NCBI GenBank assembly: GCA_051532055.1 | Contig: JAOPTX010000034.1 | Location: 27,366-91,365 of the forward strand | Length of the DNA stretch: 64,000 nucleotides | Direction: 5' to 3' | Source of the DNA: Fibrobacterales bacterium | GTDB lineage: Bacteria; Fibrobacterota; Fibrobacteria; Fibrobacterales; JAOPTW01 | Part shown: piece after piece, positions 1 to 64,000 of the stretch | How positions within the stretch are numbered: the stretch's first letter is position 1 | Layout: every line of letters begins with the position of its first letter | Made by a program: the position numbers and the translations under genes | Notes under the pieces: generated by a model | The model's database searches: none | The model's input: the letters and a program-made list of their open reading frames with translations, nothing else | What the model was told of the DNA's origin: nothing

Positions 1-541
1 AAAGTATACTATTGTCCCAGTTAATTCAAAGGTTACCTTATCCCTCAAACTCTCTACAAAAGAGAATCATACCAATTTTCTAAACACCGTAATATCCGGT
101 AAAAATTTAGACAAACAGAGAATTACAAATATCGCTCTACAGAGTGCCAAATTTTCGCGATTCTTTATTGACACGAAAATATCAAGTACAAAGGCCTCAG
201 AACTTTACGCAATATGGATACGCAACTCATTTAACCCATCGCCAAGCCATGACATTTTAGTCACCGAAGAAAATGGAATTATCACCGGTATTTGTTCATT
301 ATCTATGTCTCACATTAATGCGACTATTGAGTTATTTGCTATTGATGAATTAAGCCGTGGAAAAGGTTATGGTAAAAAACTATTAAATGGTGCACTTGCT
401 TGGCTAAATTCCAAAGGAATTCTACATTGCACTGTTGTTACACAAGGTCAAAACAGCGCTGCTTTACACCTTTATGAATCATGCGGGTTCAGAATGGACA
501 AAGAAGAGTTTTACTATCATATATGGTTAAATAATGATTAA
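1..541 (+). CDS. wecD: WecD-like dTDP-fucosamine (4-amino-4,6-dideoxygalactose) N-acetyltransferase, GNAT fold; 5' end lies outside the window
   Basis: Frame 2 is open from nt 2 (KYTIVPVNS...), so the track ORF 305..541 is only its tail. It has a GNAT core (ELFAIDELSRGKGYGKKLL, HLYESCGF). The segment FSRFFID..LYAIWIRNS parallels E. coli WecD. Its stop overlaps the wecE start by 8 nt. Confidence 0.6.
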   Translation, partial: KYTIVPVNSKVTLSLKLSTKENHTNFLNTVISGKNLDKQRITNIALQSAKFSRFFIDTKISSTKASELYAIWIRNSFNPSPSHDILVTEENGIITGICSLSMSHINATIELFAIDELSRGKGYGKKLLNGALAWLNSKGILHCTVVTQGQNSAALHLYESCGFRMDKEEFYYHIWLNND

Positions 542-1676
542 ATCAATTCCTTTTAATAAACCGTACCTTACCGGCAAAGAGACCACCTATATTCAACAGG
601 CAGTGGAGTCTGGTAAAATATCTGGTAATGGCATGTTTACTCAGAAGTGTCAAGACCATTTCTGTAAAACCTATGGATTTCATAAATCACTTTTAACGAC
701 ATCATGTACCGATGCTTTAGAAATGTGCGCACTCCTTCTTAATATCAAACCAGGTGATGAAGTGATAATGCCTTCATACACGTTTGTTTCTACTGCACTC
801 GCTTTTGTAAGGCAAGGGGCGACCATTCGCTTTATCGATAGTTGTTCTGACCAACCTGGATTAGATCCACTTCAAATAGAACCATTAATAAATAAAAATA
901 CAAAAGCAATTGTTGTCGTTCATTACGCGGGTGTTGCATGCGATATGGATAAGATAATGAATATCGCTAATGATCACAACCTCTTTGTAGTAGAAGACGC
1001 CGCTCAAGCAATTGACTCATATTATAATGGCAAAGCACTTGGTAGCATTGGACACCTTGGTTGTTTCTCATTCCATGAGACTAAAAACATTATCTCTGGT
1101 GAAGGAGGCATGCTCACTATCAATGACCCTCAATTTGCAGAACGCTCTGAAATCCTTTGGGAAAAAGGAACCAACAGGTCTGCATTTTTTAGGGGAGAGG
1201 TTAATAAGTATGGCTGGGTAGATACCGGCTCATCATTCTTACCTTCAGAAGTAATTGCTGCTTTTTTATGGGCCCAACTTGAATGTTTAAATGACATTCA
1301 AAATAAGCGTAAGGAGATTTGGAACTGTTATGAAACTCATTTAGAGCCAAGCTTTTCAAAGGGTCATTTATCTAAAGGCATATTACCGAACTATGCTACA
1401 AATAATGCTCACATGTATTATGTCCTCTGCAAAAGCGAAAAAGATCGTCAAGACTTAATATCATACCTAAAAGACCGAGAGATTCTTTCAGTCTTTCACT
1501 ATCTGAGCTTACATTCAAGTGAATATTATACCGACAAACATGATGGGCGCTCCTTGCCTCTTTCTGATCACTATTCAGATTGTTTACTCAGGCTCCCTTT
1601 ATACTATGAGTTATCTACTACCCAGTGTACCGAAATAGCCAATCACATTAACACTTTTTTTACTACTATCAAATGA
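534..1676 (+). CDS. wecE: dTDP-4-amino-4,6-dideoxygalactose transaminase (DegT/DnrJ/EryC1 family, WecE/RffA-like)
   Basis: 380 aa, colinear with E. coli WecE. Shared motifs: IPFNKP, PGDEVIMPSYTFVSTA, VVHYAGVACDMD, NLFVVEDAAQA, GCFSFHETKN (PLP lysine), WEKGTNRS, LRLPLYYEL. Confidence 0.9.
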   Translation: MIKSIPFNKPYLTGKETTYIQQAVESGKISGNGMFTQKCQDHFCKTYGFHKSLLTTSCTDALEMCALLLNIKPGDEVIMPSYTFVSTALAFVRQGATIRFIDSCSDQPGLDPLQIEPLINKNTKAIVVVHYAGVACDMDKIMNIANDHNLFVVEDAAQAIDSYYNGKALGSIGHLGCFSFHETKNIISGEGGMLTINDPQFAERSEILWEKGTNRSAFFRGEVNKYGWVDTGSSFLPSEVIAAFLWAQLECLNDIQNKRKEIWNCYETHLEPSFSKGHLSKGILPNYATNNAHMYYVLCKSEKDRQDLISYLKDREILSVFHYLSLHSSEYYTDKHDGRSLPLSDHYSDCLLRLPLYYELSTTQCTEIANHINTFFTTIK

Positions 1677-2839
1677 AAATAGCACATCTCACTGCAAACG
1701 AAAAGTTTACTGATCTTGCTGCACGACAATTTGAAGAGGCATCTCCTCACTCAAATTACTTTTACATCTTCTGTGATAATGAAATAGATAATCGTGCTCA
1801 TTTTGCTCAAGAACACTGTAATGCTATTGCGATTTCTTCTCACATTTCACTCGAAAAACTCAGTCGTGAGCTAGCTGATTTCGATCTCATTGTCTTTCAT
1901 TCGCTCTATTATAAATGTGCACGACTCGCTCTATGTCTTCCCAAAAAACAAAAACTATTATGGATATTTTGGGGAAGTGAAATATATAATGACATTACAC
2001 AAGCAGATAAAGACTCTTGTGGCCCTATAACCTCACGAACATGGCGTTACACTCCGCTTCAAGTTTTCTCTCGGAAAGCTAAGAGATTATCTGACACACT
2101 TTTAAAACCAATTACCAGAAAAAAACAGCAAAAACTCTCTCTTGGAGAGCTCAAAGAAATTGTTCAGAGAATGAATTACATCGGCAGTTTTATCGATGAA
2201 GATATTGAGCGCATTAAGCAATATATCACGATTACAGCCAAGCCATTCCGTTTTAGCTATTCAGATATCGAACAGATTACTACGGGGAGTAATGACCGAA
2301 CAGCCTTGGGGACAAATATCTTTCTCGGAAATTCAGCTACCTACAGTAACAATCACCTCGAAACATTTTCAATTCTCTCCACACTAAATCTCAATGGCAA
2401 AAAAATAATTTGCCCCCTTAGCTATGGTGATGCTCAGTATAAAAAAATCATTTTACATAAGGGAGCAGAATTATTAGGGCAATCGTTTTCACCTCTTACC
2501 TCATTTATGACTTTAGAGGAATACAATGAGATCCTTCTTGGTTGTCCAATAGCTATTATGGGTCATTATCGTCAACAAGCGGTTACCAACATGGTATCTC
2601 TTCTCTGGTTTGGATGTAAATTATACCTCAGCAACAAAAACCCGTGCTTTGACTATTTTAAAAGAATTGGTCTCGTTCTCTGCTCTATTGAGTATGACCT
2701 GACGCCCGCTAATACTCTATGGGACACCCCACTCTCTGAGGGAGAAATTACTACAAATAGAAATATATTGATAAGGGAACTCAGTCACTCAAATAATGTA
2801 AGCCAACTTAAACAAGAACTTGAGACTATCCAACTGTGA
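1673..2839 (+). CDS. wecF: GT56-like TDP-Fuc4NAc:lipid-linked acceptor 4-alpha-L-fucosaminyltransferase (WecF-like)
   Basis: 388 aa with an ATGA start/stop overlap with wecE. WIFWGSEIY matches E. coli WecF WHIWGADLY, and IFLGNSATYSNNHLE matches ILVGNSGDRSNEHI. CPLSYGD is also present. Confidence 0.65.
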   Translation: MKIAHLTANEKFTDLAARQFEEASPHSNYFYIFCDNEIDNRAHFAQEHCNAIAISSHISLEKLSRELADFDLIVFHSLYYKCARLALCLPKKQKLLWIFWGSEIYNDITQADKDSCGPITSRTWRYTPLQVFSRKAKRLSDTLLKPITRKKQQKLSLGELKEIVQRMNYIGSFIDEDIERIKQYITITAKPFRFSYSDIEQITTGSNDRTALGTNIFLGNSATYSNNHLETFSILSTLNLNGKKIICPLSYGDAQYKKIILHKGAELLGQSFSPLTSFMTLEEYNEILLGCPIAIMGHYRQQAVTNMVSLLWFGCKLYLSNKNPCFDYFKRIGLVLCSIEYDLTPANTLWDTPLSEGEITTNRNILIRELSHSNNVSQLKQELETIQL

Positions 2840-4275
2840 ATGAAGATAAAAAATATATCGTAAAAGGCTCCCTCATCAATTCTCTTGGAGTTCTTACGAA
2901 TGCTATTTCTCCTCTACTTGTGTTACTCCTTGCACGTTTTTTTCCCCAAGAAGAGTTTGGTCTCTTTATCTCTTTACAACTATTTGTACTCACAGCCTCT
3001 CGCTTTTTTGTATTAGGGCTCGACAAGGGCCTGATGTGGTTTATTCCACAAAATCAACGGCACTCTAGGCCTGAAGGAACAGGAATATTCCCTGCATTAA
3101 ACATCTCACTCATTAGTGCATGTATTGGCTTTGGCATCGGTGCTCTAGCTATTAAACTGGGTGTTCTTACTAGTCTTCCCGAACTATCACGCCTTCCTCA
3201 ATCCGTCATACTTCTCTGTATCTTTAATGTAATTCCTTACATGCTTCTCAATATCGGGGCAACATCTTTCGAAGGTATTCGTAAACCACAATACAAGATT
3301 CTCATTAATAGATTTGTCGTAAACTCTTTATTTCCAGTCTTTGCAATCATATGCTATTATGCTAGTTGTGGCATATATAGTTTAGCTATTGGATTCACTA
3401 TAGCAAACTGCCTCGGCGCCTTCTGGTACTGTATTATTCTTCAAAAACGGTTTCAATCATGGAGCTTCAGTCTTGCAATACCTAAAGAGCTTTTACAATA
3501 TTCATTACCTCTCACCCTTTCAGATTTCATTTCAAGCATATTGTTACGTGTTGATATCTGGATGGTACTTGCATTGCTTGGGCCAGAAAAATCAGCCATC
3601 TATTCTATAATGGTAGTATTGTCAAACGGTGTAAAAACAATACGTCAAAACTTTGACTCTCTCGTAGTAACCGTTGTAAGTAAAATGAATAGAAAAGATA
3701 TCAGCATCGAACTTAAACCTGTATTTTCTTACACCATTAACATCGTTACTCTCATCCAATTATTTATTGCCCTCGCCATCCTCTTTCTTCCCAAAGAGAT
3801 CCTTATGGTTGCAGGTAAAAACTACTCACACTCACCACAAGCACTCTCAATTCTACTCATTGGCAATTTGATAAATGGAGTGCTTGGAGCAAATGGACTC
3901 GTGCTACTCGGTATTGGTAAAAGTAAACTTGCACTCTATATAAATGCAATTAGTCTAACAGTAAACATTGTCGGCAATCTAATCCTCATTCCATCCTACG
4001 GTATATTTGGCGCTGCCACAGCTTCTGTCATTGCTATTCTCGTTCAAAATTCTCTCTGTTTTATTTCACTTTTTATTATTACCAAAAAACACTATTATGA
4101 AAAACATTTAATTATCAACATTGTATTGATCATGCTATTCTCATACACAGTATTTACACAGTTTACGGCCATTCAGCTACTCGATTTTGGAGATAGAATA
4201 GCCTATTTTGGACTTGCTACCCTCATTTGTGGTAGTATCGTTTACTTAAAAAAAGCATCACTGAAGCTATCCTAG
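2836..4275 (+). CDS. wzx: Polysaccharide flippase, MOP/Wzx family
   Basis: 479 aa with about 12 or more hydrophobic helices across the whole length. The GTG start overlaps the wecF stop (GTGA). It sits directly after wecDEF. Confidence 0.7.
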   Translation: MNEDKKYIVKGSLINSLGVLTNAISPLLVLLLARFFPQEEFGLFISLQLFVLTASRFFVLGLDKGLMWFIPQNQRHSRPEGTGIFPALNISLISACIGFGIGALAIKLGVLTSLPELSRLPQSVILLCIFNVIPYMLLNIGATSFEGIRKPQYKILINRFVVNSLFPVFAIICYYASCGIYSLAIGFTIANCLGAFWYCIILQKRFQSWSFSLAIPKELLQYSLPLTLSDFISSILLRVDIWMVLALLGPEKSAIYSIMVVLSNGVKTIRQNFDSLVVTVVSKMNRKDISIELKPVFSYTINIVTLIQLFIALAILFLPKEILMVAGKNYSHSPQALSILLIGNLINGVLGANGLVLLGIGKSKLALYINAISLTVNIVGNLILIPSYGIFGAATASVIAILVQNSLCFISLFIITKKHYYEKHLIINIVLIMLFSYTVFTQFTAIQLLDFGDRIAYFGLATLICGSIVYLKKASLKLS

Positions 4276-4380
4276 TAAGGATCTATACCGGCCTTATGTT
4301 TACTCTTCGCGAGAGCAATAAATACTTAAGCTGATCATATTTTACTATTTTTGCTCCAATGCATTTCTCAATAGCAATTC

Positions 4381-5499
4381 ATGAAAATACTCTTTATTAC
4401 TCAAGATTATGCGCCCAAAATAGGTGGCATTGAGACCTATTGTACTGAACTTACCAAAAACATTCATGAACTTGGAATCTCGATTGACGTTATTTGCCCC
4501 AGTCACAAAGATCAAAAAGAACTGGAACTCCCTTTTAACGTAACTCGAATACCCATACATTCATCATATCTTTTTCTCCCCCTCCTCTTTCTAATTCCTT
4601 TTGTACTCCGTAAAAAAGAGTATACCCACATTATTTATGGCCAATGGCAAAATGGGCTCTGGCACCTTTTTTATCCCTTTCTTGCGAAAAAATATTTTAA
4701 AGCTACCCTTGTTCATGGGCGGGAATTACTCACCTCAATCTTAAATCCTTTTACAACAGTACTCTACAATAAAGTATTTCGCACAATGGATCACGCACTC
4801 CCCAATAGTCAAGCCGTCCAAGAGCTCCTCAATGAAAAGCTCCACAACACAGGTCCCAATACTATTGCACATCCTGGGGCAAATACCGAAACATTTTTCC
4901 CTGTTGAAAGTATTGACCTACGAAAAAAGTATGGCCTAGAGCATAAAATTATAATCGGACACATTACTCGACTGGTAAAACGAAAAAACAGCGCCCTTCT
5001 TGTCTCTATCCTCCCTATACTTTTAGAAAAACAACCAAATCTCCATCTCATTATAGGTGGAACAGGGCCAGAGCTCGATACCATTAAAGCAAAAGTAGCA
5101 GAACTACAATTAGAAGAACATGTCACCTTTCTTGGCTTTATACCAGATGATGCAATAAATAAGCACTTTAATCTTGCAGATCTGTTTGTCCTCCCCAGCA
5201 CAATCTCAGAAAATGATATTGAAGGATTTGGTATTGTCTATATCGAAGCAAACTGTGCTGGAGTACCCGTTATCGGCTTCAAATGTGGTGGTGTAGTCGA
5301 TGCAATTGCGCATAATGAAACGGGGATTTTATGTGACCCAAATCAACCAGATTCGCTCACTACAGCAATACTTCAATTAACATCGAACCCAGAACTCAGA
5401 ATAGAAATGGGACAAAAAGGAAGAGCACGTGCACTCTCTCACTTTACGTGGCGTGCCAATGCAGAAAAAATTATTGGGATATTACTTAAGAACCCCTAA
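4381..5499 (+). CDS. GT4-family glycosyltransferase
   Basis: 372 aa. Carries the retaining GT-B E-x7-E signature EGFGIVYIEANCAGVPVIG. Also has GGTGPE and a C-terminal RfaB-like layout. Confidence 0.8.
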   Translation: MKILFITQDYAPKIGGIETYCTELTKNIHELGISIDVICPSHKDQKELELPFNVTRIPIHSSYLFLPLLFLIPFVLRKKEYTHIIYGQWQNGLWHLFYPFLAKKYFKATLVHGRELLTSILNPFTTVLYNKVFRTMDHALPNSQAVQELLNEKLHNTGPNTIAHPGANTETFFPVESIDLRKKYGLEHKIIIGHITRLVKRKNSALLVSILPILLEKQPNLHLIIGGTGPELDTIKAKVAELQLEEHVTFLGFIPDDAINKHFNLADLFVLPSTISENDIEGFGIVYIEANCAGVPVIGFKCGGVVDAIAHNETGILCDPNQPDSLTTAILQLTSNPELRIEMGQKGRARALSHFTWRANAEKIIGILLKNP

Positions 5500-5506
5500 A
5501 GAATAG

Positions 5507-6067
5507 CTAAGGGAGTGTTGCCTCTGATGCTTCACATATAATATGCCCAATCAATATATGGCATTCTTGAATACGAGCAGTTACTGTAGAAGGCACTACA
5601 ACATTAGTATCACAGAGTGAGACCATCTCCCCACCGTCACGGCCAGTCATTGATGCACAATGAGCACCTTTCTCTTTCGCCGCAACCAATGCAAGATTCA
5701 CTCCACCACTATTTCCGCTTGTCGAGATCCCAATAACAAGATCGCCGGGTCTCACCAACGCTTTTACCTGTCTTACAAAAACTTGGTCATAACCATAATC
5801 ATTAGATATCGCCGTCAAGGCAGAAGTATCTGTCGTCAAGGCAATTGCGGCCATAGGTTCCCGCTCTTTCACAAACCTCCCCGTAAATTCTGCTGCAATA
5901 TGCTGAGCATCACTTGCCGAGCCACCATTACCAAAAAGAAAAATAGTCCCACCATTTCGAATGGTTTCTACTGTTTGATCAGCAAGCTTTTGAATATCAC
6001 TTTTAATAGTGTGAAGTGAATTTACTGCCTCAATATGCTCTTTTATGGAATTTTCAACAATATTCAT
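5507..6067 (-). CDS. gmhA: D-sedoheptulose-7-phosphate isomerase (SIS domain)
   Basis: 186 aa. FLFGNGGSASDAQHIAAEFTGRF, VIGISTSGNS and ARIQECHILIGHIICE are colinear with E. coli GmhA. Confidence 0.85.
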   Translation of the reverse strand: MNIVENSIKEHIEAVNSLHTIKSDIQKLADQTVETIRNGGTIFLFGNGGSASDAQHIAAEFTGRFVKEREPMAAIALTTDTSALTAISNDYGYDQVFVRQVKALVRPGDLVIGISTSGNSGGVNLALVAAKEKGAHCASMTGRDGGEMVSLCDTNVVVPSTVTARIQECHILIGHIICEASEATLP

Positions 6068-6261
6068 AGACTTTACAGGTGAGTGACTTATAAGACTAAA
6101 TGTAAAAAGTTACGTCAAAAAAACGGCACATATACTGCAAATCTTTGTCCGGTATTTTTAAAAATGCTACATTTGACATACATTATAATTCAAAACCCTT
6201 CCTGCAGTCAAAAAGCAGCACTCTCACCGAGACAACAAAACTCTGGAAAGGAGCGTAACTT

Positions 6262-7200
6262 ATGGAATACAAAGTACCCAATCGACTCATTTTTATATGG
6301 TTTGGATCATCATTCCCCCTTGCGAATCAAATTGCCATTAAATCAGCTATTCACCACTGTAAGCCAGATGAGACCCTGCTGATACAAGAAGGGCTCACCT
6401 TAGACACTGAGGGCATTAGAGAACTTGTCGAAGAACATGGCGTAACTCTCATGGATGCTGATGCATCATGGTTTACAGATCTCCCTCCCGGTGGAAACAC
6501 AGCATTACAACTCTTTAACACCCTTACGTCACCCGCATCACGCGCGAACCTTCTGAGAATGGCCTCTCTCTTTAAATTAGGTGGTATCTACCTCGACATG
6601 GATACTATTACCACAAAAAGCCTCGACTCCCTTAGAACACTCGATGGTTTTATAGGTACCGAGACAGTCGCTCTGCCTGGTTCACTTTTTCATTCCAAAA
6701 ATCCGCTCAAATGGATTGCTGCAGGTCTACGAATGGCAGCTCGAGAACTTTGTGTACGCATTCCCTATGGATACCAACTGTTTAAACTGATAGAACCACT
6801 TTACCATCAAGCGGTAAACAATGCGGTCATTGGTTCAAAACCTGGAAATCCTGTCTGGGTAACTGCCTTTGATACCATAGAACAGATGCCCCAGGACGAA
6901 CGCCTTAAACGATTTAGACTGGGCACTCATCTCATGCAAGGGCTCACAGGCAATCGCACAATACCGAATATGACGGTATTTAATTTTCGATATTTCTACC
7001 CTCTTGGACCTGAAATATCCGCCTTCTGGTTTAAGTCAGGCTATGCAAATCAACTCAACACCATGCTCCGTAAAGAAACCTATCTTATACATTGGTACAA
7101 CTCTGTTGAAAAACGTTTTCTGAAACAGACCATTGATAGAGAGTTTCTTGCCACTCACAATAACAGTCCTTTTTATACAATGGTAAAAACATACCTCTAA
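6262..7200 (+). CDS. GT32-like glycosyltransferase with a DXD motif
   Basis: 312 aa. RANLLRMASLFKLGGIYLDMDTI is the typical GT32 (Gly_transf_sug) core with DXD = DMD. An AAGGAG RBS sits 12 nt upstream. Confidence 0.6.
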   Translation: MEYKVPNRLIFIWFGSSFPLANQIAIKSAIHHCKPDETLLIQEGLTLDTEGIRELVEEHGVTLMDADASWFTDLPPGGNTALQLFNTLTSPASRANLLRMASLFKLGGIYLDMDTITTKSLDSLRTLDGFIGTETVALPGSLFHSKNPLKWIAAGLRMAARELCVRIPYGYQLFKLIEPLYHQAVNNAVIGSKPGNPVWVTAFDTIEQMPQDERLKRFRLGTHLMQGLTGNRTIPNMTVFNFRYFYPLGPEISAFWFKSGYANQLNTMLRKETYLIHWYNSVEKRFLKQTIDREFLATHNNSPFYTMVKTYL

Positions 7201-7279
7201 TAAATCTCTCACTCTATTGAAGCTGTGCCCATGGGGATTTTTGTATATTTCCTCAAACACATGACCTAGGAACTTTTTA

Positions 7280-9838
7280 ATGGCATCAAAAATTGACTTA
7301 TTTGCCCAACGCTATATCGCATTTGCTGAAAGATTTCGCTTTCTCATTATTTTTATAGCCTTAATTTTGTTTGCTGCAACGGGTTACTACACGTTTAACA
7401 ACTTAAAAATAAACAACGACCTGTCAGTGCTGCTCCCCCAAGACACCCCTTCGGTACTCGCACTCAACGAATCCAATGAGCGTTTTGGAAGCTCTGACAA
7501 ATTCATTATCGTTATTCAAAATGAAGATCCTCAATACGTTGCAACTCTTCAAAAGAAAGTGAAAGAGATTATCGACACTGAGTGGAATGACATAGCCATC
7601 AGTTCAAACTACGAACGTGACAACTCATTTTTTGTAGACCATGCACTTCTCTATCTCCCTGTCCCACATCTTGAGCGCATTCGCGATAACCTTGAGACAA
7701 TACAGGGCCGTATGGGCCGCAAAGCTGGACCGCTTATTGTTAATCTTTTTGAAGACTCTGAAGAAGATGAAGAAGAACTTGTATGGTTTGACGCATCACT
7801 CCCCGATGAACTTGGCCTACCCGACGAAGCGGCAACAGCCTTTGAAGGGTACTATAACACTGATGAAAAAAAGAGAAAACAAGAAGCGGGAGAAGAAATT
7901 GTCCCTGACTACGACCCTAAAGCAGAACTCCCAACCGAACTTAAAACTCATCTTCTTGCAAAATCAAAAGGTGAAACAGTCTTCAATGGACTGGTACTGG
8001 TAAAACTCAATCAACCACCAACAAACATTAACTTCACTACGGAAGTACTAGCGAAGGCAAGCACCCTTATTGATTCAATGACAGTGAAAAATCCAGGAAT
8101 TCGCATGTCAGTTGAAGGATCATACGAAGGCCTCAAACAAGTTAAAGAGATGAAAAGCGACGGCATAACCTCTGCCATTATATCAATTCTCCTAATCTTC
8201 GGACTAGTCATCTTCTTTTTCAGAAGCTTTCTTTCAGCCCTCCTCCTCCTTGCACAGGTCTCTTTTGCTTCGGGCATCATGCTCTTTTTTACCACTATTG
8301 TTTATGGAGAACTCAATAACTACACGCTTTTTGTCGCAGCTATCATTCTCGGCATGGGTATCGATTTCTCTATTCATGTTATGGGTAATGTACAGCGATT
8401 TCAAAATGACCACCCCACTCTAAATGCTGCACTCGCCAATACCATCTCACATTTACTCTATCCCATGTTTCTCGCTGCACTTACAACGGTAGCCGGAATG
8501 CTTACACTCCTCATTGCTGAGTTTAATGGTTTTTACGAATTTGGTGTTATTACTGCGACAGGGATTGCCCTCAGCTTTATTACAGCAATATTAGGGCTAC
8601 CGGTGCTCGTCATGACTTTTGGCGGCCTCAATAAGCGTAAACCAACATCATTCTTCCCGAGCCACTGGGGTGATTCTCAGGTGGCTGCATTTATGAAAAA
8701 AGCAGCCATCACCGTTATAATCTTGACCGCTGTTCTCGCTATCTTTATTCCTTATGCAGAGTTTGAAAATGACTTTCGAAACCTCCGACCTAAAAAGAGT
8801 ACAGAGAAAGTAGAAGAAAGCAAACCACGGTTTCGCTATGGCGACGCAATGTCTTCAAAGCGCAAATCGTCTCAACCCGCTGCGGTACTTGGTGATTCAC
8901 GAGAAGACCTCGACAGACTCTATGACACTCTCATGGTCCGGAAAAACATTTCCAAAGACCCGTACCTTAAAAGCTTTCTCACTCTTAAAACATTCGTCCC
9001 TGAAGAAGGTGAGCAAGAGGACCGAATGGAGATGGTGGAAGAAATTGCAGAACTCATCAATGCACGCGCATTCAGCAAAGTAACGGGTGAAGATTCAGCA
9101 ATGGTTGTGAAGCTTCGTGGCATGGTCGATGTCTCAGAATTTACTGCAAAGGACATTCCTGAATGGGCTATTGATGCCCTTAAAGAAAAAGATGGCTCTA
9201 TTGGATCAATTGGTTTTATCTATGGTAAATACAATAGCTGGGATGCAAACGACATGAAAGTATTTCAGGATAAATACGCCCATTGGAACTTCGGCAACAA
9301 AGACTTGCGAGTATTCTCATCCGCCTTTATTACAGCTGATGTTATTGAAGCAGTAAAAAGTGACAGTTTCAAGATGGCTATTTTCATCAGTATAGTCATC
9401 TTTCTTACACTCAGCTTATCACTCCGCAATACGACAATGGTCATTATTAGCTTTTGTTCTCTTGGCTTTGGCGCCCTATGGACTATGGGACTCATGGGAC
9501 TCACCAATAGTGCAATAGATTTGGGCAAGGTATGTATTTTTAATGTGATAGTTATCCCCACCGCCCTTGGAGTCGGTATTGATTCTACTATACATCTCCT
9601 TGTAGCATTTGTGAAACATCGTGATGATGGCATTAAAACTATAATGGATACAACGGGAAAGATGGTAATCGCCTCATCACTTACAACCATTGCGGGCTTT
9701 GTTGGAGTGCTCTTTATCAATCATAGAGGCATGCGTACCATTGGCGAGCTTGCTGTAATTGGCATCATTGCTGCACTCATTACTTCGCTCTGTATCACCC
9801 CCTATCTTTCACATAAGTTTTTAGGCAAAAAGAACTAG
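7280..9838 (+). CDS. MMPL/RND-superfamily exporter (HpnN-like architecture)
   Basis: 852 aa arranged as two 6-TM bundles, each preceded by a large soluble loop. MMPL-type helices are GMGIDFSIHVMGN and ALGVGIDSTIHLLVAF. The first loop contains a very acidic insert (EDSEEDEEEL...). Confidence 0.75.
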   Translation: MASKIDLFAQRYIAFAERFRFLIIFIALILFAATGYYTFNNLKINNDLSVLLPQDTPSVLALNESNERFGSSDKFIIVIQNEDPQYVATLQKKVKEIIDTEWNDIAISSNYERDNSFFVDHALLYLPVPHLERIRDNLETIQGRMGRKAGPLIVNLFEDSEEDEEELVWFDASLPDELGLPDEAATAFEGYYNTDEKKRKQEAGEEIVPDYDPKAELPTELKTHLLAKSKGETVFNGLVLVKLNQPPTNINFTTEVLAKASTLIDSMTVKNPGIRMSVEGSYEGLKQVKEMKSDGITSAIISILLIFGLVIFFFRSFLSALLLLAQVSFASGIMLFFTTIVYGELNNYTLFVAAIILGMGIDFSIHVMGNVQRFQNDHPTLNAALANTISHLLYPMFLAALTTVAGMLTLLIAEFNGFYEFGVITATGIALSFITAILGLPVLVMTFGGLNKRKPTSFFPSHWGDSQVAAFMKKAAITVIILTAVLAIFIPYAEFENDFRNLRPKKSTEKVEESKPRFRYGDAMSSKRKSSQPAAVLGDSREDLDRLYDTLMVRKNISKDPYLKSFLTLKTFVPEEGEQEDRMEMVEEIAELINARAFSKVTGEDSAMVVKLRGMVDVSEFTAKDIPEWAIDALKEKDGSIGSIGFIYGKYNSWDANDMKVFQDKYAHWNFGNKDLRVFSSAFITADVIEAVKSDSFKMAIFISIVIFLTLSLSLRNTTMVIISFCSLGFGALWTMGLMGLTNSAIDLGKVCIFNVIVIPTALGVGIDSTIHLLVAFVKHRDDGIKTIMDTTGKMVIASSLTTIAGFVGVLFINHRGMRTIGELAVIGIIAALITSLCITPYLSHKFLGKKN

Positions 9839-9901
9839 ATAATAATTCTGAATGACATCTATGATGGGAGTGATTCACTCTCTACATAGATTGACTCTTT
9901 G

Positions 9902-10456
9902 CTATACACTAATCAAAAGAGAAGCAAAAACCATTAACCATTGCAACACCCATGTTGTAGTGTCTGATTTTAATGCCTCAAAAAATGTTCTTTCAGGTGC
10001 CCCTTCTGAATATCCAGAAATTCCAGCAAAATACCGCGGCGTTTCACGAGCCCATTCATAATACATTTTAGAAAATTTCTCTTTGAGATATTCTTCTTCA
10101 ATAGCAATCAACACTTTGTGATGCCAGACAAAGAGCAGAAAAATAACAACAACTCCAACCCCCCATATATTAAGTAAAAGAATAAGTCCTAAGCCGAAAA
10201 GTATATTCGATACGTACAGTGGATTACGCGATAATGAATAAGGACCATTCTTTTGTAACAACGGTGCCTGTAACTGAGTTCCTCTACTATGCCCCCCAAT
10301 GTAGGTACGCGACCAATTACGAATAAATTGAGAAACCATAATTACACCAAGTGCGTAGGTATTGAGCTTATTATCAATATTCGCACCAATGTACCCTAAA
10401 GAGAGCAATAGGATAATTGGAGGAAGGCCTCGTAGTCTATAATAAAGGTTTTTCAT
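9902..10456 (-). CDS. ICMT/PEMT-family membrane methyltransferase
   Basis: 184 aa and polytopic. Signature motifs are GPYSLSRNPLYVSN and IAIEEEYLKEKFSKMYYEWARETPRYF. The start overlaps the end of the upstream ABC gene by 20 nt. Confidence 0.7.
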   Translation of the reverse strand: MKNLYYRLRGLPPIILLLSLGYIGANIDNKLNTYALGVIMVSQFIRNWSRTYIGGHSRGTQLQAPLLQKNGPYSLSRNPLYVSNILFGLGLILLLNIWGVGVVVIFLLFVWHHKVLIAIEEEYLKEKFSKMYYEWARETPRYFAGISGYSEGAPERTFFEALKSDTTTWVLQWLMVFASLLISV

Positions 10457-12077
10457 TCAAATTTATTCGAAAACAGCCAGTTAACTGATCAAGGGGTTCA
10501 TGAGATACTATAATAATAGCTTTTTTATGGGCAATGCAAAAATTTATCAGCACTGAAAGGAGGTTTAGTCGCTCACCAGCAGGGAGATATGACGTTGGCT
10601 CATCCAAAAGAAGCATTTGTGCCTGAGAAAAAGCTACAATTCCCAAAGCCAATCGTTGACGCTGTCCCCCCGAAAGCTCAAATCCTAGGCTATCAAGCCC
10701 CTTCAACCCCCTATTATTTAATTTTTTTAGTATCGACTCTATTCCTAAGGCCGTATAAAGATCCCTATCTTGTTGACACGTCAATTCAAATGAATACCCA
10801 TTGAGTGATATAAAGGGGATCATCGGATCCTGATCTAAATATCCTATCATGGAAGGTGAAGCGGGGAGCTGGCACACTCCAGAAACTGGAATTTCAAGCC
10901 CTGAGCATAATTTCAACAGAGTTGATTTACCCGACCCATTGTCACCTGACACCAACACAGGGGCACCCAGTGGAATCGTTAAACTCACCCTATTAAAGAG
11001 TGGCTCTGATTGATAAGAAAATACCACATCACTCAAAACAATACTAGCGTCAGACAACTCGAATGGAAGTATCTCTTGTTCTTGACTCAAGAGTTTTCGT
11101 ACTCGACCCCATGTGATCTGAGCATCTTTATAGAGTGGCACAAGTCGCGCAAATTCTTTCACTGGTTTATAGAGCAAAAAAAGACATGCAAGATAGAGTA
11201 TAACGTCGCTTGGTGTTATAGAGCCAGCAAGTATAAACCAACCCACCACTGAGAATACAAATACAGTCCCTACATTTGCTACAAATTCAGACCCCCCATA
11301 AATCAGGCTCTTCTTCTGGATGACCACAGTATCTTTGTATGCCATTTCACCAATCATACCATGTAAGTCACTTTGCATGGTTCTAAGAGATCGAGCATCA
11401 GTCCACTGCTGAATAAGGGTGAGGTATTGGGTGATACGCCTATGCACCACCCCTCGATACTCTAAGAGTTGCTCAATAGGCCTATTAAGCACTGACAGCC
11501 TTCCTTGAACAAATGCAACAAAAGGTACAGCCACAAAAAGGATGATAGCCGTAAGCTCCCACGAGAGCCAAAACAGAAGGGGAACAAATAATGCGAGCTG
11601 TATCAGAGCGTGTACTCCATAAAAAACTGCCTCAGCCCCTTTCTCTAGTATGCGAAAATCAGCAGTAAAATGAAACGCCTCCTCATCACTTGTATGAGTC
11701 CTCAAAAAGCGATTCCCCAATCTTGAGTAGCAAAGAAGGAGTTGTTGCTGAAAGTACTTTTCAAAAACAATAAAGAATTTCCCAGAGCGCATCATCTTTA
11801 AAAAAGAAACTATCAACTTAATAAGAGCTACGAGGGTCATAATCCATATCCAGTGGATGAAATCACCAGGAGTACAGGTTATCCCCCAAAAAAGATTTAT
11901 GGACTCACCAGTAACAATTGCCGAAAAGAGACGGATACCTCCAAGAAGAGCAGCATCAAGCAAACTAGCGAGAAGAGTAAGAGCCACAATAACCACCACA
12001 GCACGAACTCGAAAGTTCACTAATGATCGAGCAAAAGCAGGATTTATCTCTTTTTTAAGGTGTAATTGGGCACTCAT
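10437..12077 (-). CDS. ABC exporter, fused permease and ATPase (half-transporter)
   Basis: 546 aa with a 6-TM N-terminal half. Walker A is GDNGSGKST, the ABC signature is LSGGQRQRL, Walker B is MLLLDEPTS, and the H-loop is IIIVSHEP. Confidence 0.85.
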   Translation of the reverse strand: MSAQLHLKKEINPAFARSLVNFRVRAVVVIVALTLLASLLDAALLGGIRLFSAIVTGESINLFWGITCTPGDFIHWIWIMTLVALIKLIVSFLKMMRSGKFFIVFEKYFQQQLLLCYSRLGNRFLRTHTSDEEAFHFTADFRILEKGAEAVFYGVHALIQLALFVPLLFWLSWELTAIILFVAVPFVAFVQGRLSVLNRPIEQLLEYRGVVHRRITQYLTLIQQWTDARSLRTMQSDLHGMIGEMAYKDTVVIQKKSLIYGGSEFVANVGTVFVFSVVGWFILAGSITPSDVILYLACLFLLYKPVKEFARLVPLYKDAQITWGRVRKLLSQEQEILPFELSDASIVLSDVVFSYQSEPLFNRVSLTIPLGAPVLVSGDNGSGKSTLLKLCSGLEIPVSGVCQLPASPSMIGYLDQDPMIPFISLNGYSFELTCQQDRDLYTALGIESILKKLNNRGLKGLDSLGFELSGGQRQRLALGIVAFSQAQMLLLDEPTSYLPAGERLNLLSVLINFCIAHKKAIIIVSHEPLDQLTGCFRINLNEKPLL

Positions 12078-12159
12078 TTGTTCAAATGTAGCTATTTGAC
12101 TTTCTACAAACCATATTTCACCTTTTTTATCATTTTTTCATTTTTTTTAACCCCTTCTC

Positions 12160-12188
12160 TTTACACTAATTTCAGAAATACTTATCTT
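12160..12188 (+). promoter_or_regulatory. Sigma70-like promoter candidate for tRNA-Glu
   Basis: TTTACA (12160-12165), a 17-nt spacer, then TATCTT (12183-12188). It ends 29 nt upstream of the tRNA 5' end. This is a pattern match only. Confidence 0.3.
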
Positions 12189-12216
12189 TAGCCTCGTTCT
12201 GAAAGGGACACCCTAA

Positions 12217-12289
12217 GCTCCCATCGTCTAGAGGCCTAGGACTCATGGTTTTCATCCATGCAACAGGAGTTCAAATCTCCTTGGGAGTA
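12217..12289 (+). tRNA. tRNA-Glu (anticodon UUC), CCA not encoded
   Basis: It folds by hand into a cloverleaf. Acceptor GCTCCCA pairs with TGGGAGT. The D arm GTCTAGAGGCCTAGGAC is nearly identical to E. coli tRNA-Glu. Anticodon stem CATGG/CCATG carries loop TTTTCAT. The T arm is AGGAG-TTCAAAT-CTCCT. Confidence 0.9.
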
Positions 12290-12292
12290 TTG

Positions 12293-12328
12293 AAAAGGAT
12301 CTTAGCCTTATGGCTAAGATCCTTTTTT
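12293..12328. terminator. Bidirectional intrinsic terminator
   Basis: Perfect 15-bp stem AAAAGGATCTTAGCC / GGCTAAGATCCTTTT with loop TTAT and a T-run on the plus strand. An A-run upstream supplies a U-run for the convergent cyclase transcript. Confidence 0.8.
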
Positions 12329-12405
12329 CGTTTTTTCAAATCTACTTGGCAATCCCGACTCCCCAACAGCAAAAAAAAGTGACGATGCATATCTTTTATA
12401 AAGTA

Positions 12406-13926
12406 TTAAATATTAAAATCAATCCTTGGATTCCAAAATTCATTAGGAGGGGTCTTGATATTATTTTTGCAACGCTCCACATAAATCGTCAGCACCTTAT
12501 CCGAACCGCAATCATTTAAACACTTTTCGAAAATCGATAATGCCATATCCCATTTATGGTTTCGATACAACCCCAAACCGACATGAAATTCATCCAGTAT
12601 GCGTAACAATTTATTTTGCCGCTCTACGGGATTACCTTCAATAACTTCAAAAATAATTTCCGGCTGCGACTTCCCCTTAACCACCACCATATCCAACTCT
12701 CTAAAGTGATATTCTGAGCCTGCACCCACTCCACCTTTTATTGCTGAAGAAACAATAATGCCCACGCCATAATAAGATGTTAGTGACTCTAATCGAGCCC
12801 CTACATTTACAACATCCCCCAATACCGTTGAATCCATTCTATCACTACTCCCAACCGTACCAATTACAACTTCCCCTGTATGAAGCCCAACTCCCACATT
12901 AAAAAGCTCCGTCTCATGATGCTCCGCCCACTGATTATACCGCCATTGAGCCTTTTGAATCATTATTGCCGAATCAAGCGCATTTTTAATACCGCCGCCT
13001 GTATCCCCATCAAACAAAGCCATAATCTCATCCCCAATAAACTTGTCCACAAATCCATTATAATTATGAATAATTGAACTCATTTTTTGAAAGTGAATAT
13101 TCAACTGGTCAAGAAGCTCTTGAGGAGGGTAACGCTCTGATATTGTTGTGAAGTTTCTGATATCTGAAAAGAGTACGGTAAGAATCTCTGTCTTTGCTTT
13201 TCCAAATTCAATAGTTGAAATATCTCCATTAGCAATTTTTGAGATAAACTGCTTCGGCACAAATTTCTCGAAAATGATTGTTAACTCCGATATTTTTTCA
13301 GACTCTGCAAGCCGTATCTTTGTCTGCTTCAACTCATTAAACGTGTATTTACTTATAGATTGCACCCCTGCTAATGCATACATCAAAAAATATGAAGCCA
13401 AATTAATAATTAATACCCTCTTCAAAAGTTCACCATCCAGATGCCCGAGCTCGAACAATACTCCTACTGCCACCCCTACGCCTAATGGATATAAAATAAG
13501 CGCCCATTTTGGCTGTGCAATCAGACCATATATCACTGTCGACAAAACTAAAGAGACCCCCCAATACACATTTGCGTTATTCATAATAAGAAAAATATTA
13601 AACATTATTGGGAGTGTTATCGCAAAAGAAAGCTCAAAGTAACGCTTCACAGCCGTTGAATAAAATCCTTTTTTCAATATAAAAACATAGGATCCATAAA
13701 TTGCTATTGCAGCGAGACGCAGATATACATTTTCCCAATAATCAGTCAGATACTCAAGAATAAAATAAAAGCCAATATGCCCGAAAAACCCCGTAAGAAA
13801 TATGAACTTCATTAAATGCTGATGAAGTGAATAATCTTCATAAGCCAAAATCAACTTTATCTTTTTAAACATTAGCACTATTGAGCTAAATATTTTTTGA
13901 GTATTTCGGAATGCCACCATGTACAC
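12406..13926 (-). CDS. Membrane-anchored class III adenylate/guanylate cyclase
   Basis: 506 aa. A roughly 200-aa polytopic N-terminus precedes the cyclase homology domain (VLFSDIRNFTTISE, FIGDEIMALF, VGLHTGEVVIGTVGS, TVLGDVVNVGARLES). A C-terminal TPR-like tail is common in bacterial adenylate cyclases. Confidence 0.85.
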   Translation of the reverse strand: MYMVAFRNTQKIFSSIVLMFKKIKLILAYEDYSLHQHLMKFIFLTGFFGHIGFYFILEYLTDYWENVYLRLAAIAIYGSYVFILKKGFYSTAVKRYFELSFAITLPIMFNIFLIMNNANVYWGVSLVLSTVIYGLIAQPKWALILYPLGVGVAVGVLFELGHLDGELLKRVLIINLASYFLMYALAGVQSISKYTFNELKQTKIRLAESEKISELTIIFEKFVPKQFISKIANGDISTIEFGKAKTEILTVLFSDIRNFTTISERYPPQELLDQLNIHFQKMSSIIHNYNGFVDKFIGDEIMALFDGDTGGGIKNALDSAIMIQKAQWRYNQWAEHHETELFNVGVGLHTGEVVIGTVGSSDRMDSTVLGDVVNVGARLESLTSYYGVGIIVSSAIKGGVGAGSEYHFRELDMVVVKGKSQPEIIFEVIEGNPVERQNKLLRILDEFHVGLGLYRNHKWDMALSIFEKCLNDCGSDKVLTIYVERCKNNIKTPPNEFWNPRIDFNI

Positions 13927-14071
13927 AACATCAAATTGTTTCTCTGACTATACCATAATAAATACCGAATTGCTAAAAATTGGTAGGAAGTTCCAACGGT
14001 AAGCCTAATGATGAAGGTGTGCGAAAAAAAAGCGCTTCTCGATTACTCATTATAATTCACGCAAGTCCAGA

Positions 14072-14800
14072 TTAACCTTCTGCATCTTCAGCCCCCTGAT
14101 AGACCCCTTTGAGCATATGCCACTTAGGGCCAAATCCATCCACTCTCTTAAGCTTAAAATTATTTGACCGTAACGCACGCTTCACCACACCCGCCGCAGT
14201 AAACGTTGCAATTGTTGAACCTTTTTTAGATTTTTGACCAATAGCCTCATATACAGAGTCAGACCACATATCTGGATTTTTTTTAGGATCAAACCCATCA
14301 AGATACCACGCATCTACTTCATCGGGGATGTCCTCCAAGCAATCAGCAACATCAGAAAAGATCAGTGTTAATTTTACTTTCCCATCGTCAAAATACAGTT
14401 CATATTTACCCGGCGCACAATCTGGGTAGACTTTAAGAAATTCATTTGAGAGTTCTTTGAGTTCACCCCATCGTTCAAGAATTGTGATTAAATCCTCTTT
14501 TCCAATGGGGAATTTTTCCATAGAAATAAAATGAAGTGGAGCAGTGGCTGTTTTACGCCATAAATCCCATGTTGCCAAAAAGTTGAGGCCCGTTCCAAAA
14601 CCGAACTCAGTCACAACAAAGGGTTCAACACCAATCCACCTTTCAATAAGGTCATTATGTTTTAGGAAAACATACCGCGACTCTTCGAGCCCATCTTTAA
14701 TAGAATAGTATACATCATCAAAGGAATTTGAGATAAGTCGCCCCCCTTCTTCAAGGAGAAGATCAGGCTTTTCAATTGAATATTCTGAACGGTCAGTCAT
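14072..14800 (-). CDS. mnmD: Stand-alone tRNA (mnm5s2U34) methyltransferase, equivalent to the MnmC N-terminal domain (DUF752)
   Basis: 242 aa. It has the SAM-binding motif EFGFGTGLNFL and DAWYLDGFDPKKNPDMWS, typical of the MnmC methyltransferase half. No FAD oxidase domain is present. Confidence 0.7.
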   Translation of the reverse strand: MTDRSEYSIEKPDLLLEEGGRLISNSFDDVYYSIKDGLEESRYVFLKHNDLIERWIGVEPFVVTEFGFGTGLNFLATWDLWRKTATAPLHFISMEKFPIGKEDLITILERWGELKELSNEFLKVYPDCAPGKYELYFDDGKVKLTLIFSDVADCLEDIPDEVDAWYLDGFDPKKNPDMWSDSVYEAIGQKSKKGSTIATFTAAGVVKRALRSNNFKLKRVDGFGPKWHMLKGVYQGAEDAEG

Positions 14801-14911
14801 ATTTTATCTTCCTTCGAGCATGTGAACCTTATCACACTTGTGATAAACAACACACACAAATGGAATTGAATTTTGTATAATCACTAGTATAGATTTAACA
14901 AGCGCCTCAGT

Positions 14912-15145
14912 ATGAAACCGCTCACGACTAAATATAAAAACATTGAGTATCTCAGCAAGAAGAGCTATCGCGATTTCAACAACTTTAGCTCGACACTAAA
15001 AAAAGAGATCGACTTTCTTATCGAACACCCTAAAGGGCATGTCCATATAAAACAGAAAACGTCTGAGCCCACCTACTCACCCATGTGGGCTTTTGTTGTT
15101 GCCGCCATCCCACTCGTTGCGATTATCGTCTTATCACAACAATAA
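14912..15145 (+). CDS. Hypothetical small tail-anchored membrane protein
   Basis: 77 aa with one C-terminal helix (MWAFVVAAIPLVAIIVL). It is followed by a strong hairpin. No family was recognised. Confidence 0.35.
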   Translation: MKPLTTKYKNIEYLSKKSYRDFNNFSSTLKKEIDFLIEHPKGHVHIKQKTSEPTYSPMWAFVVAAIPLVAIIVLSQQ

Positions 15146-15163
15146 CCTTTTGATTATATAAAT

Positions 15164-15198
15164 AGAAAGAGCCTCGTCCAAAAGACGAGGCTCTTTCT
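15164..15198. terminator. Hairpin between convergent genes (likely the folA terminator)
   Basis: Perfect 15-bp stem AGAAAGAGCCTCGTC / GACGAGGCTCTTTCT with loop CAAAA. U-rich sequence follows on the minus-strand reading. Confidence 0.55.
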
Positions 15199-15230
15199 AT
15201 AAAAAAATGTGTATAGTTCTTTTTTTTAAA

Positions 15231-15725
15231 TCAGATATCACGTTCAAAGTTTACGAACGAATATTCACATTCATCTTTTTCACTCTTGGGAAAGGGACCA
15301 TCACGATACACCTCTTTCCACCCATCACCAAGGTTGGTTAAGAATATATCTGCTTCAAATGATTGATGTACTTCCGTCAGATAGAGCTTTCCACAATAAG
15401 GAAGAGCCATATCATAGATCTGAGCCCCACCAATAATAAACGCTTCACTTTCACCATTATCTTTAGCAACCTGGATCGCCTCATCTAGGGAATGAACAAC
15501 AACACACCCTTCAGCCCTATAATCCTTTTGTCGTGTTATAATAACCGTTGTTCTATTGGGGAGTGGTCGTCCAATATCCTCATAATTTTTTCGACCAGTA
15601 ATAATATGATGACCCGTCGTAATCTCTTTAAAGCGTTTCAAATCTTTAGAGAGGCGCCAAATGAGCGAATTATCTTTGCCAATAGCTCCGTTCTCCGCTA
15701 TTGCCACAATCGTTGAGAGAATCAT
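15231..15725 (-). CDS. folA: Dihydrofolate reductase
   Basis: 164 aa. Classic motifs are [35 protein letters not shown] and FIIGGAQIY. The ATGA overlaps the thyA stop. Confidence 0.9.
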
Positions 15726-16516
15726 ATAGCAACAGCACCTTTAATATGGGGGTGCGACTCATATCCGATGAGCTCAAAGTCATCGAAAGTGAAATCAAAA
15801 ATGTCCATAATTTCCGGGTTGATTTTCATTTGGGGCAGAGGCTTTAGGTCACGACTCAATTGAAGCTCCACCTGCTCAAAGTGGTTCGTATAAATATGCG
15901 CATCACCAATAGTATGCACAAAATCTCCCACTTCAAGTCCACATACCTGAGCTACCATCATAGTGAGAAGGGCATAGGATGCAATATTAAAGGGGACACC
16001 GAGAAAGGTATCTGCAGATCGTTGATAGAGCTGACATGAAAGTTTACCGCTTGCCACATAAAACTGAAAAAACATGTGACACGGGGGGAGCGCCATATTG
16101 GGGATCTCAGCAACATTCCAAGCATTGACGATAAGACGACGAGAATCAGGATTGCTTTTAATCTGTTCAATCACATCAGAAATCTGATCAATAGTTTCAC
16201 CGTTGGCACCTTTCCATGAACGCCATTGCACTCCATAGACTGGACCCAGATCACCATTTTCATCCGCCCACTCATTCCAAATACGTACCCCATTATCTTG
16301 GAGATACTTGATATTTGAATCACCCTTAAGAAACCAGAGCAGCTCATGCACAATTGATTTAAGGTGGAGCTTTTTAGTAGTCACCATTGGGAATCCTTGA
16401 GAGAGATCAAAACGCATTTGATGCCCAAAGACACTAACGGTTCCGGTACCGGTTCGGTCCTCTTTTTTCGCGCCTTCATCAAGAATTCTCTGAACTAAAT
16501 CTAAATACTGTTTCAT
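15722..16516 (-). CDS. thyA: Thymidylate synthase (ThyA type)
   Basis: Nearly colinear with E. coli ThyA from MKQYLDLV to the C-terminal KGAVAI. Shared motifs: [33 protein letters not shown]. The start is set at the internal ATG 16516, which has an AGGA RBS. The upstream 15 codons of the track ORF are not conserved. Confidence 0.95.
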
Positions 16517-16629
16517 TTGGAGTCCTATTATTGATAAAATCGTAAACACGCTACGACTCATACATAATTTTACAGATTATTTGGAAATGTAAAAAAAATC
16601 AGATCCCTGAATTCAGAATTCTCAATTTT

Positions 16630-17085
16630 TTAAGGGGCACCCTCTACCGTTGGCACCACTAAAACTGGCCTATCAGCTTTTTCAACTACTGATTTATAGA
16701 TCATGCCTTGAAAACCACTCCGTTTATGACATCCAACAATTATCAGATCTACATCCTGCTCACGAGCCTGTTTGAGTATTTCTACAACTGGCTCACCTCG
16801 AGTGAGCATCCCTGTGGCCATAAGACCCAGAGCCTTAAGGCGTTTAATTTCTGTATTAAGAAGTTCGCCCTGTTCTTCAAAGGCTCGTTCTTGTTGACGA
16901 TACAGTTCAGTTTGATCAATGGCGACATTCCCTACACCTTCAGTGTCCCAGTAAAGAGTTTCAAACTCACTTCCCGAAACATGAATTAAAAATAGTTCGG
17001 CCCCTTTTGACCGCGCCCACTTTTCGGCTTCTACTAGGGATTGACTTTTTGGTGTAATGCTGTTATAGGCTACCACTATTTTCAT
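16630..17085 (-). CDS. Universal stress protein (UspA family)
   Basis: About 151 aa. MKIVVAY at the N-terminus and DLIIVGCHKRSGF...VLVVP at the C-terminus. A GGAGG RBS sits 5 nt before the ATG at 17085. Confidence 0.75.
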   Translation of the reverse strand: MKIVVAYNSITPKSQSLVEAEKWARSKGAELFLIHVSGSEFETLYWDTEGVGNVAIDQTELYRQQERAFEEQGELLNTEIKRLKALGLMATGMLTRGEPVVEILKQAREQDVDLIIVGCHKRSGFQGMIYKSVVEKADRPVLVVPTVEGAP

Positions 17086-17205
17086 TGGGTCCTCCACAAA
17101 CTAAGCCTTAGCTTAATTCTATTGTAACTTTGGTATTCTTTCAAGTAGTTCTTGATGATTAGAGAGAAGAAACTACCTTTCATTTGACCTTCAAATGGAG
17201 ACACC

Positions 17206-17661
17206 ATGCCTCAAAAAGATAAACTCGAAGAGCTTTTCCGCCTTCAAACAGCCCTCAATAACCATGTTTTTAAAAAACAGGGACTCAAATCGGACGATGG
17301 TACCGAAATGACTATGGAAAAACTGTTAAGTGAGGGTCAAAGTACTGAAAAAATTGGTCCTAATACCAATACCAATACTTGGCTTAGAAAATTTCTTGAG
17401 GCTATGGATGATGAATCTCGTGAACTGAAAGATGAACTTCTTTGGAAGTGGTGGTCTAAGGATAGCCTTGACATGCAGAACATTAGAGTTGAAATAGTAG
17501 ATCAACTGCACTTTTGGATCTCCTTAGCCTTATCTTCAGGAATGGATGCCAATAAAGTATTCGACATCTATTATCAAAAAAATCTCGTCAATATTGAACG
17601 CCAAGAGAAAGGGTACAATAAGACTGATAAAACAGAAGCTGACAACAAAATCATAGAATAA
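17206..17661 (+). CDS. All-alpha dimeric-type dUTPase / NTP pyrophosphohydrolase (dUTPase_2-like)
   Basis: 151 aa. Pattern LEELFRLQ..LN, EAMDDESRELKDELLWKWW, EIVDQLHFWISLA and YYQKNLVNIERQEKGY matches phage and Campylobacter dimeric dUTPases. Confidence 0.55.
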   Translation: MPQKDKLEELFRLQTALNNHVFKKQGLKSDDGTEMTMEKLLSEGQSTEKIGPNTNTNTWLRKFLEAMDDESRELKDELLWKWWSKDSLDMQNIRVEIVDQLHFWISLALSSGMDANKVFDIYYQKNLVNIERQEKGYNKTDKTEADNKIIE

Positions 17662-17686
17662 CCGAGAGCTTCAGAAATATTAGCCC

Positions 17687-17722
17687 AAGGGTTTCCACTA
17701 TATGAGAGGCAACCCTTTTTGT
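17687..17722 (+). terminator. Intrinsic terminator candidate
   Basis: AAGGGTT ... AACCCTT stem with an internal loop, followed by TTTTTG directly after the dUTPase-like gene. Confidence 0.45.
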
Positions 17723-17890
17723 TTACCCAAAAACTACCTCATAGCCACTAAATAATTACTTTAATGGTGTACGGTCACCTTTTATTTAATCTTTTTTTCA
17801 TTTTTTTTGAGTTTGATGTGACACCTATCACTTACATAATCGTTTAACTCATGTACATTAACAGTAATTATCAATGAAAACGAGGAAATA

Positions 17891-19906
17891 ATGAAATATT
17901 TATCCCTAATTGCCTTAACAGTCCCACTATTTTTTGGTGGCTGCTTACTCGATAAAGATGAACCGAGCTCAGCTACGGTATCTTCTTCAACTATAAATGG
18001 AACAACTTCTTCGGCCGCAAGCGGAACACCCTCTTCATCTTCACAAACCGGTAATTCAAGCCATACTGGCAACAATTCTTCGGGCACAAATCTATCAAGC
18101 TCTGACATGAATGTAACAAGCTCTGGCGACATTATTGTTGATGTTGATACAGGTATTGATGGCACCCTCACCTGTGGCGATGTTCCTGCTGATAAGCAAT
18201 CAGCTGCTGATGCCCTAGTGGAAAAAGCAAACAATAAAGCAATCCGTGAGATGGAAGACATGTTTAATGCAGACAGTTGGGATGAAGCAACTATCAACGC
18301 CCCAACAGGTGCATTATCACTTTACAACCAAGCCCTTGAAATTGCTCCCAGCCATTGCGGTGCACTCTTTGGCAAATCACTTGCTTCGATGATGGTATTA
18401 ACCCAAGATGATGACCTCAACGACTTTATTGACAAAATGGAAGCAACTCCGGTAATTGAACGAGGAAACACACAATTACCCACTATTACAGATGAAGTAC
18501 AGATCAATTCTATTGGAAATCCTGCATTCAACATTACCCCAGAGCAGTCACCAACCTTTTTACTTAAAGCCTCTGCTCAACTTTCAGAAGCTGACCCTGT
18601 GACAGTACAAGAGCTACAAAATGTTATTGCCCAGTCAATTCTCCCTGAAGTAAATGCTTCAATTTCACGTCTTTCGGCAATCCTTGAAGCAGGCAACTTT
18701 GAATTCAATTTTACAATACGCCCCGATACAAGAGATGAAAAAACATTTCAAATTGATAATGGGGAAATAGGTCCAATGCTTGCGGGAATGAGAATTTTCA
18801 AATCATACCTTATAGTAGTTCTCGCTCATAACCTAGACTTTTCTGATAACGGTTCTTATGAATGGATCAATACCATCAGCGACTTGGAAGATGAAGACTA
18901 TGCAAACCTCAATAACGAAGAACGCGCTGCCCTTGATCATCTTACTGGCCTCTTTTCAAAAAGCTCTTCGTTTACTGCTATTAAACCAGACTATGCCCAA
19001 GCATTTGCTGCTATTCCAGATGAGCTTCTCCAAGCACTTAGAGATGTAAAAACTGGACTTGAGTATGGGATCAAAGAAGCGCAGTCTTCTACAAACACTC
19101 AAGAGAACGACATCTATGTTGTTGGCACTGGCATTGATGCAGACGTTGATCCACAAGACCTTCAAACAGCCGTTGATCAAATGAAACATTTCGAAAAATA
19201 CTTTCTAGGAACGGTACCAATCACCTATGCAAGAGGAACTAAAACACTCGAAGTAAACTTCCCCGCACTCTTTACACGCACCAGTAACATCCAGAGCTTT
19301 TTACCTTACTATGAGCTTAACCCATACGAAGAATGGAATGATGTCGTTGGCTCTGACACCATGTGGACAACCATTGAACTTGATAACTATACGTGGGATC
19401 AAGACGAACCATGTACTATTGAAGAAGATGATGGACGCTATAAAGTAATGTGTACCCGTGATGGCAATGAACGAAGCTACTCTTCTTACGAATTCTGCAG
19501 AGCATCTTCTATACAAAATGAATGGAAATGTTTATACGACTCTCGCTGGGATATTGATGAACTCACAAAAGGTCCTTTCTATTTTACTGACGTTGCAGGA
19601 AACAAAACATACGGGCCCGGTGATGATGAACCAGATGACATCACAGATCTAACTGGTAAAATTGTATTTCCAGACCCTACCTTTGGTGGCATATTCCCCA
19701 ACCTTACTAATGACAATATTTTTGAATACATAGAATCACTTGAAGATATCTCACCATACGACGCCCAAGATTGTGAAGATATTGAAGTACGCGATGAAGT
19801 ATATGGCGGAAGCTACTACCGCTGGGAGTGTCATACCAATCCTCTCCCTGCCAATCCTTCTGACCTCGACAGACTCCTCTTTATGTTTGCAAGCTTTGAT
19901 GACTAA
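17891..19906 (+). CDS. Large lipoprotein of unknown function
   Basis: 671 aa with a GAGGAAATAATG RBS. It has a signal peptide with lipobox LFFGGC and a Ser/Thr-rich linker of about 60 aa. No catalytic motif was recognised. Confidence 0.65.
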   Translation: MKYLSLIALTVPLFFGGCLLDKDEPSSATVSSSTINGTTSSAASGTPSSSSQTGNSSHTGNNSSGTNLSSSDMNVTSSGDIIVDVDTGIDGTLTCGDVPADKQSAADALVEKANNKAIREMEDMFNADSWDEATINAPTGALSLYNQALEIAPSHCGALFGKSLASMMVLTQDDDLNDFIDKMEATPVIERGNTQLPTITDEVQINSIGNPAFNITPEQSPTFLLKASAQLSEADPVTVQELQNVIAQSILPEVNASISRLSAILEAGNFEFNFTIRPDTRDEKTFQIDNGEIGPMLAGMRIFKSYLIVVLAHNLDFSDNGSYEWINTISDLEDEDYANLNNEERAALDHLTGLFSKSSSFTAIKPDYAQAFAAIPDELLQALRDVKTGLEYGIKEAQSSTNTQENDIYVVGTGIDADVDPQDLQTAVDQMKHFEKYFLGTVPITYARGTKTLEVNFPALFTRTSNIQSFLPYYELNPYEEWNDVVGSDTMWTTIELDNYTWDQDEPCTIEEDDGRYKVMCTRDGNERSYSSYEFCRASSIQNEWKCLYDSRWDIDELTKGPFYFTDVAGNKTYGPGDDEPDDITDLTGKIVFPDPTFGGIFPNLTNDNIFEYIESLEDISPYDAQDCEDIEVRDEVYGGSYYRWECHTNPLPANPSDLDRLLFMFASFDD

Positions 19907-19926
19907 CATTCAGGTTTTATAACAAT

Positions 19927-19956
19927 AAAGCTGGCTCTTTCTGAGTCAGCTTTTTT
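19927..19956 (+). terminator. Intrinsic terminator
   Basis: 11-bp stem AAAGCTGGCTC / GAGTCAGCTTT (one G-U pair) with loop TTTCT, followed by TTTTTT. Confidence 0.6.
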
Positions 19957-19975
19957 ATTTAACTAATTTTATCAT

Positions 19976-21505
19976 ATGAAGACCTTAATCCTTTTACTCA
20001 TACTGTTTAATAGCCACACACTCTTTGCTATTGTCCCCCTTTTGGAATCTCTGGCATTCCCTAAACAATTGATTCTCCCCCGCTATACTCTATCGTTAGA
20101 TAACCCGCTCTATCATCTCTCTACATTTGATACTCTTCACTATGCATTTAAGTATCATGACGATAACATATTACACACAAACACCAGTCATATCAGCTCA
20201 ACCTCATCGAGTCATACACTCTTTTTAACCATTGGAAAAATCGGTACCATTTATGGAGGTCTCAACTCATATTCATCTCGGTTGAGTTCTAGCACCCCTG
20301 ATGTCGACTCTCTCTCACTTACTCACTACTCACACAAAAAGTACATTGGGCTTTATCTGCAGGGATACACTCCATTTATTACCAAATTTGAGTACCAAAG
20401 CAATGGAACAATTACCGGAGGGCTCGGAATTGCTCAACACCTTCTTATTGAAGGGAGCTATCATTCAGAAATCAAAGAGGACTCTCTACACTTATGGACC
20501 GAAGCCTTTCGAACCAATAGCTATCCTGCGATAGATGGTACTTACAGAGCACACTATAGAAAAGCAACGATTCAAGCACACGGAGCATATCATAGACATT
20601 TCATATCACTCATCTATGGTGAAACTCAATCAACCCCCTCTACAGCAACAATCGATTACAGCGCCCCTACACAGTCTCATTATTGGCTTGCTGACTCATC
20701 TTCAGCCAACCACTATGGAGCTACATATCACTACGCTCCTTTAAACTCCACCCCACACTACCATGCTTCAATTGAAATAAAAACAGGTACCACCACCACC
20801 ATGGGTTTTAGACAAAATACTACTCACTCTTTTGGTATTAATACTAAAAAATATCATAATGCAGATTTTTATCACAACCTCATTGATAGTCGCCTGAGTG
20901 CAACATTTTTTTCCCCAACGGTTATTAACTCATTCTCCATCGGTGGAGAATACCTCTCATACCAAATTTCTACAAGCAATAACAATAGAAATAACCGCCT
21001 CAATGATTTTTTGCGCTACAACACACTCTTTCCCTCGCAGCTCAGTACAATCCTTGTGAGCAGCTACTTTAATCAGAGTGACTTTATTACCAGTTCCCTA
21101 AGAATACAGCGTTTAACACTGCCACTCTCAATTACTCACTTAAATAGATATGGCTCTGTAACTCTAACCAGCCCCTTAGCCTACCATTCTATCAAGACAT
21201 CCCTTATCCATGAGACCTATACCATACCTACATTTTTTCTCAGCGCACCAACACTCAATAGCGCCATGACATATACTGTTACTGGTAAACTCATTTCAAT
21301 ACCATTTCAAGTATCGTATACCTATTCAATGGGCACCATCACCATGTCGATTACCGCAAATCAGATTATTCCTTTATGGAATTCAATAAAAGCCGTAAAC
21401 ACTCAAGAATCATCACCTCCTCAAAGCCTTAAAATAAAAGAAAAAAACTATTCCTTAGCTAAAAACGGCTTTTCAATAGCTTACTCTACAAAAATCTCTT
21501 TTTAA
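19976..21505 (+). CDS. Putative outer-membrane beta-barrel protein, rich in His, Tyr, Ser and Thr
   Basis: 509 aa. It has a signal peptide (LFNSHTLFA), alternating-polarity segments throughout, and a C-terminal Phe (...STKISF). No family was recognised. Confidence 0.5.
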   Translation: MKTLILLLILFNSHTLFAIVPLLESLAFPKQLILPRYTLSLDNPLYHLSTFDTLHYAFKYHDDNILHTNTSHISSTSSSHTLFLTIGKIGTIYGGLNSYSSRLSSSTPDVDSLSLTHYSHKKYIGLYLQGYTPFITKFEYQSNGTITGGLGIAQHLLIEGSYHSEIKEDSLHLWTEAFRTNSYPAIDGTYRAHYRKATIQAHGAYHRHFISLIYGETQSTPSTATIDYSAPTQSHYWLADSSSANHYGATYHYAPLNSTPHYHASIEIKTGTTTTMGFRQNTTHSFGINTKKYHNADFYHNLIDSRLSATFFSPTVINSFSIGGEYLSYQISTSNNNRNNRLNDFLRYNTLFPSQLSTILVSSYFNQSDFITSSLRIQRLTLPLSITHLNRYGSVTLTSPLAYHSIKTSLIHETYTIPTFFLSAPTLNSAMTYTVTGKLISIPFQVSYTYSMGTITMSITANQIIPLWNSIKAVNTQESSPPQSLKIKEKNYSLAKNGFSIAYSTKISF

Positions 21506-21606
21506 ATGAACAATGAGTCATTATATTATTGATCATCTTTAAATTCTATGATATATTTTAATTGACTGACTGGTTAATCAAAAATATTTTTGAAAATGAG
21601 ATGAGA

Positions 21607-22200
21607 ATGGCCCCCCGCACTGAAGATCAAAATGAAGAGATACGACAACACTCACGACGCAAAATTCTTGATGCCGCATTAGAAGTCTTTGCGCAAAAGG
21701 GGTATGTAAATAGTACCATGGCTTCAATCGCAAAACAGGCAGGCGTATCTAAAGGCCTTGCCTACAACTATTTTGAAAATAAAGAAGCCCTTCTTAAAGA
21801 GGTCTTCGAAGAGGGCTTTTCTGCTATTGAAGCAATAATGAATGACTCTATATCCACTGACCCCCTTCAGTCGCTCATAAATGTCATTAATATTTCCTAT
21901 TCCTCATTTAAAGAAAATCTCCCTTTTTGGATCCTCTACTTACAAACAACAATTCAACCTGATTCCCAGGCTATCATTTCGGAAGAAATTCAATCACGTA
22001 TGCACACCGTAATGGGTAGTATTATCCAGCTTTTTACTGCACTTGGTTCACAAGACCCAGAAACAGAAGCTTTCCTCTTTGGAGCTCACTTTGATGGAGT
22101 ACTCTGTGACTATATGATGATGCCTGATGCCTACCCCATTGACAAAGTCCAGAATTTATTCATACAACGATACACCGATCTTTTTAAAGATCGCGCATAA
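21607..22200 (+). CDS. TetR/AcrR-family transcriptional regulator
   Basis: The helix-turn-helix region is RRKILDAALEVFAQKGYVNSTMASIAKQAGVSKGLAYNYFENKEAL. The start is set at ATG 21607 (MAPRTEDQ...). The track ORF starts at TTG 21562, and ATG 21601 is also possible. Confidence 0.8.
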   Translation: MAPRTEDQNEEIRQHSRRKILDAALEVFAQKGYVNSTMASIAKQAGVSKGLAYNYFENKEALLKEVFEEGFSAIEAIMNDSISTDPLQSLINVINISYSSFKENLPFWILYLQTTIQPDSQAIISEEIQSRMHTVMGSIIQLFTALGSQDPETEAFLFGAHFDGVLCDYMMMPDAYPIDKVQNLFIQRYTDLFKDRA

Positions 22201-22211
22201 AAAGGAGCACC

Positions 22212-25115
22212 ATGCGCTACACCATTTATAAAAAGCTATCAGCCCTCATAGCACAGCACCCAGGTAAGATAATTCTGTCAGGAATAGTAATCACAATGAT
22301 AAGTATTGTGTTAATGTCCCAAATTCAGATGAAGACCAATTTTGCAGACATGATGCCCGACAACATTCCGCAGATCAAAGAGTACAAACAACTCATCGAC
22401 AACTACGCTTCTGCATCAACTATTATGATTGCCATTGAGAGCCCCGAAAAAGATGAGACCCTAATGAAGGCAGCTCTCCTCGAAATGGTCGGGAAATGGC
22501 AAACTATTCCATACGTAAGAAGGGATAAAGAACAGGAGCTCACCTTTAAACAAAACTGGGCCCTTGCGTCAGGCGAAACACAGGTTCCTGGTGTAAAATG
22601 GGACACCCTTAATCTTGTCAAACGTATTGACTTTGAAATGGATCATGAGTTCATTGAAGAACACGCCTTCATGTCCATGAAGAAAAAGGATTTGAAAACC
22701 GTTCTTAAAATGTACACAGACCTCTCAATTCCAGGCATGCTCACCAGTATCAATGATAATTTCGAAACAGAATATATCGATGACCAAGACAACATGGCCT
22801 CTCTTGACGGTGAAAACCAAGCAGTAAATGGCATTGATGGTGTGTTTGAATTTACGAAAAGCATCTCTACATGGATGCAAGAAGAAAACAGTAAGAAACT
22901 CGCCAATGCTGTTGATCGCATGATTATGGGTCCTCGGTATTTCTTTTCATCTGATAAAAAATTTCTCATGCTCATGATTCAACCCACCGTCAGCATGAAT
23001 GAATGGGACGAGCTAATGGCACTGGGTCATGCAGTAGTTGATACTCTTGATACCACTATTAAAAAGAACTATCCGACTCTTACATTTCACCCAGCCGGTC
23101 TTGCTATCATGGCTGAATACGAAATGCAAATGCTCAAAGAGGACTTTGGATGGCCATCACTTGCAGCCCTAGCACTTATTCTCATCATACTCATTGGCTC
23201 TTTTCGCACATGGAAAAACCCATTTTACTCAGTAGTCAGTCTGGTCATAAGTATCATGTGGACTGGTGGTCTTCTCTTTCTTCTCCTCGACAACCTCAAT
23301 CAAATGTCAGCAAGTTTTGGCATTATACTCATTGGACTCGGTATTGATTTTGCCATACATTATATGTCTGGTTTTAAAGATGGAAGGGAGCAAGGCTTCT
23401 CAATTGAAGAGTCATTTTTTTACATGTATAGAAAAGTTGGCTCAGGGGTTGTCACTGGTGGACTCACCACTGCAGTGGTCTTCTTTACCCTTGCCGTCCC
23501 TCAATTTGACGCCCTAACCGAAATGGGTATCGCTGTCGGCTCTGGTATTATAGTCTGTCTCTTTGGCATTATGATACTCCTCCCCGCGATGATTGCCTGG
23601 GACCAAAAAGGATATTCACTCATTGGAAACACCTTAAGAAAAATGTCCCTCGCCGCTCTACCCAATACATGGAACAGTAGTATTGCATCACTGAAAAATG
23701 CCCAATTGACTCGCCCCTTAAGACCCATTGGAAACTTCATGCAATTTTCTTGGATTGAAAGCCTCGGCACTGCGGTGCAAAAACCAGTAGTAACCGCTTC
23801 ACTCCTTATCCTCACTGTAGTCACCCTCTACTTTTCTTATCTTGGGTTTTATTCAATTGAATTTGAATATGACATGACAAAACAGTACCCCGATGACACC
23901 CCATCGGTTGTCGCACAAAATAAAATTATTGACGCATATGAGCTCTCACCCGATTACGCAATGTTTGCCTCTAATGACCTTGAAGAGGTACGCACTAAAA
24001 CTGAAAAACTGAAAAAAATGGGAGAGCGAACCGGACTTATTGGCCGCGTAGATGCGATCACCGAATTTATCCCCCCAATGAAAGAGCAACTCAATTATAA
24101 CCGACCAAAAATTGAAGCATTCTCTAAAAAAATTAATAGTATGAATGCAGAACCTCTTACCAAAGAAGACCTGGAAACAGTCTATACAGAGCTCAAGCGA
24201 CTCCACCAAAACATTGTAGAGATGGGCGTTCTCTCGGTAATGGGTTCAGGAGAAAATAATAAAATCAAGCGTAAGGCCGATCAAATAGTGGGCAATGCTG
24301 ATTCACTCAGTCTTATTCTTGGATACATTGAAGAGCTTAAACAAGAGCCTGCTGCTCTTAAGAAGCTCAATCACTATAATACGCTTCTGCATACACAGCT
24401 TAAAAATCGACTCGTAAAAATGTCAAACAGTGACAGTATTACGATTGAGACCCTACCCGAAAGCGTCTCTAAACGGTATCACCATAAAGAGAGCGGCGGA
24501 AATCTAATTACTGTTTATCCAAAAGACAATGTATGGGATGGTATTAAAATTCGTAATTTTTCTGAAAAAACTGCAAGTATCGATTCATCCATTACGGGCA
24601 CCCCCATTATTAACCTCCTCTTTATCGACCTTATCTCTAAGTATGGGTCTCAAGCGCTATTGTATGGGTTTATTGCAATTATCATTTTCTTACTCATCGA
24701 CTTTAAATCCATTAAATATACAATCATGGCTATCCTTCCACTTCTAGTTGGGTTCGCATGGATGGTGGGTATCATGGCACTCCTTGGAATGAAGTTTGAT
24801 TATTCAAGTGTTATGGCACTCCCCCTCATTATCGGCATTGGCATTGATGACGGTGTCCACATTTTACATCGCTATAAAATAGAAGGGCGTGGAAACATTA
24901 AAACAGTGCTCCACTATACCGGTCGTGCAATTTTACTCACCTCATTTACTACTTCAATTGGCTTTGGCTCCATGGGCCTTGCACAGCACCAAGGCATTGC
25001 CGCCATGGGTCAGACACTGTTTATTGGAGTTTGGACCTGCTTCGTAAGCTCTGTTATTATCATGCCTGCACTCATCGCACTCGTTGAAAGGTTAACCCAA
25101 AAGAAAGGAGCATAA
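22212..25115 (+). CDS. MMPL/RND-superfamily exporter
   Basis: 967 aa with a GGAG RBS. The architecture is two 6-TM bundles, each preceded by a large periplasmic loop. MMPL-type helices are GLGIDFAIHYMSGFKD and GIGIDDGVHILHRYK. Confidence 0.8.
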   Translation: MRYTIYKKLSALIAQHPGKIILSGIVITMISIVLMSQIQMKTNFADMMPDNIPQIKEYKQLIDNYASASTIMIAIESPEKDETLMKAALLEMVGKWQTIPYVRRDKEQELTFKQNWALASGETQVPGVKWDTLNLVKRIDFEMDHEFIEEHAFMSMKKKDLKTVLKMYTDLSIPGMLTSINDNFETEYIDDQDNMASLDGENQAVNGIDGVFEFTKSISTWMQEENSKKLANAVDRMIMGPRYFFSSDKKFLMLMIQPTVSMNEWDELMALGHAVVDTLDTTIKKNYPTLTFHPAGLAIMAEYEMQMLKEDFGWPSLAALALILIILIGSFRTWKNPFYSVVSLVISIMWTGGLLFLLLDNLNQMSASFGIILIGLGIDFAIHYMSGFKDGREQGFSIEESFFYMYRKVGSGVVTGGLTTAVVFFTLAVPQFDALTEMGIAVGSGIIVCLFGIMILLPAMIAWDQKGYSLIGNTLRKMSLAALPNTWNSSIASLKNAQLTRPLRPIGNFMQFSWIESLGTAVQKPVVTASLLILTVVTLYFSYLGFYSIEFEYDMTKQYPDDTPSVVAQNKIIDAYELSPDYAMFASNDLEEVRTKTEKLKKMGERTGLIGRVDAITEFIPPMKEQLNYNRPKIEAFSKKINSMNAEPLTKEDLETVYTELKRLHQNIVEMGVLSVMGSGENNKIKRKADQIVGNADSLSLILGYIEELKQEPAALKKLNHYNTLLHTQLKNRLVKMSNSDSITIETLPESVSKRYHHKESGGNLITVYPKDNVWDGIKIRNFSEKTASIDSSITGTPIINLLFIDLISKYGSQALLYGFIAIIIFLLIDFKSIKYTIMAILPLLVGFAWMVGIMALLGMKFDYSSVMALPLIIGIGIDDGVHILHRYKIEGRGNIKTVLHYTGRAILLTSFTTSIGFGSMGLAQHQGIAAMGQTLFIGVWTCFVSSVIIMPALIALVERLTQKKGA

Positions 25116-25116
25116 T

Positions 25117-25854
25117 ATGCGCATTCTCTTTATTCTACTAATACTCGCTATCCTCCCCAGTTTTGCTCTCACTGTTGATCAGATTCTTGACAAGGTTGAG
25201 GCAAATGAAGAACCACAAAGTGCCAAAAGTGATATGATACAAATCTCCTATCCATCAAGTGGAACTTCACGGGAATCAAAACTGATAAGTTATAGTGCAG
25301 ACAAAGGCGATAAAGGTTTTATGGAATATACGAGTCCAAAATCAGTCAAAGGAATGAAAATGCTTTCTTTGAATGATGGTGATGAAATTTGGGTATACTT
25401 TCCACGCACAAACCGCAAACGGAAAATTGCTGGCTCTAGTCGTAAAGGCTCGATGAATGGATCTGATTTCTCCTATGAAGACATGAGTCAGTCTGATAAG
25501 AGAAAGGATTATACCTATAAGATTATTGGAGAAGAGAATAAGCTCAATCGAGAGTGCTGGAAAATTGAGGCCATTGCAAAAGATGCAGATGACGAGACAT
25601 ACAGTAAGCTAGTACAATGGGTTGATAAAGAACGATTTATTGGACTCGTTGTCGAATTCTACGATGAAGATGGCGAGCTTTGGAAAGAGCTCACTATGAA
25701 AGGAGTGGCCAAACTTGGCAATTACTGGACTGCCTCCACCATAGAGATGAAAAATATTCAAAAAGGTTCTCGTACTGTGATAAAGACAAGTAAACAAGAA
25801 TTTGATATTTCAATTCCAAAATCAATATTCACACAACGTAATTTAGGTAAATAA
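25117..25854 (+). CDS. Outer-membrane lipoprotein-sorting (LolA-like) periplasmic protein
   Basis: 245 aa with a signal peptide. Family pattern SPKSVKGMKMLSL..DEIWVYFPRTNRKRKIAGSS...MNGSDFSYEDM is present. The start is 1 nt after the MMPL stop. Confidence 0.7.
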   Translation: MRILFILLILAILPSFALTVDQILDKVEANEEPQSAKSDMIQISYPSSGTSRESKLISYSADKGDKGFMEYTSPKSVKGMKMLSLNDGDEIWVYFPRTNRKRKIAGSSRKGSMNGSDFSYEDMSQSDKRKDYTYKIIGEENKLNRECWKIEAIAKDADDETYSKLVQWVDKERFIGLVVEFYDEDGELWKELTMKGVAKLGNYWTASTIEMKNIQKGSRTVIKTSKQEFDISIPKSIFTQRNLGK

Positions 25855-27110
25855 TGAGACCATTACTCCTCTTCACTTCTGTTGTGCTCTCTACATCAAT
25901 AAGCTTTGCACAAAACATCGAGTTTGGTGGATACCTCAATGCAAAAATGCAGGTAATCGATTTTGTCGATACTGCATTTGTTGGGCATACTGAAACTTTT
26001 AGACTCGAAGCCAAACGTGAAATTGAATCGACCGCATCGATCGAAGCACATCTTCTTTTTAGTAGTGCCTTTGAGGCAATCAACCCTTCTGCAAGCTTTA
26101 AAGAGGGTAGTTTTATGGCGAAGGCAAATAACGACCTCATGGCACCTCTTCTTGGAGGTATTGCCCTCCCCTTTGATACCGCTGGAGGAGCCCTTCTCAC
26201 CGATGACCCTCGCATAACCAACCTCTATTATAGTAGTTTACTCCCTAAGGATGCCGTTACCCTTGATAGAGCTGTACTCAAACTCTACTTTACACATGCC
26301 GACTTCTCTATCGGTAAACAAGTAATCTCATGGGGGACAGGCTACGCTTGGAACCCGACTGATTTTTGGAACATGAAAAGCCCTACAGACCCCGAAGCTG
26401 CCAAATTTGGCGTCACCGCACTCCGTACGGAAATCCCTATTGGTGATCTCAGCTCTATAGATCTCGTTGTAGCTCCCGGCCTGGGCTTTGATGAGGGTTC
26501 CGCAGGGGTACGTGTAAAATCAAATATTGCAGGCTTTGACTATTCACTCATGACGGCACGCCAAATGACCCCGGACAGAACCGTTTACGGGCTTCCAGCC
26601 AAATGGATCACAGGATTTGATCTTGCAGGTGATATTTTCAATGGAATCGGTATATGGATAGAAGGCGCCTATAAGAACCGAATATTTAGTGGGCAGAGCA
26701 TGTTTACTACTGACTCTGCATATGTCGATCTTGATGCAGGCTTCAACTACACCTTTGATAATGGTATAATGGCAATGGTTGAATACTATTACAATGGACT
26801 TGGAAAGGAGAGCGCTTCAGAGTATAGCTCTGGTGATTTCATGAATATGTTTAGTGGCGAGATGACAGGCCTTGGGCAATCATATACCCTTACATCATTC
26901 AGTTATGACTTTCTCGATTTTTACAAAGGGAGTATCAATAGTATAATGAACATAAATGATCAATCATTCACCCTACTCCCCATGCTTAGTTACTCATGGA
27001 ATAGTGATGTCACTTTATCTCTTGGAGCGAATATTTTTATTGGTGATCTTGATAGCGAATTTGGTTCATTAAAACCAACGCTCTATGGTGAAGCAAAAGG
27101 TTATTTTTAA
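25854..27110 (+). CDS. Putative outer-membrane beta-barrel, DUF1302-like
   Basis: 418 aa with a TAATG overlap with the LolA-like gene. It has a signal peptide (SISFA-QN), the motif DFSIGKQVISWGTGYAWNPTDFWN and a C-terminal aromatic residue (KGYF). Confidence 0.5.
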   Translation: MRPLLLFTSVVLSTSISFAQNIEFGGYLNAKMQVIDFVDTAFVGHTETFRLEAKREIESTASIEAHLLFSSAFEAINPSASFKEGSFMAKANNDLMAPLLGGIALPFDTAGGALLTDDPRITNLYYSSLLPKDAVTLDRAVLKLYFTHADFSIGKQVISWGTGYAWNPTDFWNMKSPTDPEAAKFGVTALRTEIPIGDLSSIDLVVAPGLGFDEGSAGVRVKSNIAGFDYSLMTARQMTPDRTVYGLPAKWITGFDLAGDIFNGIGIWIEGAYKNRIFSGQSMFTTDSAYVDLDAGFNYTFDNGIMAMVEYYYNGLGKESASEYSSGDFMNMFSGEMTGLGQSYTLTSFSYDFLDFYKGSINSIMNINDQSFTLLPMLSYSWNSDVTLSLGANIFIGDLDSEFGSLKPTLYGEAKGYF

Positions 27111-27132
27111 AACCAACTTTTTTAAATTTTAC

Positions 27133-27169
27133 ATAACAACGGTCCACTCATTGAACGGGCCGTTGTTAT
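27133..27169. terminator. Hairpin between convergent genes
   Basis: ATAACAACGG(T)CC ... GGCCGTTGTTAT forms a stem of about 12 bp with one bulge. The flanking U-runs are weak. Confidence 0.5.
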
Positions 27170-27188
27170 TGAATTAAAATTTTAAAAC

Positions 27189-28706
27189 TTAATCTTCAGC
27201 CTCTTCACAGAAGAGCTTCCCTTCTGCATCAGTAAGACACAGCTTAGTTCTTTTCTGTGCATACCGCACATTATCAATATAGAAAACTGGAGTGACTGGA
27301 GGTGTCCACGATTCAGAGCGATTTTTACCTTCGTCAATATACTCTCCATCAGCTATTTTTACGAAATTCACTACAATCCTCATCTCTTCAATTGATTTCT
27401 TTGTCATTAAATCACCGAAAGGAATTTCAATAGAATACCATTTATCATCTGGCTTCATACCATAATCATTGAGCCACATTACCGCCGCCCCTGTTCCTGA
27501 AGCATTTGGCATTCCCCATTCCATTTTGAGTTGTACATTAAAATTAGATTTAATATCGAACATTAATTTTGCATCATGCCAGTAACTCATGTCTACTAAA
27601 TCGGGCAGAGTAACTTCTTCTCCAAATTGATAGAATAACCCGCCCCAACTTGGTGTAGCTGTAATTTTAAATGCCTCATTTCCTTCTGAAGCTTCCGAAC
27701 CAGTAACTGTTTCAAGTTCTACTTTCATCGGGTGCTTATCATCACTAAATACCCCCCAATCTCCTTCATACCCTGGTGACCCCGCAAACTGAGCAGAGTC
27801 AAGAGGAATACCCTCTTCTTTATATACTACAAACATAGAATCACTAATTATCGTATCAGCCTTATTATAATCATCAGAAAGTAATACAAACTCAATAACA
27901 TCCATATCCGAATCAACTTTTAGTTCACCCACATAATTTTTGTACCCCTTTGCACGAAGCTCAATTTGACGAGTACCTCGTTGAATATTTCTGAGATTGA
28001 GTAACCCCTCATCTGTGGTTTCAATCTTTTGACCTGAGATATCACTTGCATCAGTAAGGTCATAAAATGAGACATCTTCTTCACTGAGTGGCAACGCATT
28101 AGCCCCCAATGTTTTACCAAGAATTTTAAGGGTTATATCTCTCGTAGTAATTTCTGGTGGTTCAGGTGGATCAATACAAATACTGAAACCATCACAATCA
28201 CTATCTTCACAGTCAATATCGCCATCAGCATCATTATCGTTGTCATCATCACACTGACCTTCTGGAAGGCACACTGCAACACTTTCGCAACTTGGGTCTT
28301 CACAGTCTACTTTACCATCTTCATCATTATCTTTATTATCAGCACAGGCTGCATTATTATCTTCTCTGTCAGTAACACATGGAAGAAAGTCACTACATGC
28401 AGAGTCATCACAATCTATGGCACCATCATTATTATTATCAAGTCCATCATCACATATAGACTCTGGCATACAAACAGCAACAACACTACAATTTGGATCA
28501 TCACAATCTGAAACGCCATTATTATCATTATCTCTTCCATCGGAGCAACGGAGGTTAGTATTTTCTCCATCAGGGTCTTCACGTTTTACTAAGGTATGAT
28601 CTGAAGCCATCTCCATATTGAGATAATCGCTATTTTCAGAAATACACCCCTGAATAAAGAACACCATTATGATCGCAACGATTGCGCGAGTGATTTGAAT
28701 AGCCAT
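27189..28706 (-). CDS. Lipoprotein with four Cys-framed DxDxDG (MopE-like, Ca/metal-binding) repeats and a C-terminal CBM-like beta-sandwich region
   Basis: The start is at ATG 28706, which has a GGGGGGA RBS. The lipobox is FFIQGC. Repeats run CSDGRDNDNNGVSDCDDPNC and onward. The C-terminal segment resembles the 57023..57670 lipoprotein. Confidence 0.65.
   Translation of the reverse strand: MAIQITRAIVAIIMVFFIQGCISENSDYLNMEMASDHTLVKREDPDGENTNLRCSDGRDNDNNGVSDCDDPNCSVVAVCMPESICDDGLDNNNDGAIDCDDSACSDFLPCVTDREDNNAACADNKDNDEDGKVDCEDPSCESVAVCLPEGQCDDDNDNDADGDIDCEDSDCDGFSICIDPPEPPEITTRDITLKILGKTLGANALPLSEEDVSFYDLTDASDISGQKIETTDEGLLNLRNIQRGTRQIELRAKGYKNYVGELKVDSDMDVIEFVLLSDDYNKADTIISDSMFVVYKEEGIPLDSAQFAGSPGYEGDWGVFSDDKHPMKVELETVTGSEASEGNEAFKITATPSWGGLFYQFGEEVTLPDLVDMSYWHDAKLMFDIKSNFNVQLKMEWGMPNASGTGAAVMWLNDYGMKPDDKWYSIEIPFGDLMTKKSIEEMRIVVNFVKIADGEYIDEGKNRSESWTPPVTPVFYIDNVRYAQKRTKLCLTDAEGKLFCEEAED
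28176..28547 (-). repeat. Four tandem coding repeats of 31-36 aa, each C-x13-C-x4-C-x5-C with an embedded DxDxDG loop
   Basis: Residues 63-186 of the track ORF. The loops read DNDNNG, DNNNDG, DNDEDG and DNDADG. There are 16 Cys in four identical spacings. Confidence 0.85.
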
Positions 28707-29014
28707 ACTATCCCCCCCAGGATAAAAAATCATTATTGCCTTATCATATGTATCGAATACACTTTAGGCTGCCCGTATAAAATAGCTTTAAAGTAGGGGG
28801 TATGCAAAGTTAATTAGGAATTTACAGTTTACAAACTGTTCACAAAAAAGGCCCCTACTGCAGTTTAAACGGCATATTTTATGGTTTCAGCAACAAAAAG
28901 CATCTATAATTCATTCGCAAAAAACCAAAAGTCACTCCTCATTTTTCCAGAATGTATCCCATTTAATTATCTACATTTGGTACACTTATACAACTAATAA
29001 CACTGACACTCTTT

Positions 29015-30709
29015 ATGTACTACCTTTTTATATTTGCCTGGATAGCCCTATTAACTCAATGTACTACTATTGAGTCATACTTCTCAAGAAGCGAACCCTG
29101 TCTCGAAACTCAAATTACCCCGACCCAATCAAAGGGAGATGGGGATATTGAGTTTAGTCATACACGAGGTTTGTATCATAGTTCATTTGATCTCTCTTTG
29201 AATAGTACTATTGAAGGCACTCTTTACTATACTCTCAATGGCGCCCTTCCGACACCTGAAAATGCAAACGTTTACACGCGCCCGATTCGAATACGAAACT
29301 CATCAAATATCCGTGCCGCAATTTACCATGATTGCGATAGGCTCTCAGACATTGTCACTCACTCTTTTATCTTCCCAAGACACGTGCTTGAACAAGATGA
29401 CGACGATGCCCCTCCCCATGCACAATGGGGCAGAAAGGGCCCCGATTGGAGCATGGATAGCCGAGTGATCGACTCAGATAAACTTCCTTCAAATAAAACT
29501 GACATCCTTCTTGTTAATCCAACAGTTTCCGTCACCATGAGCTGGGACTCCCTCTTTGGTGATAACGGAATCTATATATCAGGTGAAGGCGTAGAGCAAG
29601 AAGCTTCTATAGAATTTTTGTACCCCGATAAGCCATCTCACAGAACCCGGGCATCAATAGAGGTCTTTGGTGGATCAAGCACGAGGCGTTGGAAAGTTGA
29701 TAAGCTCTCCTTTAAGCTCACTTTCCGAAAAAAGACGGGTTACAAAAAATTTAAACATCAACTCTTTGACGATACACCGATTAAAAAATTCAATCATATA
29801 ATTTTAGATGCTGCACACAATAACACCTTTTTCTCAGTCAGTGAAAAACAACGGAGTAAAGCGAGTTATGCAAAAGACCAATTTGCGGCCGATCTTCACA
29901 ATGCAATAGGTGGATACGCTCCGCATGGCTATTACGCCCACCTCTATCTCAATGGCCTTTATTGGGGGCTTTACTATATTCATGAACGACCTGACCACCA
30001 TTTTGCCCAATCCTATTTAGGTAAGAAAAGCAAAAACTATAATGTTCTCAAGCATAAACGAAATCAACTTGTGCATGGTGATTCTGTCAGTTATATAGAA
30101 CTCTGGAGAAGGGCTCAAAAAGACTTGAGTATTGACTCTCACTACGAGAGTGTCAGTGAATTGTTAGATATACCTCAGTATATCAAATATATCCTTGTAC
30201 ATTTATACCTTGGCAACACAGACTGGGGAAACAATAACTGGTATGCAACCCAACATAGAAAAGGGAAATGGATATTTCACACATGGGATGCGGAACACAT
30301 AATGGAAAGCTATCTTTCCAATAGATTTAAAAAACTTAACAATTCTGAAATAGGTTTTCACAAGCACCTCATGGCAAATAAAAGCTATCGAGTACTTTTC
30401 CAAGAAGTGGTAACAAAAGAATTTTATAACGATGGTCTATTTACTGTTGACCGCGCTAAAGCGATGTATGAGACTCGACTCAACGAAGTAGAGAGTTCTA
30501 TAATCGCAGAATCAGCACGATGGGGGGACAATAAAACACCAAAGCAACCTCAAACGAAATGGGACACTTGGGCTAAGAACCGCAGTTATGTCTTAAACCG
30601 TTGGTTCCCTAATAGAACAAAACAGGTCATTAAACAAATTAACACTCACTTTAATGAATGGCCTCAATACCTGTTGGAGCAAGATTCTACAGCAAGTGAT
30701 TCCCTCTAA
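29015..30709 (+). CDS. Secreted CotH-family protein kinase-like protein with an N-terminal chitobiase/Fn3-associated-type domain
   Basis: 564 aa with a signal peptide. TLYYTLNGALPTPENANVYTRPIRI is typical of the CHB_HEX_C-like domain. The CotH core is HLYLNGLYWGLYYIHERPDHHF and NNWYATQHRKGKWIFHTWDAEH. Confidence 0.75.
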   Translation: MYYLFIFAWIALLTQCTTIESYFSRSEPCLETQITPTQSKGDGDIEFSHTRGLYHSSFDLSLNSTIEGTLYYTLNGALPTPENANVYTRPIRIRNSSNIRAAIYHDCDRLSDIVTHSFIFPRHVLEQDDDDAPPHAQWGRKGPDWSMDSRVIDSDKLPSNKTDILLVNPTVSVTMSWDSLFGDNGIYISGEGVEQEASIEFLYPDKPSHRTRASIEVFGGSSTRRWKVDKLSFKLTFRKKTGYKKFKHQLFDDTPIKKFNHIILDAAHNNTFFSVSEKQRSKASYAKDQFAADLHNAIGGYAPHGYYAHLYLNGLYWGLYYIHERPDHHFAQSYLGKKSKNYNVLKHKRNQLVHGDSVSYIELWRRAQKDLSIDSHYESVSELLDIPQYIKYILVHLYLGNTDWGNNNWYATQHRKGKWIFHTWDAEHIMESYLSNRFKKLNNSEIGFHKHLMANKSYRVLFQEVVTKEFYNDGLFTVDRAKAMYETRLNEVESSIIAESARWGDNKTPKQPQTKWDTWAKNRSYVLNRWFPNRTKQVIKQINTHFNEWPQYLLEQDSTASDSL

Positions 30710-30797
30710 GCAAGTCCTTTGAAGCTCTCTCTCTACCCCACCGTCGCAAGTCAATTTACTACATTTTTCAATACATTAATTATCATTCTATAAACCT

Positions 30798-33092
30798 ATG
30801 AAAACTATTATTTCTTTTTTCAAACAAGACCACAATCGATTTATTGCACTCCTTATCATTTTCGGTGCATTTATTAGGCTCATTCAACTGGGAAACCACC
30901 CCGCCGGCCTCAACCAAGAAGAGGCTGCTCTTGGATATGACATTTGGGCTCTAATCCACTATGGAATTGATAGGAATAACATCCCATGGCCTATTCATTT
31001 TATTAGCTGGGGAAGTGGACAAAATGCTCTTTTAGGATACATCGCCCTCCCCTTTATTTGGCTCTTTGACCTGAGCACCTTTTCACTGAGGCTACCAAAT
31101 GCCTTAATAGGAATCGCCTCTTTTATCGCCGCCTATGGTATTGGCTGTAGGCTTCTCGACAAACGATTTGGAACACTCCTTCTTCTCCTAACGATAATCT
31201 CACCCTGGCATCTCATGATAAGTAGGTGGTCTCTTGAAGCCAATATCTATCCCTCAATAGTACTTGTTGCATTCTACTTTTTACTGCGCGCATCAGAGCA
31301 CAAAAAATTCCTTTTCTTTTTTACAGCACTATTAGCTCTCTCTCTGTATGCATACGAAACCTCATATGCTTTTACTCCGCTCTTTTTGTTAGGGTTTGTA
31401 GTGTTTGCATTCCGAACAAAACAATTTTCTTTAAAGCCAGTGACAATCAGTGTTCTTATATTTTTGATCATTGCCACACCAATCATTATTTTTATTCTCA
31501 TCAACGCCTTTAGTCTCCCAGAGATTATTACTCCTTACTTCTCAATTCCTCGCTACACAGGTAACCCTCAACTCCTAAGTATCACTGCTCTTCCGGCTAG
31601 TACTATTCTAAACACTCTACTCAAAAACATTGCAGACCTTATCCTTCTCATTTTTGGAAGCCAAAAAGATATTTTGAGACTGACCACTCTTGATTATGCA
31701 GGTATCATCTTCCCAGTAACAATCCCCTTTACACTTATCGGCATCTACACCGCTTGTAAAAACTGGATTATACAGCGTAATAACATTGGATGGAGCATGC
31801 TTCTCTGTTGGGTCGTTGCCGGTTTTCTTACATCACTTATTACAACCCCCAATATGACCCGCATTAACATTCTCGCGTACCCAATCATTATTTTTACTGC
31901 CTACGGTCTCTACCTTACCTCTACTCAATGGTCCACTTTTTATAGACTCGCACTCTCTATGATTTTGATCTTTTTCTCAATTTTTATCATCTATTATTTT
32001 ACTGGCTACCATACAGAGACCCAAGAAGAATTTCACTATGGACTTGGAAATGCAATAATTGAGGCACAGGAGAAGTGTAACCCCAATGACACTATTTTGG
32101 TCCTTACAAGAGATTCAGCTGCGTATATACAAGCCCTCTTTTTTACTGAAGCCGACCCAAATCAATACCACACTACACGAATATTTGAAAAAATAAAAGT
32201 ACCTTTCCAAGTTGTACGCTCATACAGTAATTACAAATTCAGCACAAACCAATCAGACTTTGTATTACCAAATATTTCAGTGGTAGAATCCTATAGGTTA
32301 GCCGACATCGACACTACGCACTACTATGTGAAACTATTGCATAACTACACCTTACTCCTCAAAAAATCTGAATACCCCCCTTTCAAACTACAGAAATCTG
32401 AAACACCCTATTTCCATATTTATCCTACTTCTATATCCTATCAAAATATGCTCACCATCCACACTAATCAAAATATAGGGCAAATTAAAGTCACTCTCTT
32501 TTCACCCTATATTAAAAAAAGGAGAAGAATCACTCTCTCTCCTTTTCAAACAGGAGTCTATCAGTTACCAATAGACTCTCTCTATCCAGGGTATAATAGA
32601 CTTAATTTTTTCACCTTTGATAGTACTGCGAAGAAACGAATTCGTCACACTAAAGAACTCTTTAATAAAAATCATGGTACAACCTTACCACTATCCTTTT
32701 CCTCACTTAACGGAACTCAAGACTGGCGAATACTCGTAGATAACTTGGCTGTAAATAGGTCGGCTATAACGGTTAATAACAAGATATACTCATTTGGCAT
32801 GGGAACCCATGGTACCAGTCGCTATGCATTTACCCCTCCCAATAATGCCGACTCCCTCTTTGTAGCATTTGGAATGTCAGATGAAAAAACTTGTGGTGAC
32901 GGTGTTTCAGTTTCTATAGTAGGGGGAACAACTACTCTCTATCATCATAGCTCTGTGAGAAGGGGAAAGCTTTACACTACTAAAGTAGCTGTCCCCAAAG
33001 TCGACTCTCTCTTTCTTATATCAAAAAATAAAATAAATTCTCGTTGCGACCATCTCAACTGGATCTACCCCTATTTTTCTATACAGCAATAG
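30798..33092 (+). CDS. GT-C fold (GT39/GT83, ArnT/PMT-like) polytopic glycosyltransferase with C-terminal Ig-like and NPCBM-like domains
   Basis: 764 aa. The N-terminal 430 aa or so hold at least 11 TM helices and the PMT_2-type loop HPAGLNQEEAALGYD. The C-terminal 133 aa are NPCBM-like. Confidence 0.7.
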   Translation: MKTIISFFKQDHNRFIALLIIFGAFIRLIQLGNHPAGLNQEEAALGYDIWALIHYGIDRNNIPWPIHFISWGSGQNALLGYIALPFIWLFDLSTFSLRLPNALIGIASFIAAYGIGCRLLDKRFGTLLLLLTIISPWHLMISRWSLEANIYPSIVLVAFYFLLRASEHKKFLFFFTALLALSLYAYETSYAFTPLFLLGFVVFAFRTKQFSLKPVTISVLIFLIIATPIIIFILINAFSLPEIITPYFSIPRYTGNPQLLSITALPASTILNTLLKNIADLILLIFGSQKDILRLTTLDYAGIIFPVTIPFTLIGIYTACKNWIIQRNNIGWSMLLCWVVAGFLTSLITTPNMTRINILAYPIIIFTAYGLYLTSTQWSTFYRLALSMILIFFSIFIIYYFTGYHTETQEEFHYGLGNAIIEAQEKCNPNDTILVLTRDSAAYIQALFFTEADPNQYHTTRIFEKIKVPFQVVRSYSNYKFSTNQSDFVLPNISVVESYRLADIDTTHYYVKLLHNYTLLLKKSEYPPFKLQKSETPYFHIYPTSISYQNMLTIHTNQNIGQIKVTLFSPYIKKRRRITLSPFQTGVYQLPIDSLYPGYNRLNFFTFDSTAKKRIRHTKELFNKNHGTTLPLSFSSLNGTQDWRILVDNLAVNRSAITVNNKIYSFGMGTHGTSRYAFTPPNNADSLFVAFGMSDEKTCGDGVSVSIVGGTTTLYHHSSVRRGKLYTTKVAVPKVDSLFLISKNKINSRCDHLNWIYPYFSIQQ
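32691..33089 (+). other. NPCBM-like carbohydrate-binding domain (coding segment)
   Basis: IYSFGMGTHGTSRYAF...FVAFGMSDEKTCGDGVSVSIVGG...RCDHLNWIYPYF follows the NPCBM pattern G-x-G-x-H ... G-x-D-D ... DG ... DH-x-x-W. Confidence 0.6.
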
Positions 33093-33113
33093 CACAATGT
33101 AAAAACCTGGGCT

Positions 33114-35417
33114 TTACTGAACAAATCCCCAGGTGACAAAAAAGAGCAGTGAGCAAAAAGCAAAGAGAACAGGCACCCCTAAGAGTACTTTTTTAACACT
33201 GGTCTGTGTCTGTAGCTGAACCATCCTTCCATACAATAATACTGCACCAATAAGTACAGGATAGATATAACGAAAGTCGGTATTGCATGATACTGGTGCT
33301 TTAATACGATATGCAAGAAGTGCACCCAGAGATGACAATACGAGAAGAAGCGCGGGTGCCTCTTTATAAATACGTGCAATGCTCAGTTTTCTAATACCCC
33401 AAAAAGGCATAAGGAGCATAATAAGAAGGAGTACCCCTAATACCCCACCCACTACCATATGAAAAGGACTTCTAAATTGGTACTCTGAAAACAGCGATGA
33501 TTTCAAAAAGAAGTTCCAAAAATACTGCCGCCCCCCCCAGTCAAACCATGTTGAAGTATACGGTTGGGATACAAACGTAGGAATATCAAGATAGATGTAA
33601 TTTACTATGCCATTATCAACTTTCAATTTTTTATTGATTGAATTTCCAACATTCAGCAATAACCAATCGCTCTTCTCTTCTTGTGCAAAATAGATATTAT
33701 CACCAATATTGACACCAGCCGCTATAATTACAACTACCAAACTTAAGAGTGCAGGTTTAATAAACTGTTTGCGATTTTTCCGAATAAGTTGAATGAGAAG
33801 GAGTCCTGCAAAAACACCACCAAGAATCACCCCACTTGATTTTGAAACCATACTCAAAAAGAGACAAACAAGCGCCCAATTGAAATAGATCTTTTTGTGA
33901 GACCTCCACCATCGTACAATCAAATAAAAACCTAATACGGTAAAAAGGTACATTGGCATGTCATTACCAATTCTAATGGAATGAATAATTCCCGAAGGCC
34001 ATAAAAGTATAACACACAGGAGTACTTTCCGAAGAAGTGGTGATTTTATAAGTTCTCTTACAGTAAGATACGATACCAATTGAAAAAGAACAAACATGAG
34101 AAGAGATATAAGTCGCATCGGTACATGCCAATCAACAGTAAAAAGGTGTGTACTGACAAAAGCAACTACTGCCCCAATCAAATAATAAAGAGGTGGCTGA
34201 TGATATTCCCAACCCTTAGCAGGATGTGGAAAAGCAAGGTTATCAATGAGATAAAAAATATAATCCCTGTGTCCCCCCCCTTCATATACATCAAATATAC
34301 GAACTATAAGTGGTGTGTATATCAAATACCACACAAGTACCGCTATCCCAATTCCAAAAAGGATCATCTCGCTTTTAGAGAATGCAAAATAACTAAGTGC
34401 TGCGTATATGAAAAGCCAGATCCCTATACTATATAGAGTAAATGCTGCTATACGTTCTATCACACTGTAATTAGGGTACACCGTAACACCACCTTGGCCA
34501 CCCTTATTTGTAATGACAATTTCAATACTGTTCACTTCAGAAGTAAGGTAAGGACCAAAGTCATATAAAAATCCATTATGCCAATCGTTAAGTTGCGCTT
34601 TATTGAGGTGAGTCAGGTCAACACTCTCTCCATTAACGCGCATCCCTACAAGCTTGTCATCAGGGATAATTTTAAAGAGATCACTACTCAGCAAACTGGG
34701 ACTATAATCAAAGGTTAGAACATACGTTCCTTTAACACTATGCTTTTGTACTGGCCACTGTTCTTCGACTTGTTTTCCATTGTAATTACTAAAAATATTG
34801 GTGATTTGGTTTCCTGATAATAGGCAGGTTATACCCAATAATATCAATCCGGCAGCCATAGTAAACGATTTTTTTCGTCCAATAGATCGCCATACTGGAG
34901 CCAATATTACTGCACCTGCAAAGAAGAAGCAAAGTACCGCCATAAAAACAAGCAATGCTGATGTTCGATATTGATGTGTAGGAGGATTGTACCTAATATC
35001 CAAACCTCCTCTCCCCCCACTATTTACAACAACTATCTCAACAGCATTTGAACCGATTTCTAAATGATCAATGAGTGAAATTCGAGCGCCATTTTTATAG
35101 TCTCGCAACTTCGATTTTTGAATAGTATCAAGCCTTACATCTGCCCCATTCACTTTCATTGAATACAAAAAATCATCGGGTATTACTGTCAGCCAATTAG
35201 AACCCTCTCGATCTCTTACATAATTAAAAGAATAAGCCATTGTATCTGCGAGTGTATCATGAGTATAATGCGGAAGCTCCACAACACTCGTAATGTCACC
35301 GTAAGTTACGGTCTGTGAATTAATTACTGGCTCTCTTAGAACAATACTGCTTATAAATAAAATGAGCGCTGAAATTAGTGCCAACGCCACAACAGCTATG
35401 CGTTGATTATTAGTCAT
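33114..35417 (-). CDS. GT-C fold (PMT_2-like) polytopic glycosyltransferase with two N-terminal copies of an unrecognised extracytoplasmic module
   Basis: 767 aa with an AGGA RBS, 8 nt after the stop of the upstream LtaS-like gene. The EYHQPPLYYLIGAVV region is typical of the PMT_2 family. The order is TM, module A, two TM helices, module B, then a multi-TM core. Confidence 0.65.
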   Translation of the reverse strand: MTNNQRIAVVALALISALILFISSIVLREPVINSQTVTYGDITSVVELPHYTHDTLADTMAYSFNYVRDREGSNWLTVIPDDFLYSMKVNGADVRLDTIQKSKLRDYKNGARISLIDHLEIGSNAVEIVVVNSGGRGGLDIRYNPPTHQYRTSALLVFMAVLCFFFAGAVILAPVWRSIGRKKSFTMAAGLILLGITCLLSGNQITNIFSNYNGKQVEEQWPVQKHSVKGTYVLTFDYSPSLLSSDLFKIIPDDKLVGMRVNGESVDLTHLNKAQLNDWHNGFLYDFGPYLTSEVNSIEIVITNKGGQGGVTVYPNYSVIERIAAFTLYSIGIWLFIYAALSYFAFSKSEMILFGIGIAVLVWYLIYTPLIVRIFDVYEGGGHRDYIFYLIDNLAFPHPAKGWEYHQPPLYYLIGAVVAFVSTHLFTVDWHVPMRLISLLMFVLFQLVSYLTVRELIKSPLLRKVLLCVILLWPSGIIHSIRIGNDMPMYLFTVLGFYLIVRWWRSHKKIYFNWALVCLFLSMVSKSSGVILGGVFAGLLLIQLIRKNRKQFIKPALLSLVVVIIAAGVNIGDNIYFAQEEKSDWLLLNVGNSINKKLKVDNGIVNYIYLDIPTFVSQPYTSTWFDWGGRQYFWNFFLKSSLFSEYQFRSPFHMVVGGVLGVLLLIMLLMPFWGIRKLSIARIYKEAPALLLVLSSLGALLAYRIKAPVSCNTDFRYIYPVLIGAVLLYGRMVQLQTQTSVKKVLLGVPVLFAFCSLLFFVTWGFVQ
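34467..35195 (-). repeat. Intragenic duplication of a module of about 70 aa (copies at 34983..35195 and 34467..34679)
   Basis: WLTVIPDDFLYSMKVNGADVRL..LRDYKNG..VEIVVVNSGGRGGLDIRYNP aligns with LFKIIPDDKLVGMRVNGESVDL..LNDWHNG..IEIVITNKGGQGGVTVYPNY. Confidence 0.8.
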
Positions 35418-35425
35418 AGGTATTC

Positions 35426-38400
35426 CTATTTAATTAAAAGTGGGTTCATCCAATTAGCATGATCACAATAGCTAGAACCCTCGCTATTAGATTTCAGGGC
35501 AAGTTTTTTAACCCCAGAAATATCTGTTTTAATAGTAATTGTTTTGCCTTGTTTAACAATGGACGACTTACTGAGCGACTTACCATCACCCAGCACTTCG
35601 AATGAGATGCCATCAGAACAGCTTACTTCATCATCAATTCCAACAACGGCTTCAAATGTACTATATGAACTCTTTAACTGATATCTCAGTTCACTAGGAG
35701 CATGAGTTCCGAGGCCTTCAGTATATTTTTTATCGCCAACAGTCAGTGGATGGTTATCAACACTCTTATTTATTTTGAGAGATTTATACGTTTGAGTACT
35801 GCTACCTTTCAATGTCGTCAAACGCTTCACTCCATCTCCTTTACGAAAAATGGTATGCGTTTGAGTATCTATCAATATTTTTTGGTAGTATAGCGAAACG
35901 GAAATTTCGTTGTAGCCGACCTTTACTAATTCCCCTACAGAAGTTTTGACTTCATCTTTTTTGACTGTTATCTCTTTTTGCTTGCCGGTAAGAACATTTA
36001 AAATCGAGACACTAAATGAAACATCACTTTTTGACTTAACTTTTAAGGTAATGCTATCACTCAAAATATTGCCTTTGGTGCTGTTAAAAGTACTGCTATA
36101 TATTGATTGTTCTTCTTTTGATACAGCAGTGTAGAGTACAGGATTGAGCCAATCAGTATGATCACATGAGCCCCCATTACCCACATGAGTTCTCAACTCA
36201 AGTTTTTTCACTGAGGTGACCGGTACAGAAACATGTTTTACCGTATTTTGTTTCATTTTTTTTGATTTAAAGAGCCGTTTCCCATCGCCTAAAATTTCAA
36301 ACAGTGCACCATCACCACATTTTGCACCATCATCCATACCATACCATGTATGAAATACTCCATAATCCTTATCAAGAATAATAGTATTGGTACTTGTTGC
36401 ATGGGTTCCCACTCCCATATCATATAAACGGGCATCAATCTTTAAGTCAATCTCGCGTATAGATTTATTGATTTGGTATTTCTTATACCCTGCTTTACCA
36501 GTAATATTTAAATCAGTTATGAGCGTGGTATTCGGTGATTCAACATAAACACTCTTCCACTTTGTGAAAAGATACTCATCACCAAAATAAACCTTAAATT
36601 CCAAATCATTTATCCCTGGTTTAAAAAATTCTGCGGCTATCGATAAGTTTGAACGGGGACTTAAGTGTAAACTATCAATCTGCTCCATTGTGCTATATGG
36701 GTGTACAGTATGATTCATAACTGTAAACCTGTGTTTTGGCCCATAGTTACCTTCGACTCTGTACTCCAGGTCCTCTCCTTGTTCTAACTTAAAAGTATCA
36801 ATCTGTATACGAAAGTTATTTTTACCTAAGTCACTCGTATATATTCTATTCTCTTTTAATAAAACTTCATTATACCTCACTACATCCAGATCTTCCCTCA
36901 TTTGATTTATAAGCTTAATATCTTCAAAGTCGTCAAAGATATTTATTTTCTCTCCAGGGTCGTCTGCAATATTATAAAGTTCATCCTTATTACTCTTTAG
37001 ATTGTGAATCAATTTAAAAGGGTAACGTATTGATGCGAGAAATGTTCCATCAAATGGTTGCACGAGTGGTACAAAGGCTCCGTGCTCTGGACGTTTAAAA
37101 ACCGATGATCCAACAAAATGATTTGTAGTACGGATATCCAAGAGGTCCAATATCGTCGGTGCAATATCTAATTGAGAATATGCAGTCTTATTTAAGACCG
37201 CGGGCGCCACCTTATCTTTCCACAATACAATAAGTGGCATTTTAAACATTTCATTATAAGCAGTTTTAGTATTGTGATAATTATTCTTATGTTGCCCCAT
37301 AGGGAAGCCATTATCACCTGTTACAATAACAATGCTATTATCAAATTCAGGGCGTCTCTCCAACTGTTTAAAGAACTCACGAAGATATTTATCAGTCAGG
37401 TGCATTGAGTTAGTATAATTTTCATGATTACTTTTTGCTTTCGGGTAGATATACTTTTGTTCTTTCGGTATAGAACGAAACATCATATGATTAGTAACAC
37501 TCATGGTCATAACAAATAAAGGTTTATTTTCTTCTTGCTTTAATGAATCCAAAATATCAAAGGTCTTTTTATAGAATAGGTCATCTTGAATCCCCCAACC
37601 AATGGTATACTTTTTCTTTTCCTCTTTTGTAACATACCTTCTGTCCATTCCAGTTGCATGTTCAAAACCATTATTAAGAACGAAAGTTCCTGTATTTTCG
37701 AACCCTAAATTTGAATAAGCTTTTAAGAAAACATTGGTGTACCCATTATCTTTCATTATGTGAGACAAACAACGATAATTATTTTGGTAAAAACTTGTGA
37801 ACACGTTTGTTCTATAACTCGGATACACAGAGCAAAGGGTGGCAAACTGCCCTTTACTCGTTTCAACTGAGGTACTGTAAAATTCAGGTATATAGAGTCC
37901 GTGATTTTTTAGTGAATCAACAAATGGAGTAACCGCTTTACCATTTTCAATCCGGTCAGTATAAAACCCGCTAAATGATTCGAGCATCACAACAAATACA
38001 TGAGGTTTATTTACAGAATCCTTAATAGTAATTTCAGACTCAGCATCAACAACATCCATATAAGGATATATCCCTTTAGATCGCAACTTCTCGAATGAAT
38101 CAATTTTTTTAGGATTCATATAATGGTAAACAGAGGTTATAAATTCTACATGATCAGCCGTAAAGCCCTTTGATGTTATAACTATCAATACATTTACTAT
38201 ACATAACATCGAAAGAATCAGGAGCGGTCTTTTGAAGCGTTTATGATTAGTAAAAATGAAAAATTTTCGTTGTAATAGGACTATGACTCCTATTAAGGCA
38301 ACCAAAATTACCCAACCAACCCACGATATATTTTCGAGTATAAAAAGTATTGACTCTACATAAAAGATATCATGCCCATTCTTTATAATAGTAAGGTATG

Positions 38401-38695
38401 AGAGAGGTTCAAATCGTATAATATGGTATGCCTGTAACCCAATATAGATTATCAACACCAATAGATTTATTATGAGGCGCACACTTCTTTTAAAATAAGC
38501 AAGCAAGCCACCCAACATCACGAAAAAAAGTATTAGAGCAAAAAATGAATGAGTAATATTGATAACAAAAAGGAACGTGTCCCAATTATCTATTGTTGAT
38601 ATTCTTGTACATATGATTGTTTGAAGAACCAAAACGAGTAACAAACTACTCTGATACTTTATCAAACTTTTAATAGTACTCATTATCAATTTCAT
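35426..38695 (-). CDS. LtaS/OpgB-like membrane phospho(glycerol)transferase (5-6 TM + sulfatase fold) fused to two Ig-like + NPCBM-like cassettes
   Basis: About 1089 aa from ATG 38695 (AGGA RBS); the track start is TTG 38713. Sulfatase-fold motifs are VFVVMLESFSGFY, SVETSKGQFATL and IVIVTGDNGFPMGQH. Two NPCBM-like domains lie in the C-terminal part. Confidence 0.7.
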   Translation of the reverse strand: MKLIMSTIKSLIKYQSSLLLVLVLQTIICTRISTIDNWDTFLFVINITHSFFALILFFVMLGGLLAYFKRSVRLIINLLVLIIYIGLQAYHIIRFEPLSYLTIIKNGHDIFYVESILFILENISWVGWVILVALIGVIVLLQRKFFIFTNHKRFKRPLLILSMLCIVNVLIVITSKGFTADHVEFITSVYHYMNPKKIDSFEKLRSKGIYPYMDVVDAESEITIKDSVNKPHVFVVMLESFSGFYTDRIENGKAVTPFVDSLKNHGLYIPEFYSTSVETSKGQFATLCSVYPSYRTNVFTSFYQNNYRCLSHIMKDNGYTNVFLKAYSNLGFENTGTFVLNNGFEHATGMDRRYVTKEEKKKYTIGWGIQDDLFYKKTFDILDSLKQEENKPLFVMTMSVTNHMMFRSIPKEQKYIYPKAKSNHENYTNSMHLTDKYLREFFKQLERRPEFDNSIVIVTGDNGFPMGQHKNNYHNTKTAYNEMFKMPLIVLWKDKVAPAVLNKTAYSQLDIAPTILDLLDIRTTNHFVGSSVFKRPEHGAFVPLVQPFDGTFLASIRYPFKLIHNLKSNKDELYNIADDPGEKINIFDDFEDIKLINQMREDLDVVRYNEVLLKENRIYTSDLGKNNFRIQIDTFKLEQGEDLEYRVEGNYGPKHRFTVMNHTVHPYSTMEQIDSLHLSPRSNLSIAAEFFKPGINDLEFKVYFGDEYLFTKWKSVYVESPNTTLITDLNITGKAGYKKYQINKSIREIDLKIDARLYDMGVGTHATSTNTIILDKDYGVFHTWYGMDDGAKCGDGALFEILGDGKRLFKSKKMKQNTVKHVSVPVTSVKKLELRTHVGNGGSCDHTDWLNPVLYTAVSKEEQSIYSSTFNSTKGNILSDSITLKVKSKSDVSFSVSILNVLTGKQKEITVKKDEVKTSVGELVKVGYNEISVSLYYQKILIDTQTHTIFRKGDGVKRLTTLKGSSTQTYKSLKINKSVDNHPLTVGDKKYTEGLGTHAPSELRYQLKSSYSTFEAVVGIDDEVSCSDGISFEVLGDGKSLSKSSIVKQGKTITIKTDISGVKKLALKSNSEGSSYCDHANWMNPLLIK
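35429..35824 (-). other. NPCBM-like domain, copy 2 of the LtaS-like protein
   Basis: KYTEGLGTHAPSELRYQL..FEAVVGIDDEVSCSDGISFEVLGDGKSL...KKLALKSNSEGSSYCDHANWMNPLL. Confidence 0.65.
36122..36520 (-). other. NPCBM-like domain, copy 1 of the LtaS-like protein
   Basis: LYDMGVGTHATSTNTIIL..FHTWYGMDDGAKCGDGALFEILGDGKRL...KKLELRTHVGNGGSCDHTDWLNPVL. Confidence 0.65.
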
Positions 38696-38726
38696 ATAAT
38701 TCCTAGCACTCAATATAAGTGCAAAT

Positions 38727-38762
38727 ATAAAAAAAGCTTACCTATACAGGATAGGTAAGCTT
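38727..38762 (-). terminator. Intrinsic terminator after the prs-like gene
   Basis: Perfect 12-bp stem AAGCTTACCTAT / ATAGGTAAGCTT with loop ACAGG. On the minus strand it is followed by TTTTTT. Confidence 0.75.
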
Positions 38763-38796
38763 GAATTTTACATGACAAAGAAATTTGCCTTTTAAT

Positions 38797-39957
38797 TTAT
38801 ACGCTTGGGGGGGGCCAGCGTGGATTTTTACTCGACATGTCGATAGAGTAAAAATCTTTATCAAATCGATTCTCTTCCATTTCAAGCATTTGCAATATAT
38901 GGCGACAAATCCATTTGCCTATTTTAAGTACAACAAGTTTTTTTCTGAGACGACCCTGACTATCACGATTCATAACTGTGTGTATCGTATTAGTGGTCAT
39001 AATCTCATCAATTGCTTTATTATTAAGGTTTTCACGTGCTTCTTGTGATGGATAAAAGTGAGTTACTCCAAATGCAACTTTATTTGGATTCCCCTTTTTA
39101 ATAGCCGCACAGGATTCGACAATAGTATTACCAGTCCGAACCATGTCATCCATTACAATTACATCTTTTCCAGCAAGATCTGCTATTGTAACTTCTGATT
39201 CAGGGTGAACTTCTATTGATACTTTTCGTTCTCCTGAACGTTCTTTATTAAGCAATAATATTTTAGTATCAGGAAGTCCCAAATATTCGTGTACCATTTT
39301 AACAAAAGGAACAGCACCTTTATCTGGCGCACATAATATAAGGTTTTCACCATTCATTCCAGTATGTAATAAATCTGATTTCTTAAGATAATCAGCATAC
39401 AGTTCAGCAGGAATTAAGTTATGAAAATTACCTTCAAACACTTCATTAAAAAGAGTTTGCACCTTAACCGAATGATTGTGTACGGTAATTACAGAATCAA
39501 CACCTGACTGTTTAAGCAGCTGAGCATAGAGGAGTGATGTAAATGCTTGTCCATCGAATTTTTTCAAATCCTTCATGGTACGATCTTTTTCAAGGTCACC
39601 GTATACGTATGGACCACGGTCTTGAGCCGAGAAAAAGAGATCTGGCTCAACCAAAATAACATGCTTAGCACCATTCTCTTTAGCCGATCGAGCCAAAATA
39701 AAGTTGCGCATAGCAAGACTATTACGGCCGTGAGTATTTGAAGACGTTGAGCAAATGATTACTGTACGATCGACAAGTTGAGTCCCAATGTTTTCTAAAT
39801 CAGATTCATCACTGATAAAACGGGGACAAAACTCGGAGTTCGCATAGCATCTCAGTGCCACTAGGTCAGAAATGTCAATTGGTATACCGAGTAACTGAGC
39901 AACATCAATCGCAAATGGATTGTCCGATGTGTTACCTGTTACAACTAATTTATCCAT
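38797..39957 (-). CDS. Ribose-phosphate pyrophosphokinase-family protein (long, divergent form)
   Basis: 386 aa with a GAGGA RBS. VEPDLFFSAQDRGP corresponds to the Prs ViPYfgYaRQDr motif, and VIVMDDMVRTGNT is the PRPP-binding loop. It is about 70 aa longer than a typical Prs. Confidence 0.65.
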   Translation of the reverse strand: MDKLVVTGNTSDNPFAIDVAQLLGIPIDISDLVALRCYANSEFCPRFISDESDLENIGTQLVDRTVIICSTSSNTHGRNSLAMRNFILARSAKENGAKHVILVEPDLFFSAQDRGPYVYGDLEKDRTMKDLKKFDGQAFTSLLYAQLLKQSGVDSVITVHNHSVKVQTLFNEVFEGNFHNLIPAELYADYLKKSDLLHTGMNGENLILCAPDKGAVPFVKMVHEYLGLPDTKILLLNKERSGERKVSIEVHPESEVTIADLAGKDVIVMDDMVRTGNTIVESCAAIKKGNPNKVAFGVTHFYPSQEARENLNNKAIDEIMTTNTIHTVMNRDSQGRLRKKLVVLKIGKWICRHILQMLEMEENRFDKDFYSIDMSSKNPRWPPPSV

Positions 39958-39975
39958 GTATCCTCATAGGTTATT

Positions 39976-39995
39976 AAAAAAGCTCCCGTAGGAGC
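39976..39995 (-). terminator. Weak intrinsic terminator candidate after glgP
   Basis: On the minus strand, a 5-bp GC-rich stem GCTCC / GGAGC with a 4-nt loop is followed by TTTTTT. Confidence 0.35.
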
Positions 39996-40001
39996 CCTTT
40001 T

Positions 40002-42503
40002 TTACATTTTTATTATGGGTGCTTTCCAAATTTCATCATTGTACTGCTTAATAGTACGATCTGACGAAAATTTACCAATACGAGCAACATTCATGATAGA
40101 CATAGTCGTCCACTCTTTTGGTTTTGTGTAGAGTTCAGAGACCTTCTCTTGACACTCAACAAATGAATCAAAGTCTGCAAAAAGCAAATATTGATCATGA
40201 TTCATAAGATTACTGAGTATTGGTTCAAACAATCCAGATTCTTCGGGAGAGAAAAACCCAGATTGGATAAGATCAATAACTCGTTTGAGATTTGGGCTCT
40301 TATCGTAGTAATCACGGGGATTATAGCCACTTTTTTCAAGCTCTTGAACTTCTTCAATCTTTTTTCCAAAAATAAAGATGTTCTCGTCACCAACCTCTTC
40401 GGCAATCTCAACATTAGCACCATCAAGTGTACCAATGGTCAGAGCTCCATTAAGTGCAAATTTCATATTACCTGTCCCCGATGCTTCGGTTCCTGCTGTA
40501 GAAATCTGCTCAGAAAGCTCTGATGCAGGGAATATTTTCTCTGCAAGTGAGACTCTATAGTTTTCGATAAAGACCACTTTGAGCATATCGCCTACATCTT
40601 TATCGTTATTAACTACTTCACCAACCGCAGTAACCAGCTTAATAATGAGCTTGGCCATATAATAGCCTGGTGCAGCTTTGCCACCAACAATTATAGTACG
40701 AGGCACAATTTTCTTGTTCTCATATTTAATCTCACAATAAAGATGTATTGCATGAAGAACATTTAATAGCTGACGTTTGTATTCATGAATTCTTTTAACT
40801 TGAATATCAAAAATTGACTCAGGATTAATTGAAATATTCTGCTGCTCTTCGAGAATATCAGCGAGAATTTTTTTATTCTCTTTTTTAATCTCATTCCACA
40901 CTTTCTGAAATGGCGCTTTAGACGCGTGCTTCTCAAGTTTCTTAAGATCATCGAGGTCTGTGATCCATGCATCACCTATTGTATCAGTAATTAACGAAGA
41001 CAGTTTTGGATTTGACTTCAGCAACCAGCGTCTTTGTGTGATACCATTGGTCTTATTATTAAACTTTTCAGGATAAAAATCAAAAAAGTCTTTTACCAAA
41101 AAGTTTTTAAGGAGCTCGGTATGGAGAGCTGCAACACCATTTACTGAATGAGAACCAATGATTGAGAGGAACGCCATGCGAATCATCTTAGTATCACCCT
41201 CTTCAACAATGGACATACGTGCTAGTCGGTCAGTATCTCCTGGCCATTTAAACGAAACATCTCTAAGGAAGTGATAGTTGATTTCATAAATAATTTGAAG
41301 GTGACGAGGAAGAATTTTTTCGAATAGGAACACAGGCCATTTTTCGAGAGCTTCCGGCATCAATGTATGATTAGTATATGCAAAAGTAGCCTGGCATACT
41401 TTCCACGCTTCATCCCAATTCAGTCCTTCTTCATCAAGAAGAATTCTCATAAGCTCAGGGATTGAGACCGCTGGGTGAGTATCATTGAGCTGTATAGCCA
41501 CTTTTTCGTGAAACTTCGAGAAGTCATCACCATTGTTTACTTTAAAATTCTTTACAATATCTTGTAGACCTGCTGAACAGAGGAAGAACTGCTGCTTAAG
41601 GCGAAGTTCTTTACCATTCATTGAAGAGTCATTAGGATAGAGAACTTTTGAAATAGTCTCTGAAAGTTCTTGACTCTCAATAGCTTTTATATAATCACCA
41701 CTATTGAAGTAGTCCAGTCCAAAATCATCATTTGACTTTGCTGACCATAGTCTAAGATTATTCACAACACCATTTCTAAACCCAGGTACAGGTGTATCAT
41801 ACGGAACTGCTAGAACGTAGTCTTTGGTCTCCCAGCGTTTACGCTCTACTCCATTTTGATCGATGTACGTATTTACTTCACCATAAAATGGGACTTTAAT
41901 TTCTTTTTCTGGACGTGCAAGCTCCCAAGGGTTTGCACGTTTAAGCCAGTGATCGGGTTTTTCTACCTGATGTCCATTTTCTATTCGTTGATGGAACATT
42001 CCATATTCATATCGAATACCCATTCCACATGCTGGAATTCCTAAAGTCGCCATTGAGTCAATAAAGCACGCAGCAAGTCTCCCAAGACCACCATTACCGA
42101 GGCCAGCATCAACTTCAGCTTCACGAAGTTCTTCCATTGAGAGTGACATTTCATCTAAAGCATCTTTGACTTCATTCTCAATATCAATATTGATTATGCT
42201 GTTTCCAAAAGAACGTCCAATGAGGAATTCCAGTGAGAAGTAGTATACCATTTTTGATTTTTGTTCTTGATAGGCTACTTTTGTTTGCATCCATTTATCA
42301 ATAAGTCGGTCTCTAACAGAATACGCTATTGATAAGTACTTCTCATAATCAGTCGATGGTGAATTATATCCAACACCAAGTGTATGGTGAAGATGTTGAT
42401 TAAAAGACTTTTCAAAGGCTTCTTTAGTACAAGCAAGTGGCTCATATCCATCAATGCTTTCAGACACTTTTTTAGGTGCTTTTTTAGCTATTTTAGCTGC
42501 CAT
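40002..42503 (-). CDS. glgP: Glycogen/maltodextrin phosphorylase (GT35)
   Basis: The PLP site is EASGTGNMKFALNGALTIGTLDGANVE. Also present are GLGNGGLGRLAACF and VKRIHEYKRQLLN. The start is at ATG 42503 (GAGGAAAAT RBS), 10 codons inside the track ORF. Confidence 0.92.
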   Translation of the reverse strand: MAAKIAKKAPKKVSESIDGYEPLACTKEAFEKSFNQHLHHTLGVGYNSPSTDYEKYLSIAYSVRDRLIDKWMQTKVAYQEQKSKMVYYFSLEFLIGRSFGNSIINIDIENEVKDALDEMSLSMEELREAEVDAGLGNGGLGRLAACFIDSMATLGIPACGMGIRYEYGMFHQRIENGHQVEKPDHWLKRANPWELARPEKEIKVPFYGEVNTYIDQNGVERKRWETKDYVLAVPYDTPVPGFRNGVVNNLRLWSAKSNDDFGLDYFNSGDYIKAIESQELSETISKVLYPNDSSMNGKELRLKQQFFLCSAGLQDIVKNFKVNNGDDFSKFHEKVAIQLNDTHPAVSIPELMRILLDEEGLNWDEAWKVCQATFAYTNHTLMPEALEKWPVFLFEKILPRHLQIIYEINYHFLRDVSFKWPGDTDRLARMSIVEEGDTKMIRMAFLSIIGSHSVNGVAALHTELLKNFLVKDFFDFYPEKFNNKTNGITQRRWLLKSNPKLSSLITDTIGDAWITDLDDLKKLEKHASKAPFQKVWNEIKKENKKILADILEEQQNISINPESIFDIQVKRIHEYKRQLLNVLHAIHLYCEIKYENKKIVPRTIIVGGKAAPGYYMAKLIIKLVTAVGEVVNNDKDVGDMLKVVFIENYRVSLAEKIFPASELSEQISTAGTEASGTGNMKFALNGALTIGTLDGANVEIAEEVGDENIFIFGKKIEEVQELEKSGYNPRDYYDKSPNLKRVIDLIQSGFFSPEESGLFEPILSNLMNHDQYLLFADFDSFVECQEKVSELYTKPKEWTTMSIMNVARIGKFSSDRTIKQYNDEIWKAPIIKM

Positions 42504-42563
42504 ATTTTCCTCAGTTTTCCTGTGTAAACCCATTATCGTAATTTATTTCCTGAAAAACCATCT

Positions 42564-44252
42564 TTATTTTTTAACAATTGCCTTTTTATATTTACTCACA
42601 TCTTTTAGGAGTTCAACAGCCTTTAACACCTGTAAGTCTGATTTTATTGTAAATGCAATACGCTCTCCTTCACCTTGGAACGCACTGATAAACTCTCGTT
42701 TAAGGCCTTTTTCAATATACTCATTATTATTAGCAAATTCTGAATCTCGATTATGCTTAAGGGCATCATGTAAATTCGCTATTGCTAATGCAAGCTTTTT
42801 GTCTTTAATTACTGCTGTCGTATCAAACTCACCAGGCGATTGGTCGATCTTAATGATCTTTTCTAACATATTTACTGAATTTTCAGCCGTTGTATGTTGA
42901 CTATTAAAAACAGAATCCGCATCAAGGAATTTTTTAAATGCAGAGACTACTTTTTGTTCAGTCTTCCAATCTTGACCCACGACTAATCCTCGACTATCGA
43001 GTTCAGGGCGATATTTAATTGCAAATTTAAAAAAGCTTGTTTGACGCTCTAATGTTTGTTGATACCAGCTTAATGCCTGTGCTTCAGTCACAACATCTGG
43101 AGAAATCCCACCTTCACCATACATTTTACGGCCCCCATTAGTGTAAAACACTTTTTTGGCAGTATCTGCTTTAGTAGTATCATTTGCATGGGGTACAGAA
43201 TTTTCTGGTTTATTAATACAACGTCCCATTGGGAGATAGTAAAAAGCAGTCGTCATTTTTATAGCACGACCTTCATTATCAAGGGGAAGAATTGATTGTA
43301 CCGACCCCTTACCAAATGTTGTCTTACCCACTATGAGTCCTCTATCCCAATCCTGAATAGCACCTGATACGATTTCACTTGCAGAAGCAGACCCCTCATT
43401 AACCAACACAACCAATGGAAAAGTTCTTCCAAATACTGGATCATTATCACTCTGTGCTTCAGACTTTTGATAACGGCCTTTTGTAGATACAATGGTGCGG
43501 CCTTTCTTAAGGAAAAGATCACTCACTTCTATGGCCTGACTGAGAAGCCCACCAGGGTTGTATCTCAAGTCGAGAATCAGTTTTTTCATTCCTTTCTGCT
43601 TAAGGTCGAGTAACGCAGATTTTACATCACGAGAAGTACTTTGAGAAAATTGAATAATTTTAATATATCCAATCTCTTTATTGATCATACCAAAGTAAGG
43701 AACCGATTTAATCTTAATATTTGCGCGTGTTATAGTGTACTCAATAAGATCAGGTACTCCTTCACGATACACATCAATTGTAACATCGGTACCTACAGGT
43801 CCACGAAGCTTATCAACGGCATCATTAATTGTAATGCCTTTGGTGTCGGAACCTTCAATTTTAACAATACGATCACCTGCCATAAGGCCCATATTAAATG
43901 CTGGAGTTCCTGCTAATGGAGAAATGATTGTAAGGATTTCATCACGAATTGCAATAGTAATACCAAGTCCCCCAAACTCACCTTCGGTACTTACTTTAAG
44001 GTTGCCATATTCTTTGGGAGTAAAGACCGTTGTATGCGGGTCAAGAACTTTTCTGATCCCATCGAAAGCAGCTTCCGTAAGCTCTTCAGGGTCTACTTCT
44101 TCAACATAACGATCATTGATATGCCCAAGTACCTCGTTTAATCGAGTAATACTTTCATAGTAGTCTTCTTTTGATTTTGAAAACCCAAGAGTTCCTACCC
44201 CAACAATAAGAAGCAGTCCGACAAATAGTAAAAATGAAACCAATTTTTTCAT
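42564..44252 (-). CDS. C-terminal processing peptidase (S41 family) with a PDZ domain
   Basis: 562 aa with an AGGAGA RBS and an N-terminal anchor. The PDZ region is GLMAGDRIVKIEG. The catalytic region is VLVNEGSASASEIVSGAIQD ... GKTTFGKGSVQ. Confidence 0.85.
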   Translation of the reverse strand: MKKLVSFLLFVGLLLIVGVGTLGFSKSKEDYYESITRLNEVLGHINDRYVEEVDPEELTEAAFDGIRKVLDPHTTVFTPKEYGNLKVSTEGEFGGLGITIAIRDEILTIISPLAGTPAFNMGLMAGDRIVKIEGSDTKGITINDAVDKLRGPVGTDVTIDVYREGVPDLIEYTITRANIKIKSVPYFGMINKEIGYIKIIQFSQSTSRDVKSALLDLKQKGMKKLILDLRYNPGGLLSQAIEVSDLFLKKGRTIVSTKGRYQKSEAQSDNDPVFGRTFPLVVLVNEGSASASEIVSGAIQDWDRGLIVGKTTFGKGSVQSILPLDNEGRAIKMTTAFYYLPMGRCINKPENSVPHANDTTKADTAKKVFYTNGGRKMYGEGGISPDVVTEAQALSWYQQTLERQTSFFKFAIKYRPELDSRGLVVGQDWKTEQKVVSAFKKFLDADSVFNSQHTTAENSVNMLEKIIKIDQSPGEFDTTAVIKDKKLALAIANLHDALKHNRDSEFANNNEYIEKGLKREFISAFQGEGERIAFTIKSDLQVLKAVELLKDVSKYKKAIVKK

Positions 44253-44308
44253 ACTTTCTCCTTTAAATCACAAAGTGCTCCTGCACTCCCCAATACTTTC
44301 TGCGCTCC

Positions 44309-44941
44309 TTAGAGGGAGGCGATAATTTTTTCTACAATAGCGTTATTCAATGCAAGCATATCTTGAGTGCCATCTAGTAAGGTAACATTTTCCGGATTTT
44401 TGCGGGCTACATCTTGATAACCATTTCTCACCCGTTCAAAAAACTCACCTGCTTCTTTTTCTATACGGTCTGGTACGCGATTATCCTTATCACTCCGCGC
44501 ACGAAACTCTTCTACAGGAATATCCAAAATAAAGGTCTGCTCCGGCCATATAGAACCACAGGTAATTTTCAACAATACTTCAATTTCAGTAGCATCAAGC
44601 CCACGGCCAAATCCTTGATATGCATACGTGGACCAGCCAAATCTATCCGCAAGTACAATAGATCCATTCTTAAGAGCGGGCTCTATAATTTCACCTATTA
44701 GCTGGGCACGAGATGCACTATAAAGAAACAGTTCACTTTTAGATGCCATATTTGAGCAATCGGGGTCAAGAATAAGCTCTCGTATCTTTTCTGATACCTT
44801 CGTCCCTCCTGGATCGCGAATAAGCGTTACAGTATGACCGAGTTCGATCAGTTTTTTTTCTATGAGTTTAATTTGGGTGCTTTTACCACACCCGTCTAAC
44901 CCTTCTAATGAGAAAAATCGACTGCTAATACTATGCTCCAT
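44309..44941 (-). CDS. tmk: Thymidylate kinase
   Basis: The P-loop is [15 protein letters not shown], and the DR(F/Y) motif is [14 protein letters not shown]. The start is at ATG 44941, giving a typical 210-aa Tmk. It overlaps the secA stop by 11 nt. Confidence 0.85.
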
Positions 44942-47696
44942 GACATTTTTTAAATTTCTTACCACTACCACACCAACAGGGATCATTACGACCTACTTGT
45001 GGTCCGGTATTACGAACAGGTGCAGTCTTTTTCGGCTGCGGCCTCCGTTGTGGTGCTGGTCTTTGAAATGCCTCACCTGATTCTTTGATATCTTCCCGGT
45101 TCTCAATACCCTGTGGCTTTTGCACCTCAGGTTCTGGAACGGGAACAGGTCCCTCTTCTACACGTACATTACAAAGACGTTCTGTTGATGACGTTGCAAT
45201 TGACTCCATACAACTCTCGAACATTGTAAAGCCCTCTTTCTTATATACCATAAGCGGGTCTTTTTGTGCATAGCCATGAAAACGAATTGCATCACGTAGA
45301 TGATCCATTTGCTGTAGATGCTCTTTGTAGTGCTGATCAATTGTGAGAAGCAGTACACGGCGCTCTAAATTATGAAGATTCTCTTCATCAACCATATCAA
45401 GCAATTTAGTGTGCTTTTCTTTTGCAAGATCTATTACGTGTTCAACAACTCCTGCCCCACCTTTTGCCGCGACCATTTTAGAGTTGAGCTTTGCTTCTAC
45501 ACCATAGCTTCTACGAATATCTGCATCGATAGTGTCATAGTCGAGGTTCTCCGCAAATTCGCTATCGCCTAGATAATTACTGAGTTTAATATCAATTGCG
45601 TCTTCAAAGTTATTGAAAATTTCATCTTGGATATTTTCACCCTTAAGAATACGTCCACGAACACCATAGACAATTTTACGCTGTTCGTTCATGACATCGT
45701 CATATTCTAAAAGATGCTTACGCCCTTCAAAGTTTTGACCTTCAACCCGTTTTTGCGCATTGAGGATAGCTTTATTTACAAATGGATGGGTAATTACTTC
45801 ACCATCTTCTGCACCCAAACGATCCATAACTGATTTAATACGGTCAGAACCAAAAATCCTCATAAGGTTATCATCAAGGGAGAGATAATAACATGACTCA
45901 CCAGGATCACCCTGACGTCCTCCTCGACCACGAAGCTGATTATCAATACGTCGACTTTCATGACGCTCTGTTGCAAGAACGTAGAGACCGCCCACCTCTT
46001 TTACCCCTGTGCCAAGTGCAATATCGGTACCACGACCCGCCATATTTGTTGCGATAGTTACTCGTCCCGGCTGCCCTGCAGAAAGAATTATTTCCGCTTC
46101 ACGCCCATGATTTTTTGCGTTGAGTACATCATGTTGAACCCCTTCACGCTTCAGGCGTTTATGTAATTCTTCTGAACGTTCAACACTAATAGTACCCACA
46201 AGTATTGGTTGCCCTTTCTCGTGTCGTTCTTTGATGTCTGATACAATAGCAGCTAATTTCTCTTCATGAGTTTTAAAGATTTTATCATTATGATCTTCTC
46301 TGACACACGGTTTATGAGTCGGCACCGTTATCACGCCAAGACTATAAATCTGCATAAACTCTGTTGCTTCAGTCGCAGCAGTACCAGTCATACCAGAAAG
46401 TTTGTCATACATTCTAAAAAAGTTCTGAAAGGTTATTTGTGCAAGAGTTTGATTTTCACGCGCAATTTTAACTTGTTCTTTAGCTTCAATAGCCTGATGA
46501 AGACCTTCAGAGTACCGACGGCCTTCCATGAGACGACCAGTGTTTTCATCTACAATGACCACCTGACCATCTTTGACGAGATAGTCAACATCATTTTGAA
46601 AGACAAACCACGCTTTAAGAGCCTGTGAAATGTGATGGACCCACTCAGCATTCATATTACCGTATAGGTTTTCTACACCAAGAATTTTCTCGCAAAGCTG
46701 TACTCCGCTATCAGTAAGAAGTACATTTCTCGACTTCTCATCAACAATAAAATCTTTATCTCTTGTAAGCTGAGGAATAACTGCATTTACCCGCGTGTAT
46801 TTCTCTGTTGACTGTTCCGCTGGTCCACTAATAATAAGCGGTGTACGAGCCTCGTCTACAAGAATAGAGTCAATTTCATCCACGATGCAATAGTTAAAGC
46901 CTCGTTGTACAAGATCTTCTGGGTCAGTAGCCATATTATCACGAAGATAATCAAAGCCAAATTCATTGTTTGTTCCGTAGGTTACGTCTGCTCCATAGCC
47001 TTCACGACGCTGTTGTGAATTCAGTCCATGTACAATAAGACCTACGCTCAAGCCAAGAAAGTGGTACGCTTTACCCATAAGTTCAGCATCACGACTTGCA
47101 AGATAGTCATTCACCGTGACAACATGCACCCCTTTACCCGTAAGAGCATTCAGGTATACCGGACAAGTTGCCGCAAGTGTTTTACCTTCACCGGTCTGCA
47201 TTTCTGCAATATTACCATCGTTAAGAGCAAGACCACCAATAAGCTGTACCTCAAAACTCTGCATCCTAAAAGGCTTCACAGACTCGGGGTATATTTCACG
47301 AATTCTTTGATAAAAGGCTGCCGGAAGAAATATTTCGTGTTCTGGAGTGTGATTTTCGAGAGCTTCACGCGCTTCTTTTACCACATTTTGAAGAGTGTCA
47401 TCAAGAAGAGATAGATCAAACTCAAACTTTTCATGGATGACATTAAACATACCGAGTCGACGGTCTGCAGCTTCTCGGGCAATAGCATATGCCTCGGCTT
47501 GTATTTCATCAAGTGCTGCGCCGCCACGAGCGCGCTCTTTAAGGGCCATACCTCGTGCAACCAATTCTGCATCATCTAAGGTATCAAGTTTTACGAATTG
47601 CGTATAGATATCTTCAAGAACAGGTTTGAGCTTTTTTATATAGCGATCACTCGGTGTTCCCAAGACTTTATAAATAATATTATGGAGAAGTTTCAT
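44931..47696 (-). CDS. secA: Preprotein translocase ATPase SecA
   Basis: 921 aa. Motifs are [39 protein letters not shown] and the C-terminal zinc finger [14 protein letters not shown]. Confidence 0.97.
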
Positions 47697-50600
47697 TTTT
47701 TATTTTCGTCTCAAAGTTTTTAAACCGCACTTCTATATCTTTTTGATAGAGATAGTGCATTTTTTGCGTTAACCTCTTCTGAATCAGAGGAAGCTGCATT
47801 TTGTCTTTGGAAGTAAAATAAAAAATATTTTGGGTAATGGCTTTGATATTGTCCGACGATCTCTTTATTTCATATTTTAATTTTTTGTCAAAAAAGAGCA
47901 ATTCTAAGTCAAATTCAGCATATACTTTACTTGCAACCCCAAAGTCACACTTAAAGTTTTTCAGAACGTACCGGTACCGTTTATTCAACTTCTTGCCCTG
48001 CTTCTCAACCACTTGTTTCGACTCTTTTTCACCTGCACCATTTTTCTTCTGCTCAACTTCTTCTGTTTTCATTTTTTTATCTACATGTGATTTATGAGTA
48101 TTTTCATCGATCACCTCAAGTAACTCTCCCTGACCCGACTCATCATCAGAATCCGTAGTAATGACATTTTCACCATTTTCAGCCTTGTTTTTATCAATTT
48201 TAAGCAATTTCTTACTTGTTTCAACCCAAAAACTCACAGAATCAGCGATGGCACGTTTTACAAACTGCAATATACTATCAGCACGCAAGGCAACAGAGTC
48301 TTGAAATATCATCAAAGAATCAACAGCTGAATGCAATGTAACTCCCACCGATATCGCCTCATCTTCAATGTCTCGTTCGCCCTTTTTTACCCCATAATCA
48401 CTCGAAATGTGCACTGCCTCATTTACTGAAGGCCCTCTATAAACCGCTCCTCCATCACTACTCAACAAAACAATTGACGCTGATGATCGAGTCTTCACCG
48501 ACTGAAGTTGAACTCGCTTCACTTGATCCAATGAATCCTCCACTCTTTTCTCCTCCACCTTCTTCGCTATCGAATCTACATACGCCCTCTGTAATGCTTC
48601 TTTTTCAACGCGTAAAGAATCCGCTACTTGAGCAAGCTGAGCAGTACGCTCTCTCTCAATCCGGTCTTTTTCTGCTTGAGCCAAAACTCGAACTTTTTCA
48701 CGGGCTCGCTCTTCCTCAGCTACTTTGAGAGCCGCTACCTGTTTTTGAGCCTCATGATCTTTGAGCGCTTTTATCCGAGCGCGTTCTTTTGCTTTTTCTT
48801 GAGTACGTTCTACTATTCGCTCTTTTTCTACACGCTCCTTCTCCGCCAAAGCTAATACCAATGCGAGTTCCTGCTCGCGAGCCCGCTCTTCCTCTGCTGC
48901 TTTAAGAACTGCCACTTGTTTACGGGCTTCACGCTCCTCGAATATTCTAACACTTTCAAGCTCCTTCGCCTCTTCTTCTAAACGCTCCAACTCTTTTACT
49001 GAATCACTTCTCATTTGCGTAATCTGCTGCATATGCAGCTGTAGCGAATCCTTAAAGGCCTGAATAGAGTCTGCCACCACTTGTAACGAATCCAACCGTA
49101 TTTGTTCACGTATGTCGATACGAACCCAACGGGCGACTGAATCAGCTATTGAACCTTTTACATAATTGAGTAAACTATCAGCCTCATAGGCACGTTTCAG
49201 TGCATTAAGCTCTTCTTGCGTAGGCTGTAGTGGTACTATCTCTAAAGAGGTCACCTGGTCATGAGCTTCATCCTCATCCAAATCATATGTTTCGACTACC
49301 TCAATGAGATCCTCGTCACTCGCTTCAATAAGCTCTACAGGCATTTCGCTTACAACTTCATCTTGTATCTCAACCCCTTCAACATCTACGACTCTTTGAT
49401 TGCCAACACCTTTCTCTTTCTCTTCCACCACATCAAGTTCAAATAATTCTTCATTAGTACTTTGATCAATCCATTCAATTGCTCTGTTTTCATCAGACAC
49501 ATTTTCACTAGAACTGCCTTTTAGTAAACCATTTTCTGACTGAATATCATGGCCAACAACAAAGTACTCCACATTAACTTGCCTCTTATCACCTCCAACA
49601 CTCTCCTCTGTCATCAATACAGCCTCGCTCGACAACATCATACTATCATTGTTTTGGCCGCTTCGCTGTCCTATTTCACCTCCAAATTCAAGCGGCTCAA
49701 TAAAAGATTTTTTCCGTGGCTTCAAAGCCCCATCCTTCATCTGCTGAGTAATAAATCCCAACACACTATCAATTGCCGACAGTCGATCCTGAGCCTTTAT
49801 CCTTATCTCACTTGATAGGCTAAAATATGATGCACTCACCCTATCCCCTATCGGTTTTATAGCGATTGCTTTAGAGCTACTCGATGTAACTATTTCATCT
49901 ATGATCCCATCGATTACCCTTCCTTCATCGCTCATCTCAGCACCATCATCAAAATCACTATCAATACCCTCAAAATCATCGCTGTGCACGGACCTATCTT
50001 CCACAGGTTTTTCAATGTTACTCACAGCTGTCGACTTAACTGAAGCAACTATTGTTCTAACGCCATTTATAAAATTATCATATAGGCCTGAACGTCCTTC
50101 AGCTGTGTCAAGTGTACTCAGTTCTTTACTTTGAGAGGCTTGAATAACCTGTGCGGCAGAGTCCATTCGGGAAAACTCATTTATTAAGAACTGCTCTAGA
50201 GAATCATGTTGACGAACAAGTGAATCAAGTTGAACCTCATAGGCTATTGCTTGTCGTTGTGCCCGCTTCAAAGCAGCCACAGCAACCGAATCCTGATACA
50301 GGGAATCACTATAAAGAGAGTCAGTTATAAATGTTAACCGTTTTTGTCTCATCTCTTCCCGGCTCCGCACTACCAATTGACGAAGACGAGATCGTTTTCT
50401 TTCCTGCAGAATTTCCCGAGCTTCAGCGCCCTGATTTATCACTTCTTGAGATGAAACCCCCAGTGCTGAGCTAGACAAAATCACATGATCATAGAGTGCA
50501 CGCACCAGAGTATCTCTCTTTTTTTCTCTGGTGATTTGTGACGAGTCAGACATTTCAGTTTTTCCAAAGGTAAATATTGATCGCAACTCAATAACAAGGT

Positions 50601-52359
50601 CATCGACACTAAGAATGGCAGTATTCCACCAACGGGTCGTGTCAATTACAACAAATGAATCCTTACTTTCTTGAACATAAGAGGATATCTCTATCTCAAC
50701 AATTCCTGTAAAATGATCAACAGAACTCAACACTATAAGAGTAGAAGAGCTGCTCAAAGCTTCACTCACACTACTCACATCAACTTTTTGCGTATCACTC
50801 AAAGAGCTAAGCGGTCGCACTAGTAGCAATTCAATAGGTATTGTTGCCACTTCAAACACACTATCTCTCTCATGCAAATCTTGTGCAACCTCTATACTCG
50901 ATGATGCAGCTAAAGAGCGCTCTACACTACTCATTACAAATAACTCACCCGATGACTCTATTATTAGTGAATAAGAAGAAATATAAACCGCCTCCCTCGA
51001 TATTTCAGGTATTTCAGGTATTTCAATTTTCCACAAAAAATATCTCAGCCAATCAGCAAACTCAGAAATCCATTCACGCGCAAGCGGCTTATAGTAGAAG
51101 ATCTTGGATCTACGAGAAAAACTTGGGAGCGAGACCGCTTCATTTGACTCTATAGAATCCTGAAAGTATGCCACCTCAACCGAACTCAACACCCCAATAC
51201 TGCTACTCAATTCACTACTCATTACTGATGGTTCAGATGAAGTCAAACTACTCGATATGAACAATTGGTGACTTGATTCTATTATCCTCGATGATGAAGA
51301 TGATGAAGAAGATGATGATTGAATCCCTAACTGTTGGACCGTATCAATTGCAAAGCGCCATAGAGGTACGACTTCTATAACTTCTGACTGCTGTACTCCT
51401 GAAGAGACTTCTTCATTTTTTTCAGGCCGCTCAAATACTGTTACAGATGCATTCTCTGCTGATGAAATTAACTGAACTGACAATGAGGCTGCTTGATAGG
51501 AAGAATAACCACCTCTAGAAGAAAGACCTCTCACCTCACTACTACTTAACAGCCCTATGAGAGAATCACTCACAATTCGTTCTAGTAATTCTTCATGTAA
51601 TGTTATTGCATACATTCGGGCATTATGAAGCACCAAAGAATCAATTTCATCTACACTCATTACTCGGTATTCATTTGACAGACGTGGTACAGAGCCCTCT
51701 GATGAATTCGAGGATTTAGAGGAGACCTCTTCAATGTCCACTTCAAGAATCACTTCACCATTTAATACAGCTTTCTCTTTAACCAATGCCTCGCTGTCAA
51801 TCACCTCAAATTGGTCCCAGGCGGGAATTTCAAAGGGGAGCTCATTAGGTTCTTGACTTTGTGAGGTCATTAATAACACACTACTGAGGGCGTCAGATGA
51901 AGTATCTAGTTGAGAATATTTTTGAGCTGCACTCGACAATACAACCAATAACTCACCTGCTGAAAGGGGTATTTCGACACTACTCTCATTCTGAGCTTCT
52001 AGTGCCGTTGTATCACTAAAAAATTGCCCTATCGCAACAACCGGTGCTACAACAAATTCAGATATCCGAGAACCCAATGCCATCTCTTCATACTCAATAA
52101 GATCTACTGGGTAATCGGTGGAGTCACCCACATAGATCAACTCCATAGTTTTTAGACTATCATTTGCAACCCACTTATAATCAGTCGTACGGTGCTTTTC
52201 TACAAATTCATGATACCTATTATAATTTGACCAATAGATGCCCCATAATACATAGAGTAGCACGACAAAAAGAAAGATGCCAAATCCGACAACTCTCTCT
52301 TTCAAAAACGATATAAATGCGTTTTTGATCTCCACTCTATTCTCACTGTTAAGTTCCAA
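47680..52359 (-). CDS. Giant (about 1559 aa) N-terminally anchored Ser-rich / coiled-coil protein of unknown function
   Basis: A single uninterrupted ORF with one N-terminal TM helix ([19 protein letters not shown]). It has long Ser-rich acidic regions and an ER/K-rich coiled coil. The start codon is uncertain (TTG 52359 or GTG 52335). The 3' end overlaps the secA ATG by 17 nt. Confidence 0.7.
48640..48950 (-). repeat. Tandem coding repeat in the coiled-coil segment (period about 190 nt); coordinates approximate
   Basis: [38 protein letters not shown] and [36 protein letters not shown]. Confidence 0.75.
51289..51318 (-). repeat. Run of 10 Ser codons, seen as a (GAW)n-like tract on the plus strand
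   Basis: The plus strand reads cgatgatgaagatgatgaagaagatgatga, which encodes [10 protein letters not shown] on the minus strand, in frame within the giant ORF. Confidence 0.9.
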
Positions 52360-52844
52360 TCACTTATGTACGCACTTTGCGCACATCACCGTTTTATATA
52401 TCGAATATTCCTTTGAGACTATTTAGATTTTAATGGCATTTTCGCCTTTTTCACTCAAATTAACCCATTTTAGAGTTGTTCAAATTACAGAGAACGCCAC
52501 AATACTCTAATTATCACTCGAGAGACTACCTTAAGCTCCGCTCTTAGTTAGGTTATAGCGCTTACTGTTCATAAAAAATGCTATAATAGCTGGAAACACC
52601 CCAAAAATGTGACACGAATTGCTCTTTATATGTCAATTTTACATAAAGGTAACTTATCTTAGCAGTAGAGGCTTTAAAAGAGAACATACTGAATTTAGAG
52701 CGTCGTGAACACATTGAAACAGTTTGTAAACAGCAATTATGAATTAGCCTAAGGCTCACTTACTTAAAGAGAGCATATCACCCAAATTTAGATAGATTAA
52801 CCACACGTTCAAGAGAGTTAGACACACACCAAAAGGACACCTGT

Positions 52845-55800
52845 ATGATTTCACACATAGCTCGCACAACTATTATGTGTATTGCAATCACCCTACTGTT
52901 ATCACACACAATTTTTGCACGAGCAAATACTATTACCGTGCATCAAGACAGTTTAGGATTCAAAATTCAGGTTGATCAACGAGACCTCTTTATCAACGCA
53001 ATACGTTGGAGCCATAAACCTGTAGGAGTCAATTATAATTATGACTTGTGGGCAAAATCAGACAACTACATTCGCAAAGTTTTAACCCATGACATGCGAT
53101 TACTTCAAGAGTCAGGGGCAACTGCTATAGTCACTTCTCCTGGTATCCCATCCAAATGGGTTACCTATGTATATAAGAAATTTAAAATCATGACCATTGT
53201 TCATTGGGAGATGGGCCGCTGGGGCATGACTTACAATAGCACCTGGAATGCAAATCCAGATTTCGAATCCCTACTGGTTCAAAACATCCTCACCAAAGAG
53301 ATCACCACTATAATAGAGGAATACAAAGACACACAGGGGTTTTTGAGTTACGCCATAGGAAGCTCACACAACTGGGGGTGGGGCTGGAGTAACCCACGTA
53401 TTGACAAACTTTCACAAGATGCTGCACAAGCAGCAAAAGCAGAAGTTATTTATGGACTCTTTGGCACTTTTACAAACCTCATTAAACTAAATGACACCCA
53501 TCACCCCGTCACTCTTGTTAATGGAGACGTTGCCTTTACCGACTATATTGAACGCCTCTGCCCCACAATTGATATCTATGGAGTCAATTCAACACGTGGT
53601 GCAATTTCAGGTGGTATTTTTGATCAGTTTAAAAATGAGATGCCAACTAAGCCCTTTCTTTACTTTACACTCGGCGGTAATGGCGCATGGGATGACAAAC
53701 TCAAAAGCGAAAACCCGCTCAAGCAAGCAAAAATTGTAAAAAGTCAACTTCATGAACTCTATACAGAAACCTATGGCAAAAAAACAGGCGTCGCTGTTGG
53801 TGCTGTAATGGGGTGGCAGGATGACTGGTCTATGGACCCTACCAACTGGCAACAGTGGGAATTAGACATTCATAATAACCATATGATGGAGTGGCAGGGA
53901 CTTGTTGCTATCGCTCCTTCGGATGATGAAGACCCACGTCCGCTCATTCCTCGCCCTGCTTTTTATGTAATGAAAGAAGCGTGGACCCGACTGAACCCTT
54001 ATTCTGAAACAACAACAGAAACTTCCATTGATCAACTCTTTGACGGCATGCGTGAGGAGATGTATCTAGCACTCTATGATGTGAAACGTGTTGAGTATGA
54101 ACTTAAAGAAAGTAACAAAGTACAGATGAATCATATGAACATTTCACTTGCCTCTGTTGGATACACCAATAATAAGCGTGCTGATTCCACCGGACACTTT
54201 ACAAGCTCCATGCGATTTGATACAGAAGAGTCAGTTACCTTTGGATTTAAAGGAATTGTGGGGAGCCAATTAACTGCCAATGCGCAACTTAAATATACTG
54301 GTAATGTATCTGAATTCAAGCTCGACCAATTTGATTATAACACTTTAAACAAACCCATGAAATTCGAAATGATGGACACTGTTGATTATGAGCCGGCAAT
54401 GCTCAATAATGCAGAAATTCCTAGACAATCATTAAGACTGTACCGAGCGTCTTTTAATTATAGCGGGGACTATATTGATATAGATGGCTACTATCGTCAA
54501 GGCCATACTCACTGGGGACATTTTGGAGATTTATTTAACCTCTACACAGAAGCTTATGACTACCCAACGTTTGACCAATGGGATATGACCGTACCCTATG
54601 GCCTTGAAATTACTGGTAAGAAATTCCTCAAAGGAATGCGTGTAGCAATTGGCCCTAAGCCCGTTGATGGTGGCAATCCAGCAATATACGCACTCTATCA
54701 AAAAACCATTGGTGACCTTAAAGTTTCTCCTATGTTAAAAATCGACCTCGGTCAGCTAGAAGAAACTGGGAGAGGAGCAAGCACCTTTAGAACATCCCAA
54801 TTCACTGTCTCAGCAGAACAAAACACCTCAAATCTGACATTTAAAGCTGGTGCAATGATATCAGACCTTTCTCTCTCTTTATTAAGTAAAAAGTATCAAC
54901 TCAATGAAAAAATTGGCAAAAAATATGAAACCCAAAAGGGGTATACTGTAGGCTCCGGATTTGATTCTGAAACTATCCCTCCTGATTCAGTTACCCTTAC
55001 CACTCTTGATGGGCTTGGTGGTAAAGTTGAAGTAATGGGGGACTATGGCCAAACTAAGTTTCTTGCCCTCGGACAATACATGGGCCCTATCGCATACAGT
55101 GGCTGGGATCGAGAACACAAATTTGCAGATTGGACCATGAAAGACATCGGTGGAACGAATAAAATTCTGGGAACTTTTGGCTTTTCTCACGACATTGGTT
55201 CATTTAGAATATCTCCAAATTTTATGTATCAAAAACCTGTCGTTGACCCTCTTGAACGAGCAGAATATGAAAGTGTATACGATGGATTCCCGGTGAACAC
55301 TGATCCTACCACACCAAAGGAAGACCGATACACCCCATCACCAGTTTTGGTACAAAACCCCAAAACAATTGGTGGTGAACTTATAGTAACCTATGATCCT
55401 ACCCCGAATACACAACTGTGGTTCTATGATTCAGACAACCAAGAAGATGCAGAACTCGCCGCACACCTCCACTTAGAATACCGAAAACTTGGCCGCACTG
55501 ATAGAATAACGTATGTAAACAAACGCGGTTATACAGTAAGCTTTGCAGAAGGTCAAAGTCCCTATGATAAATTTGGAACCAAGCTTCGCCTCATTTTTAA
55601 CCCATCGCCCCTCTTTAAGATTATTGCGCGTGGTTATTATGACATCAAACGCGGACCTAATGGACAAATGAAAGCAACAATTAATGCATTTGGAGGAAGT
55701 TTTGACCTCGCCTATTTTCAATGGCGTGTGAGTAGTGAAATCAAGATTGACGACTGGGGACCTTATGACTACATGGATGAATGGAATATCGTCTATCCAC

Positions 55801-56012
55801 TTCAAGCAAAGCTTGGCGTCAGTTATGGACTCTCTCGTATCGCACTCTTTGATTTCACGAAATCCTCATCTATTGGCGCACGTATCTATTACCGAACTAT
55901 ACAATATGCTGATGATGCAACACAATTTTCAGATTCAGAAATACTTGATAGGATACATACCGTACTCAATTATGAACTTGAACTCCGCACCTTCATAACC
56001 ATAAATATTTAG
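52845..56012 (+). CDS. Secreted 1055-aa protein: clan GH-A-like (TIM-barrel glycosidase-like) N-terminal region plus a long beta-rich C-terminal region
   Basis: AAGGA RBS and signal peptide (LLSHTIFA-RA). The N-terminal roughly 380 aa have a glycosidase-like layout (DMRLLQESGATAIV, GFLSYAIGSS, KPFLYFTLGG). The C-terminal roughly 650 aa show alternating-polarity strands. Confidence 0.55.
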   Translation: MISHIARTTIMCIAITLLLSHTIFARANTITVHQDSLGFKIQVDQRDLFINAIRWSHKPVGVNYNYDLWAKSDNYIRKVLTHDMRLLQESGATAIVTSPGIPSKWVTYVYKKFKIMTIVHWEMGRWGMTYNSTWNANPDFESLLVQNILTKEITTIIEEYKDTQGFLSYAIGSSHNWGWGWSNPRIDKLSQDAAQAAKAEVIYGLFGTFTNLIKLNDTHHPVTLVNGDVAFTDYIERLCPTIDIYGVNSTRGAISGGIFDQFKNEMPTKPFLYFTLGGNGAWDDKLKSENPLKQAKIVKSQLHELYTETYGKKTGVAVGAVMGWQDDWSMDPTNWQQWELDIHNNHMMEWQGLVAIAPSDDEDPRPLIPRPAFYVMKEAWTRLNPYSETTTETSIDQLFDGMREEMYLALYDVKRVEYELKESNKVQMNHMNISLASVGYTNNKRADSTGHFTSSMRFDTEESVTFGFKGIVGSQLTANAQLKYTGNVSEFKLDQFDYNTLNKPMKFEMMDTVDYEPAMLNNAEIPRQSLRLYRASFNYSGDYIDIDGYYRQGHTHWGHFGDLFNLYTEAYDYPTFDQWDMTVPYGLEITGKKFLKGMRVAIGPKPVDGGNPAIYALYQKTIGDLKVSPMLKIDLGQLEETGRGASTFRTSQFTVSAEQNTSNLTFKAGAMISDLSLSLLSKKYQLNEKIGKKYETQKGYTVGSGFDSETIPPDSVTLTTLDGLGGKVEVMGDYGQTKFLALGQYMGPIAYSGWDREHKFADWTMKDIGGTNKILGTFGFSHDIGSFRISPNFMYQKPVVDPLERAEYESVYDGFPVNTDPTTPKEDRYTPSPVLVQNPKTIGGELIVTYDPTPNTQLWFYDSDNQEDAELAAHLHLEYRKLGRTDRITYVNKRGYTVSFAEGQSPYDKFGTKLRLIFNPSPLFKIIARGYYDIKRGPNGQMKATINAFGGSFDLAYFQWRVSSEIKIDDWGPYDYMDEWNIVYPLQAKLGVSYGLSRIALFDFTKSSSIGARIYYRTIQYADDATQFSDSEILDRIHTVLNYELELRTFITINI

Positions 56013-56019
56013 GAACATC

Positions 56020-56892
56020 ATGATAAAAAGAACCCTATTCTTAGCATCATGGAGCCTTATACTCATAACCTGTGCCCCCAATAATGATTTAACACTTGGG
56101 GCAGTAAGTGACGATATTGCGGATATTGGTTCAGAATGGGAACTTATCTGGACTGATGATTTTGAAGACCCTTCACTCGACACCGACAAGTGGAAAATAA
56201 AAACGGGCAACGGTGAATGGGGCTGGGGGAACGGCGAACTCCAAAACTATCGAGAAGAGAATCTCTCTTTTCGTGATGGAGCTCTCGTGATTACTGCCAA
56301 AAAAGAACGTATCGGTATGTGCCATAATGGTTCCTGTAACTACACTTCAGCTAAAATTGAAACGTCTGACAAATTTTCTTTTAAATATGGCAAGATCGAA
56401 GCTCGTATGAAGTTACCACCAGGCCAAGCTATGTGGCCCGCCTTTTGGCTCATAGGTGATAATATCAGTTCATGGCGATGGCCCAAATGTGGTGAAATCG
56501 ACATTATGGAATTTAAAGGACGCCTCCCTACAGTCACTCAAGGAACCATACACTGGGGAGATGACTCAGACCACAAAATATCTATCGGGCATGATGCAAA
56601 TGCAAATATCGATCTCACCGAAGACTTCCATGTGTATGGTCTCATATGGGAAGAATCTAAATTTACTTTTACTTTAGATGGCACAAGTTTTGGTACTGTA
56701 GCAATTAGTGGCAGCAACACTACTGATGTAATGAACCCCTTTGGCAGTGACTCACGAAATGACGATCAAGAATTTTTCATAATATTAAACCTTGCTGTTG
56801 GAGGAATATTTGATGAGTGGATTGAACCAGAACAAAGCTTTAGCACCAGTGAATTTTTAATAGATTGGGTCCGAGTTTCCCAATTAAAATAG
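56020..56892 (+). CDS. GH16 beta-1,3(-1,4)-glucanase (laminarinase-type), probable lipoprotein
   Basis: 290 aa, 7 nt after the previous stop. The catalytic motif is GEIDIMEF (E-x-D-x-x-E). Also present are GWGNGELQNY, MWPAFWLIG and the signal/lipobox LILITC. Confidence 0.9.
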   Translation: MIKRTLFLASWSLILITCAPNNDLTLGAVSDDIADIGSEWELIWTDDFEDPSLDTDKWKIKTGNGEWGWGNGELQNYREENLSFRDGALVITAKKERIGMCHNGSCNYTSAKIETSDKFSFKYGKIEARMKLPPGQAMWPAFWLIGDNISSWRWPKCGEIDIMEFKGRLPTVTQGTIHWGDDSDHKISIGHDANANIDLTEDFHVYGLIWEESKFTFTLDGTSFGTVAISGSNTTDVMNPFGSDSRNDDQEFFIILNLAVGGIFDEWIEPEQSFSTSEFLIDWVRVSQLK

Positions 56893-57022
56893 CCCAAATA
56901 ACCTTACATATAAACGAAATTAGAACAATAAACAGAAAACAAATGAGCAATTAACTAAACAAAGTATACCCACCAATATGATGAGGGTATATTTAACACA
57001 AACATACATAATGGGGATCGAC

Positions 57023-57670
57023 ATGAAGAAGCTAATAACGATATCGATTGTAGCGCTATTTACAATAATCGGATGTGCTGCAGAAACAATAACACCAACT
57101 GAGAATGGCAGTTCTGATGACGCAAGTCAAAGTTCTGATGAAGGTTCTGAGATTGCTGATGATGCATTTATAATTTTTAATGAAACAATGTCTGAGGGAT
57201 ATGACCTTGGTGCATTCCCCGCTAAAGGCCCCACGATTGATGGGGAAAATGAAGTCCTTTCTATGATCTTTGAAAAAGGACAATCGGTTTGGATATTTCC
57301 AGATGAAGAGTTTGTAGATATCTCAGAACATTCATCAATGAAATTCACATACACCTCTGATGAAGTATTTTCTGTTCGTGTTATGTGGGGTGAATTACCT
57401 GATGGCCACAATTCTGAAGGGGCTCCTTACTGGGAAGGTAACTATGATGATAAAGAGGGCGGATTTATTATTGCAGACTCAATCTCTGCTTCAAGTTCAC
57501 CAAAAGATTTTAGCATAGATTTTGACGACATGCTTGACCCCGCACATCAGTTTCATGTTGAAGAAAGTGACTTTGAAGGCGACAAATCTAATGACCTTTC
57601 AAAAGTGCATCAGATTGTTTTTCTCTCAGAAAACAGCACTCTTCTTATCAATAAACTGAGATTCGAATAG
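57023..57670 (+). CDS. Lipoprotein with a CBM-like beta-sandwich domain
   Basis: The start is at ATG 57023 (GGGGA RBS). MKKLITISIVALFTIIGC carries the lipobox. VDISEHSSMKFTYTSDEVFSVRVMWGELP parallels VDMSYWHDAKLMFDIKSNFNVQLKMEWGMP of the 27189..28706 protein. Confidence 0.55.
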   Translation: MKKLITISIVALFTIIGCAAETITPTENGSSDDASQSSDEGSEIADDAFIIFNETMSEGYDLGAFPAKGPTIDGENEVLSMIFEKGQSVWIFPDEEFVDISEHSSMKFTYTSDEVFSVRVMWGELPDGHNSEGAPYWEGNYDDKEGGFIIADSISASSSPKDFSIDFDDMLDPAHQFHVEESDFEGDKSNDLSKVHQIVFLSENSTLLINKLRFE

Positions 57671-57688
57671 CACTCAGTAACTATTTAT

Positions 57689-57715
57689 AGGCCTGTAGTG
57701 ATACAGACCTTTATT
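57689..57715 (+). terminator. Intrinsic terminator candidate
   Basis: AGGCCTGTA / TACAGACCT stem (8 of 9 paired) with loop GTGA, followed by TTATTATATA. Confidence 0.45.
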
Positions 57716-57724
57716 ATATACCCA

Positions 57725-57755
57725 AAGAAGGAGTGTCACAATGGCACTCCTTCTT
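57725..57755. terminator. Hairpin between convergent genes
   Basis: 11-bp stem AAGAAGGAGTG / CACTCCTTCTT with a 9-nt loop, lying between the lipoprotein gene and the end of hydA. Confidence 0.5.
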
Positions 57756-57777
57756 TGTTCAATACTATAATGAATCG

Positions 57778-59637
57778 TTATAGTACATCTGTTCCCCGTT
57801 CAGTATAATGGGTATGGAGTAATGAGTGGGCCTTATGCCCCAAAATACCATCAGTGAGAAACTCCGCATATATTCTATGTACAGCAGGATTCTCATGTGA
57901 CTTACGTATTGCATACGATTCATCTTCTGCATAGATCGCTTTCATACGCTCCTTCCGAACAGCTTCAGTCGTTGGAATTGGCTGACCACCTCCTCCAATA
58001 CACCCTCCAGGGCAAGCCATGAACTCAATAAAGTGACACTCACTAAACTTACCACCCTCTTTAATATCCTCCAACACCTTTTTAGCATTGGCAGTACCAT
58101 GAGCAATAGCCACTTTAAGAGTCGCCCCTTTGAGCCAGTCCCAGTTATCAAGATACTGATTTAGAATATCAGGTACTGGTCCTACTGTTGCAATAGGGAG
58201 CTCCACATACTTGATCCCTTCAAAACCTCTCAGTGGAACAATGTTTGTCTTTTCAAAAAGGTCTTCAATTTTTTCACCCGTAACCAGTTCGTACACCGTT
58301 CTGATTGCGGCTTCCATCACACCACCTGTCGTACCAAATATCACACCAGACCCTGTCGCATCACCAAATGGATCATCAAAATCAGATTTTTCCTCATCAG
58401 GAAGGTGGATACCATGCTCTTTAATCATCTTGCCCATTTCGCGGGTAGTAAGTACATAGTCAACATCTTTGTGACCACTATCGTTCATCTCAGGCCTATC
58501 ACACTCATATTTCTTTGCAGAACAAGGCATAAGTGAAACTGATACAATCTCCTCTGGCTTAAGATTATTACATTCAGCAAAATAGGTCTTCATCACGGTA
58601 CCAAACATCTGCTGTGGTGATTTTGCTGATGAGAGATTGGGGATCATTTCAGGATAGAAGTGCTCAAGATACTTTACCCACCCTGGTGAGCACGAGGTAA
58701 ACTGTGGTAACGCCACATCATCTTTTTTTGCAACAAGTGCATTAAACAACCTCAATATCAGCTCTGTACCCTCTTCAAAAATAGTGAGATCAGCTGAAAA
58801 GTTTGTATCAAATACTTTGTCAAACCCCATTTTCCGAATAGCAGTATTCATTTGATAGGTCATTGAAGTCCCAGGCGTTAGCCCAAAAATCTCACCTATA
58901 CCTGCCCTTGGTGCAGGAGCGGTCTGAATCACCACAGTCTTACTTGGGTCGGCAATCTCATCCCACACATTTCGTTTAGCATTCTTAACTGTCAGAGCCG
59001 CAGTCGGACACCGATTGACACATTGTCCACAATTAATACAGACGACATCATCCATAGGCATATCATTGAAAGTCCCTATATATGACTCTGACCCTTTATC
59101 AAATGCTTCATATGCCCCAACTTCTTGAAGGTCGACACAGGTACGAATACAACGTCTACACAGCACACACTTGTCCATATCCCGGACAATTGAGTAGGCC
59201 GTATCATCAACGACAAAATCTCGCTCTACTTTTTTACCAAAAGTGAACTCTTTGATATCATGTATATCTGCAAGCTCTCTTAATTCACAATTACCATTAC
59301 GCTCACAGGCATAGCATTCCCCAACATGCTTAGATAGAAGGAGTTCAACAACATGTTTCCTAGCTTCTCGTACTTTTTGCGTCTGAGTCCGAATGGTCAT
59401 CTCTTGATTAATTGGAAAAGCACATGATGCCTGCAGTGTACGCATACCTTCTATTTCAACGACACAGACCCGACATACACCACCAAGCTCAAGGTCATCA
59501 TGCTGACACAGTGTTGGGATCTTAATACCTACTTCTCGAGCAGCCATTAAGATAGTTGTCCCTGTAGGCACGCGAACTTCTTTACCATCTATGGTCACTT
59601 TTATCAGACCACCAATTTGGTTTTGTGGAGCACTCAT
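57778..59637 (-). CDS. hydA: [FeFe]-hydrogenase catalytic subunit, M3-type (2Fe-2S + His-ligated 4Fe-4S + two 4Fe-4S + H-domain)
   Basis: 619 aa. H-cluster motif 2 is MPCSAKKYE and motif 3 is EFMACPGGCIGGGGQP. Motif 1 is the variant FTSCSPGWV. The N-terminal accessory-cluster motifs are all present. Confidence 0.9.
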   Translation of the reverse strand: MSAPQNQIGGLIKVTIDGKEVRVPTGTTILMAAREVGIKIPTLCQHDDLELGGVCRVCVVEIEGMRTLQASCAFPINQEMTIRTQTQKVREARKHVVELLLSKHVGECYACERNGNCELRELADIHDIKEFTFGKKVERDFVVDDTAYSIVRDMDKCVLCRRCIRTCVDLQEVGAYEAFDKGSESYIGTFNDMPMDDVVCINCGQCVNRCPTAALTVKNAKRNVWDEIADPSKTVVIQTAPAPRAGIGEIFGLTPGTSMTYQMNTAIRKMGFDKVFDTNFSADLTIFEEGTELILRLFNALVAKKDDVALPQFTSCSPGWVKYLEHFYPEMIPNLSSAKSPQQMFGTVMKTYFAECNNLKPEEIVSVSLMPCSAKKYECDRPEMNDSGHKDVDYVLTTREMGKMIKEHGIHLPDEEKSDFDDPFGDATGSGVIFGTTGGVMEAAIRTVYELVTGEKIEDLFEKTNIVPLRGFEGIKYVELPIATVGPVPDILNQYLDNWDWLKGATLKVAIAHGTANAKKVLEDIKEGGKFSECHFIEFMACPGGCIGGGGQPIPTTEAVRKERMKAIYAEDESYAIRKSHENPAVHRIYAEFLTDGILGHKAHSLLHTHYTERGTDVL

Positions 59638-61319
59638 TATTTACCCTCCTCATATCTCAATAGTTCACCTCTAAAGTGCTCTGCAATGTTCGCGAAAGCA
59701 CTACTACTAGTCTGACCGAGCCCACATTTTGATGCAACAGTCATTGAATTACTGAGCTTCAATAATTCTTCTAAATACTCCTCTTCACAGTCTCCATCAA
59801 CCATCTGATCGAGGCCTTCAAGTATTACCTCATTACCTTCTCGACAGGGAGTACACTGTCCACATGACTCCTCAGCAAAAAATTCCATAAAATTAATTGC
59901 TACTTGTCTCATATCTGTTTTCTGTCCAAAAACCATTATCGAGCCTCCCGTAGGTATATCTTCAAATGCAATGGATCGGTCAAAATCCTTCGCAGGGATA
60001 CACAACCCTGAAGCACCGCCCACCTGTACCGCTTTAGCATCACTACCACCGCACTCTGCCAACATCTCTTTAACCGTAATACCATATTGATATTCATAAA
60101 TTCCCGGTTTATCACAGTGCCCTGATATACTCAATATCTTTGTGCCTTTCGATTGCTCAGTACCTAGAGCGTTAAACCATTCTCCACCTTTAACAGTGAT
60201 AAATGCCACACTTATAAAAGTCTCTACATTATTTACGGATGTGGGTTTACCCATAAACCCGGTATCAACAGGAAAGGGCGGACGATTACGAGGCTCACCA
60301 CGCTTTCCTTCCATAGACTCAATAAGTGCAGTCTCTTCACCACAGATGTACGCCCCTGCACCCATTCTAATTTGTAGTTCAAAATTAAATCCATCTTTTC
60401 CACAAATATCTTTACCTAAAAGATTTGCGGCTACCCGTTCAGCAATTACTTCTTCAAGCTGATCCTTCATGTAGTAATACTCTGCTCGTAGATAAATTAA
60501 ACCATATCGAGCCCCAATTGCATAAGCACCAATAGTCATTCCTTCCAGTAATTCATGGGCTCGCTCAACAAGAAGCAACCGATCTTTAAATGTCCCCGGC
60601 TCACCCTCATCTGCATTGCAAACAATATATTTTTCATTACTTTGTGCAGCGCCAGCCAGTTGCCACTTCATCGCAGTTGGGAACCCAGCCCCACCTCGCC
60701 CTCGAATACCAGAAGCCCTTATCTCTGCAATAAGGTCTGGGCGACTCATAGAGAGAGCCTTCTGTATTGCCTCCCCCTTATCAATACTCGCCTCTAATAT
60801 GGCATCTTTTTTATGAATATTAAAGGGAACATCTACAGCACCCACACCTGACGCCTCAATAATTTCCGGAACCATTGTTGTAGTCACTTTTGCATAGAGT
60901 TTTTCATTGACGAGCACTCCAGGACCTTGATCACAAAGTCCCATACAGTTTGCATATTCAAGCGTCCATTCTCCATTCTCACTTGTTTCACCTATAGCTA
61001 TCCCAAGAGCTTCTTCAAAGGCCTCAACTATTTCTGCTTTCCCTGAAAGGTCACAGGATATAGTTTGGCATATGCTCACCACATTTTTTCCCGCCGCCTC
61101 TTGCGTTCTGAAAAATGAATAAAATGATGCGACTCCCTCTACCTCTGCTTTATGTATATCTAAAGCCGTTGCCACCTCTTGCAAAACCAAAGGAGGTAAC
61201 CACCCATATTCATTCTGCATATCATGGAGTATTGGCATGAGTGCGGACCGCGCCACTCCATGCTGTCCAGAGAGTTTCTTAACTTTTAGCTGGACTTTCA
61301 TACGATCTAAATCTGGCAT
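59637..61319 (-). CDS. Hydrogenase-associated flavoprotein: fused NuoE-like (2Fe-2S thioredoxin-like) and NuoF-like (FMN/NADH, 4Fe-4S) subunit
   Basis: 560 aa. The NuoE part has CQTISC...CMGLC. The NuoF part has GIRGRGGAGFPTAMKW, ESCGQCTPCREG and KCGLGQ. A TAATG overlap joins it to hydA. There is no C-terminal ferredoxin-like domain. Confidence 0.85.
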   Translation of the reverse strand: MPDLDRMKVQLKVKKLSGQHGVARSALMPILHDMQNEYGWLPPLVLQEVATALDIHKAEVEGVASFYSFFRTQEAAGKNVVSICQTISCDLSGKAEIVEAFEEALGIAIGETSENGEWTLEYANCMGLCDQGPGVLVNEKLYAKVTTTMVPEIIEASGVGAVDVPFNIHKKDAILEASIDKGEAIQKALSMSRPDLIAEIRASGIRGRGGAGFPTAMKWQLAGAAQSNEKYIVCNADEGEPGTFKDRLLLVERAHELLEGMTIGAYAIGARYGLIYLRAEYYYMKDQLEEVIAERVAANLLGKDICGKDGFNFELQIRMGAGAYICGEETALIESMEGKRGEPRNRPPFPVDTGFMGKPTSVNNVETFISVAFITVKGGEWFNALGTEQSKGTKILSISGHCDKPGIYEYQYGITVKEMLAECGGSDAKAVQVGGASGLCIPAKDFDRSIAFEDIPTGGSIMVFGQKTDMRQVAINFMEFFAEESCGQCTPCREGNEVILEGLDQMVDGDCEEEYLEELLKLSNSMTVASKCGLGQTSSSAFANIAEHFRGELLRYEEGK

Positions 61320-61327
61320 AAATCCCC

Positions 61328-61696
61328 CTACCCTAATAACTCTGAAACTTTTTCTATCAATGTCTCAGGCTTTGCAGGTTTATGAATGAAAATATCACAT
61401 GGAATCATCTCATCATCCCGCTCATATGAGAAACCTGTCACTTCATTTATTGAGCTCAACATAATAATTGGTTTCTTAAAACCATTTCGCTTAAGATCCT
61501 GTACCATAGTTATACCATCATCAGGGTCAGTCATCATAACATCTTGAATCAACAGGTCAGGAGATTCCGACTCAACTGCAGCCATTCCATCTAATCTATT
61601 ATGCGCCGAAACAACGGTGTGACCCTTTGCCTCAAGAGTTACTCTTATCATCTCAACCATATCGAGATCATCATCTACTACCAATATTTTTGACAT
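61328..61696 (-). CDS. Single-domain response regulator (receiver only)
   Basis: 122 aa from ATG 61696 (GAGGAG RBS). Motifs are VVDDD, LLIQDVMM (phospho-Asp) and IHKP. Its stop is 8 nt before the start of the flavoprotein gene, whose RBS overlaps it. Confidence 0.85.
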   Translation of the reverse strand: MSKILVVDDDLDMVEMIRVTLEAKGHTVVSAHNRLDGMAAVESESPDLLIQDVMMTDPDDGITMVQDLKRNGFKKPIIMLSSINEVTGFSYERDDEMIPCDIFIHKPAKPETLIEKVSELLG

Positions 61697-61922
61697 ATCT
61701 ACTCCTCGCCTCATTAATCATTAGAACACAAAAATTACAACTTTGTATTTTAATAATATACTCACTGTGTGAATTTGATAACAGAAAAATTCTGATTCTA
61801 AGATAACTTTACTATAAATAACTGCTCATTTAATTGAGAGTAAGCTAAAAAAAGTAAAAATGAGACTTTTTAGTAATTAATAGGGCATTCAGGATAGTAT
61901 TGAGATATGTACAGCTATATTA

Positions 61923-63050
61923 TCAATCGTCAGCATTAAATAGAGTAAGCGAGAAAGTAGTCCCCACATCCTCTGCACTCGTGACATCAATTGATCCATT
62001 ATAGAGATCTGATATTTTTTGAAGTATTGAGAGACCAAGACCGCTCCCTAATACATTTTTCGTCTTTTCGTTTTTAACCCGAGAGAACTCTTTAAATAAC
62101 CCTTTCAAATCTTGTTCAGACATACCAATACCACTATCTTTACAGATTATCTGCACACCATTTTCAAGCGGGCTCAAATAAAGATCAACGGTTCCACCAT
62201 CTTTATTGTATTTAACTGAGTTAGTCACTAAGTTATTTAATACAATTTGCATTTCAACCGAATCTGCACGAAAGGGAAGCGCATCAGGCACATGAAGAGT
62301 TATAGTTATTTTTCTCTCACGACAATCAAGGGCAACACTATCAAGAGAGCCTTGCGCTTGTTCGACCATATCAATATCTTCAAAGGTACGCACTTTATTG
62401 CCCGATTCGAGCCGTGTCAAGTCGAGTAGATCAAGAATCATTTTACGCATGCCAGTGAGGCGTATAATTGATCGATCAATCATAGTTTCATAGCTCGCAA
62501 TATCCTCACCCACGGCACGACTCTTCATGATATCAAGATACCCTTCAACAGCAGCAAGTGGAGCTTTGAGTTCATGACCAAGCACCGAGATAAATTGAAA
62601 TCTCACTTGTCGTTTTTCTTGCTCTAACTGTTTGGCCTTTCTTAGGAGAATAATACTTTTCGCGGCCTTTGTAATTCTACTCCGTAATTCTTCAGGAGTA
62701 AAAGGCTTTGAAATAAAGTCAAATGCACCATTCTTAGTTGCACTTATCGCTGCATCAATAGTTGCAAACGCAGTAGCAATTATTGTTAACGGCTTATTTT
62801 CTAATTCATTTGCGATATGCAATACTTCTATTCCCTGAATACCAGGTAATTTATGGTCGAGAATAAGTATATCGAATGGTTGATATTTAAGTTTCTCAAC
62901 GGCCTCTTCACCAGAAGCAACAGTAGTAATAGAGAAACCGACATCAGAAGATAGTTCTTTTAAAGGTAGTGTAAAATTTCGTAAAGATCTTTCGATACCA
63001 ATACGCATTCCGAATTCATCATCACATACAAGAACTTGAAGATTAATCAC
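61923..63050 (-). CDS. Hybrid protein: N-terminal receiver domain + HisKA + HATPase_c histidine kinase
   Basis: 375 aa with a GTG start. The REC domain has VCDDE, ILILDHKLPG and FISKPF. The H-box is ISVLGHELKAPL, the N-box is LNNLVTNSVKY, G1 is DSGIGM and G2 is GSGLGLS. Confidence 0.85.
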   Translation of the reverse strand: MINLQVLVCDDEFGMRIGIERSLRNFTLPLKELSSDVGFSITTVASGEEAVEKLKYQPFDILILDHKLPGIQGIEVLHIANELENKPLTIIATAFATIDAAISATKNGAFDFISKPFTPEELRSRITKAAKSIILLRKAKQLEQEKRQVRFQFISVLGHELKAPLAAVEGYLDIMKSRAVGEDIASYETMIDRSIIRLTGMRKMILDLLDLTRLESGNKVRTFEDIDMVEQAQGSLDSVALDCRERKITITLHVPDALPFRADSVEMQIVLNNLVTNSVKYNKDGGTVDLYLSPLENGVQIICKDSGIGMSEQDLKGLFKEFSRVKNEKTKNVLGSGLGLSILQKISDLYNGSIDVTSAEDVGTTFSLTLFNADD

Positions 63051-63120
63051 ACACTACCTATACTAATATACTTCCAAACAACTACCCAACAATGATACCA
63101 TTATTGGGTAGGATTTAAAA

Positions 63121-63516
63121 CTATTTATCTAACAATATGGTCACTTCACGAAGAAGTTGCTCTTTACGGATTTTTTTCTCGAGAAATGAGTCGACTTTGA
63201 TCCATTCTTTCTCTTGACGGGTTGTTGCATCAAAATGAATGCTCGTCTCACTAGTCACTGCAGTAACCATAATTACCGGAATCTCAGGATTAAGTTTTTT
63301 AACTCTATGTGCAAGAATAAAACCACTGTCCTTATTCTCCATCATAAGATCAAGAACTGCGAGATCAAACCCACCCTTCTCAATAACGTCCAATGCCTCA
63401 ACTTCAGATGTTGCCTCAATAACGGTGTATCCTTCTGATTCGAGGTACATCCGTGCTTGAATTCTTACATCTTCATCATCATCTACAACAAGTATGGTTG
63501 CATTTATATCTGCCAT
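63121..63516 (-). CDS. Single-domain response regulator (receiver only)
   Basis: 131 aa with a GGAGA RBS. Motifs are VVDDDED, LAVLDLMM and VIMVTAV. No output domain is present. Confidence 0.85.
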   Translation of the reverse strand: MADINATILVVDDDEDVRIQARMYLESEGYTVIEATSEVEALDVIEKGGFDLAVLDLMMENKDSGFILAHRVKKLNPEIPVIMVTAVTSETSIHFDATTRQEKEWIKVDSFLEKKIRKEQLLREVTILLDK

Positions 63517-63531
63517 GGTTTCTCCATCTAT

Positions 63532-64000
63532 TTAAGGTAAATCATTTTGCTTCACTGGAATGGTTATCACAAATGTAGTTCCAGTTCGGCCTTTTGTAAA
63601 ATCAGTATTGCTCTCAAAGGAAATTGTTCCTTTGTGGTTTTTAACTATCCCATAAGAGACTGCAAGTCCAAGACCAGTGCCTTGCCCTATAGTTTTAGTC
63701 GTAAAAAACGGTTCAAATATTCGCGAACTTATACTTGACTCGATTCCCGGGCCAGAATCTATGATCTCTATACGTACATTTTCTTCACCCGGTAGTACTT
63801 TCAACCCAATTTCGCCACCGTCGGGCATCACTTCCATTGCGTTATTAATAATATTTGTTATTACTTGAGACATTTGTAACGTATCGACTTCAACCATCGC
63901 ATCTGTCTCAGGGAATTGTTTAACAAAAAATATGTCATTTGGTTTTAGTAATGAGCGGGAGGCCTTTTCGACTACCGACACAACATTAACTTCTTCGAAT
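63532..64000 (-). CDS. Sensor histidine kinase, C-terminal HATPase_c part; 5' end lies outside the window
   Basis: The frame stays open to nt 64000 (FEEVNVVSVVEK...). The N-box is NIINNAMEV, G1 is DSGPGI, F is FEPFFTTK and G2 is GTGLGLAVS. Confidence 0.85.
   Translation of the reverse strand, partial: FEEVNVVSVVEKASRSLLKPNDIFFVKQFPETDAMVEVDTLQMSQVITNIINNAMEVMPDGGEIGLKVLPGEENVRIEIIDSGPGIESSISSRIFEPFFTTKTIGQGTGLGLAVSYGIVKNHKGTISFESNTDFTKGRTGTTFVITIPVKQNDLP

Follow-up and report, generated by a model that had tools for sequence, protein, structure and literature searches.

GT-C glycosyltransferases that carry acceptor-binding carbohydrate-binding modules (CBMs) have been described in the cases of EmbC (PMC3044687) and AftD (10.1101/2019.12.22.885152), and in the GT136 enzyme ORF12 of Citrobacter youngae a beta-sandwich CBM at the C-terminus recognises the O-polysaccharide in its unmodified form (PMC11127046). 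The LtaS-type glycerol-phosphate transferase GacH/SccH, in turn, works on the same polysaccharide as GT-C and GtrB-type enzymes do (10.1101/337519); it puts a phospholipid-derived head group on the cell-wall polysaccharide, and its gene lies beside those of GT-C side-chain transferases (10.1101/337519; PMC11754754). CBM51 (NPCBM) modules bind galactose, blood-group A/B and GlcNAc-type ligands (PDB entry titles; PMC11368712), and NPCBM has also been described in conflict systems and VanZ/Lipocone fusions (PMC8195603, PMC12419801), so that, contrary to what the original prediction had implied, it is not confined to secreted glycoside hydrolases.

That prediction had singled out five adjacent genes, here called A to E, in the 64-kb stretch of DNA that was analysed (the window), and all five ORFs were found at the coordinates and on the strands predicted for them (Table 1). 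The mechanical ORFs of A and E start slightly upstream (28733 ATG and 38713 TTG, respectively), with plausible alternative ATG starts at 28706 and 38695. C, D and E are three membrane enzymes with sugar-binding modules that probably decorate a cell-surface sugar polymer, and we assign a probability of roughly 60% to the reading that they are extracytoplasmic enzymes tailoring a glycan of the cell's own envelope. Observed directly were the folds and domains, the conservation of catalytic residues, the spacing of the genes and their patterns of synteny.

Table 1. Features of the locus, in positions of the window
Feature	Position	Strand	Basis
Inverted repeat, 13 bp, 11-nt loop, weak T-tail	27133..27169	.	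Sequence reading
A, putative lipoprotein with acidic double-disulfide (teneurin-like Cys-rich) repeats	27189..28706	-	NCBIfam NF033662
B, CotH-family protein	29015..30709	+	Pfam CotH 1.5e-24
C, GT39/ArnT-like GT-C glycosyltransferase, 764 aa	30798..33092	+	Pfam, homologues, AF2/Foldseek
C codon 41, GAA (Glu)	30918..30920	+	Near-invariant Asp position, 'DE' motif, first outer loop
C NPCBM/CBM51 domain, residues 638-760	32709..33077	+	Pfam 3e-10; PDB 8pvs 5e-5; Foldseek CBM51
D, GT-C glycosyltransferase, 767 aa	33114..35417	-	AF2, Foldseek, alignment
D beta-sandwich module 2, ~residues 204-316	34470..34808	-	BLASTP duplicate of module 1
D beta-sandwich module 1, ~residues 30-145	34983..35330	-	DSSP; predicted extracytoplasmic
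E, LtaS/OpgB/GacH-like polytopic phosphotransferase, 1089 aa	35426..38695	-	Pfam, PDB, NCBIfam, hydropathy
E NPCBM copy 2, ~residues 965-1087	35435..35803	-	Pfam best stretch; tblastn 35432-35845; PDB CBM51
E NPCBM copy 1, ~residues 725-862	36110..36523	-	Pfam; tblastn of L003 NPCBM 36134-36541
E catalytic domain, residues 237-527	37115..37987	-	Alignment to LtaP/LtaS
E predicted nucleophile codon, Thr279	37859-37861	-	Alignment to LtaP/LtaS
Intrinsic terminator-like hairpin, 12-bp stem and T-run	38734..38762	-	Terminator scan; between PRPP-synthase gene and E

Because D begins 8 nt past the stop of E, a spacing also present in the relative L003, E and D are probably co-transcribed, as had been proposed. 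B and C share a strand, with B 88 nt upstream, and the two probably form another transcript, which converges on D with a gap of 21 nt between C and D. The cluster had been described as flanked by strong terminators, and the right-hand one was confirmed by the terminator scan. On the left, the inverted repeat between the converging ends of A and of the gene at 25854-27110 is real, but its T-tail is weak and the scan made no call there.

The identification of A as a Cys-repeat lipoprotein agrees with three stretches matching the NCBIfam acidic double-disulfide repeat (NF033662, 6e-22), with a teneurin match in the PDB (5e-4) and with an N-terminus, MAIQITRAIVAIIMVFFIQGC, that looks like a lipoprotein signal when read by eye; its C-terminal domain (residues 316-434) weakly resembles CBM11 (PDB 1v0a, 4e-3). 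Neither a Pfam match nor, in the metagenome scan, any relative of A was found. B belongs to the CotH family, as expected, and shows an N-terminal Fn3_assoc/CHB_HEX_C-like domain (Fn3_assoc/CHB_HEX_C_1) and a hydrophobic N-terminus. Its adjacency to C is kept in L003, whereas nine CotH relatives that are more distant had no counterpart of A, C, D or E in their vicinity. The membership of A in the system is doubtful, and both A and B are treated here as neighbours of the C/D/E system.

The B-C-D-E order was syntenic only in one close relative, the Fibrobacterales MAG L003, in which this region contains a three-gene insertion with respect to the window; the cluster proteins of both genomes are 67-78% identical versus 94-98% for the flanks, with the catalytic parts being the best conserved and the Ig, NPCBM and TM parts the least. 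In more distant relatives E alone is anchored beside the PRPP-synthase gene, E stands alone in L006, and neither Gilvimarinus nor the L007/L009 genome shows linkage between the D and E homologues. When compared with L007, the 17.9-35.4 kb region of the window is extra material located between dUTPase and E, which comprises two unknown proteins, a TetR-MMPL-LolA operon and A, B, C and D. Lying between conserved housekeeping genes, the locus evolves fast and is prone to indels, which is what the diversification of a surface glycan would lead one to expect. The five genes do not constitute a conserved unit: the B-C-D-E order in L003, the E anchor and the C-D pairing are all that recur. Since D and E homologues are unlinked elsewhere and E is solitary in L006, a common polymer is not required by the genomics.

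The C-D pairing recurs in two distant genomes, where a C-like GT-C+NPCBM partner adjoins the D homologue next to GtrA, two GT2 genes and DUF2304. In both L003 and L007 the E orthologue adjoins a further GT-C+NPCBM gene (GT-C3), a GtrA flippase gene and an FAD oxidoreductase gene, and MatE/MOP genes lie directly upstream of a C-like gene in L005 and of a D-like gene in L010. An FGE-sulfatase-domain gene also adjoins the E orthologue of L007, and a sulfotransferase gene is found near the Gilvimarinus homologue. Within the 64-kb window there is no GtrA, GtrB-like GT2 or other polyprenyl-phosphate-sugar synthase, and therefore the donor supply is unaccounted for there.

The extra segment, the three-gene indel, the unlinked D, E and CotH homologues and the absence of detectable relatives of A in the metagenome scan would also be expected if no single pathway existed and the locus were a recombination-prone collection of independent envelope genes, each acting on a different substrate, between housekeeping blocks. 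We consider this explanation unlikely, in view of the E-D junction of 8 nt conserved in L003, of the C-D pairing in two distant genomes, of the narrow taxonomic range that the D-like and E-like families have in common (Fibrobacterales, Gilvimarinus and Marinagarivorans) and of the distribution of NPCBM, a rare domain that is present three times within 6 kb (once in C, twice in E) and that a tblastn search with the L003 NPCBM did not detect elsewhere in the window. In this lineage NPCBM is joined to at least four different polytopic enzymes, i.e., C, E, the GT-C3 of L003/L007 and a 577-aa protein of L008. With ~10 clusters in 1.84 billion representatives, LtaS-like+NPCBM is a rare architecture, and no paper describing it was found in the literature. 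The extracytoplasmic position predicted for the NPCBM domains was borne out: it follows from the topologies of GT-C and LtaS enzymes, and no further TM segment comes after these domains.

E is composed of an N-terminal TM bundle (~residues 1-200, five to six hydrophobic segments by hydropathy), a sulfatase-fold catalytic domain (Pfam Sulfatase, 1.7e-45) and two units consisting of an Ig-like and an NPCBM domain (Pfam NPCBM x2, 1e-60), the second NPCBM matching the CBM51 of 8pvs and 2vmg/2vmh. Its closest solved structures are those of LtaP (4UOP, 1.7e-22) and LtaS (2W8D, 1.4e-20), so that Pfam, PDB and hydropathy agree with the LtaS/OpgB-like, 5-6 TM protein with two NPCBM domains anticipated for this gene. 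The alignment to LtaP/LtaS (VETSKGQF over GKTSDAEF) points to Thr279 as the nucleophile and to E239, D461 and N462 as predicted metal ligands, and these residues of E correspond to the E/T/D/H set by which LtaS and GacH are defined (10.1101/337519). E239, D461 and H403 are present in all 36 members of the family; the T279 position is Thr in 29 and Ser in 7, and the N462 position is Asn in 27 and His in 9. Since Asn (in a sulfatase-like 'GDNG') takes the place of the His that is the fourth metal ligand in LtaS, and the scores of E lie far under all NCBIfam equivalog cutoffs, including those of its top match LtaS (83 vs 970 bits) and of OpgB (60 vs 572 bits), the head group transferred is a guess.

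If E were instead a membrane-anchored sulfatase or phosphodiesterase acting on foraged polysaccharides, its CBM51 domains would serve to bind galactans of the diet, as they do in glycoside hydrolases, which would fit the polysaccharide-degrading lifestyle of the carriers (Fibrobacterales and the agar-degrading Gilvimarinus and Marinagarivorans), the match of the C-terminal half of the catalytic domain, with its GDNG motif, to S1 sulfatases and SGSH_C, and the FGE-sulfatase-domain and sulfotransferase genes mentioned above. However, the C/S-x-P-x-R (CxPxR) formylglycine motif of sulfatases is absent from E, the aligned nucleophile is Thr or Ser throughout the family, as in LtaS, GacH and OpgB, and the N-terminal 5-6 TM bundle is the hallmark of lipid-donor transferases with a sulfatase fold. 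As LtaP and LtaS are also the best solved relatives, and the neighbouring genes in relatives encode GT-C, GtrA and oxidoreductase proteins and not glycoside hydrolases or transporters, a degradative role of E appears very unlikely.

The GT-C folds of C and D come from high-confidence models. C comprises a GT-C part, a periplasmic alpha/beta domain, an Ig-like domain and a C-terminal NPCBM, and it scores above the Pfam cutoffs for PMT_2 (27.3 bits, cutoff 26.1) and NPCBM (3e-10, 40.7 bits, cutoff 23.9). Its 228 homologues are mostly named GT39/ArnT family, and in agreement with the ArnT/PMT-like enzyme ending in NPCBM that had been proposed, the AF2 model (pLDDT 87.8) matched AglB (8e-10), ArnT (1e-8), STT3, PglB and AftD as well as the CBM51 folds of 7js4, 8pvs and 2vmg/2vmi (TM 0.66-0.69), 2ygl and 2vng in Foldseek. 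The position of codon 41 is occupied by Asp in 97% of 121 homologues, including the L003 orthologue (NQDEAS), and its replacement by Glu might impair or alter C.

D falls 0.1 under the PMT_2 cutoff (26.0 vs 26.1 bits), and its AF2 model (pLDDT 86.7, pTM 0.86) matched EmbB (2e-5), EmbA/EmbC, STT3, ArnT, Pmt4 and AftA; D376/G382/H383 of the first outer loop are invariant in the alignment, and homologues are named 'RgtA/B/C/D-like' or 'ArnT family'. The duplication claimed for this second GT-C is real, with residues ~59-148 and 239-328 sharing 34% identity (BLASTP, E=3e-17), and relatives of roughly 600 aa contain a single module. Because DSSP places strands of the AF2 model solely at 32-143 and 204-316, the beta-sandwich Foldseek matches (rhamnosidase 3w5n and GH2 sugar-binding domains) must map there, and both modules are predicted to be extracytoplasmic from the topology of the GT-C fold.

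That C and/or D might perform a PMT/GT39-like O-glycosylation of secreted or lipid-anchored proteins, perhaps A, with CotH as the phosphorylating enzyme and NPCBM recognising the glycosylated proteins, is suggested by the GT39 annotation of C homologues, by PMT/PMT_2 being the sole Pfam matches of the membrane domains, by Pmt4 and oligosaccharyltransferases among the best Foldseek matches and by the probable co-transcription of C with B, a member of a protein kinase family adjacent to it also in L003, but it is quite improbable given that ArnT, Emb and AftD score equal or higher, that the C/D pair of distant genomes sits in Gtr-like glycan-modification contexts lacking CotH, that no acceptor-sequon or MIR-type feature was identified, and that neither A nor CotH shows a conserved link.

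Taken together, these results favour the tailoring of an envelope glycan by C, D and E. At the outer face of the inner membrane, C and D would take sugars from polyprenyl-phosphate carriers and add them onto an already exported polymer. Thr279 of E would act as nucleophile on the head group of a phospholipid in the membrane, most likely phosphatidylglycerol, which would yield glycerol-phosphate, with phosphoethanolamine as the alternative, and the phospho-group would be handed to a hydroxyl on the glycan that C and D modify or on a related one. The modules on the outer side, i.e., one NPCBM/CBM51 in C, two in E and two galactose-binding-like beta-sandwiches in D, would probably keep the acceptor polymer near the active sites, by analogy with EmbC, AftD and GT136 ORF12. 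Donor, acceptor, CBM function and the action of all three enzymes on one polymer are inferred. Lectin-guided decoration rather than degradation, as originally predicted, is the most sensible reading, but its principle is already documented (EmbC, AftD, ORF12, GacH/SccH). The view that no characterised pathway has this composition agrees with the absence of papers found on the LtaS-like+NPCBM architecture, but both design principles, a CBM on a GT-C enzyme and an LtaS-type enzyme beside GT-C enzymes, are not new.

The Gtr-type three-component systems, including that of ORF12, also employ a GT-C enzyme working on an exported glycan, and relatives of the window genes adjoin GtrA, GT2 and MatE genes, although synthase and flippase genes are missing from the window itself. 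Neither C nor D belongs to GT136 by sequence; the CBM is here an NPCBM/CBM51, D has N-terminal modules instead, and the single GT-C of that system contrasts with two or three GT-Cs plus a phosphotransferase. The mycobacterial arabinosyltransferases EmbA/B/C and AftD are likewise GT-C enzymes with lectin-like acceptor-binding CBMs (PMC3044687; 10.1101/2019.12.22.885152), and D finds its top structural matches in EmbB, EmbA and EmbC, while AftD is among the matches of C; however, sequence identity is just 8-14%, the CBM families differ, and genes of a decaprenyl-phosphoarabinose pathway are absent here. GacH/SccH (streptococcal gacHIJKL/scc) shares with E the LtaS fold and the Thr nucleophile (10.1101/337519; PMC11754754), but GacH has 11 TM helices and no CBM versus 5-6 TM helices and two NPCBMs in E, GacH and LtaS have a metal-binding His where E has Asn, and E belongs to a Gram-negative (Fibrobacterota) host; GacH was not among the PDB sequence matches of E at E<=1e-3. 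LtaS/LtaP and OpgB (phosphoglycerol transferase I), the best sequence matches, have in common with E a 5-TM part, the extracytoplasmic sulfatase fold and the Glu/Thr/Asp catalytic set, to which E adds ~470 C-terminal residues with Ig-like and NPCBM domains. Finally, the CBM51 (NPCBM) modules of GH95, GH98, GH110 and the M60 peptidase ZmpB are of the same Pfam family and fold, but here such modules are placed on membrane-embedded transferases and not on secreted hydrolases.

The five open reading frames of the original prediction were all present at the positions proposed (Table), and every domain call made for them was confirmed by Pfam and NCBIfam, the PMT_2 match of gene D falling just under the cutoff. 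These data, together with the predicted folds of genes C and D, bear out its central observation of a gene cluster in which envelope enzymes are fused to NPCBM domains. The 8 nt between the stop codon of E and the start of D were recovered, as was the right-hand terminator, which is strong, has a 12-bp stem and separates E from the PRPP-synthase gene upstream. Of the left-hand terminator, a genuine 13-bp inverted repeat was found, but its T-tail is weak. The GC content of the window is about 40%, and a search by GC for a signal of horizontal transfer found the cluster (0.35-0.40) not distinct from the neighboring housekeeping genes. No Rfam match at E≤0.1 was obtained for regulatory RNAs in the intergenic regions.

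Table. Positions of the genes and regions discussed, in the window and in the compared loci.
Feature	Sequence	Positions	Strand	Length (aa)	Content
A	window	27189-28706	-		lipoprotein
B	window	29015-30709	+		CotH
C	window	30798-33092	+		GT-C with NPCBM
Codon 41 of C	window	30918-30920	+		GAA
D	window	33114-35417	-		GT-C, duplicated beta-sandwich module
E	window	35426-38695	-		LtaS-like, two NPCBM domains
PRPP-synthase-like gene	window	38797-39957		386
Polysaccharide-synthesis locus	window	534-7200			DegT aminotransferase, GT56-like, Wzx-type flippase, GT4, SIS-domain, GT32-like
Second MMPL gene	window	7280-9838
dUTPase	window	17206-17661
Region between dUTPase and E	window	17891-35417			two unknown secreted proteins, TetR-MMPL-LolA-like-OMP, A, B, C, D
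Four-gene group	window	21562-27110			TetR regulator, MMPL/HpnN/BstA-like RND transporter (967 aa), LolA-like periplasmic protein, signal-peptide protein (418 aa)
Two very large ORFs	window	within 47680-56892		1559; 1055
GH16 gene	window	56020-56892			after the 1055-aa ORF
GT-C3	L003	within 13945-17829		632	third GT-C with NPCBM
Flavoenzyme	L003	within 13945-17829		520	FAD amine-oxidase-like
GtrA	L003	within 13945-17829		145
E region	L006				E orthologue alone
E region	L007				E orthologue, then GT-C3 with NPCBM, oxidoreductase, GtrA
E region	L008				E orthologue with a different polytopic NPCBM protein
FGE-sulfatase-domain gene	L007	8869-9747
Polytopic NPCBM protein	L008	13275-15008		577
MatE/MOP transporter	L005	8494-9888			directly upstream, same strand, of C-like GT-C with NPCBM
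MatE/MOP transporter	L010	8552-9907			directly upstream, same strand, of D-like gene

The product of gene E shows five to six hydrophobic segments within residues 11-175 by hydropathy, followed by a Sulfatase domain (Pfam, 1.7e-45, residues 237-527), and this layout of an N-terminal TM bundle and a predicted extracytoplasmic alkaline-phosphatase/sulfatase-fold domain fits the LtaS/OpgB/GacH type. Its best solved relatives in a sequence search against the PDB were the lipoteichoic acid primase LtaP and the synthase LtaS, whose alignments place VETSKGQF of E over GKTSDAEF, so that Thr279 falls at the position of the nucleophilic Thr, with Glu239 and Asp461 at those of metal ligands. These three residues match the Glu/Thr (nucleophile)/Asp/His catalytic set of LtaS and GacH (E255, T300, D475 and H476 in LtaS; 10.1101/337519), and the fourth position, Asn462, departs from it. 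Among 36 family members, Glu239 and Asp461 are each found in 36/36, position 279 is Thr in 29 and Ser in 7, and the fourth ligand position is Asn in 27 and His in 9. A second departure from LtaS is the distal half of the catalytic domain, which resembles S1 sulfatases. Given these departures and scores far under the NCBIfam equivalog cutoffs (82.9 versus 970 bits for LtaS and 60 versus 572 bits for phosphoglycerol transferase I), E is a relative and not an orthologue of LtaS/OpgB. An S1 formylglycine sulfatase was rejected, since E has no C/S-x-P-x-R motif and all 36 family members place Thr or Ser at the nucleophile position. E appears from its sequence to be an LtaS-type transferase and not a sulfatase, and the best guess for its head group, by analogy, would be glycerol-phosphate from phosphatidylglycerol. 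The public protein record for E (P0001, 920 aa) begins at residue 170 and therefore misses most of the TM bundle; the longer reading frame is backed by full-length homologues of 1079-1110 aa.

The Pfam PMT_2 match of C is above the cutoff but marginal (27.3 versus 26.1 bits), and many of its 228 homologues are named as GT39/ArnT family. An AF2 model from 48 sequences (pLDDT 87.8) predicts a polytopic helical membrane domain and a first outer loop as in solved GT-C enzymes, and Foldseek matched it to AglB (7.6e-10), ArnT (1.1e-8), ALG12, STT3, PglB and AftD, and its C terminus to the CBM51 modules of ZmpB, GH110, GH98 and GH95. The first extracytoplasmic loop carries Glu41-Glu42, which retains acidic character in comparison with the Asp-Glu motif. 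Asp is encoded at codon 41, here Glu, in 97% of 121 homologues, and also at this position of the motif in the orthologue from the closest relative (L003). Glu41 could be a functional change, a mistake of the assembly or an indication that the gene is decaying.

For D, the Pfam PMT_2 score was 0.1 bit short of the cutoff (26.0 versus 26.1 bits), and membership of the GT-C superfamily is suggested by its predicted fold and not by PMT_2. The AF2 model from 36 homologues (pLDDT 86.7, pTM 0.86) matched EmbB (2e-5), EmbA, EmbC, STT3, ArnT, Pmt4 and AftA in Foldseek, as well as beta-sandwich domains that bind sugar in a rhamnosidase and in GH2 enzymes. As the model is beta-rich only at residues 32-143 and 204-316, these two modules account for the latter matches. 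They are mutual duplicates (34% identity, E=3e-17), and a single copy is present in relatives of about 600 aa from Gilvimarinus, Marinagarivorans, Cellvibrio and Nitratiruptor. Pfam gave no match with the N-terminal modules alone, which are assigned only by predicted fold. D376, located in the loop after helix 348-367, is invariant in the 36 sequences, as are G382 and H383; in the model it would be the invariant acidic residue of the first extracytoplasmic loop, and counting helices back from this outer loop would place both modules outside the cytoplasm.

NPCBM (PF08305) was detected above the gathering score of 23.9 in C (40.7 bits) and in two stretches of E (204 bits, 1e-60), and no other NPCBM-like sequence was found in the 64-kb window. 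The CBM51 beta-sandwich of the C model matches 7js4, 8pvs, 2ygl, 2vng, 2vmg and 2vmi (target TM 0.55-0.69), and the NPCBM domains of E match CBM51 entries in a sequence comparison (8pvs, 2vmg and 2vmh). Among 1.84 billion representative proteins, E has 473 relatives at E≤1e-30, most of them of about 620 aa with the TM region and the catalytic domain, and only about 10 clusters align through the NPCBM region. A 90%-identity database contains about 26 E-like NPCBM proteins, from Fibrobacterales-like contigs, Gilvimarinus and Marinagarivorans. NPCBM is carried by about 10 of the 228 relatives of C, and CBM_6 by one. The polytopic protein that adjoins E in the distant contig L008, with at least eight hydrophobic segments and a C-terminal NPCBM (7e-32), is dissimilar in its membrane part to C and to the third GT-C protein (GT-C3) of L003, and represents a fourth type of polytopic protein with NPCBM beside E. 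NPCBM has already been reported outside glycoside hydrolases (PMC8195603, PMC12419801); our literature search found no paper on NPCBM joined to GT-C or LtaS-type enzymes, nor on any CBM on an LtaS-type enzyme or phosphoglycerol transferase. A role in anti-phage defense, prompted by the presence of NPCBM in conflict systems, was discarded, since PADLOC recognized 0/5 proteins and all NPCBM domains here are extracytoplasmic.

The proposed grouping into five genes held in part: C, D and E stand as a unit, but the CotH gene B has no conserved link to them and the lipoprotein gene A probably takes no part. B fits the CotH kinase family by sequence (PF08757, 87.5 bits versus a gathering score of 23.8) and has an N-terminal Fn3_assoc/CHB_HEX_C-like domain; a sequence search gave no solved relative at E≤0.01. 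It may be co-expressed with C; in 9/9 metagenome loci with CotH relatives, A, C, D and E were absent nearby. CotH genes have been noted next to exopolysaccharide loci, with no role assigned (PMC7112168). A contains three acidic double-disulfide repeats (NCBIfam NF033662, 6e-22) behind a lipoprotein-like signal; the teneurin Cys-rich domain is a weak match to these Cys-rich repeats (5e-4), and CBM11 of Clostridium thermocellum endoglucanase H to residues 316-434 (4e-3). A could be a surface lipoprotein that binds glucan and has no relation to the transferases. No relatives of A were detected in the metagenome scan, and Pfam at E≤1 gave nothing usable for its C-terminal half.

The only close genome match to the window was the Fibrobacterales MAG tPB_Fibr2 (L003), in which the flanking genes (S41 protease, GlgP and PRPP-synthase) are 94-98% identical to those of the window and the identities of E, D, C and B are 73, 78, 70 and 67%, respectively. 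Conservation along E is highest in the catalytic domain (86%) and lowest in the second Ig-like linker (46%). L003 has three additional genes between D and C (Table); the order of their GtrA, flavoenzyme and GT-C genes resembles that of Rv3789-DprE1-AftA, although the flavoenzyme family differs. The SecA-Tmk-S41-GlgP-PRPP block is common to three more distant contigs (L006, L007 and L008), and an E orthologue (32-40% identity) comes directly after the PRPP-synthase gene in each. In L007 the E region runs directly into dUTPase-ThyA-DHFR-ABC-PEMT, the same genes found at 9.9-17.7 kb in the window, where about 17.5 kb separate dUTPase from E. Because L007 goes straight to this block, the 17.9-35.4 kb part of the window is read as extra material, and the spot as variable and insertion-prone. 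The D homologue of another locus (L009) stands alone, and in Gilvimarinus, of which the cultured G. agarilyticus carries both D-like and E-like genes, the D homologue (L010) and the E homologue each stand alone.

A PRPP-synthase-like gene, long and divergent in the window, is always directly upstream of E in the window, L003, L006, L007 and L008. In GT136 systems, polyprenyl-phosphoribose donors are made from PRPP; a UbiA-like synthase was not seen. Between PRPP synthase and the E orthologue of L007 there is an FGE-sulfatase-domain gene (8e-33), E being without the formylglycine motif. A lectin-like binding role has been put forward for the FGE-sulfatase domain as well (PMC8195603).

Two unrelated genomes, L004 and L005, have a C-like GT-C+NPCBM gene adjoining a D homologue, GtrA, DUF2304 and two GT2 genes, the components of a Gtr-type periplasmic glycosylation system, and GtrA, GT2, DUF2304 and MatE genes adjoin homologues across L003, L004, L005, L007 and L010. 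Within the window, no ORF of at least 150 aa matched PF04138 or PF00535, and tblastn with GtrA of L003 found nothing. The window has neither the GtrA-like flippase nor the GtrB-like GT2 synthase that a Gtr-type three-component system encodes with its GT-C protein; both adjoin homologues in other genomes. The gene context of the homologues suggests that C and D may use a polyprenyl-phosphate-linked sugar donor. The MatE/MOP transporters of L005 and L010 (Table) are possible lipid-linked sugar flippases.

Other genes of the window were also observed. A separate polysaccharide-synthesis locus, about 20 kb from the cluster, could make the acceptor glycan. The TetR-MMPL-LolA-like group, whose signal-peptide protein gave no Pfam match, looks like an operon for export of a hopanoid- or sterol-type lipid, and a second MMPL gene is present. 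Neither of the two very large ORFs, the shorter of which is followed by a GH16 gene, had a Pfam match at E≤0.001.

Taken together, the best available functional reading of the cluster, to which we give a probability of about 0.6, is lectin-guided decoration of an envelope glycan, and the unit proper consists of C, D and E with GtrA-type partners that are encoded elsewhere or lost, in a fast-evolving locus. The chief uncertainties of this reading come from the donor genes missing in the window, the Glu41 substitution of C and the Asn ligand of E. A broader and rather speculative extension is that NPCBM/CBM51 has come, in this Fibrobacterota lineage, to be carried by at least four polytopic envelope enzymes unrelated to each other (two or three GT-C kinds, an LtaS-type phosphotransferase and one more polytopic protein), all of which might dock on a single surface polymer that the cell makes itself and that probably contains galactose. 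E would then be the first CBM-guided LtaS-type transferase, and the locus a fast-diversifying glycan tailoring cassette setting the surface serotype and hence recognition by phages or predators. Little is known of the envelope glycans of Fibrobacterales, which are major degraders of fiber in gut ecosystems, and the NPCBM domains, once isolated, could be used to probe their surface polymer. If lectin-guided decoration is confirmed, CBM51 would gain a role in the building of glycans and not in their degradation, and, with E, acceptor-binding CBMs would be known beyond GT-C glycosyltransferases, in the LtaS/OpgB/GacH transferases of phospholipid head groups too.

A lipid-donor glycosyltransferase with a lectin module for its acceptor is already established in three cases. 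The C-terminal domain of EmbC is a CBM (PMC3044687), AftD carries CBMs (10.1101/2019.12.22.885152), and residues 503-652 of ORF12, the founding enzyme of GT136, bind the unmodified O-polysaccharide and are dispensable on over-expression (PMC11127046). Because the general mechanism is established in these systems, there is only a modest practical gain. GacH/SccH likewise exemplify an LtaS-fold enzyme acting in polysaccharide decoration, with GT-C side-chain transferases encoded alongside (10.1101/337519). The system described here is therefore an uncharacterized and rare variation on a known design and not a new kind.
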